Origin: Alkanindiges illinoisensis DSM 15370
GTDB lineage: Bacteria > Pseudomonadota > Gammaproteobacteria > Pseudomonadales > Moraxellaceae
Assembly: GCF_000619845.1 (NCBI RefSeq)
Contig: NZ_JHUX01000003.1
Location: 240,001 to 272,000 of the forward strand
Length of the DNA stretch: 32,000 nt
Reading direction: 5' to 3'
The notes under the pieces are model-generated. The model saw only the letters and a program-made list of their open reading frames with translations. It ran no database searches and was not told where the DNA came from. A program made the translations under genes and the position numbers. Every line of letters begins with the position of its first letter. Position 1 is the stretch's first letter. Below, one piece after another: positions 1-32,000 of the stretch.

Positions 1-2
1 AT

Positions 3-791
3 CGGCCTGCAAATCCTTCAGCAGTAATCACCTGTTATAAGGCAGATGGGATTGATCCAGCAGATCTAGAAGATAACCCGGAAAAACTGGAAAAAGCAGC
101 TGGTACAGATGACCTGAACAAGAGCATGTATCAGATCAAAGATTTTTCAACAATTTTACGGGATTTGTCATACCTGATTCAGGATGCCCAGTGGGAGAGT
201 GAGTGCTATGCAGACAATTCTAATATTCCCGTCCAGCTGGTTGAGTGGCTTAAATCAGGCGTTTCAATCTTTAACCAGTTCTCTGAGCAGGAATCTGCAA
301 AACTTGTCACGTCTGTTGAGAACATTGTCAAAGCTAAGCAGCTGGGCGGATCAGACGTGTTGGCCAAAGCCGGCACCAAGTTTTCAAAAGCCACTAAAGA
401 ACAACTGGCCGACATTCATAAAACCCTCAAGGAATGTGACGGCAAGCTTGCTGCACTCGGCTACGATGCGGCAGCAGACGATGATGCAGCGGAAGATGCG
501 ACCACGAAAGCAGCTGATTCAGAGGCTTTGCAGAAAGTACGCTCTGAGCACGATCTGACCAAGGCAGACCTGACTAAAGTTCAGGGTGAGCGCGACGCAC
601 TGGCCAAACGGGTGAAAGAACTGGAAGCCCAGCCGGAAGACCCTAAGGGAGCAGTCATGGATTTAACCAAGTCTGCTGATATGAAACAGCAAGAATTTAA
701 TGTGCAGCCGGTGGTGGATGCCACGGGCGAAGTGCATGAAGCCGCCTCGCTCATTAAGGCGATTCATGCAGCACCACTCAAATTGGCGTAA
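3..791 (+). CDS. Capsid scaffolding protein or C-terminal part of a prohead protease-scaffold (lambda C/Nu3-like) protein; 5' partial
   Basis: Frame 3 has no stop from the first base of the window to the ATG at 126 used by the ORF track, so the gene starts upstream of the window. It has an Ala/Asp/Glu/Lys-rich coiled-coil-like tail (AAADDDAAEDATTKAADSEALQKV...RDALAKRVKELEAQ). It lies immediately upstream of the major capsid gene. Function is assigned from position and composition only. Confidence 0.5.
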   Translation, partial: RPANPSAVITCYKADGIDPADLEDNPEKLEKAAGTDDLNKSMYQIKDFSTILRDLSYLIQDAQWESECYADNSNIPVQLVEWLKSGVSIFNQFSEQESAKLVTSVENIVKAKQLGGSDVLAKAGTKFSKATKEQLADIHKTLKECDGKLAALGYDAAADDDAAEDATTKAADSEALQKVRSEHDLTKADLTKVQGERDALAKRVKELEAQPEDPKGAVMDLTKSADMKQQEFNVQPVVDATGEVHEAASLIKAIHAAPLKLA

Positions 792-812
792 TTCATAGCG
801 CCCTATTTCACT

Positions 813-832
813 GCACCTACGGGTGCTTTTTT
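813..832 (+). terminator. Weak intrinsic terminator after the scaffold gene
   Basis: GCACC-tacg-GGTGC (5-bp GC-rich stem) followed by T6. Confidence 0.4.
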
Positions 833-851
833 ACTTTATGGAGAACAGGCA

Positions 852-2381
852 ATGCCTAAACCAGCAAATCTGGAACAAACACTGGACGCTATGAAAGCAG
901 CACAGGCGTCCGCCATGCAAAACACGGATCTGACCAAATCCTTTACCCAGCCTGGTAGCGCGACTACAGGTCTTCAGGCGTATGATCTGGAAGGTCCATC
1001 CAAGAAGTTTTACCCAGTAGAAACCCCGCTGCGTAATTCCATTCCACGTATTACTGGTGGCTATGCGATTCAGGCAAACTGGAAAGTTATCACCAATATC
1101 AACGTACAAAATCAGCGTGCCGGTGTGGGTGAAGGCCAGCGCGGCGGCAAAATCCAGCATCAAACCGATGATTATTTTGCATCGTTCCGTGGCTTTGGTC
1201 TGGAAAACGATGTGACGTTTGAAGCCAATTATGCCTCCAAGAATTATGAAGACGTGAAAGCACTGGCAGTTGCCCAGACGCTGGAAGCGACCATGATTCA
1301 GGAAGAACGTCTGATTTTAGGTGGTAATACCTCTTTGGCCATGGGACAAACGCCCACACCAGTACTGGCTGCTGTTGCCAATGGCGGTACATTAACTGCT
1401 GCAACCAAGTCAATTATTTGTATTGCGTTAGGTCTACAGGCCTACCTTGATGTGGTTGGTATGAATAATGGCGGTATTGGCCAGATTTTCGATGCAGCCT
1501 TTGCTCAGGTGCCAGGACAAATTGTGCGTACCAATGCGGATGGTTCTACATCCACCTTTGGTGGCGGTTCTGCCCGTAAGTCAGCAGCTGCTACAGTCAC
1601 TGTGGTTAATGGTGGCTCTATCACGGCTACTGTTACACCAGTGAATGGTGCAGTGGGTTATGCCTGGTACATGGGACCTGCCGGATCTGAACGCCTGATT
1701 ACTGTCACTGCCATTAACAGTGTGATTATTAAGGATGAGCCTCAGGGCGGCGCCCAGCTGGCCAGTAGCATTGCTGATCAGGATAATTCCACCTCCAGCT
1801 ATGACTTTGACGGTTTGCTGATCCAGGCATTGAAACCCAATAGCAAGGCGTATGTGAAGTATATGCCGACCGGCACTGCTGGTGTAGGGACCAAGCTCAC
1901 CAGTGATGGCGCGGGCGGTGTGGTTGAGATCAACGAAGCGCTCTATGCGTTTTACACCCGCTACCGTTTAAGTCCTGATGTGATCTACGTCAGTGCACAG
2001 GAATTGCAGGACATCAGCACGCTGATTGTTGGCAATAATGGTGCACCGCTGTTGCAGCTCACTGTGGACGTGAACGATCCATCCAGTATTGTGGCCGGCA
2101 AGGTGGTAGGCAGCTACCTGAACAAAATCACCAATACCAAGGTTGAAATCAAGGTTCACCCTAACATGCCAACCGGCACTATTTTCTTCTTCACCCGTAA
2201 GCTGCCTTACCAACTGGCCAACGTGGCCAATACGGTACAGATGAAAATGCGCCAGGATTACTACCAGATCGAATGGCCACTGCGTACCCGTAAATATGAA
2301 TACGGTGTTTACGCAGACGGTGTGCTTCAGCACTATGCGCCATTCTCCATGGGTGTTATCACCAACATTGCCCGTCAGTAA
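852..2381 (+). CDS. Major capsid protein (509 aa)
   Basis: GGAGA Shine-Dalgarno 7 nt upstream of the ATG. It occupies the slot between scaffold and neck genes and is followed by a strong hairpin terminator, typical for the most abundant virion protein. It is longer than a plain HK97-fold coat, suggesting an insertion domain (see findings). The exact family is not assignable without a search. Confidence 0.75.
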   Translation: MPKPANLEQTLDAMKAAQASAMQNTDLTKSFTQPGSATTGLQAYDLEGPSKKFYPVETPLRNSIPRITGGYAIQANWKVITNINVQNQRAGVGEGQRGGKIQHQTDDYFASFRGFGLENDVTFEANYASKNYEDVKALAVAQTLEATMIQEERLILGGNTSLAMGQTPTPVLAAVANGGTLTAATKSIICIALGLQAYLDVVGMNNGGIGQIFDAAFAQVPGQIVRTNADGSTSTFGGGSARKSAAATVTVVNGGSITATVTPVNGAVGYAWYMGPAGSERLITVTAINSVIIKDEPQGGAQLASSIADQDNSTSSYDFDGLLIQALKPNSKAYVKYMPTGTAGVGTKLTSDGAGGVVEINEALYAFYTRYRLSPDVIYVSAQELQDISTLIVGNNGAPLLQLTVDVNDPSSIVAGKVVGSYLNKITNTKVEIKVHPNMPTGTIFFFTRKLPYQLANVANTVQMKMRQDYYQIEWPLRTRKYEYGVYADGVLQHYAPFSMGVITNIARQ

Positions 2382-2410
2382 TTTTTGCTGGCTCAGTAGT
2401 GTTTCACCTT

Positions 2411-2440
2411 AAAGCCCAGCGGCAACCCTGCTGGGCTTTT
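2411..2440 (+). terminator. Intrinsic terminator after the capsid gene
   Basis: AAAGCCCAGC-(9 nt)-GCTGGGCTTT, a perfect 10-bp stem running into a T tract. Confidence 0.6.
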
Positions 2441-2465
2441 CCATTTAAATTCAGGAGTAATAGGC

Positions 2466-2861
2466 ATGCCAAAGTATCAGGCACCCGAACACGTACAATC
2501 AGTCAGCGCGGCTGGTGTGGAATATTTGGTAGAAAATGGCCACATTGAAGCGCCATTTGAAATTCAGGCACTTATTCTGCCGCTGGGTTTTGTTCTACTG
2601 AATGAAGATCAGTTAAAAGCTGCTGCCATTGCTGAAGCGGAAGCCCAACGTGTGGTTGAAGCTGAAAGACTGGCTCAGGAAGAAGAACAGCGCAAGGCGG
2701 CTGAGCTTGCCAAGAATGCTGAAGCGGAACGCAAAAAGGCAGAGGCGGATGCCAAAAAGCAGGCAGCAGCGGAAGAAAAACGCCTGAAGGCAGAGGCGGA
2801 TGCCAAAGCCGCTGCTGATGCCGAGGCTGCCAAAAACACCCCACCAGCAAAACAGGAATAA
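2466..2861 (+). CDS. Ala/Glu/Lys-rich helical repeat protein, function unknown (head-associated by position)
   Basis: AGGAG Shine-Dalgarno upstream. The N-terminal ~50 aa are ordinary sequence. The C-terminal ~80 aa are TolA-domain-II-like AEK low-complexity sequence (AEAERKKAEADAKKQAAAEEKRLKAEADAKAAADAEAAK). Confidence 0.7.
   Translation: MPKYQAPEHVQSVSAAGVEYLVENGHIEAPFEIQALILPLGFVLLNEDQLKAAAIAEAEAQRVVEAERLAQEEEQRKAAELAKNAEAERKKAEADAKKQAAAEEKRLKAEADAKAAADAEAAKNTPPAKQE
2736..2807 (+). repeat. Perfect 21-bp direct repeat AAGGCAGAGGCGGATGCCAAA at 2736-2756 and 2787-2807 (51-bp period)
   Basis: Read directly from the sequence. It encodes the repeated KAEADAK heptad inside the 2466-2861 ORF. 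Confidence 0.9.
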
Positions 2862-2867
2862 TCCATC

Positions 2868-3398
2868 ATGGCACTGACCACACTTGAAAGGGTTAAGGAG
2901 TGGCTAAAGCTCCAGGCTGTTGCTGTGGATGATGAGCTGTTGCAGCGCCTGATTGATGCGGCCAGTGCCTTTGTGGAGAAATGGCTGGGCTTTACGGTGT
3001 TACGCCATGAAGTAGTGCGCTGGATGGACGGCAACGGCAAGGACGAGCTGGTTTTAACTGATCCGCATATTCTGGCCATAAACTCCATCACCATTGATGG
3101 CCGCTTAATTCCTGCTGGCCAGTACCGGCATGCTGACTGGTGGCTGATTCTGGATTGTGCCTGCTTTAGCCGTGGGCGCCGTAATATCTGTATCAAATAC
3201 GACATAGGCTTTGATACTGTGCCGGCTGATATAGAAAATGCGGTGATTGATCTGGTGGCGCTTGGTTACAAGGAAAAGGACCGTATTGGCCTGCAATCCA
3301 AAACACTGGCCGGTGAAACCATTTCCTATTTTACAGGCGTGTTTTCTGAGCGCAGTAAAATGGTTTTACAGCAATATAAACGGGTGGTGCCAGGATGA
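2868..3398 (+). CDS. Head-tail connector/adaptor protein (phage gp6-like, DNA-packaging/head-tail connector family)
   Basis: The N-terminus MALTTLERVKEWLKLQAVAVDDELLQRLIDAASAFVEKWLG matches the characteristic opening helix pair of gp6-like head-tail connector proteins. It sits just after the capsid module. Confidence 0.6.
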   Translation: MALTTLERVKEWLKLQAVAVDDELLQRLIDAASAFVEKWLGFTVLRHEVVRWMDGNGKDELVLTDPHILAINSITIDGRLIPAGQYRHADWWLILDCACFSRGRRNICIKYDIGFDTVPADIENAVIDLVALGYKEKDRIGLQSKTLAGETISYFTGVFSERSKMVLQQYKRVVPG

Positions 3399-3874
3399 TT
3401 GAAGCATCAGTAACAGGTGATTCAGCAGTTGTGGCCAGCATCCGTGAGCAATACCGCAAAATCACCACCAATGTGGAGCAAAGCATTGGCCGGCTCACGC
3501 TAAAGCTACTAACCCGTGTCAAGGTCAATAAGTTATCTGGCCAAGTACTCAATGTGCGAACCGGGCGGCTTAGACGTTCTATCACTCAAAAGGTGGTTAA
3601 TACGCCTAGCCAGATTACCGGTATTGTTGGCACCAATGTGGAATACGCCCGCGCACATGAAATTGGGTTTAATGGCCAGGTATCGGTTAAGGCACATTTG
3701 CGCCAGATCAAGATGGCTTGGGGTAAAAGCATTACACCGCGCACTGTAGAGATCCGGGCACATAGCCGCCAGGTCAATTTGCCGGAAAAATCATTTTTAC
3801 GATCGGCGCTGACTGACATGGCACCGGAAATCAGGCAAACACTCCAGCAATCAGTCAGGCAGGGTATTTTATGA
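3395..3874 (+). CDS. HK97 gp10-family neck/tail-completion protein
   Basis: ATGA overlap with the upstream gene. The motif GTNVEYARAHEIGF resembles the conserved Y-A-x-x-x-E-x-G core of the HK97-gp10-like family. Size (159 aa) and position fit. Confidence 0.6.
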   Translation: MIEASVTGDSAVVASIREQYRKITTNVEQSIGRLTLKLLTRVKVNKLSGQVLNVRTGRLRRSITQKVVNTPSQITGIVGTNVEYARAHEIGFNGQVSVKAHLRQIKMAWGKSITPRTVEIRAHSRQVNLPEKSFLRSALTDMAPEIRQTLQQSVRQGIL

Positions 3875-4305
3875 ATCGTGAGGCAATTTATGCTGCATTA
3901 TTTAACCGTCTGGCCAGTGTGCCTGGCTTTGTGGTTACTGAGCGGCGCCTGCGTCACTGGGACAGTGTATCCAGTGCCGAGCAGCCGTATTTGTGTGTCA
4001 CACAAGGTGGCCAAACCGTAGTGCAGGGCATTCCGGCCAAGGGCGTGCCAGCAAAGTGGTATCTTAACGCCGATGTTTATGTGTATGCACAAACAACTGG
4101 CGACCAGGTGGCCGGTACGGTCATTAATCCACTACTGGATGCAATTGAGCAGGCACTGGCTCCGGAGTTTCCGGATATCAGTAAATGCCAGACATTGGGC
4201 GGGCTGGTAGAGCACTGCTGGATTGAAGGCACCATTGAAACTGATGAAGGCACGCTGGGTGATCAGGCGGTGGCCATCGTGCCAGTGCGTATGCTAGTCA
4301 CCTGA
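3871..4305 (+). CDS. Probable tail terminator / tail-tube joining protein
   Basis: ATGA overlap with the upstream gene. It is 144 aa and is the last small gene before the tail tube gene. The call is by position only. Confidence 0.4.
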   Translation: MNREAIYAALFNRLASVPGFVVTERRLRHWDSVSSAEQPYLCVTQGGQTVVQGIPAKGVPAKWYLNADVYVYAQTTGDQVAGTVINPLLDAIEQALAPEFPDISKCQTLGGLVEHCWIEGTIETDEGTLGDQAVAIVPVRMLVT

Positions 4306-4334
4306 TTCTATATAACAGTTTTATTTTCCCCTAA

Positions 4335-4356
4335 AGGTCGCAAATGCGGCCTTTTT
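4335..4356 (+). terminator. Intrinsic terminator between neck genes and the tail tube gene
   Basis: AGGTCGC-aaat-GCGGCCT (7-bp stem with one G-U pair) followed by T5. Confidence 0.5.
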
Positions 4357-4373
4357 CATTTTGTGAGGTCGAT

Positions 4374-5147
4374 ATGGCTCAATATTTATTTAGTGCTGGC
4401 ACGGTGGTAGCAGCAGCTGACATGGATGCCTATGGCAATACCATTGCCACACCTACACCAGTTGAAATGGGTGTGCTTCAGGGTGCATCAGTTGACTTTG
4501 GTTTTGATTTAAAAACTTTGCATGGTCGAGGCCAATTTGCGGTAGATGCTGCACGTGGTAAAGGCTCAATCAAGGGTAAGGCCAGTGCAGCCCGTGTCAA
4601 TGGCGCACTGCTCAATAGTTTGGTGTTTGGCCAGACCATGACGGGCGGTTCCATCACCACCATGCCGCAATCCGTTTCCGGTAACGTAATTCCGTCATCC
4701 GGTGGCTATACGATATTAATTGCGCCACCTAGTAGCGGTACATTCAAGGGTGATCTGGGCGTCACTGATGCCAAGGCCGTACCACTGAAGCGTGTGTCGA
4801 ATGCTCCGACTGCTGGCCAGTACAGTGTTGATGAAAGCACCGGTACTTATACTTTTGCAGTAGCTGATGCGGGTAAGACCGTGTTCATTAATTACCGATA
4901 TAGCGCCACTATTGCTGGTGCCCAGGGCGGCACAGTCATGAACGTGGATATGGGTAGTGCGCCTACATTTGCACTGGATCTGATGCAGGCCTATAAGGGC
5001 AAGATCCTGCACTTTAAGTTTTATCGCTGTATGTCTAACAAGTTGGGCATGGCCACCAAGCAGGATGATTACAACATTCCTGATTTTGAATTCGAGGCCT
5101 TTGCAGATGACACTGGCCGTGTGTTTGACTGGTATTTATCGGAGTAA
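4374..5147 (+). CDS. Major tail (tube) protein
   Basis: Start moved from the ORF-track 4344 to ATG 4374. GAGG lies 5 nt upstream of 4374, whereas 4344 lies inside the terminator hairpin. The 257-aa Gly/Thr/Ser-rich protein sits directly upstream of the chaperone pair and tape measure. Confidence 0.6.
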   Translation: MAQYLFSAGTVVAAADMDAYGNTIATPTPVEMGVLQGASVDFGFDLKTLHGRGQFAVDAARGKGSIKGKASAARVNGALLNSLVFGQTMTGGSITTMPQSVSGNVIPSSGGYTILIAPPSSGTFKGDLGVTDAKAVPLKRVSNAPTAGQYSVDESTGTYTFAVADAGKTVFINYRYSATIAGAQGGTVMNVDMGSAPTFALDLMQAYKGKILHFKFYRCMSNKLGMATKQDDYNIPDFEFEAFADDTGRVFDWYLSE

Positions 5148-5152
5148 TATTC

Positions 5153-5461
5153 ATGGTACAGCAAGTTGATAACCCACGTGGCACAGTAGTGCACATTGAT
5201 GGCCAGCCCTGGTATTTTGCGCCACTGTCCCTGGGCGCTTTGGAGTTGCTATTACCAAAACTACAAAGTTTTACTGAGCAGGATCTGGGTACGGTCATTG
5301 ATGTGGCGCATAAGTCACTCAAGCGTAATTATCCGGAAATTACCCGCGCCGAGGTTGCTGACATGATCTATATGGATCAGCTGCAGGAAGTGATGGGTGC
5401 GGTCATGAGCGTATCTGGCTTAAAGGCAAACAGCCAGGGTGAAACTGCCCAGGGGGAATGA
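5153..5461 (+). CDS. Tail assembly chaperone (gpG-like)
   Basis: A 102-aa acidic protein in the canonical slot between tube and tape measure genes. It is followed by an overlapping -1 frame ORF. Confidence 0.55.
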   Translation: MVQQVDNPRGTVVHIDGQPWYFAPLSLGALELLLPKLQSFTEQDLGTVIDVAHKSLKRNYPEITRAEVADMIYMDQLQEVMGAVMSVSGLKANSQGETAQGE

Positions 5462-5706
5462 ACTGGGGGGAGCTTTACGCCCATTTGATTGCATGCACCG
5501 GTTATACGTGGGAGTACATAGAAAATAATATGGACTTACCACGGCTGGCCAGTATGAATGCTTACTGGGCCAAGCACCCCCCGTTGCATTTAATGATCCA
5601 GTGCTTTATGGGAATTGAGGAAAAATCGGTATCTGGTGAGCAATTGCCAGATGCTGAGCCGGAAATGGATATTCTGGAGTTTGCCCAGCAATTCCCGCAG
5701 GGTTGA
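5458..5706 (+). CDS. Tail assembly chaperone second ORF (gpT-like); may be made as a G-T fusion by -1 frameshifting and/or from its own ATG
   Basis: It is in the -1 frame relative to 5153-5461, with an ATGA overlap. The -1 frame opens only at 5443, and a G5 run lies at 5452-5456. Confidence 0.5.
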   Translation: MNWGELYAHLIACTGYTWEYIENNMDLPRLASMNAYWAKHPPLHLMIQCFMGIEEKSVSGEQLPDAEPEMDILEFAQQFPQG

Positions 5707-5747
5707 GTTTGTGCTAGATTTCCTCATGATTATAAAAGGATCAAATT

Positions 5748-6527
5748 ATGAGAAATCTGGCAGTTTTGTTTTTAGGAATTACTTTATCTGCTACAACTTA
5801 TGCAGAAATAAATAATGATGAACTTGCAGTACTGAAGCAATCAGAAAATGATTCAATACAACAAAGTATTGGAGAAATTGAAAGACAGGCTGATACCCGA
5901 CTGAAACAGCTTGAAGAATTAGGAAGTTCAGTTACTAAAAAGAATATAATTAGTAGTAAAAATGAGCCTGTAATATTATCGCCTGAAGAATATAAAAATT
6001 ATGGGATAGAGCCATTTTATACAGATAGCGAAATTGCATTTTATAAGGAAGCAGGGGAATATTTAGAAACAAAAGAGAAAAATAATATTTTGATGTCAGT
6101 TTCTAAAAGTGGAAAAGAGTACGTTGGATTTTTTGGTGAAAACACTGATGATTATACTGGTGATGCTTGGAGCGTAAGTTGTTCAAAAGATCGAATGACT
6201 GATAAAAAAAGATGTGTTTTAAGCAAATTTGAATTTGTTATTTTATATGACGTTAATGGACTTAGAACTACGGTTAGCAAGGATTTGGGATCTCTTAATG
6301 ATCGGCAAAATAATTATCTGCGCGTTGATAATAAACCTTCATTTACAACAAGAGGTATTTACCTAAATGCGACTAGTAAGTCCATTGTTGAGCAGTTAAA
6401 AAGAGGCACTACTTTAAAGACAAGGTTTTTTGAGTGGAGTGGGGAAATGTATGAGGAAACTATACCACTAGATGGCTTTAATGAAGCTTATAGTTTTATG
6501 CTTAAAGCATATGCCGCTTTAAGGTAA
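5748..6527 (+). CDS. Secreted/periplasmic protein of unknown function (moron)
   Basis: AAAGGA Shine-Dalgarno 7 nt upstream. Signal peptide MRNLAVLFLGITLSATTYA/EINN. It contains two Cys (WSVSCSKDRMTDKKRCVL). The DNA is visibly much more AT-rich than the flanking tail genes, and the gene has its own terminator. Confidence 0.8.
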   Translation: MRNLAVLFLGITLSATTYAEINNDELAVLKQSENDSIQQSIGEIERQADTRLKQLEELGSSVTKKNIISSKNEPVILSPEEYKNYGIEPFYTDSEIAFYKEAGEYLETKEKNNILMSVSKSGKEYVGFFGENTDDYTGDAWSVSCSKDRMTDKKRCVLSKFEFVILYDVNGLRTTVSKDLGSLNDRQNNYLRVDNKPSFTTRGIYLNATSKSIVEQLKRGTTLKTRFFEWSGEMYEETIPLDGFNEAYSFMLKAYAALR

Positions 6528-6556
6528 AAAGTTTTATAACTGTTTTAATTAAATTA

Positions 6557-6578
6557 AACCACCTCCGGGTGGTTTTTT
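6557..6578 (+). terminator. Intrinsic terminator after the moron
   Basis: AACCACC-tccg-GGTGGTT followed by a T run. Confidence 0.7.
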
Positions 6579-6592
6579 ATTGGGTGTAGGAA

Positions 6593-9500
6593 ATGGCCGA
6601 CCAAAATGAAATTGAAGTAAAAATTACCGGAACAACGGGTGATTTAGATAATGATATTACCCATGTTGAAACCAAGGTAAAAAATGCTGCAAAAGGCATG
6701 CGTGAGTCAGCCAATATCATTAAATCGGCATTTAATGATATTAAAAACACCCTTAAAAATATTGATTTTAAAGTTCACGTTGATACTGCCGCCCTACAAA
6801 CTACCATGCAAAGCGTGGTTAATACGGTCAAAACTCAGGTGCAGGCTGCTGGTAATGCCGCCAGTATCAAAATCAAAGTTGATACTACTGAGCTGGCCAA
6901 TATCAGAAACCAGATCAGTAGTGGACTGTCTGGCAATAATGGAACAATCAAAATCAAGTTTGACCGATCACATTTGCAAACTGAGCTGGCTCAGATTCGT
7001 GCCCGGATCAATAGCTTCTTTGCCACATCAGTTAATGGCATGCGGTTAAATATTTCTGTTACCCAAGCTGATCTGGCAGCTGTACGTGCCAAACTGCGTT
7101 CACTGACCACCACTATATTTAAGGCAAAAGTCGGTATTGATCTAGCCCACCTAAACGCTCAGATTACCCATGCGCGGGCAATACTGGGTGCGATGGGTAG
7201 CAGCTTAAATATTAATGTCGATGCAACAGCAACAGGCCTTATCACTGCCATTAATAACCTAAAGGCGGAAGTTATCCGGTTAATTGCGGCCATGAATGCT
7301 GGTGGCGGTGGTGGTGGCCCTAGCGGTGGCGGCGGGTTCGGCGCTATTTTTGGTGGCAATCTGGCTGCAATGGCCACTGGTTTTATTACCAGTAAATTAA
7401 CGGAGCTGAGTAAAGCCTTAATTACCACCTCTGATGATGCAGCACTGCTGAATAGCCGTATGCTGGATCTATTGGGAACAGAGCAGGCAGTAGTTGAGGT
7501 CAAAGACCGCTTATATGCAGCTGCCCAGCGGTTACAGGTTGGCTATCAGGATATGGCTGCGTCTACTGCCCGCATGATTCCTAGCCTTCAGGAAATGGGT
7601 AAAGGGAGTGAAGATGCAGTAAAGCTGGCTGAAATCCTGATGACTACAGCCAAGCTATCTGGTGCATCCACGATGGAGGCCGCTTCTTCAGCCCAGCAAT
7701 TTTCACAGGCACTCGGAAGTTCCGTCCTACAAGGCGACGAGCTTAAATCCATCCTTGAAAATAACCAGTCTTTGGCTAGAACTTTGGCCAATGCATTAAA
7801 ACTTCCTGATGCCAGCACCAAGGTTACGCTTGGCATGCTGAAGGAGCTGGGTTCTGAAGGCAAGATTACCAGCGAAGTACTGGCCAATGCCTTGCTTAAT
7901 AGCTATGACAGCATTATGGCCAAAGCCGATAAACTGCCTACGACTTTTAGCGGTGTCTGGCAGCAGGTTAAAAACATCTTCTTTAAAACAGTCGATGATC
8001 TTAATCAGGCTGATGTTTTTGGGGGTTTGAAAGATAGCCTCAAGGATATGGTTAGCAAGCTTGAGCAATTTTCAAAAGATGGCACTTTAAAAGAGTGGGC
8101 TACTGACATTGGGGGTGTGCTGTCTGAAGCTGGTAGCCTGTTTATGGAGCTGGTCGGTATTGTCGGCGATGTTGTGAGTGAAATCTCTACACTCTGGCAG
8201 GATCTGGCTGGGTCGGTCAATGAAAGTACTGGTGCTCAAATCGGCTTCTTTGAGTTGCTTAAAAATTCACTTAAGGTTGTGCACGTATTCTTTATTGGGT
8301 TGCGTACTGGTATCCAGTTGGTGATGGCAGGCATTAAGGCGGTAGTCCAGGATGCTGTGGCCACTATTATTGCCTCATTTGTATTATTCCGCACTGGTAT
8401 TAATACAGCAGTCATTGCGGTAAGCGGTTTTGTTGAAGGCTTAATTGTACTGCTCAAGACACTGGCCACGGTGGCCATGAAGGCATTGCAGCTGGATTTT
8501 ACTGGTGCTATTTCCGCCTGGGAAAGTGGCACCAATAAGATTGCTGGGATTGTGAAAGACAAGGCTCAGCAGATTGCCAAAGAAACCCGTAGCATGAAAT
8601 CTGATTTATCAGCTGCTGCTGGTGGATCAGCCTTGCTTAATGGCAGTTTCGTTAATAATGCCAACAAGATTACTCAGGACAGCCGTCAGCGCATAGATGA
8701 TGTGCTACTGGGTGATGTGTCCATGAAGTCACCTAAAGCCAGCAATGCAGGTGCTGCTGGCAATTCAGCAGTGAATAAGGTGGCTGTCGGTGCTGGTAAG
8801 GCAAAAAAGGAAAAAGAGAAAAAACCTAAGGCTGAAAAGTCTGAAATGAGTGATCTCAACAAGGGTCTGGATGCCAAAAAGTACGAATTCAATCAGAAAG
8901 AAAACGTACCATTTGGCCGTAATCTTGAATTTCCGATTGAGCAAGAACGCGACTACTGGCAGGAAATTTTAGCTACTCGTAAACTTTCAGCCAGCGATCG
9001 CTTTCAGGTAGAAGAAAAGCTACAGGATGCAATTCTTAAGTTGCATCGGAAAGCGGGTGATGAACAGATCCGAACATATAAGGATGACGAGGCAAAATAT
9101 CGTAATAATCTTGAAGCCAAAAAATCAGCATTGGAGCAGCTAGTTTTAGCCAACAAGAAATTGTATGGCGACGATTCAGATCAAGCCAAGTCAGCTCTTA
9201 AGGAAGTAGCAGCAGTTAATCAAGAAATGACTTTGCGTGCCTTGGCTAACTTAAAAACATCGAGAGAGTTTAAGTCATCCCAGAAGGAAAAAGAGCTGGA
9301 TGCTGAGCAAGCTCATATTGATCATTTAGCTAATCTTAATCTGATCTCTGATCGTGAAAAGTTGCAGCGAGAACGTGAGCTGGAACAAAAGCGCTATGAG
9401 ATCAAACGACAAGCACTCGCTGATCGTATGGCACTGTGGGAGGCTGAGAATAAAGTCACCAATGATGCAGATCCCAAGGAAAAGCAATCCATTCGAAATT

Positions 9501-10351
9501 CCATGACGGAATTAGATGCTGATCATCAGCAAAATCAGAAAGGCTTTGACATGCAGTCAGAGGCTGAGAAGATGGAGCGCTTGTTTGGTGGGCTAGGGGA
9601 TCGGGTCAGCAATTTGTGGGATCAGGGCTTGCAGACCATGATGAATGGCACGCTGACCTGGCGTAATGCCATGAATGCGATTTTTGCCGATATGGGCGCT
9701 TTCTTTGTACAAAAGATGGTCAGTGAACCTTTGAAGCATTATATGGCAGGCCTTGCACACCGATTACTCGTCAAGATGGGTGTGATCAAGACAGAAGTTG
9801 CTGCTGAATCTGCTGGTCAAGCCGCACAGACGGGGGCAACCATTGTTGGTGAGGCTAGTCGTACAGGCGCAACGGCAGCAGGTGGCCTGATGCGTATTGG
9901 TCTTAAAGCAATGGAAGCCGTTAAAGGCATTATGTTGTCTGCATGGGAAGCAATGGCAAGTGCTTATGCATCAATTGCCAAAATTCCATTCGTTGGTCCT
10001 GTAATTGCTCCAGTAGTCGCTGGTGGAACATTTGCTGCTGTTGCGGCACTTGCCGGCAAGATCAAGTCAGCATCTGGAGGCTACGACATTCCGGCAGGTG
10101 TGAATCCTGTCACCCAGTTGCACGAAGAAGAAATGGTATTGCCTAAACCCTATGCCAATGTTATCCGGGATATGGCCAGCGGTGGCGTACCTGCTGCGGG
10201 CGGATCTGGTGCCATGGGTGGAACGGTTGAGCAAAATCAGTTCAACATTTCTGCACTGGATGCCAAGAGCCTCAAAAAACTGCTACGTCAAAATCCCGGA
10301 GCAGTGGCTGCTGGCCTAAAGGCCTATGGCCGTAATTTTGGGAGCCGGTAA
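6593..10351 (+). CDS. Tail tape measure protein (1252 aa)
   Basis: Size, position and long helical segments fit. There is a Gly tract (NAGGGGGGPSGGGGFG) and hydrophobic mid-region segments. The C-terminal motif SGGYDIPAGVNPVTQLHEEEMVLP is of the type seen near the C-terminus of lambda gpH-like tape measures. At roughly 0.15 nm per residue this implies a tail of about 190 nm (inference). Confidence 0.9.
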   Translation: MADQNEIEVKITGTTGDLDNDITHVETKVKNAAKGMRESANIIKSAFNDIKNTLKNIDFKVHVDTAALQTTMQSVVNTVKTQVQAAGNAASIKIKVDTTELANIRNQISSGLSGNNGTIKIKFDRSHLQTELAQIRARINSFFATSVNGMRLNISVTQADLAAVRAKLRSLTTTIFKAKVGIDLAHLNAQITHARAILGAMGSSLNINVDATATGLITAINNLKAEVIRLIAAMNAGGGGGGPSGGGGFGAIFGGNLAAMATGFITSKLTELSKALITTSDDAALLNSRMLDLLGTEQAVVEVKDRLYAAAQRLQVGYQDMAASTARMIPSLQEMGKGSEDAVKLAEILMTTAKLSGASTMEAASSAQQFSQALGSSVLQGDELKSILENNQSLARTLANALKLPDASTKVTLGMLKELGSEGKITSEVLANALLNSYDSIMAKADKLPTTFSGVWQQVKNIFFKTVDDLNQADVFGGLKDSLKDMVSKLEQFSKDGTLKEWATDIGGVLSEAGSLFMELVGIVGDVVSEISTLWQDLAGSVNESTGAQIGFFELLKNSLKVVHVFFIGLRTGIQLVMAGIKAVVQDAVATIIASFVLFRTGINTAVIAVSGFVEGLIVLLKTLATVAMKALQLDFTGAISAWESGTNKIAGIVKDKAQQIAKETRSMKSDLSAAAGGSALLNGSFVNNANKITQDSRQRIDDVLLGDVSMKSPKASNAGAAGNSAVNKVAVGAGKAKKEKEKKPKAEKSEMSDLNKGLDAKKYEFNQKENVPFGRNLEFPIEQERDYWQEILATRKLSASDRFQVEEKLQDAILKLHRKAGDEQIRTYKDDEAKYRNNLEAKKSALEQLVLANKKLYGDDSDQAKSALKEVAAVNQEMTLRALANLKTSREFKSSQKEKELDAEQAHIDHLANLNLISDREKLQRERELEQKRYEIKRQALADRMALWEAENKVTNDADPKEKQSIRNSMTELDADHQQNQKGFDMQSEAEKMERLFGGLGDRVSNLWDQGLQTMMNGTLTWRNAMNAIFADMGAFFVQKMVSEPLKHYMAGLAHRLLVKMGVIKTEVAAESAGQAAQTGATIVGEASRTGATAAGGLMRIGLKAMEAVKGIMLSAWEAMASAYASIAKIPFVGPVIAPVVAGGTFAAVAALAGKIKSASGGYDIPAGVNPVTQLHEEEMVLPKPYANVIRDMASGGVPAAGGSGAMGGTVEQNQFNISALDAKSLKKLLRQNPGAVAAGLKAYGRNFGSR

Positions 10352-10353
10352 TC

Positions 10354-11001
10354 ATGTCTGATGCAATTTTTCCACTATTACCTGGCTTAACGTGGAACCT
10401 GACCAAGACACCGATGTTCAACACCAAGGTGATGACCTCGGTCAATGGCCAAGAACTGCGGGCATCGTTTCAGGCGGTGCCAAAATATGCCATTAGCCTG
10501 GGCTTTGAATTTTTACGCCAGCGTGGTGGTAAAACCGAGCTGGATCAGTTGGAAGCATTCTTTTATGAGCGACGTGGGGCGTTTGATTCGTTCCTGCTGC
10601 TTATGCCGGATGATAACCAGTTTAGTTGTACCTTTGTGGGTGATGGGTCAACCACGACTTATCAGGTCTATAAAAAACTGTTTAACAGTGTGATACCACT
10701 GTCAAATACCCTGCCATTTAGCCTTATTGTGGATGCCTCCATGTGGAAGCAGGCCAGTAGCACCCTCATGTGGGGTACTGCCAGCAACCTGATGTGGCCA
10801 TCCAGCAATATGCAGCTTGATAGCAAGGGAATGTTGACACTGGCCACACCTTTAGAAGCGGGTAAAACATTAAGTGTTACTGGTACATATTATTACCGGT
10901 GTCGCTTTAAGGATGATGAGCAGCAATACACTAATTTTATGGCCAACCTTTGGGAGGCCAAGAAAATTGAGATGGTTGCTTCACTAGGGAGTAAGGTATG
11001 A
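10354..11001 (+). CDS. Distal tail / minor tail protein (lambda gpM-like; DUF2460, RcGTA g12-like)
   Basis: It is the first gene after the tape measure. The pattern FPLLPG...TPMFNTKVMTSVNGQELRAS...YAISLGFEFL...LDQLEAFFYERRGAFDSFLLLMP resembles the gpM/DUF2460 family signature. Confidence 0.55.
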   Translation: MSDAIFPLLPGLTWNLTKTPMFNTKVMTSVNGQELRASFQAVPKYAISLGFEFLRQRGGKTELDQLEAFFYERRGAFDSFLLLMPDDNQFSCTFVGDGSTTTYQVYKKLFNSVIPLSNTLPFSLIVDASMWKQASSTLMWGTASNLMWPSSNMQLDSKGMLTLATPLEAGKTLSVTGTYYYRCRFKDDEQQYTNFMANLWEAKKIEMVASLGSKV

Positions 11002-11855
11002 GAGCAGCTTCAGCTAAATTGATCCAGCTGCTGGATGCCAACCAGTTTGTTATGGCCGACCTTTACACATTGACCACTATTTTGGGGAAGGTGTACCGGT
11101 TTACCAATTATGATCTGGATCTGACAGTGGCTGGCCAGCTGTACCGTGCTGATGGTCCTATCATCAGCCGTGACGGCATCAAGCAAACCACGGGCATTGA
11201 GGTTAGTAGCCTAAACATTGAGATTAAGGTCAATGATACGGTGCTTCTGGATGGCGTGCCATTTATTCAGTTACTGCATAACGGTGGCCTTGATGGAGCG
11301 CGGTTTAAGCTAGAGCGTATTTTCATGGACTGGCAGACACCAACTGATACCAGCGCTGGCACTATTAAGCTGTTTGAGGGTAGGCTGGTTGAGCCAGAGT
11401 TTCACCGCACCGGTGCCAGCTTTGAAGTGGCGTCCGATACGGAAGTTCTCAATGTGCAGATGCCACGTAACCTGTACCAGCCTGGCTGTTTAAATACCCT
11501 GTTTGATTCAGGCTGCGGTTTGGTCAGAGCCGCGTATGCTGAGCTGGCCACTGTGGAAATCAATACCGTGGCCAACCGTATTCAATGTAGCCTTAATCAT
11601 GCCCAGGGTTATTTTACCCAGGGTGTGGTCGAGTTTTTATCCGGAATAAATACTGGGGTAAAACGCACGATTCGCCTGCATGAGTCCGGCGCGCTGCATC
11701 TCACCTTGCCATTGCACCAGTTGCCGGCCGTGGGTGACCAGATCCGGGTTTATCCAGGCTGTGACAAGCGCATGGATACGTGCACCAACCGTTTTAATAA
11801 CCTGTCAAATTTCCGGGGCTTTCCCTTTGTCCCGGTTCCTGAAACCGCTGTTTAA
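10998..11855 (+). CDS. Tail tip protein (lambda gpL-like; DUF2163 plus BR0599 C-terminal domain, RcGTA g13-like)
   Basis: ATGA overlap with the upstream gene. The C-terminus PGCDKRMDTCTNRFNNLSNFRGFPFVP matches the BR0599 motif (C-D-K-x4-C-x3-F-x-N-x2-NF-x-GFP) as remembered. A second Cys pair is PGCLNTLFDSGCG. Confidence 0.65.
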   Translation: MRAASAKLIQLLDANQFVMADLYTLTTILGKVYRFTNYDLDLTVAGQLYRADGPIISRDGIKQTTGIEVSSLNIEIKVNDTVLLDGVPFIQLLHNGGLDGARFKLERIFMDWQTPTDTSAGTIKLFEGRLVEPEFHRTGASFEVASDTEVLNVQMPRNLYQPGCLNTLFDSGCGLVRAAYAELATVEINTVANRIQCSLNHAQGYFTQGVVEFLSGINTGVKRTIRLHESGALHLTLPLHQLPAVGDQIRVYPGCDKRMDTCTNRFNNLSNFRGFPFVPVPETAV

Positions 11856-11875
11856 CTCAATTAATTTTCTTTTAT

Positions 11876-11899
11876 ACCCGGCCAGTGTGCCGGGTTTTT
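11876..11899 (+). terminator. Intrinsic terminator upstream of the fibre gene
   Basis: ACCCGGC-cagtgt-GCCGGGT followed by T5. Confidence 0.65.
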
Positions 11900-11912
11900 C
11901 ATTGTTGGAGAG

Positions 11913-14900
11913 ATGACAATGGCTGATTTACCTGTTGCAGATGACCTTATTGCACCTAGTATTACTGAAGGTCAGTTTAAAGCGGCACTAAAGATATTAG
12001 TAGAAAACGTTGTTAGCAAAGATTATGTAAATAACAACGCTTTATTTAAACCGGTAGCCATTTCAAGTGGCCAATATACGCATATCGACCAGTTTAAAAC
12101 AGCAGGCTATTACTTTGTACGTTCGACAGCCATTGCTACGGCCATTGTTGGACTACCAGAAAGCCGGCCGTGCATCATTGAAGTGATTGCTAACACAAAT
12201 AGTGCTAACACAAATATAGTATCGCAGATCATTAGACCGCTCGGTGCTGCTTATTATTATTTTAGATCAACACTAAGCACGGGCGAATTTGCTGCTACAT
12301 TTGAGAAAGTTATTGGACAAGCCGCGATTGCGACGCTAATTAGCACTGCAAGCGATGCTGCCAAAGCTGCTGCAACTGCTGAAGCAAAAACCTACAGCGA
12401 CACAAAACTTGACGCAAAGCAAGTGATTTATGCGTACAGTGATGGCAATATGATCGGCGCAAAAACACTACGCTACCCAAATTTTGGCTTGCGCGGTGAT
12501 TATACGATTGCAGATAGTACCGTTTATGATGCCGTTATTGTACCAGTGCAGGCAGGCGATACGCTATACATTCACAACGATCAGTCACGTTACACTGGCT
12601 CAACTGGATCGAACTATGCGTTTTTTGCGCAAAACCCGTTTTTAAACAGGGCGCAAACCGCGCTTGCAACATCCGGTGCTGACAGCAGTACAACGGATAG
12701 CACTAGCGCAATTATATATAAAAAGGCGATTGCACCCGCTGATGCCCGTTATTTAATCGTAAATGAGCGTTTTACCGCAAATGCGGGTGGTACAACAAAC
12801 TATAACTGGGCGGTGCATAAAGACGCATTCAATCCGGCATATACACAAGGCAATGCCTATGTTGCTGAGATAGACGGCATCAAGTTTAAGGATACGTCTG
12901 TAAAATTATCAAAAGAAAACAACCCTACTGTGTCAGCAAAAAACATCTACACAGGTGATGTCAACGTTAAAGCACGGGTAAACGACAACGGTGTGTATAT
13001 CAGTGCCAATGCCAATGACATTTTATCGCCATTTATTCCGGTTGAATTTGGCAAGACCTACACCATTAGCGGCATACCCCGCGACATGATGGCAACAACG
13101 GCAACCCGCATCATGGGTGTTGCCAGCAACACAGTGCCGAGCACAGACTTTGTCAAAGTTTTAACGACAACTACTGACACTACTGTCACTGTTACAATTA
13201 ATGACGTGCAGATTAAATATATTGTATTCCCACTGGCTGCTAACAATCTGGGTGTGCTGGAAAAAGCACAATTTGCGCCAGTGCAGATTGAGGTCGGCAG
13301 CGTAGCCACTGCCTATCAACCCTCCGAATATACAATAGCACTCCAGCGCGTCATTAATAAATTTAGCACTAGCGCAAACAGCAGCGGGGCGTTGAAAGAT
13401 GCAGGCATAAAAGTTGTATCGCAATTTATTGACTTAAACATGGTACGCGAGCCACAAATGAGTACTGTGTCACCGATTATCAAAGGTGTCGGCCCGCGCG
13501 GTGCAAGTTATGGCGTTAAAGGTACGGCGGCGACAGATAGTGCGAGCAATAATATCTATGCCCAGTTTGATGTGCTTAGCGACAGCAACAAAGCGGTTAA
13601 TGTCAATGTTATAAAATACGTCAATGGCGAGAGGGCTGCTGGCGTGCTGCATCCGCGTGCATTTAGCGTACCATCCGGGGCATTAGATAACCCGGACAGC
13701 TTTGCTTACGCTGACAAATATCCCAAAGATTTATCAACGCACCCAGTGATTGCTTATACCGCAACGCCCATCGCAGGATTTAATTACTGGATGATTTCGT
13801 CTACTTTTCCGCCCACCTCGGAATCCGGTGTAAAGTGGGAAGATGAAGATATGTTTGTCAGTAATGATGCGGTGACGTGGCAGCGTATCCGCTCAGTCTA
13901 TGAAACTGACAAGTCATACACGACAGCAACACTGCGCTTGCCGCCGCAAACGCTGGTTACCAACAACTCGCGCAAGCATTGTTTTTTACCATCCCCTGCC
14001 GTTGGTGATGTGTTTGAAGTAAGCGTACCTGCGAGCAATGGCGCACCAGCACTTGACCGCCAAACCATGACACTGAGTACACGCTTGCCGTGGAAGCATG
14101 ACCCGTACTTGCTCATTGACGATGGGTACATCTACACATACCACTCTTTTAACCTGTTTTTTAACGAGCGCAATGACGAAAAGAGTCACTTTTTTGTCTG
14201 CGTCCGCACTAATAATGGGATTGATTGGGATGTCGTGCGCACTGACGGTAGCACCATGCGATTAACCGAAGCCACAAGCCGTCAGCTCTTCACCAAAGAC
14301 GATCAAGGTCGTTATAACTATATGAATTATGCGTATAACGATGATCGCCAGAACCCTGAAATTGTTAAATACGGAACAGGTGATTATGAGCTGGTATGGG
14401 GCAGGAACTTTACAGTGCGTTATAAAGGCACAACGCCGTATGCGTTTGATTTTTCTACTGCGTATCCGTTTAAGGATACCAGCTCGACAAACCATCCGAC
14501 CTTGTTATTTAAAGACAATATTTTATATGTCATTACAAACAAGGCGGTGTATCAAAGTACAGACCGTGGCGCGACATTGACGGTGTTGCCAAAATACCCA
14601 ATGTGGCTGGGTGGTGTGCAGGGCTTTGGCTATAAAAAAAGCTGCTGTATCGGCGCTGGTGACAAATTTATTGTTGCAGATACCCAGCGCATTAATGCAC
14701 CCGCTTTTACATCAGGCGCGGTCAACGCAGTTAATGACATCAATCAAGTGTTTTTCTATGAGTATCCGAGTTTTACTGATTTTTTAACTAAAGCAAACAC
14801 GGGTTTAATTGATGCGTACATAGATTTGCAAGTGACTAAAGTAAATCTAAATACAAATAGCCGCCAGGTCTTAAATATACCCTGCATTAGCCCAACTGCG

Positions 14901-15044
14901 TCTAGCGCAACAGGGATTGCTGCACTGTACCGCTTGAAAGTGGCTGACTTAGAGCTAAAAGCAGGCGACACGGTATATTTTCACGTTACGCTAAATTCAA
15001 GATCAGGCGCTGAAATTGTATTTGGCGGTATTGATTTGACTTGA
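11913..15044 (+). CDS. Tail fibre / tailspike (probable receptor-binding protein, possible glycan-degrading C-terminal beta-propeller)
   Basis: The 1043-aa ORF has GGAGAG directly abutting ATG 11913, so ATG 11919 (MADLPV) is the more likely start. Residues ~55-135 are knob-like. A short AKAAATAEAK helix follows. Three Asp-box-like motifs (SNDAVTW aa 650, TNNGIDW aa 766, STDRGATL aa 882) lie exactly 116 residues apart. The DNA is AT-richer than its neighbours. Confidence 0.65.
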   Translation: MTMADLPVADDLIAPSITEGQFKAALKILVENVVSKDYVNNNALFKPVAISSGQYTHIDQFKTAGYYFVRSTAIATAIVGLPESRPCIIEVIANTNSANTNIVSQIIRPLGAAYYYFRSTLSTGEFAATFEKVIGQAAIATLISTASDAAKAAATAEAKTYSDTKLDAKQVIYAYSDGNMIGAKTLRYPNFGLRGDYTIADSTVYDAVIVPVQAGDTLYIHNDQSRYTGSTGSNYAFFAQNPFLNRAQTALATSGADSSTTDSTSAIIYKKAIAPADARYLIVNERFTANAGGTTNYNWAVHKDAFNPAYTQGNAYVAEIDGIKFKDTSVKLSKENNPTVSAKNIYTGDVNVKARVNDNGVYISANANDILSPFIPVEFGKTYTISGIPRDMMATTATRIMGVASNTVPSTDFVKVLTTTTDTTVTVTINDVQIKYIVFPLAANNLGVLEKAQFAPVQIEVGSVATAYQPSEYTIALQRVINKFSTSANSSGALKDAGIKVVSQFIDLNMVREPQMSTVSPIIKGVGPRGASYGVKGTAATDSASNNIYAQFDVLSDSNKAVNVNVIKYVNGERAAGVLHPRAFSVPSGALDNPDSFAYADKYPKDLSTHPVIAYTATPIAGFNYWMISSTFPPTSESGVKWEDEDMFVSNDAVTWQRIRSVYETDKSYTTATLRLPPQTLVTNNSRKHCFLPSPAVGDVFEVSVPASNGAPALDRQTMTLSTRLPWKHDPYLLIDDGYIYTYHSFNLFFNERNDEKSHFFVCVRTNNGIDWDVVRTDGSTMRLTEATSRQLFTKDDQGRYNYMNYAYNDDRQNPEIVKYGTGDYELVWGRNFTVRYKGTTPYAFDFSTAYPFKDTSSTNHPTLLFKDNILYVITNKAVYQSTDRGATLTVLPKYPMWLGGVQGFGYKKSCCIGAGDKFIVADTQRINAPAFTSGAVNAVNDINQVFFYEYPSFTDFLTKANTGLIDAYIDLQVTKVNLNTNSRQVLNIPCISPTASSATGIAALYRLKVADLELKAGDTVYFHVTLNSRSGAEIVFGGIDLT

Positions 15045-15087
15045 TAATCATATTAATCCGCACTTATTTAATTAAATAAGGAAAACC

Positions 15088-15510
15088 ATGAAAACTGATT
15101 TAATTATTACTGAAGCCAGATCCTGGCTCGGGACGCCTTACCATCATCAAGGGCGGATTAAGGGCGTAGGGGTGGACTGTGGCATGCTGCTCTGTGAGGT
15201 TTATCATGCAGCAGGCCTTATTCCCTTTGTTGATCCTCGGCCATATCCCCCGGACTGGTATATGCACCAGATGGACAATAAATACTTGGACTGGGTGAAA
15301 CAATATGCCGAGCCAGTAGCTACACCAAAACAGGGCGATATCGCCCTGTTTCATTTTGGAAAATCGATTAGCCATGCGGCCATTGTGGTGGCATGGCCAA
15401 CCATTATCCATGCCTATCATGGCCAGGGCTGCATATTGGGTGATGCGACCAAGGGCAGGCTGTGCAGTAATTTAGCCGGTTTTTGGCGTATCCGGGAGAA
15501 TCAGGGATGA
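15088..15510 (+). CDS. NlpC/P60-family tail-tip cell-wall peptidase (lambda gpK-like / RcGTA g14-like)
   Basis: W-L-G-T-P-Y followed by the catalytic GVDCGMLL (Cys). Downstream are ISHAAIV and IIHAY (His residues). Size (140 aa) and position before the J-like gene fit. Confidence 0.8.
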   Translation: MKTDLIITEARSWLGTPYHHQGRIKGVGVDCGMLLCEVYHAAGLIPFVDPRPYPPDWYMHQMDNKYLDWVKQYAEPVATPKQGDIALFHFGKSISHAAIVVAWPTIIHAYHGQGCILGDATKGRLCSNLAGFWRIRENQG

Positions 15511-17984
15511 GCGGCGGTACAATAAGAATATCGGCAGAAAAATCCAATAGCTTGCGCGTACAGACCTCAGCCTATGGCTTATGCCTGCCACTGATTTATG
15601 GCCGGCAGCGGGTTGCCGCTAATATGTTCTGGTATAGCGATTTTAATGCCATTGCTCATACCACCACCAGTAAATCCGGGGGCTTTTTAGGTATGGGTAA
15701 AACCAAGACTAAAAACACCACCTACACTTATCAGGCAGCACTGATGCTAGGACTTGGGGAGTCCATCACCTCAGTAGACACCATCTGGATTGACAAGGAT
15801 CAGGTCACAGCCAAGCAAAATGGTGGCGCAACAGAAACGGCACTGGCCCAGCGTGGCCTTGAACTGTTTACTGGCCAGAATAACAGTGTCTGGGGTTATT
15901 TAACTTCCCGGCATCCGGATCAGGCTTTAACGTATCCAAGGCTTGCCTATATTTGCTCTGGCGCGTATGACCTGGGCGAAAGTGCTACATTGGCCAACCA
16001 TGGGTTTGAAGTCACCGGCAAGTACTCCATTTCCAGCACTGTGCTAGACGCTAACCCGGCTGATGTGATTTATGACTATATCAAAAATCCCAATTATGGT
16101 GCGGCGCCTGATTTAAACTTGGCTAGCTTAAGTCAGTTCAGAACGTATTGTGCTGCTGCCAACCTGTTGGTGAGCCCTGCATTTACTGAACAGCGCTCTG
16201 CCTATGAAGCGATTAACGACCTGGTGGAATCGGTTAATTGTGCCGTGGTGGCCAGCGCTGATGGCTTAAAAATCATTCCGTATGGCGATGCACCACTCAC
16301 TGGCAACGGTTATACCTATACACCGAATTTAACCCCGGTGTATCACTTAACTGATGATGACTTCCTGGATCAGGAGGAACCGGTCAGGGTCAAGCGTAGC
16401 CGGGATTCTGATGCCTATAACCATTGCCAGATTGAATACGTCAACCGGCACAACCAGTACAATACGGAAATCGTAGAGGCTAAGGACCAGGCCAATATTG
16501 AAATGTACGGCCTGCGCACTGAAGATCCGGTCAAGCTGAACCACTTTTGTGAGCCAGTGATTGCCCGCCATGCTGTCCAGCTGCGCATGCAGCGTAAACT
16601 GCATATCCGGAATATTTATGAGTTTGAGCTGGGCTGGAAGTACTGCCGGCTGGAACCTATGGATATTGTCACCCTGACAGATTCATCCTTAGGCTTAAAC
16701 CAGTTTCCAGTGCGTATTAAGGACATTGACGAAGATGATGACGGCCAGCTGACAATCACCGCTGAAGAACTGGTGATCGGTGTTGGGAGTGCCATTAACT
16801 ATGACCTGCAATCGTCCAACGGTTATCAGGGCGGCAATGAAGATCCGGGGCCTGTATTTGCACCAGTAATTTTTGAGCCACCGCTGGAATTAACCGATGG
16901 CAACAATGAAGTGTGGGTGGCTGTTGCCGGTGGACCAAACTGGGGTGGCTGTCAGGTTTGGGTGAGTTACGACAATCAGAGCTTCAGTCAAGCAGGGGCT
17001 GTTTACGGTGCGGCACGCTATGGCCAGCTTATTGGCAGTATCGATGCAGACGATACAGCATTATATGTTGAGCTGAACACCAGCCTGCAAATTTACTCAT
17101 CCAGCACCGTGGCAGTGGAAGCCGATGTAAGCCTGGTGCTTGTTGGTAATGAATACCTGTCTTATCTGAATTCCACGTTAACTGGCCAGCAAACCTACCA
17201 GCTGACGGATCTGGAGCGCGGCCGCTTCAATGATGCCCAGGCACATACGGACAATACCCGTGTGGTGGTGTTAGATAGTGCCATCTTCAATGCGACAGTG
17301 AATAAAAACCTGATCGGTAAAACCATCTATTTAAAATTTACCAGTTTTAACAGTCTGGAGCGCAAGCACGAGCAGCTGGCCGATGTGGCTGCTTATTCTT
17401 ACACCCTGGTTGGCGGTGCACCGGGTGGGCCAGCAGGCCTGTCATTGGTTGCACCTTTTAATGGCAATAGCTTTACGGTGCAGTGGTCATTTGTCAGTGG
17501 TGCGAGCAGCTACGTGGTGCAGATCCTGTCAGATGGGGTGGTGCGGCGTGAAGTGGAAGTGACATCCACCAGCTACAGTTATGGTTATCAGGATGCTGCT
17601 ACTGATGGTGGCCCATGGCGTGCTTTTACGGTACGAGTGGCCAGCCGGTCAAATGGCAGTGTTTCGGCCTTTGCTGAGCTGAATGTCAGTAATCCTGTGC
17701 CGGCAGCAGTCGTTAATGTGATTGCTGTTCCTGGAACAAATAGCATCAGTGTGTCATGGGATAATAGCAGTGCACCAGACCTGAAGGACTATCAGGTCTG
17801 GCTATCAACAACCAGTGGTTTTGATCCTGCCACAATGGCTGCCTCATGGACTGGAAACAGTACTAACCATACCTTTACGGGTCTGGCTAGTGGTGCCACC
17901 TATTACATTCGGGTTGCGGCGCGGGATGTTTGGGGCGCTGGTGCACTAAATTATTCAGGACAGGTTAGCCAAGCGGCTGGCTAA
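15507..17984 (+). CDS. Host-specificity / central tail tip protein (lambda gpJ-like, RcGTA g15-like) with two C-terminal fibronectin type III domains
   Basis: Start set at ATG 15507 (ATGA overlap with the peptidase stop) rather than the TTG at 15483. N-terminal MSGGTIRISAEKSNSLRVQTSAYGLCLPLIYG is the typical start of J-like tail proteins. The C-terminus carries FN3 signatures (SFTVQWSFVSGASSYVVQI; SISVSWDNSSAPDLKDYQVWLS...GATYYIRVAARD). Confidence 0.8.
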   Translation: MSGGTIRISAEKSNSLRVQTSAYGLCLPLIYGRQRVAANMFWYSDFNAIAHTTTSKSGGFLGMGKTKTKNTTYTYQAALMLGLGESITSVDTIWIDKDQVTAKQNGGATETALAQRGLELFTGQNNSVWGYLTSRHPDQALTYPRLAYICSGAYDLGESATLANHGFEVTGKYSISSTVLDANPADVIYDYIKNPNYGAAPDLNLASLSQFRTYCAAANLLVSPAFTEQRSAYEAINDLVESVNCAVVASADGLKIIPYGDAPLTGNGYTYTPNLTPVYHLTDDDFLDQEEPVRVKRSRDSDAYNHCQIEYVNRHNQYNTEIVEAKDQANIEMYGLRTEDPVKLNHFCEPVIARHAVQLRMQRKLHIRNIYEFELGWKYCRLEPMDIVTLTDSSLGLNQFPVRIKDIDEDDDGQLTITAEELVIGVGSAINYDLQSSNGYQGGNEDPGPVFAPVIFEPPLELTDGNNEVWVAVAGGPNWGGCQVWVSYDNQSFSQAGAVYGAARYGQLIGSIDADDTALYVELNTSLQIYSSSTVAVEADVSLVLVGNEYLSYLNSTLTGQQTYQLTDLERGRFNDAQAHTDNTRVVVLDSAIFNATVNKNLIGKTIYLKFTSFNSLERKHEQLADVAAYSYTLVGGAPGGPAGLSLVAPFNGNSFTVQWSFVSGASSYVVQILSDGVVRREVEVTSTSYSYGYQDAATDGGPWRAFTVRVASRSNGSVSAFAELNVSNPVPAAVVNVIAVPGTNSISVSWDNSSAPDLKDYQVWLSTTSGFDPATMAASWTGNSTNHTFTGLASGATYYIRVAARDVWGAGALNYSGQVSQAAG

Positions 17985-18000
17985 AACAATTTTATTTTTC

Positions 18001-18024
18001 AAAGCTCCTAATCGGGAGCTTTTT
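18001..18024 (+). terminator. Intrinsic terminator after the J-like gene
   Basis: AAAGCTCC-(6 nt)-GGAGCTTT running into T5. Confidence 0.65.
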
Positions 18025-18049
18025 GCATTTTGAATGGAAGGGAAATCTT

Positions 18050-18430
18050 ATGTCTGAACCAGTTTCGACGTATGGGGCAGGGGCATTGCTCAAGGCTTAT
18101 GGCGCTGGCCTGATCATTGGCTTGTTTATTGTGTTGGGTTATCTGGTTGTGATTATGACTCGGATGCCACGCACACGGCCAGAGTGGGCTGTTGGGCTGA
18201 TTGCAACAGTGGTATCCAGTTTAGCTGGCGGCTCATTTTTGGTGATTAAGTACCAGCTTCATTCCTGGGGTAATGATTATTACGGCATGGTCGCTTTAGG
18301 CGGCTTTTATTTTGCCTGCGGATTGCCGGGCTGGGCGCTGATCCGCTGGATATTCAATTTTATCAACCAGCGCGAGGGCGCCACGATTATTGATGTTGTC
18401 CGTGAAGTGAAGGACGAGATCCAAAAATAA
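18050..18430 (+). CDS. Holin (class I-like, three predicted transmembrane segments)
   Basis: Start moved to ATG 18050 because the ORF-track TTG at 18023 lies inside the terminator; an AGGGA SD-like element lies upstream of 18050. Hydrophobic segments are GLIIGLFIVLGYLVVIM, WAVGLIATVVSSLAGGSFLVI and MVALGGFYFACGLPGWALIRWIF. It has a charged C-terminal tail and sits directly upstream of the endolysin. Confidence 0.6.
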   Translation: MSEPVSTYGAGALLKAYGAGLIIGLFIVLGYLVVIMTRMPRTRPEWAVGLIATVVSSLAGGSFLVIKYQLHSWGNDYYGMVALGGFYFACGLPGWALIRWIFNFINQREGATIIDVVREVKDEIQK

Positions 18431-18450
18431 CCGGTGTTTTTTTATTCATT

Positions 18451-18478
18451 AAGACTTCCTGCAGGAAGTCTTTTTTTT
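18451..18478 (+). terminator. Strong intrinsic terminator between holin and endolysin
   Basis: Perfect 22-bp palindrome AAGACTTCCTGCAGGAAGTCTT followed by T8. Confidence 0.8.
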
Positions 18479-18497
18479 ATGTCTGAAGGGAAATATT

Positions 18498-19262
18498 ATG
18501 CTACTGAAGAAAGGTAATACTGGGTCAGCTGTCAAACGATTGCAAACTGCACTGGCCAAGCAAGGGTTATATATTTATTTGGTAGATGGTGACTTTGGCC
18601 AAAAGACTGAAGATGCACTAAAAGCGTACCAGCAAAAATTCAATGTCAAACCTGATGGCATTTTAGGTGACTATATTGCCGGCAAGCTCGGCCTGGTATT
18701 ATCTGTGCCAGCTGGTGCACCAGCAAACACTAAACCGGTTATTGTGCTCACTGCTGGCCATAGTCTGGTAGATCCGGGCGCGTGTAATGGAAAATTCACT
18801 GAAGCCGGGATTGTGCGGGAAGTGCGTAACGGCGTAACGGCCATATTGAACAGTCGAGGCTACAAAGTCATTAATGATGGCACTGGAAACGACAACCAGG
18901 CTTTAAGCAAAGCTGCTGCACTAGTCAAACAGGGTAAAATCGCTATCGAGTTTCACTTGAATGCTGCAACCAGTAAAGCGGCCACCGGTGTTGAAGCATT
19001 AGCTCAATCGAAAGATAAAGCGATCTGTCAAAAACTGTGTAGTGCGCTCTCAAGCGTGCTTGATATTCCTGTACGCGGTGGCAATGGTGGCTGGAAGGAT
19101 GAAGGCAGTGGCCAGCACAGCAAACTTGCCTACGTCAGTGCCGGAGGCATCATTCTTGAGCTATTTTTCATCAGCAACGATGCAGAGCTGCAAAAATACT
19201 TCGACCGCAAGGATCAAGTGTTTACGGCCATTGCTGATGTACTGAGTGAAAATTTAACATGA
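18498..19262 (+). CDS. Modular endolysin: N-terminal peptidoglycan-binding domain (PG_binding_1) plus N-acetylmuramoyl-L-alanine amidase (Amidase_3)
   Basis: The PGB motif is GNTGSAVKRLQTALAKQG...DGDFGQKTEDALKAYQQKFNVKPDGILG. The amidase motifs are LTAGHSLVDPGA, IEFHLNAATSKAATGVEA and IILELFFISND. Confidence 0.85.
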   Translation: MLLKKGNTGSAVKRLQTALAKQGLYIYLVDGDFGQKTEDALKAYQQKFNVKPDGILGDYIAGKLGLVLSVPAGAPANTKPVIVLTAGHSLVDPGACNGKFTEAGIVREVRNGVTAILNSRGYKVINDGTGNDNQALSKAAALVKQGKIAIEFHLNAATSKAATGVEALAQSKDKAICQKLCSALSSVLDIPVRGGNGGWKDEGSGQHSKLAYVSAGGIILELFFISNDAELQKYFDRKDQVFTAIADVLSENLT

Positions 19263-19268
19263 GAGCAT

Positions 19269-19296
19269 AAAAAAGCCCGAATTAATCGGGCTTTTT
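19269..19296. terminator. Bidirectional intrinsic terminator shared by the endolysin (+) and the 19300-20073 ORF (-)
   Basis: A6-GCCCGA-attaa-TCGGGC-T5. The A and T runs flank the stem so it can act on both strands. Confidence 0.8.
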
Positions 19297-19299
19297 ACA

Positions 19300-20073
19300 T
19301 CATGCACGAGTTATTTTACGATTAAACATTTCAGATAAGGCAGCATCTAAAGCATCTTCCTGCTCTTCTGTGCGATCTGCATAAATTTCAATACAAGGGG
19401 CCATAGGGGATAACTTAGCTTGCACGAGTGCCTGACGAATTTCTTTAATCTCAGCAACATCGTTAGCAGATAAAGTACTATGAGTATCAATCGCAGTAAT
19501 TGAAAAAGAAGATTCTTTTCCTAATTCTTTGTTCATAACAAACCCCTTAACAGCCATAGCATGGCTAACATCATCTATCGTCATCTCAGTTGTTGCTTCT
19601 GGTAAATTGTGACTACTTGTGGCAATTTCGTAAAAATGAACATGGCTTCCAGTATGTACATCACGATGTGAAGCTGAATGAACAGCTTTTTTAGCACATT
19701 TATTAACTTCCCAGCATGTGATTGCAGGTAAGGTTCCTGAGCCTGTGATTGAAAGTATATCTTTATGGAAAATTCTTTGATTCTCGTGATAAAAATGCTT
19801 ACCGTTTTCTAAATCAATAATGCAAATAGCCATAGAATGAGCAGAAGGTCTAGGAGTACTATAATCTCCTTTTAACCAATCTTTCCATTTTTGAATAGCT
19901 GTTCCAGAGCCTGCAAAAAGAAAGCCAAATGCGTGCTGTTCAACATCTTTAATCACGAGTTTTGGGTAATTGACCTCGTCAATATATACCATCCACTTAG
20001 AAGGTGCCAGCGTTGACCATCGAGTATCTGCTGCTATAATTCCATTTAAACCGTCAAATACATTTGTTGTCAC
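19300..20073 (-). CDS. Orphan HslV / proteasome-beta-like (Ntn-hydrolase, Thr-protease) domain protein with a ~100-aa C-terminal extension of unknown family
   Basis: GTG start gives M-T-T-N-V, with an AGAGAG SD-like element 6 nt upstream. By-eye alignment to HslV/20S beta signature positions:
- MTTNVFDGLNGIIAADTRWS (Thr1, Asp17 equivalent).
- PKLVIKD...FLFAGSGTA (Lys33 / Gly47 region).
- SITGSGTLPA (Ser129 GSG).
- HRDVHTGSHVHFYEI (Asp166/Ser169 region).
The DNA is AT-rich and the gene is on the opposite strand to all neighbours. The family call needs a profile or structure search. Confidence 0.55.
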   Translation of the reverse strand: MTTNVFDGLNGIIAADTRWSTLAPSKWMVYIDEVNYPKLVIKDVEQHAFGFLFAGSGTAIQKWKDWLKGDYSTPRPSAHSMAICIIDLENGKHFYHENQRIFHKDILSITGSGTLPAITCWEVNKCAKKAVHSASHRDVHTGSHVHFYEIATSSHNLPEATTEMTIDDVSHAMAVKGFVMNKELGKESSFSITAIDTHSTLSANDVAEIKEIRQALVQAKLSPMAPCIEIYADRTEEQEDALDAALSEMFNRKITRA

Positions 20074-20392
20074 TAAATACTCTCTATTATTTTCATTAAA
20101 ATAAGTATGAAAAAATTGACGCGAATCCTACACAATAAAGTTCAAAAAAACAACGCTATTTTTTAGTGGAATTCGGCCTTACATTTTTTAAATTATTAAT
20201 AATTATTTTAAAAATTGTCCAGTCCATTTATCGGATCTATCCATGAATTTTAAAGATATCCTTTTATACTTACTAATACCGATATTCTGAATAGGCATTT
20301 TTCAAAATTTAATCATATTGCAGTATAAGTAAAACCTTATGTTTTACGACTTCCTACTTTATATAAAAAATCAGAGCGCAGGTTTCTTTGTC

Positions 20393-20401
20393 TGCTATAA
20401 T
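20393..20401 (+). promoter_or_regulatory. Candidate extended -10 promoter element (TGcTATAAT) for lepA
   Basis: TGCTATAAT was read at 20393-20401, about 90 nt upstream of the lepA ATG. No good -35 is present, which is compatible with extended -10 promoters. This is sequence inspection only. Confidence 0.35.
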
Positions 20402-20491
20402 CGCGCATCTTTAATTATTGCCTGCATTCAATCGAATGCCGCAAAAATATTCTATGTACAAAGTGCTGTACATATTGCTGAGTTTTATTGA

Positions 20492-22312
20492 ATGTCAAGT
20501 AACGTAACTCGTTGTAAAATAGAGAATATTAGAAACTTCTCGATTATTGCTCATATTGACCACGGCAAGTCCACGCTGGCTGACCGTTTTATTCAGCGTT
20601 GTGGCGGCTTGCAGGATCGTGAAATGCAGGCGCAGGTTCTAGATTCCATGGATCTGGAGCGTGAGCGTGGTATTACCATTAAGGCTCACTCAGTAACGCT
20701 CTACTATAATCATCCCAACGGGGAGCGTTACCAGCTCAATTTTATTGATACGCCGGGTCATGTTGATTTTTCCTATGAAGTGTCTCGCTCGCTGGCGGCC
20801 TGCGAAGGGGCTTTGCTGGTCGTTGATGCTGCACAAGGTGTGGAGGCGCAATCCGTTGCAAACTGTTATACCGCAATTGATCAGGGACTTGAAGTTTTAC
20901 CTGTCCTGAACAAGATTGACTTGCCACAGGTTGAGCCAGAACGTGTCATCAAGGAAATTGAGGAAATCATTGGTATTGAAGCTGAAGATGCGCCGCGTGT
21001 TTCTGCGAAATCAGGCTTGGGCATTGATGAACTGCTGGCCACGCTGGTAGATCGTATTCCTGCGCCAACCGGAGATCGTGATGCACCGCTACAGGCCTTG
21101 ATCATTGATTCCTGGTTTGACAATTATCTGGGTGTCGTGTCTTTGGTTCGGGTACGTCATGGCCGTATCAAAAAAGGCGATAAAATGCTGGTGAAGTCAA
21201 CCGGCATGAGCCATCTGGTAACTTCTGTGGGCGTATTTAACCCCAAGCATCAAGAAACTGGTTTGCTAGAGGCTGGTGAAGTTGGCTTTGTGATTGCGGG
21301 CATTAAGGACATTTTTGGCGCACCAGTAGGTGATACCATTACCCTGCACAGTACCCCTGATGTAGAGATATTACCCGGTTTTAAACAGGTTAAGCCACAG
21401 GTTTATGCGGGTTTATTCCCCATTGATTCCAGTGATTTCGAGGCGTTTCGCGAAGCATTGCAAAAGCTACAAATTAATGACGCCGCGCTATTTTTTGAGC
21501 CGGAAAGCTCGGATGCACTGGGCTTTGGTTTTCGCTGTGGTTTTCTGGGTATGTTGCACATGGAAATTGTGCAGGAGCGCTTGGAGCGGGAATACGATCT
21601 TGATCTGATTACATCGGCGCCGACTGTAATTTATGAAGCCGTTAAGAAAAATGGCGACACCGTTTATATTGATAACCCGTCCAAAATGCCGGATGGCGGT
21701 ACTGTTGAAGATTTGCGTGAGCCGATTGCCGAGTGTCATATTTTAGTTCCTCAGGAGTATCTGGGTAACGTGATGACCTTGTGCATTGAGCGCCGTGGTA
21801 TTCAAAAAGATCTTAAGTTTCTGGGCAATCAGGTTGCTGTAACTTTTGAAATCCCCATGGGTGAAGTGGTGATGGATTTCTTTGACCGTTTAAAATCAGT
21901 ATCCCGTGGTTTTGCCTCGCTGGATTATAATTTTGTCCGTTTTGAAAGCTCGAGTCTGGTTAAGGTTGATGTGCTGATTAACGGTGAAAAAGTCGATGCA
22001 CTGGCCATGATTTGCCATCGTAATGATGCGCGTTATCGGGGCAATGCACTGGTTGAAAAAATGAAAGACCTGATTCCGCGTCAGATGTTTGATGTCGCCA
22101 TTCAGGCAGCGATTGGTGGTCAGATCATTGCACGCTCTACGGTTAAGGCCATGCGTAAAAACGTTCTGGCCAAATGCTATGGCGGTGACGTATCGCGTAA
22201 GAAAAAACTGCTGTCCAAGCAAAAAGAAGGTAAAAAACGCATGAAGCAGGTGGGGAGTGTTGAAATTCCTCAAGAAGCGTTCTTGGCGGTGTTACAGGTT
22301 GATAAAAAATAA
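20492..22312 (+). CDS. lepA: Elongation factor 4 (LepA), translational GTPase
   Basis: [76 protein letters not shown] and the C-terminal LepA-specific domain are present. Synteny with lepB fits. Confidence 0.97.
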
Positions 22313-22411
22313 GACTGCAAATAAGCGTGAGGAGCACTGCTCCGCAAGGCTTTGCGCAGTCGCAAAACAGGCAGTTAGGCTGCAAGTGAAATTGCTGAAG
22401 AGGAACGCGCT

Positions 22412-23230
22412 GTGGATTTTGATTTTAATTTGATTTTGGTACCAGCAACGCTGATCTTTTTTATGATCTGGCTACTGGATAAATTAATCTGGAAGCAACG
22501 CGCAACTCGCGGCCGCGATGGCGAAAATATTATAATTGGCTGGGCTTATGATTTCTGGCCTGTGCTGGCGCTGGTGCTAGTAATTCGTTCCTTTGTGGTT
22601 GAACCATTCAATATTCCGTCTGAATCCATGGTACCTACCTTGCAGACTGGTGATTTTATTCTGGTCAACAAGTATAGCTATGGTGTGCGTCTGCCAATTA
22701 GTAATACCAAGTTTTTGCAGACTGGTGAACCCCAGCGTGGCGAGGTCGTGGTGTTCCGTTATCCCTTGCAGCCCACTGTAAACTATATCAAGCGGGTGGT
22801 GGGCTTGCCGGGCGACCATATTGTCTATGACCGTGGCACATTAAGCATCAATGGTAAGCTGATTTTCAAGAAAGCCTTGGCAGATCAGGGAAATCCTGAA
22901 TATGAGCGGTTTTATCAGGAAACGCTGGGTACGCATGCCCATACCATTCGTGAGTTGAATGGTGCTAACTCTGCTTCTATCGCACCGTTTATTAACAGTC
23001 AGGCCAATGAAGGTGGCAAATATGCCGCAACCAACGGCCAGCACTGGGAAGTTAAGGTGCCGCAGGGTCATTATTTTATGATGGGTGACAACCGTGACCA
23101 GAGTGCGGATAGTCGTTTCTGGGGCTTTGTGCCGGAACAAAACCTGTCAGGTCGTGCTTTTTATGTATGGATGCATAAAGAACCGGGTTTCCATATTCCA
23201 AGTTTTGCCAGAAATGGTAGGATTAATTAG
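22412..23230 (+). CDS. lepB: Signal peptidase I (S26 family)
   Basis: GTG start with a GAAGAGGA SD. The catalytic box is PSESMVPTLQTGDFILVNK. Also present are YIKRVVGLPGD and GDNRDQSADSRFWGFVP. Confidence 0.95.
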   Translation: MDFDFNLILVPATLIFFMIWLLDKLIWKQRATRGRDGENIIIGWAYDFWPVLALVLVIRSFVVEPFNIPSESMVPTLQTGDFILVNKYSYGVRLPISNTKFLQTGEPQRGEVVVFRYPLQPTVNYIKRVVGLPGDHIVYDRGTLSINGKLIFKKALADQGNPEYERFYQETLGTHAHTIRELNGANSASIAPFINSQANEGGKYAATNGQHWEVKVPQGHYFMMGDNRDQSADSRFWGFVPEQNLSGRAFYVWMHKEPGFHIPSFARNGRIN

Positions 23231-23267
23231 GTAAAGCAGGGACTGGATCATTAAAAGGAATAATATC

Positions 23268-23654
23268 ATGATCAATATGAAAGCGCAGCGTGGTGCCTCT
23301 TACTGGGGCATTATGATAGGAATAATGCTGGGAGTAATAGTAATCAAGGCAGCACTGATTACCTGGCCGGCGTACTGGGACAACCGTCTGATTAATGCCT
23401 CAATTGAAGAAAAGTTAAGAAGTTCAACCAGCAGTGATCCGGCCAAGTTTGTACAGGATCTAGAACAGCAATTTAGCCTGAATAATTTACGTGATGTCCA
23501 AGCCAAAGACATTATGAAAGTCAGCAACAGCGGTGGTGAACTGGTGGTACAACTGGATTATGAAGTCCGCAAAAATTTTATGGGCAATGTTGATTTGGTC
23601 ATGTCATTTGAAAAGCAGTTTGACCAGCGTGCCATTAAGGCAGGTGCCAAATAG
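23268..23654 (+). CDS. DUF4845-like small membrane-anchored protein
   Basis: A single N-terminal transmembrane helix (YWGIMIGIMLGVIVIKAALITW). It occupies the conserved lepB-rnc intergenic slot occupied by DUF4845 proteins in other gammaproteobacteria (from memory of Pseudomonas synteny). Confidence 0.6.
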   Translation: MINMKAQRGASYWGIMIGIMLGVIVIKAALITWPAYWDNRLINASIEEKLRSSTSSDPAKFVQDLEQQFSLNNLRDVQAKDIMKVSNSGGELVVQLDYEVRKNFMGNVDLVMSFEKQFDQRAIKAGAK

Positions 23655-23702
23655 CAGCATGATCGTAACAGGTAAAAATGAATAGGCAGGTGAAACATCA
23701 AT

Positions 23703-24386
23703 TTGGTTAATCAACAGCGCTTACTGAGCCGACTGGGCTATCAGTTTAATGATCAGGGTTTGTTCAGACAGGCGCTCACGCATCGTTCAGTCAGCCAGCG
23801 TCACAATTATGAGCGTCTGGAATTTCTCGGTGATGCGCTGCTGGGCGTGATTATTGCGCAATACTTGTATCACCGTTTTCCTGAGGAACAGGAAGGGCGA
23901 TTAACCCGTATGCGTGCTACACTGGTCCGTCAGGAGTCACTGGCCTGTATTGCCCGTGATCTCAAACTGGGTGAATCACTGATTTTAAGCACGGGTGAGA
24001 TGAAAAGCGGTGGACACCATCGTGAGTCCATTCTGGCCGATACAGTGGAAGCCCTGATTGGTGCCATTTTTCTGGACTGTAGTGATCTGGAACAAATCCG
24101 GCCGCTGGTGCTTAAGTGGTATGAACCTTATCTGGCTGACCTGATGCCAACCGATGCACTGAAAGATCCCAAAACCCGCTTGCAGGAATATTTACAGGGG
24201 CGGCACCTGCCATTGCCGGAATACAAACTGGTTGAGGTGCGTGGTGAAGCGCCCAACCAGCATTTTACCATTCACTGTCAAGTGACCAATGTTCCTGTTG
24301 CCGTAGGTGAAGGAGCAAGCCGTCGTAATGCTGAGCAAACTGCTGCCAGTGTCATTTTAAAGCAATTGGAGCAGGCATCATCATGA
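23703..24386 (+). CDS. rnc: Ribonuclease III
   Basis: RNase III signature [12 protein letters not shown], plus the [14 protein letters not shown] motif and a C-terminal dsRBD. A TTG start is inferred (AGGTGA 9 nt upstream) and is uncertain by a few codons. Confidence 0.95.
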
Positions 24387-25486
24387 CCACGCAACCCAAC
24401 AATATTCATTCAAATTCTGAAATGCAAAATCCTGAAAAGGATGATTCTCAGGCTAACGCGATAACGACAAGTGACAGCAGCAATAGTGACAATGCAGACC
24501 ATGCTAGTCCGCAGGATGTCATTGGTCAGTTCTTTAAAGATAGCCCTGCCGAGATTCCGGCAGACTTCCGTTGTGGCTTTGTGGCAATTGTTGGCCGTCC
24601 TAATGTGGGCAAATCGACATTGATGAACCACCTGATTGGCCAGAAGCTCTCGATCACGTCGCGCAAGCCACAAACCACCCGTCATAAAATTGTGGGTATT
24701 GATACCCGCGATAACGTACAGGCTGTCTATGTTGATACACCGGGCATGCATAAAAAAGAAGTGCGCGCCATCAACAAAATGATGAACCGTGCGGCTTCAT
24801 CTGCCTTGCGTGATGTGAATCTGGTGCTGTTCGTGGTGGATAGCATGAAATGGGTGCCAGATGATGAGTTGGTGCTGGAAAAGCTCAAGAATGCTGATAT
24901 GCCAGTTATTATGGTGATCAATAAGGTAGATACCATTGAAGAAAAACGCACCTTGCTACCGTTAATAGAGCAGCATGGCAAACGAATGAAGTTTAGCGAT
25001 ATTGTGCCAGTTTCTGCCTTGCGCGGTGCCAATCTTGAGCATTTGCATGAGGTGATTGCCAAATATCTGCCTTTTGCACCACCGATGTATGCTATTGACC
25101 AGTTAACGGATCGTTCAGAGCGCTTTTTGGCCAGTGAAATTGTGCGTGAAAAAATCATGCGTCAACTGGGTGAAGAGTTGCCTTATGATCTGGCGGTGCA
25201 AATTGAATCCTTTAAGGAAGAACCCGCCACGATTAATGAAAAAACTGGCAAACCCAAGCCAGCCTGTTTATATATTGATGCCACAATATTGGTGGAACGT
25301 CAGGGCCAGAAACTGATTGTGATTGGTGACAAAGGCCGCAAGCTTAAACAAATTGGTATGGAAGCCCGTATCGACATGGAAAAAATGTTTGAGCAAAAAG
25401 TCATGCTCACCTTATGGGTGAAGGTCAAAGGTGGCTGGTCGGATGATGAGCGTGCATTAAAAAGCTTGGGCTATAGTGATATCTGA
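24383..25486 (+). CDS. era: GTPase Era (with ~55-aa low-complexity N-terminal extension)
   Basis: ATGA overlap with rnc. Motifs are [27 protein letters not shown] and NKVD, plus a C-terminal KH domain. Confidence 0.95.
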
Positions 25487-25546
25487 GCGGATTAATGCAC
25501 AAGGGTTACCAGTAGCTTAGTCAGATTTAGTAGGCGGGATGTGATA

Positions 25547-25729
25547 ATGAAGTTGATAAATGTATTGACCCTATTAACGCTGGCGCTTGGCCTGCAAGCC
25601 TGCCTGGGTACCAAGGTGGTCACCGTACCAGTAAAAGTGGCGTATGGCACCACCAAGGCCGTGGTTAAGGGCACTGGTGCCGTGGTTGGTGCTGCCATTC
25701 CTGATGATGACGATGAGCAGAAAGAATAA
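25547..25729 (+). CDS. Small lipoprotein, unknown function
   Basis: Lipobox LGLQAC after a hydrophobic N-terminus (MKLINVLTLLTLALGLQAC). It has an acidic tail DDDDEQKE. ATG 25547 is preferred over GTG 25541 on SD spacing. Confidence 0.55.
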   Translation: MKLINVLTLLTLALGLQACLGTKVVTVPVKVAYGTTKAVVKGTGAVVGAAIPDDDDEQKE

Positions 25730-25786
25730 GGGCTAGCATGCTGGGCAAGCCAGTGACAAAAATAAAAAGCACTATCATGCGGTTTT

Positions 25787-26533
25787 GTGCTGCAATGCTC
25801 AGGTGTTTATAGTTATGGAATTATAAAAGTGCGCCAGCAGCTCTTGCATGGGTTTATGCTTCACCAGCGTGCTTATCGTGAAAACAGTAAACTGGTTCAT
25901 TTTTTTTCGCTGGAATTTGGCCGAATTGATGGCGTGGTTCGTGGGGCGCAAGTTCCGCTGTACCAGCCTGTTCTGTTATATGCATCTGGTAAGTCTGCCT
26001 TAAAAAGCTTGAGTAAAATTGAATGGGTCGGTGCCCCTAAAAACTTGCAGGGTTCAGCCCTGTTTGCCGGTTTCTATGCCAACGAATTGCTGGTTAGGCT
26101 AGCACCACTGGAAGAAGCCTTGCCCAACGCTTTTGGCGCCTATAGTCAGTTACTGGATGAACTGCAAAACTTGCCTATACCGGATGACGGCAATCTGGCG
26201 CTAATGACCGCATTACGGCGATTTGAGTCGGTACTGCTGGCTGAGCTGGGCTATGCAATTAACTTCGCACAGGATTTTTTAGGCATTGCCATTCAGCCGC
26301 AACAACTATATCGCTTTACGCCGAATGAAGGCTTTAGTCCCAACAATTCAGGTGAATTGGGTGAATACATACTGGCCATGGCTGATCCGGAATTTGCATT
26401 TACCCAGAAAGTATTGCCTGCTGAAGTGATTGCCATGTTAAGCCGGGTTTATCGCAAGGCATTGGCCGTATTATTGAACGATAAGCCTCTAAAAAGCAGG
26501 GAACTGTGGATTGCACAGCAGTCGGGCACTTAA
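25787..26533 (+). CDS. recO: DNA repair protein RecO
   Basis: era-recO-pdxJ synteny and the N-terminal RecO-like LHGFMLHQRAYRENS motif. The true start is probably GTG 25829 (or ATG 25856) rather than 25787. Confidence 0.8.
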   Translation: MLQCSGVYSYGIIKVRQQLLHGFMLHQRAYRENSKLVHFFSLEFGRIDGVVRGAQVPLYQPVLLYASGKSALKSLSKIEWVGAPKNLQGSALFAGFYANELLVRLAPLEEALPNAFGAYSQLLDELQNLPIPDDGNLALMTALRRFESVLLAELGYAINFAQDFLGIAIQPQQLYRFTPNEGFSPNNSGELGEYILAMADPEFAFTQKVLPAEVIAMLSRVYRKALAVLLNDKPLKSRELWIAQQSGT

Positions 26534-26623
26534 ATAGCAGCAGTAAAATCAGCTGAAATCCTGTTTATATCTGAAAGTTTTTAGTGCTAAAACTCATATT
26601 TCTTAATAAAGGTGGCAAAGCCA

Positions 26624-27346
26624 ATGAGCATTTTACTGGGTGTTAATATTGATCATGTCGCCACGTTGAGAAAGGCGCGGGGAACCATTTATCCTGATCC
26701 GGTCAAAGCAGCCTTGCTGTGTGAGGAAGCCGGTGCCGATGGAATTACCCTGCATTTGCGCGAAGACCGCCGTCATATTCAGGATAATGATGTAGTTCGG
26801 ATGCGTCCATTGCTTAAAACCCGCATGAATCTGGAAATTGCCGTGACTGATTTTATGCTGGATTTTGCCTGTCAGATCCGGCCACAGCATGTGTGTCTGG
26901 TACCTGAAAAGCGTGAAGAACTGACTACCGAAGGTGGACTTGATGTCGCCGGGCAAATCCAGAAAATCAAGGCAGCAACCCGTAAACTCACGCAGGCAGG
27001 TTGTGAGGTTTCATTGTTTATTGACCCGGAACCTCGACAAATTGATGCGGCAATTGAGTGCGGTGCGCCCACCATTGAACTGCATACCGGGGCTTATGCC
27101 GAAGCGGCGGGCACTGAGCTGGCATATGAGCTACAGCGCATTACCGATGCAGTAAACTATGCGGCCTCGCGCTTGATTGTAAATGCCGGGCATGGCCTGA
27201 ATTTGCACAATGTAGCAGCCATTGCGCGCCTGCCGCATATTCATGAGTTAAACATCGGTCATGCCATTATTGCGGACAGTGTTTTTGTGGGCTTGCGTCA
27301 GGCAGTGCAGGATATGAAACAGGCCATTGCACAGGCCACGCAGTAG
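26624..27346 (+). CDS. pdxJ: Pyridoxine 5'-phosphate synthase
   Basis: [20 protein letters not shown] and HLREDRRHI motifs. ATG 26624 (AAGGTGG SD upstream) is preferred over the ORF-track GTG 26612. Confidence 0.95.
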
Positions 27347-27370
27347 GCGATTTCTTATTCATTTTTTGCA

Positions 27371-28009
27371 GTGTTAATGTGTTTCCTTATGAGTTCTACT
27401 GACGTCTTATTACAACCTGTTCAGGCTTTTTTAGGCTGTGCGACACCGGAAAGCTGGCTGCAAGAAGCCTGCCTGCCTGCCAATATTCCGCTAATTATTC
27501 AGGATCATGCCAATTGTGAAAAAAAGGCGGCCAGCACGGCCATTAACCTCATGTTTCGCTATGGTTTTTATACGGACCTGCAGGTGAAGCTATCGCAACT
27601 GGTACGTGAGGAAATGCTGCATTACGAGCAGGTGCTCGACATCATGCAAAAACGCGGGCAGGCGTGGCAGGCCATTCCGGCAGGACGTTATGCGGGTGGT
27701 TTGCGCAAGGAAATTAAAACCTATGAACCACAGGCGCTGGTTGATGTGCTCATTGTGGGGGCATTTGTGGAAGCACGTTCCTGTGAACGTTTTGCTGCAC
27801 TAGCATCCTATGTGGATGATGAACTGGCAAGATTTTATAAATATTTGCTGAAGTCTGAATCACGCCACTTTGAGGATTATCTGAATCTGGCACAATCCAT
27901 CAGCAAGGAAGATATCACCGCTCGGGTAGAAACCTTTCGTCAGCTTGAAGCCGAGCTGATTAGCACATCGGATACCGAGCTACGTTTTCATAGCGGTATC
28001 CCAGCCTGA
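27371..28009 (+). CDS. miaE: tRNA-(ms2io6A)-hydroxylase MiaE (non-heme di-iron)
   Basis: DHANCEKKAASTAINLMFRY plus the EExH-type motifs (VREEMLHYEQV, ESRHFEDY) are characteristic of MiaE. The start is uncertain (GTG 27371 or ATG 27389). Confidence 0.8.
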   Translation: MLMCFLMSSTDVLLQPVQAFLGCATPESWLQEACLPANIPLIIQDHANCEKKAASTAINLMFRYGFYTDLQVKLSQLVREEMLHYEQVLDIMQKRGQAWQAIPAGRYAGGLRKEIKTYEPQALVDVLIVGAFVEARSCERFAALASYVDDELARFYKYLLKSESRHFEDYLNLAQSISKEDITARVETFRQLEAELISTSDTELRFHSGIPA

Positions 28010-28023
28010 TATAAATAGACCGC

Positions 28024-29403
28024 ATGAAGAACAAACAGGAAAAGCCGATGGTCAGAAGCAGGACAACGTCCATAACGGTGTTGCCAAATGCCAGTGCGGT
28101 CAACCTGATTTTTTATGGCACACCGGGTACCGGTAAAACCTGGCAGTTGCAGCAATTGCAGCAGCAATACACCGAGCAGCTGGCACAACAGAATCATGAC
28201 ACCTTTCTCACTGAGAAAATACGTGAGTTAAGCTGGCGCGAAGTGATTTGTCTGGTGTTTCTGGAAGAAAAGCGCCTGCTGCGTGTGCCGGAAATTTTGA
28301 ATCATCCTTTAATGCGCTGTAAAGTGCAGCTCACCAATCGCAAGGAAAACATCAGCCAGACCATCTGGGGCACACTGATGCGGCACAGTGCGCTGGATTC
28401 CAGTACTGTTAAATATAATCCTGATAAACGCTCAAGCCTGGCATTGTTCGATAAGGACGAAGCAGGCTTGTGGTTTTTGTTGCCCAGTGCCAGTGATGAT
28501 ATTGCCCATCTGGCAAAACTGCTAAAAATTATTGAACATGGCGCGCAAGCTGCTGAGGTCATTCAGCGCTATAGTTTTGTCACCTTTCATCAATCCTATA
28601 GCTATGAGGATTTTGTAGAGGGTTTGCGTCCGGTACTGGATGACGATGAAAACGGCCAGATTCGTTATGAAATCCGGCGTGGCATTTTTGTAGAACTGTG
28701 CGAACGCGCCCGGCTTGATCCAGCGCATCCGTATGCCTTGTTTATTGATGAAATCAACCGGGGCAATGTATCCAAAATTTTTGGCGAGCTGATTAGCCTG
28801 ATTGAACTGGACAAGCGACAGGGCAGGACAAATAGCCTGGAAGTGGTTTTACCCTATTCGCACAGTAAATTTAGTGTGCCTCCCAATGTCAGTATCTATG
28901 CTAGCATGAATACGGCTGACCGTTCCTTAAGCCCTATAGATATTGCCCTGCGTCGGCGTTTCCAGTTTGTGGAAATGCAGCCAAATTATGAACTATTAGA
29001 GCAAGCAGTGCAGGGTAAGCCGGTAAACAGTGATCTTGCAGGGCTGGATTTAAGTCAGTTGCTGCAAAGTATTAATGCACGGATTGAGTTGCTTATAGGG
29101 CGGGATTATCTACTGGGGCATGCATTTTTTTGTGCAGTAGAAGGTTTTGCTGACTTACAGGCAGTTATGCAACACAAAATTATTCCGCTATTGCAGGAGT
29201 ATTTCTTTGATGACTGGCAAAAAATCCGGTTAGTGCTGAACGATCATCGTAAGCCTGTCGACTTGCAGTTTATTCAACTGGGCAATAGCGAACAGCAGGC
29301 CATAGCACTATTTGGAGAGATGCCGGATGTGCCTTTGCAAACTAGTTATACCATCAATAAAGCGGCCTTTACACAAATTCAGGCCTATCAACTCATATGC
29401 TAA
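28024..29403 (+). CDS. mcrB: McrB-like AAA+ GTPase subunit of a type IV (modification-dependent) restriction system; atypical architecture
   Basis: Motifs present: Walker A GTPGTGKT (aa 32-39), FHQSYSYEDFVEGLRP (aa 188-203), Walker B LFIDEINRGNVSKIFGELISLIE, SMNTADRS and ALRRRF. It is followed by, and overlaps, an McrC gene. Confidence 0.85.
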   Translation: MKNKQEKPMVRSRTTSITVLPNASAVNLIFYGTPGTGKTWQLQQLQQQYTEQLAQQNHDTFLTEKIRELSWREVICLVFLEEKRLLRVPEILNHPLMRCKVQLTNRKENISQTIWGTLMRHSALDSSTVKYNPDKRSSLALFDKDEAGLWFLLPSASDDIAHLAKLLKIIEHGAQAAEVIQRYSFVTFHQSYSYEDFVEGLRPVLDDDENGQIRYEIRRGIFVELCERARLDPAHPYALFIDEINRGNVSKIFGELISLIELDKRQGRTNSLEVVLPYSHSKFSVPPNVSIYASMNTADRSLSPIDIALRRRFQFVEMQPNYELLEQAVQGKPVNSDLAGLDLSQLLQSINARIELLIGRDYLLGHAFFCAVEGFADLQAVMQHKIIPLLQEYFFDDWQKIRLVLNDHRKPVDLQFIQLGNSEQQAIALFGEMPDVPLQTSYTINKAAFTQIQAYQLIC

Positions 29404-30698
29404 ACCAGCATATCGTATGCTTTGAGCATGAACAGTTATATCCAGCCGATAGTCCTGTAAAACCAGCATCTGGTTTACGGGAAATTCCGCAAGCGCTGTT
29501 TGATGAACTGTTTAACCATACATTAGCGCAGCCGCAAGTTTGGCTGGTACGTGACTGGCATGGCAAGCAAGCCGTTTTAAAAACCCGGCAATACGTTGGT
29601 GTGATACAGGGCAATTGTGGGCATGTGCTGGAAATTTTGCCCAAGACCGGTAAGGCTGGGCATGCACCAGATGAGATGCGCCTGATGTTGCTACACATGC
29701 TGCAAGCCTTGCCAGACATGCCATTTAAGGTTTTACCCCGACAGGCGCTGGTGCAACTGGCCAAAATGCCCTTACTGGAACTATTCATTCAGCAGGCGTT
29801 GACTGGCATTCTGAGTGTATTGCAGCATGGTTTAAAACAGCATTATCGAATTCAGCAGGATAATCTGGCGGTACTGCGTGGACGCTTACTGGTACAGCAG
29901 CAAGTCCGGCATAACCATAGTGATCAGGCGCGTTTTTTTAGTGAGCATGAGGAATATCAGGCCAATTGTGCAGAAAACCGGATTTTACGGCTGGCATTAA
30001 ATATTATTTTGCGCATTAGCCATACCGCCAATCATCAGCATTTGGCACAAGCCTGTATACAGCGCATGGCACATATTCCAGCATCTGGCCAGCCGGAGCA
30101 GGACTTCAAGGCAGTGCGGCTGGATCGAAATACCCAGTATTATAGCAGTGCGCTGCAATGGGCAAGGCTGATCATTAGCGGATTTAGTCCCACGATTGCA
30201 CAGGGTCCGCAGCCAGCGTTTAGCTTGTTGTTTGACATGAACAAGCTGTTTGAAAACATGGTGGCCTGTCAGCTTAAAAAGCAGTTACCCCTAGGTTGGC
30301 AGCTTAAAAAACAGCAAAAGACCGCGGCCTTGTTGCAGGTTAATAACCAGCCTCAGCAAAAACTGCAACCCGACCTGTTGGTGCTGGATGAGCAGCAGCC
30401 AATTGCCGTGCTGGACAGTAAATGGAAAAACAAAAACGGAACCACCTTTAGCCAGCTTAAGCCGGATGAGCATGAGCTGTACCAGATGTTTGCCTACGCG
30501 GCCGCCTATTTACCAAAGGGTGGCAGCGTTTGTCTGGTTTATCCTAAAACTGCACAATTTAGCCGGTCAGTCGAGCAAGCCATGTTTCAGCACATTCGCG
30601 ATGCCGAGGTGCACTTGTGGCTGCTGCCATTTTGCCTGCAACGGTTTGAACTGGTTGATGCGCCTTTCTTATTGTCAGCAACAACGAATCAACATTAA
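29397..30698 (+). CDS. mcrC: McrC-like endonuclease subunit (PD-(D/E)xK)
   Basis: 7-nt overlap with mcrB. LFDMNKLFENMV is an McrC-type motif. The PD-(D/E)xK core is QPDLLVL...AVLDSKWK, followed by LYQMFAYA. Confidence 0.8.
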   Translation: MLNQHIVCFEHEQLYPADSPVKPASGLREIPQALFDELFNHTLAQPQVWLVRDWHGKQAVLKTRQYVGVIQGNCGHVLEILPKTGKAGHAPDEMRLMLLHMLQALPDMPFKVLPRQALVQLAKMPLLELFIQQALTGILSVLQHGLKQHYRIQQDNLAVLRGRLLVQQQVRHNHSDQARFFSEHEEYQANCAENRILRLALNIILRISHTANHQHLAQACIQRMAHIPASGQPEQDFKAVRLDRNTQYYSSALQWARLIISGFSPTIAQGPQPAFSLLFDMNKLFENMVACQLKKQLPLGWQLKKQQKTAALLQVNNQPQQKLQPDLLVLDEQQPIAVLDSKWKNKNGTTFSQLKPDEHELYQMFAYAAAYLPKGGSVCLVYPKTAQFSRSVEQAMFQHIRDAEVHLWLLPFCLQRFELVDAPFLLSATTNQH

Positions 30699-30720
30699 AA
30701 CTAAACCATTCGGCCTGTAA

Positions 30721-30753
30721 AAAGTCCCCCATACTGGAGGACATTTATTTTTA
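30721..30753. terminator. Possible bidirectional terminator between convergent mcrC and the L,D-transpeptidase gene
   Basis: A4-GTCCCC-catact-GG(A)GGAC, a 6-bp stem with one bulge, followed by ATTTATTTTT. Confidence 0.4.
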
Positions 30754-30776
30754 CTAAAACTCAATCAAAGCACGGG

Positions 30777-32000
30777 TTATTCCAGAAAACGAACGGTAAC
30801 ACCCGGTTTAACCCGTTTGGACAATGCATTGGCATCCCAGTTAGTCAGGCGGATACAACCGTGAGAAGCGGTCTTGGAAATTAGTGACGGCTCAGGTGTG
30901 CCATGAATACCAAAGGATGGCTTGGACAAGGCAATCCACATATTACCCACTGGATTGTTTGGACCCGGTGGCAGGGACAGCGGTTTCATGTTTTTGCCCT
31001 GTATAAAGTTTTTTGGGTTATAGCCATACCACGGATTTGGTGCAACGGCTTTCACCTGATAAGTGCCTTTTGGCGAAGGTGTATCAGTACTGCCAATCGT
31101 GGCTGGATAAGTTGCTACCATTTTATTATTGCTGTCAAAGGCATAGACCTGTTTTGCGCCTTTATGGGCAATGATTAGCGATACCGGATCACTTAAATCT
31201 TCACGGGTATTGGTAACAATGATGGTTTCACCGGCTTTGGCAAAAGTTGCTTCCGGATTTAGTTTCTTCAGGAAGTTTTCATCCATGTGAAAACGCTCGC
31301 CCAGCATTTCAGTCACGCGCGTGTAGTAAAGCCCTTTCATTTTGGCCTGTTCAGCATAATCATGTGGAATAGATGTCGCATAAGGGCCATCTATATCCTG
31401 CTGGGTGAGAGTGTAGCTTTGGAAAACGTCATTGGTTTGGCCAGCACTCAGCAAATCCCAGGTCTGGGTATCCAGCAGGCCAGTGGCGGTCAGGCCATTC
31501 ATGACCTGAAATGCAGAAATGGCCTTGAGCATGTTTTTGCCGGAAATCCCATCAATGACACCGGGTGAGGCATGATGACGGTTTAGCAAAACCTGTGCCT
31601 TGGCATATTCAACAAACTGCCCTTTACCCAGATCACTGACCCAATTGGCGTTGTTTAGGCCATCCAGTGTCCAGTTCTGTGCTGATTTTTCCTGCGTGGA
31701 CGTTTTACTGCTGTCATCAGAAGCAGCCGGATTCTCAGGCAGGGTTTCTACTACCGCCTGAGCCTTTTCCAGAGCGCGCTCGGTTTGGGGCGTAACAGGC
31801 TTGCTGGTATCAGGCTCATTGTCTGATTGCGTGTTAATGTCAGACATCTGATTAACAATGGTTGGCTTCAGGCTTTGTTCGTCTGCCTGATTTGCTTCGG
31901 ATGTGTTCTGAGCAGTGGTCTTGTTAGAAGCAGCAGTTACAGATTTATCGGTGTTATCTTCTGCTGAAAATGCGGGTTGAGTTAAACATAATGCAAGCGC
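30777..32000 (-). CDS. L,D-transpeptidase (YkuD domain) with PG_binding_1 domain; 5' partial (runs off the right edge)
   Basis: The catalytic motif is IHGTPEPSLISKTASHGCIRLTNWD. The PGB-like segment is GVIDGISGKNMLKAISAFQVMNGLTATGLLD. The minus-strand frame stays open from 31847 to base 32000 (…ALALCLTQPAFSAEDNTDKS…), which looks like the end of a signal peptide, so the real start is beyond the window and not the ATG at 31847. Confidence 0.85.
   Translation of the reverse strand, partial: ALALCLTQPAFSAEDNTDKSVTAASNKTTAQNTSEANQADEQSLKPTIVNQMSDINTQSDNEPDTSKPVTPQTERALEKAQAVVETLPENPAASDDSSKTSTQEKSAQNWTLDGLNNANWVSDLGKGQFVEYAKAQVLLNRHHASPGVIDGISGKNMLKAISAFQVMNGLTATGLLDTQTWDLLSAGQTNDVFQSYTLTQQDIDGPYATSIPHDYAEQAKMKGLYYTRVTEMLGERFHMDENFLKKLNPEATFAKAGETIIVTNTREDLSDPVSLIIAHKGAKQVYAFDSNNKMVATYPATIGSTDTPSPKGTYQVKAVAPNPWYGYNPKNFIQGKNMKPLSLPPGPNNPVGNMWIALSKPSFGIHGTPEPSLISKTASHGCIRLTNWDANALSKRVKPGVTVRFLE

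Follow-up and report, generated by a model that had tools for sequence, protein, structure and literature searches.

Among the proteasome homologues in the computational catalogue of Fuchs, Alva and Lupas (2021; PMC8665760), the group designated RPC was found in Proteobacteria only and was rare, with 79 sequences at nr90 in 2021. RPC is described there as being without helix H2, as is PPH, and as carrying an extra C-terminal region that matches no known structure; PPH was introduced as 'the first true viral member' (PMC8665760). A literature search returned no follow-up on either RPC or PPH. To our knowledge, those homologues of the proteasome that lack an ATPase partner (Anbu, BPH, PPH, RPC and others) make up a long list with no known job. 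What is new here is a biological setting for RPC as prophage and island cargo, and it comes from a gene at the end of a prophage in Alkanindiges illinoisensis.

The window, by which we mean the whole stretch of 32,000 nucleotides analysed (contig NZ_JHUX01000003.1, positions 240,001 to 272,000), contains a monocistronic ORF of 257 amino acids on the minus strand, exactly where an earlier note made from the sequence had placed it. The RefSeq product is identical in length (257 aa) and is annotated 'hypothetical protein' in Alkanindiges illinoisensis. The start codon is GTG rather than ATG, and the predicted protein is made up of a core (approximately aa 1-160) and a family-specific C-terminal extension (approximately aa 160-257). 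The features of the locus are as follows.

1..18430, plus strand: prophage late region with tape measure, tail assembly, J-like tail protein and holin-like gene (context)
18498..19262, plus strand: prophage endolysin (PG_binding_1 and Amidase_3), final gene of the late region and convergent to the hydrolase CDS
19269..19296, no strand assigned: bidirectional hairpin of an intrinsic terminator, GCCCGA-loop-TCGGGC flanked by runs of A and T, common to the endolysin and hydrolase genes
19300..20073, minus strand: predicted proteasome-like Ntn (Thr1) hydrolase CDS, fitting the RPC type, GTG start (phrog_1040 at 3e-13, AF2 model, Foldseek, invariant catalytic residues, WP_156935674.1)
20074..20491, no strand assigned: AT-rich spacer of 418 bp, GC 0.278, phage DNA containing the hydrolase promoter region
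20080..20085, minus strand: Shine-Dalgarno-like AGAGAG, 7 nt 5' of the hydrolase GTG, kept in the closest homologue's locus
20125..20153, minus strand: candidate hydrolase promoter, TTGTTT-17 nt-TAGGAT, in an upstream block kept with the locus of the 73%-identical homologue
20492..20559, plus strand: phage-supplied new lepA 5' end and attR crossover region (crossover core approximately 20525-20559)

The terminase and portal of the prophage precede the window at a short distance, and the right end of the element could be mapped by comparison. In a three-way alignment the window resembles the phage attP contig to the left of attR and a prophage-free relative (L022) to its right; positions 5599-5670 of locus L024 match window 20492-20563, and synteny with L022 begins at window position 20534. 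From lepA onwards the window is 85% identical to and collinear with the relative's lepA-lepB-DUF4845-rnc-era-recO-pdxJ. These alignments place the integration site of the prophage within the first ~70 nt of lepA. Since comparison with the attP-form contig puts attR inside that segment, the hydrolase gene is the last gene of the prophage. The suggestion that it is self-terminated cargo on the opposite strand at a prophage end is thus borne out by the attR mapping, and the same slot is occupied in other phages. The ORF is also AT-rich relative to both phage and host genes, as had been remarked, with a GC content of 0.376 against 0.472 in the phage part (1-19262) and 0.472 in the host part (20492-32000).

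The signals around the gene are consistent with a separate transcription unit. Between the endolysin stop (19262) and the hydrolase stop (19300) lies a GC stem with A/T runs on its flanks, which a simple terminator scan missed and which was found from the sequence together with its folding energies; the bidirectional terminator that the note had read after the endolysin does fold on either strand (-22 and -18.6 kcal/mol, at z -6.4 and -5.5). Upstream of the gene, the DNA has 75.5% nucleotide similarity to the locus of the 73%-identical homologue from the gene to 20165, with a second patch at 20198-20257, and further sigma70-like promoter candidates occur at 20086-20113 and 20192-20221. The gene is probably driven by a promoter of its own, for which these are candidate sites. 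The 418-bp spacer would also contain the signals that now drive lepA. It had been described as free of ORFs, which is true of the minus strand at a threshold of 40 aa, but one mechanical ORF of 50 aa is present on the plus strand; no tRNA, Rfam or repeat feature accounts for positions 20074-20491, which do not resemble the DNA preceding lepA in L022.

Several lines of evidence point to a proteasome-type alpha-beta-beta-alpha sandwich, as in the beta subunit and HslV. The sequence matches phrog_1040, 'peptidase HslV family' (E 3e-13), in an alignment in which aa 1-171 of the hydrolase align to profile positions 14-179; the match is confined to this region and does not span the full 277-position profile. 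A profile of 163 homologues matches gp5 of Aeromonas phage phiA009 (hhalign probability 96.6%, E 6e-10) over hydrolase profile aa 1-158 and gp5 1-163, MTT falling on MTT, and gp5 itself matches HslV of T. maritima (4e-4) and proteasome beta5 (3e-3). The AF2 model of the full-length protein is confident (pLDDT 89, pTM 0.87) and gives 57 Foldseek matches in the PDB at E<=1e-3, the best being proteasome beta5 (E 5e-5, probability 1.0). The 50 of these 57 matches that were listed comprise beta subunits of proteasomes, beta5 for the most part, with Anbu ranked lower; the TM-scores are only 0.37-0.49. In BFVD the model matched phage proteins named 'proteasome subunit beta', Ntn and HslV. Direct matching of the family profile to beta5 is weak (E 0.017), with FAG/Gly47 and D-x-x-S-G-G/Asp166-Ser169 in register. 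On the model and these profile matches, the protein is a proteasome-fold Ntn hydrolase, as the note had proposed by eye.

The searches also set a limit on the name that this protein should bear. A Pfam search gave no match and did not reach Proteasome (PF00227), the NCBIfam HslV and beta models were not reached (best arc_protsome_B, 16 bits against a cutoff of 224), and phmmer with the single protein against the PDB returned noise only. Profiles of 16 and 163 family sequences were compared by hhalign with E. coli HslV, the sequence of which was checked against PDB 5ji3, and the probability was ~1% in a comparison that was not significant. Because of this result 'HslV-like' was dropped as a claim of membership; there is no HslU either. 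The profile and structure check put forward with the note therefore came out divided, with Foldseek placing beta5 on top but no Pfam match and no significant resemblance to HslV in sequence. The alignment with E. coli HslV offered there has no statistical support, the link being structural and, by way of the phage proteins, transitive.

The catalytic residues were counted in 163 homologues of at most ~50% mutual identity. Thr2 is conserved in 148 of 149 sequences, Asp16 in 154/155, Lys38 in 161/161 and Gly55 in 162/162; Gly111-Ser/Thr112-Gly113, Asp138 and Ser/Thr141 are each present in 163/163, and Gly142 in 160 of the 163. Asp16, Lys38 and Gly55 align to D, K and G of phiA009 gp5, while in the HMMER alignment FAG falls on beta5 residues 45-47 and the Asp138 region on beta5 'RDAYSGG'. 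A Met/Val/Leu-Thr-Thr start without propeptide is found in 141 of 162 homologues, the remainder being truncated or having a mis-called upstream start with an internal xTTN. As judged from these alignments, the complete proteasome-type catalytic set is present and is invariant or nearly so across the family, and such strict conservation over at least 163 diverged full-length sequences argues for purifying selection. The threonine directly behind the initiator Met and the motifs that had been picked out by eye (Asp, Lys, Gly, GSG and Asp-x-x-Ser) turn out to be the conserved ones. Beyond the catalytic set, Arg18-Trp19, Asp32, Trp63-Lys64, Asn156 and Ala225-Pro226 are family-specific invariant residues.

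The C-terminal extension of ~100 aa had been presented as novel and the system as one of a kind not described, and neither description survives. The core and extension together fit an architecture already catalogued, the extension is kept full-length across the family, which numbers 573 or more clusters at 50% identity, and the protein fits the class published as RPC in 2021, a comparison made by described features only on the sequence and the model. Modelled alone the extension scores poorly (pLDDT 65, pTM 0.28), while it reaches a pLDDT of ~90 within the full-length model. Being confident only together with the core, it is not taken as disordered, nor as an autonomous domain, and the model instead suggests an integral layer of the fold that ends in a conserved amphipathic helix and an aromatic residue. 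It had no sequence match in the PDB, and a Foldseek search with the stand-alone model, itself a poor one, gave no match (best E 6.9). In the core, the AF2 model has one helix (aa 57-68) between strands 47-56 and 81-87, where H1 and H2 would be.

Homologues were found in comparable places. A degenerate DNA pattern for MTTNV[FYC]D-x8-D-x-R-W retrieved 17 GTDB genomes, all 17 of them beta- or gamma-proteobacteria, and full-length homologues are encoded in every one of the 16 open to checking. A lysozyme gene and attP/int flank the 73%-identical homologue; others stand behind a holin and GH108 endolysin, or beside an Acyl_transf_3 moron and a glucosaminidase. One is in an smpB-side element with an integrase, and one in a phage early region (a replication/recombination module) with a TIR gene. 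Pseudomonas copies occupy non-phage integrative islands, including an integrase island beside a type I restriction-modification system, and two loci adjoin bacterial ubiquitin-like E1/E2/JAB operons. The inspection of neighbourhoods that had been proposed thus places the gene behind lysis cassettes or in integrase islands, at times next to R-M, TIR or E1/E2 genes; the gene is cargo of prophages or integrative islands, and its slot recurs in unrelated phages and in islands beside defence genes. No neighbour family (Pfam and PHROG counts) was common to more than 3 of 121 neighbour ORFs, and all-against-all BLAST of 239 neighbour ORFs together with family counts gave mobile-element backbone genes only. 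HslU was found neither in the window nor among the neighbours in ~22 loci. In the window, as the note had it, there is no HslU, alpha-subunit or Anbu-type neighbour, with tail, holin-like and endolysin genes upstream and the lepA segment downstream. In the loci compared, the family has no ATPase or other conserved partner gene. No family member was found by tblastn with the window protein and homologue P0015 in 50,697 phage genomes, or with the window protein in 72,556 plasmids; a pattern scan of IMG/VR gave no confirmed relative, and a 10-kb segment surrounding the gene had no megablast match among phages. The representative RPC accession WP_140207863 (KEGG OC.1493145) was absent from the accessions of 26 homologue clusters that were looked up.

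It is established that methionine aminopeptidase removes Met ahead of a penultimate Thr. Removal of Met1 from the hydrolase by this enzyme would expose a threonine that could serve both as nucleophile and, through its amine, as base. Lys38 and Asp16 may then act as a proton relay with Gly55 as the oxyanion hole, and Thr1 would be oriented by Ser/Thr112, Asp138 and Thr141, as in the proteasome beta subunit. Given an exposed Thr1 and this catalytic set, it is proposed that peptide bonds could be cleaved with neither a propeptide nor an unfoldase. Against this stands the fact that active sites of the proteasome family as a rule become competent only once rings have assembled. With H2 lost and a C-terminal layer added, ring assembly of the HslV or 20S type is probably altered or prevented altogether, and these two features may stand in for a regulator or substrate-selection module. 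The terminator would shield the gene from late transcription, leaving it to be expressed in the lysogen from its own promoter. The weakest step concerns its role, which might be that of a specific protease in conflict between phage and host or between phages, for example in superinfection exclusion or defence.

We lean, if not strongly, towards reading this as a monocistronic accessory ('moron') gene for an RPC-type hydrolase, located at the prophage's right end and expressed in the lysogen as a conflict protease. There is reason to consider that the same enzyme might instead serve the phage during infection or induction, as a protease for counter-defence or host takeover, directed at an immune or regulatory protein of the host and not at protecting the lysogen. 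A lytic Aeromonas phage has related HslV-like genes in its early region, which would favour such a benefit to the phage over a role in defence. The closest relatives that could be detected beyond the family belong to lytic phages, phiA009 gene 5 is among the first genes of its record, phage Ntn and HslV-like proteins are present in BFVD, PPH received its label as a true viral member from Fuchs et al., and one family member sits in a phage replication/recombination module. Yet in the window, as in three or more other phages, the gene belongs to neither the early nor the late operons; here it is encoded on the opposite strand, set off by a terminator, and adjoins the att site, which is the usual place of a moron expressed in lysogeny, and the Pseudomonas copies beside R-M genes are in islands that are not phages. 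A phage-serving enzyme is accordingly possible but on the whole unlikely. PADLOC (PADLOC-DB 2.0), recommended as a check on a role in defence or abortive infection, returned 0 families for the hydrolase at E<=10.

The chemistry could also be that of Thr1 without proteolysis, as in a specific ligase or transpeptidase (connectase is an example, a monomeric ligase of the same superfamily) or an amidase acting on a non-protein substrate. Loss of H2 together with the C-terminal layer suggests that there is no canonical degradation chamber, and the family-specific invariant positions beyond the catalytic set suggest a site dedicated to one substrate; the full proteasome set is nevertheless kept, including the equivalents of Ser129, Asp166 and Ser169, beta5 subunits with catalytic activity head the structural matches, and the model is without a helical insertion of the connectase type between S3 and S4, which together make this quite improbable. 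A housekeeping protease of the host of the HslV type, or a decaying remnant without function, is barely credible and is contradicted by the data: both the gene and the prophage at lepA are missing from a related Alkanindiges genome, HslU and significant HslV similarity are both lacking, and although homologue P0005 is apparently split into ORFs of 87 and 156 aa and several database entries are truncated at the N-terminus, the catalytic residues are strictly conserved across at least 163 diverged full-length sequences.

A bolder form of the conflict-protease reading, which we regard as rather doubtful, would make RPC proteins self-sufficient, ATPase-independent Thr proteases that act as single-gene immunity or counter-immunity effectors of temperate phages and islands, the C-terminal layer giving in cis the activator or substrate gate that the tails of HslU or 19S give in trans. 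The two loci beside E1/E2/JAB operons raise the still bolder thought that the hydrolase might act on or against ubiquitin-like conjugates. If RPC proteins were such effectors, a virus-borne homologue of the proteasome would for the first time have a biological role; likewise, an effect of the gene on phage infection would give a viral proteasome-like protein its first function. With the setting described here, an entry in a sequence cluster becomes a testable hypothesis with a defined lysogen, a T2A mutant and a deletion of the C-terminal layer.

Set beside the known systems, the hydrolase shares something with each. Beta5 (T1A) is the best structural match, with FAG/Gly47 and Asp166-x-x-Ser169-Gly in register, but at ~15% identity and the low TM-scores given above, and the hydrolase has neither propeptide nor alpha subunit. 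HslV (ClpQ, peptidase T1B) has in common with it the Thr after Met, the lack of any need for autoprocessing, the catalytic residue types and the fold class, whereas the hydrolase has ~80-100 more C-terminal residues, no H2 and no hslU neighbour, and is on mobile elements. Anbu, BPH and connectase likewise do, or presumably do, without an AAA+ unfoldase; they differ from the hydrolase family in phyletic range and extensions, and the operon partners of Anbu (ATP-grasp, transglutaminase) and the S3/S4 insertion of connectase are missing here. PPH and the phrog_1040 proteins are likewise phage-borne Thr1 hydrolases without HslU that start Met-Thr-Thr, and the N-terminal cores of the hydrolase and the phage HslV-like proteins are homologous by the phrog_1040 and hhalign matches (3e-13 and 6e-10); PPH, however, is only ~140 aa long against 257 aa, and the phrog_1040 proteins are ~275-290 aa with C-terminal halves (as in phiA009 gp5) that do not align with the hydrolase. 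RPC is like the hydrolase in its proteasome-like core, in Thr1/Asp/Lys, in lacking a propeptide and H2, and in its unmatched C-terminal region. That region was described for RPC as a C-terminal extension or domain, where the model here suggests an integral layer; RPC was catalogued as proteobacterial without any phage mark, and the gene of Alkanindiges illinoisensis and its relatives in sequence are cargo of prophages and islands.

The 257-aa open reading frame singled out in the earlier note lies where that note had placed it, and two features define the locus:

19300-20073, minus strand: hydrolase coding sequence, GTG start, 257 aa
19269-19296, in the gap separating the stop codons of the endolysin gene and the ORF: bidirectional terminator hairpin, GC-rich, with A and T runs on its flanks

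An AGAGAG motif resembling a Shine-Dalgarno sequence lies seven nt 5' of the GTG start, and the RefSeq entry for the identical 257-aa product is WP_156935674.1 ('hypothetical protein'). The AT-richness remarked on earlier is real: the GC content of the gene is 0.376, versus 0.472 in the prophage part and 0.472 in the host part, and the upstream spacer (418 bp) has a GC content of 0.278. The hairpin folds at -22 and -18.6 kcal/mol on the two strands (z -6.4 and -5.5), and was not picked up by a consensus terminator scan. Because no minus-strand ORF precedes it in the spacer, the hydrolase gene is monocistronic; it probably has its own promoter, represented by candidate sites only, which are sigma70-like and fall within the 90-190 bp immediately upstream, a stretch ~75-80% conserved relative to the locus of P0002, the closest homologue (73% identical). 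A separate near-consensus sigma70 candidate (20013-20040, plus strand; TTGACC, 16 nt, TATAAT, with TG; 11/12) sits inside the hydrolase gene, in the 5' part of its coding sequence, directed at lepA and antisense to the 5' end of the hydrolase mRNA, and its -10 is probably not conserved in P0002, where Val-Val replaces the Ile-Ile codons.

Neither Pfam nor PADLOC yielded a match to the window protein, and its top NCBIfam score, to the archaeal beta subunit model, was 16 bits where the cutoff is 224. Among PHROGs it matched phrog_1040, 'peptidase HslV family' (E 3e-13), with aa 1-171 aligned to profile positions 14-179 of 277. An AF2 model with 19 homologues as input was confident throughout (pLDDT 89, pTM 0.87), and Foldseek returned 57 PDB matches at E<=1e-3 (best E 5e-5, probability 1.0); the 50 that were listed comprise Anbu and proteasome beta subunits, beta5 for the most part, and TM-scores were modest, at 0.37-0.49. 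Foldseek matches in BFVD were phage proteins named proteasome beta, Ntn hydrolase or HslV, along with unnamed phage proteins of 131-279 aa. The family profile matched beta5 in the PDB weakly (E 0.017), with the alignment in register at FAG/Gly47 and along the Asp166-x-x-Ser169-Gly170 strand. Aeromonas phage phiA009 gp5 (291 aa) matched a 163-sequence profile over aa 1-158 with a probability of 96.6% (E 6e-10), a comparison also made with a 19-sequence profile; in the 163-sequence alignment Met-Thr-Thr falls on Met-Thr-Thr and the D, K, G, GSG and D-x-x-SGG positions match too, and gp5 in turn matches T. maritima HslV (E 4e-4) and beta5 (E 3e-3). On the modelled structure with its Foldseek matches, and on the profile evidence from beta5, gp5 and, via gp5, HslV, the assignment of a predicted proteasome fold stands. 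Direct comparison of the family with E. coli HslV (sequence checked against PDB 5ji3) was not significant: the by-eye alignment had picked the correct residues, but the HslV relationship read from it lacks statistical support, and HslV identity was dropped.

A word-indexed search found 18 relatives only, and an exhaustive profile search found 573 clusters (50% identity) at E<=1e-3, with 176 at E<=1e-30. Nearly all have members of 235-260 aa that match over their full length, so the C-terminal extension is a fixed part of the family. Invariant or nearly so among 163 aligned members are the catalytic-type residues Thr2, Thr3, Asp16, Lys38, Gly55, Gly111-Ser/Thr112-Gly113, Asp138 and Ser/Thr141-Gly142, as well as the family-specific Arg18-Trp19, Asp32, Trp63-Lys64, Ala117, Asn156, Gly177 and Ala225-Pro226; the catalytic set is complete and selected. 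The threonine that had been noticed directly after the initiator recurs as an x-Thr-Thr N-terminus in 141 of 162 homologues, the other 21 being truncated or having a start mis-called upstream. Public calls for several members begin downstream of Met-Thr-Thr, including a 230-aa MetaClust version of the window protein and 217-218-aa NCBI calls (Paraburkholderia, a Pseudomonadota MAG), so the catalytic Thr is hidden from automated annotation. Modelled alone, aa 150-257 reach pLDDT 65 and pTM 0.28, versus a pLDDT of ~90 in full-length context; this part, which has no PDB match by sequence or by Foldseek, behaves in the models as a layer built into the fold and not as a separable domain.

Upstream of the hydrolase gene are tape-measure, tail-assembly, J-like tail, holin-like and Amidase_3 endolysin genes, with terminase and portal just outside the window start. 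The tail-assembly/J-like tail interval holds a 1043-aa protein (11913-15044, plus strand) with no PHROG or Pfam match, and a second low-GC island (5748-6527, plus strand; GC 0.323) flanked by tail genes and the tape measure is a 259-aa ORF that matches phrog_11231 (unknown function), has an IalB-like C-terminus below threshold and may be another moron. A related Alkanindiges genome lacks the prophage, carries a thioesterase gene ~100 bp ahead of lepA and is syntenic with the window from 20534, within lepA. The P0002 locus, on overlapping metagenome contigs, runs CI-like repressor, integrase, lepA 5' copy (54-72 bp), small ORF, hydrolase and convergent lysozyme, which is the attP configuration; on contig L024 the lepA copy (5599-5670) corresponds to window positions 20492-20563. 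In a three-way alignment the window tracks the phage until it switches to the host relative at about 20525-20559, which places attR within the opening ~70 nt of lepA; the lepA start is therefore now supplied by the prophage, and the lepA-lepB-rnc-era operon must be driven from phage DNA. LepA is 606 aa in the window and 600 aa in the prophage-free relative. By this sequence mapping the hydrolase gene and its AT-rich spacer are phage DNA, with the gene last in the right arm, in agreement with its earlier placement at the prophage end.

The hydrolase gene is mobile-element cargo with its own terminator. Elsewhere, homologues are found convergent behind a holin and GH108 endolysin, beside an O-acyltransferase moron and glucosaminidase, in a Pseudomonas integrase/AlpA/resolvase island adjoining a type I R-M system, in an integrase-carrying element close to smpB, in the early region of a phage with a TIR protein, and, at one further locus, with MzaA nearby. 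In two MAGs (2 of ~22 loci) the homologue adjoins ubiquitin-like conjugation genes, either Multi-ubiquitin-E2 / JAB-E1 / DUF6527 or E1-like. In the Ca. Methylopumilus MAG (L021, 1719-5322) it is convergent with a Multi_ubiq+Prok-E2_E / Prok-JAB+ThiF(E1) / DUF6527 operon across a 70-nt gap, and in the Moraxellaceae MAG (L007, 244-4106) an E1-like gene homologous to that of L021 lies 1.5 kb from the hydrolase copy. Any one neighbour family accounts for at most three of 121 neighbour ORFs, and BLAST clustering of neighbours links recombinases and repressors only; the hydrolase has no partner gene. The family was not found in 50,697 sequenced phage genomes or in 72,556 plasmids. The homologue P0005 (L034, 131-904), directly behind a holin and GH108 endolysin, is apparently broken into two ORFs of 87 and 156 aa. 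A frameshift is the probable cause, and the gene may be decaying in the same slot. A 277-aa protein without a Pfam match (L026, 8864-9697; L001, 14186-15019) adjoins the integrase or the homologue in Pseudomonas elements; BLAST links only its redundant L026/L016/L028 copies, and it is probably island backbone.

Established proteasome and HslV chemistry, with methionine-aminopeptidase specificity, guides the catalytic reading. Removal of Met1 would make the Thr a nucleophile, Lys38 and Asp16 would relay protons, Gly55 would provide the oxyanion hole, and no autoprocessing would be required. Judged by the model and by published work, the absence of helix H2 and the added C-terminal layer probably alter ring contacts and may replace an external regulator. 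Most tentatively of all, the gene would be expressed in the lysogen and its product would be a specific protease at work in conflict between phage and host. The main rival, a role benefiting the phage through counter-defence or host takeover, seems rather unlikely, and a non-proteolytic Ntn reaction such as that of connectase is more doubtful again.

Among 22 new proteasome homologues, a group I including PPH, RPC and DPH has been described (Fuchs, Alva and Lupas 2021; PMC8665760). PPH (~140 aa) occurs in phages and their hosts, RPC and DPH are confined to Proteobacteria, helix H2 is absent from PPH and RPC, all three lack a propeptide, and the RPC C-terminal domain matches no known structure (PMC8665760). 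The window protein agrees with RPC on every descriptive point, a likeness judged by published description: the AF2 model has a single helix (aa 57-68), the family lacks a propeptide, and the extension has no structural or PDB sequence match. A degenerate-pattern scan of 185,579 GTDB species genomes gave 17 loci, every one beta- or gamma-proteobacterial, and the 16 checked are full-length homologues (27-36% identity). NCBI copies are all called 'hypothetical protein', and no later work on RPC or PPH function was found in the literature searched. The earlier note's observation is confirmed and its interpretation supported in part; the new architecture it proposed is not borne out, the extension being fixed family-wide and the RPC description already fitting. 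New here are the setting of the gene as a prophage moron, the slot behind lysis cassettes where relatives recur, and the placement of attR in lepA. The protein fits best in RPC, a class catalogued but functionally orphan, as a new member and not as a categorically new system; this locus offers a good experimental way into the class.
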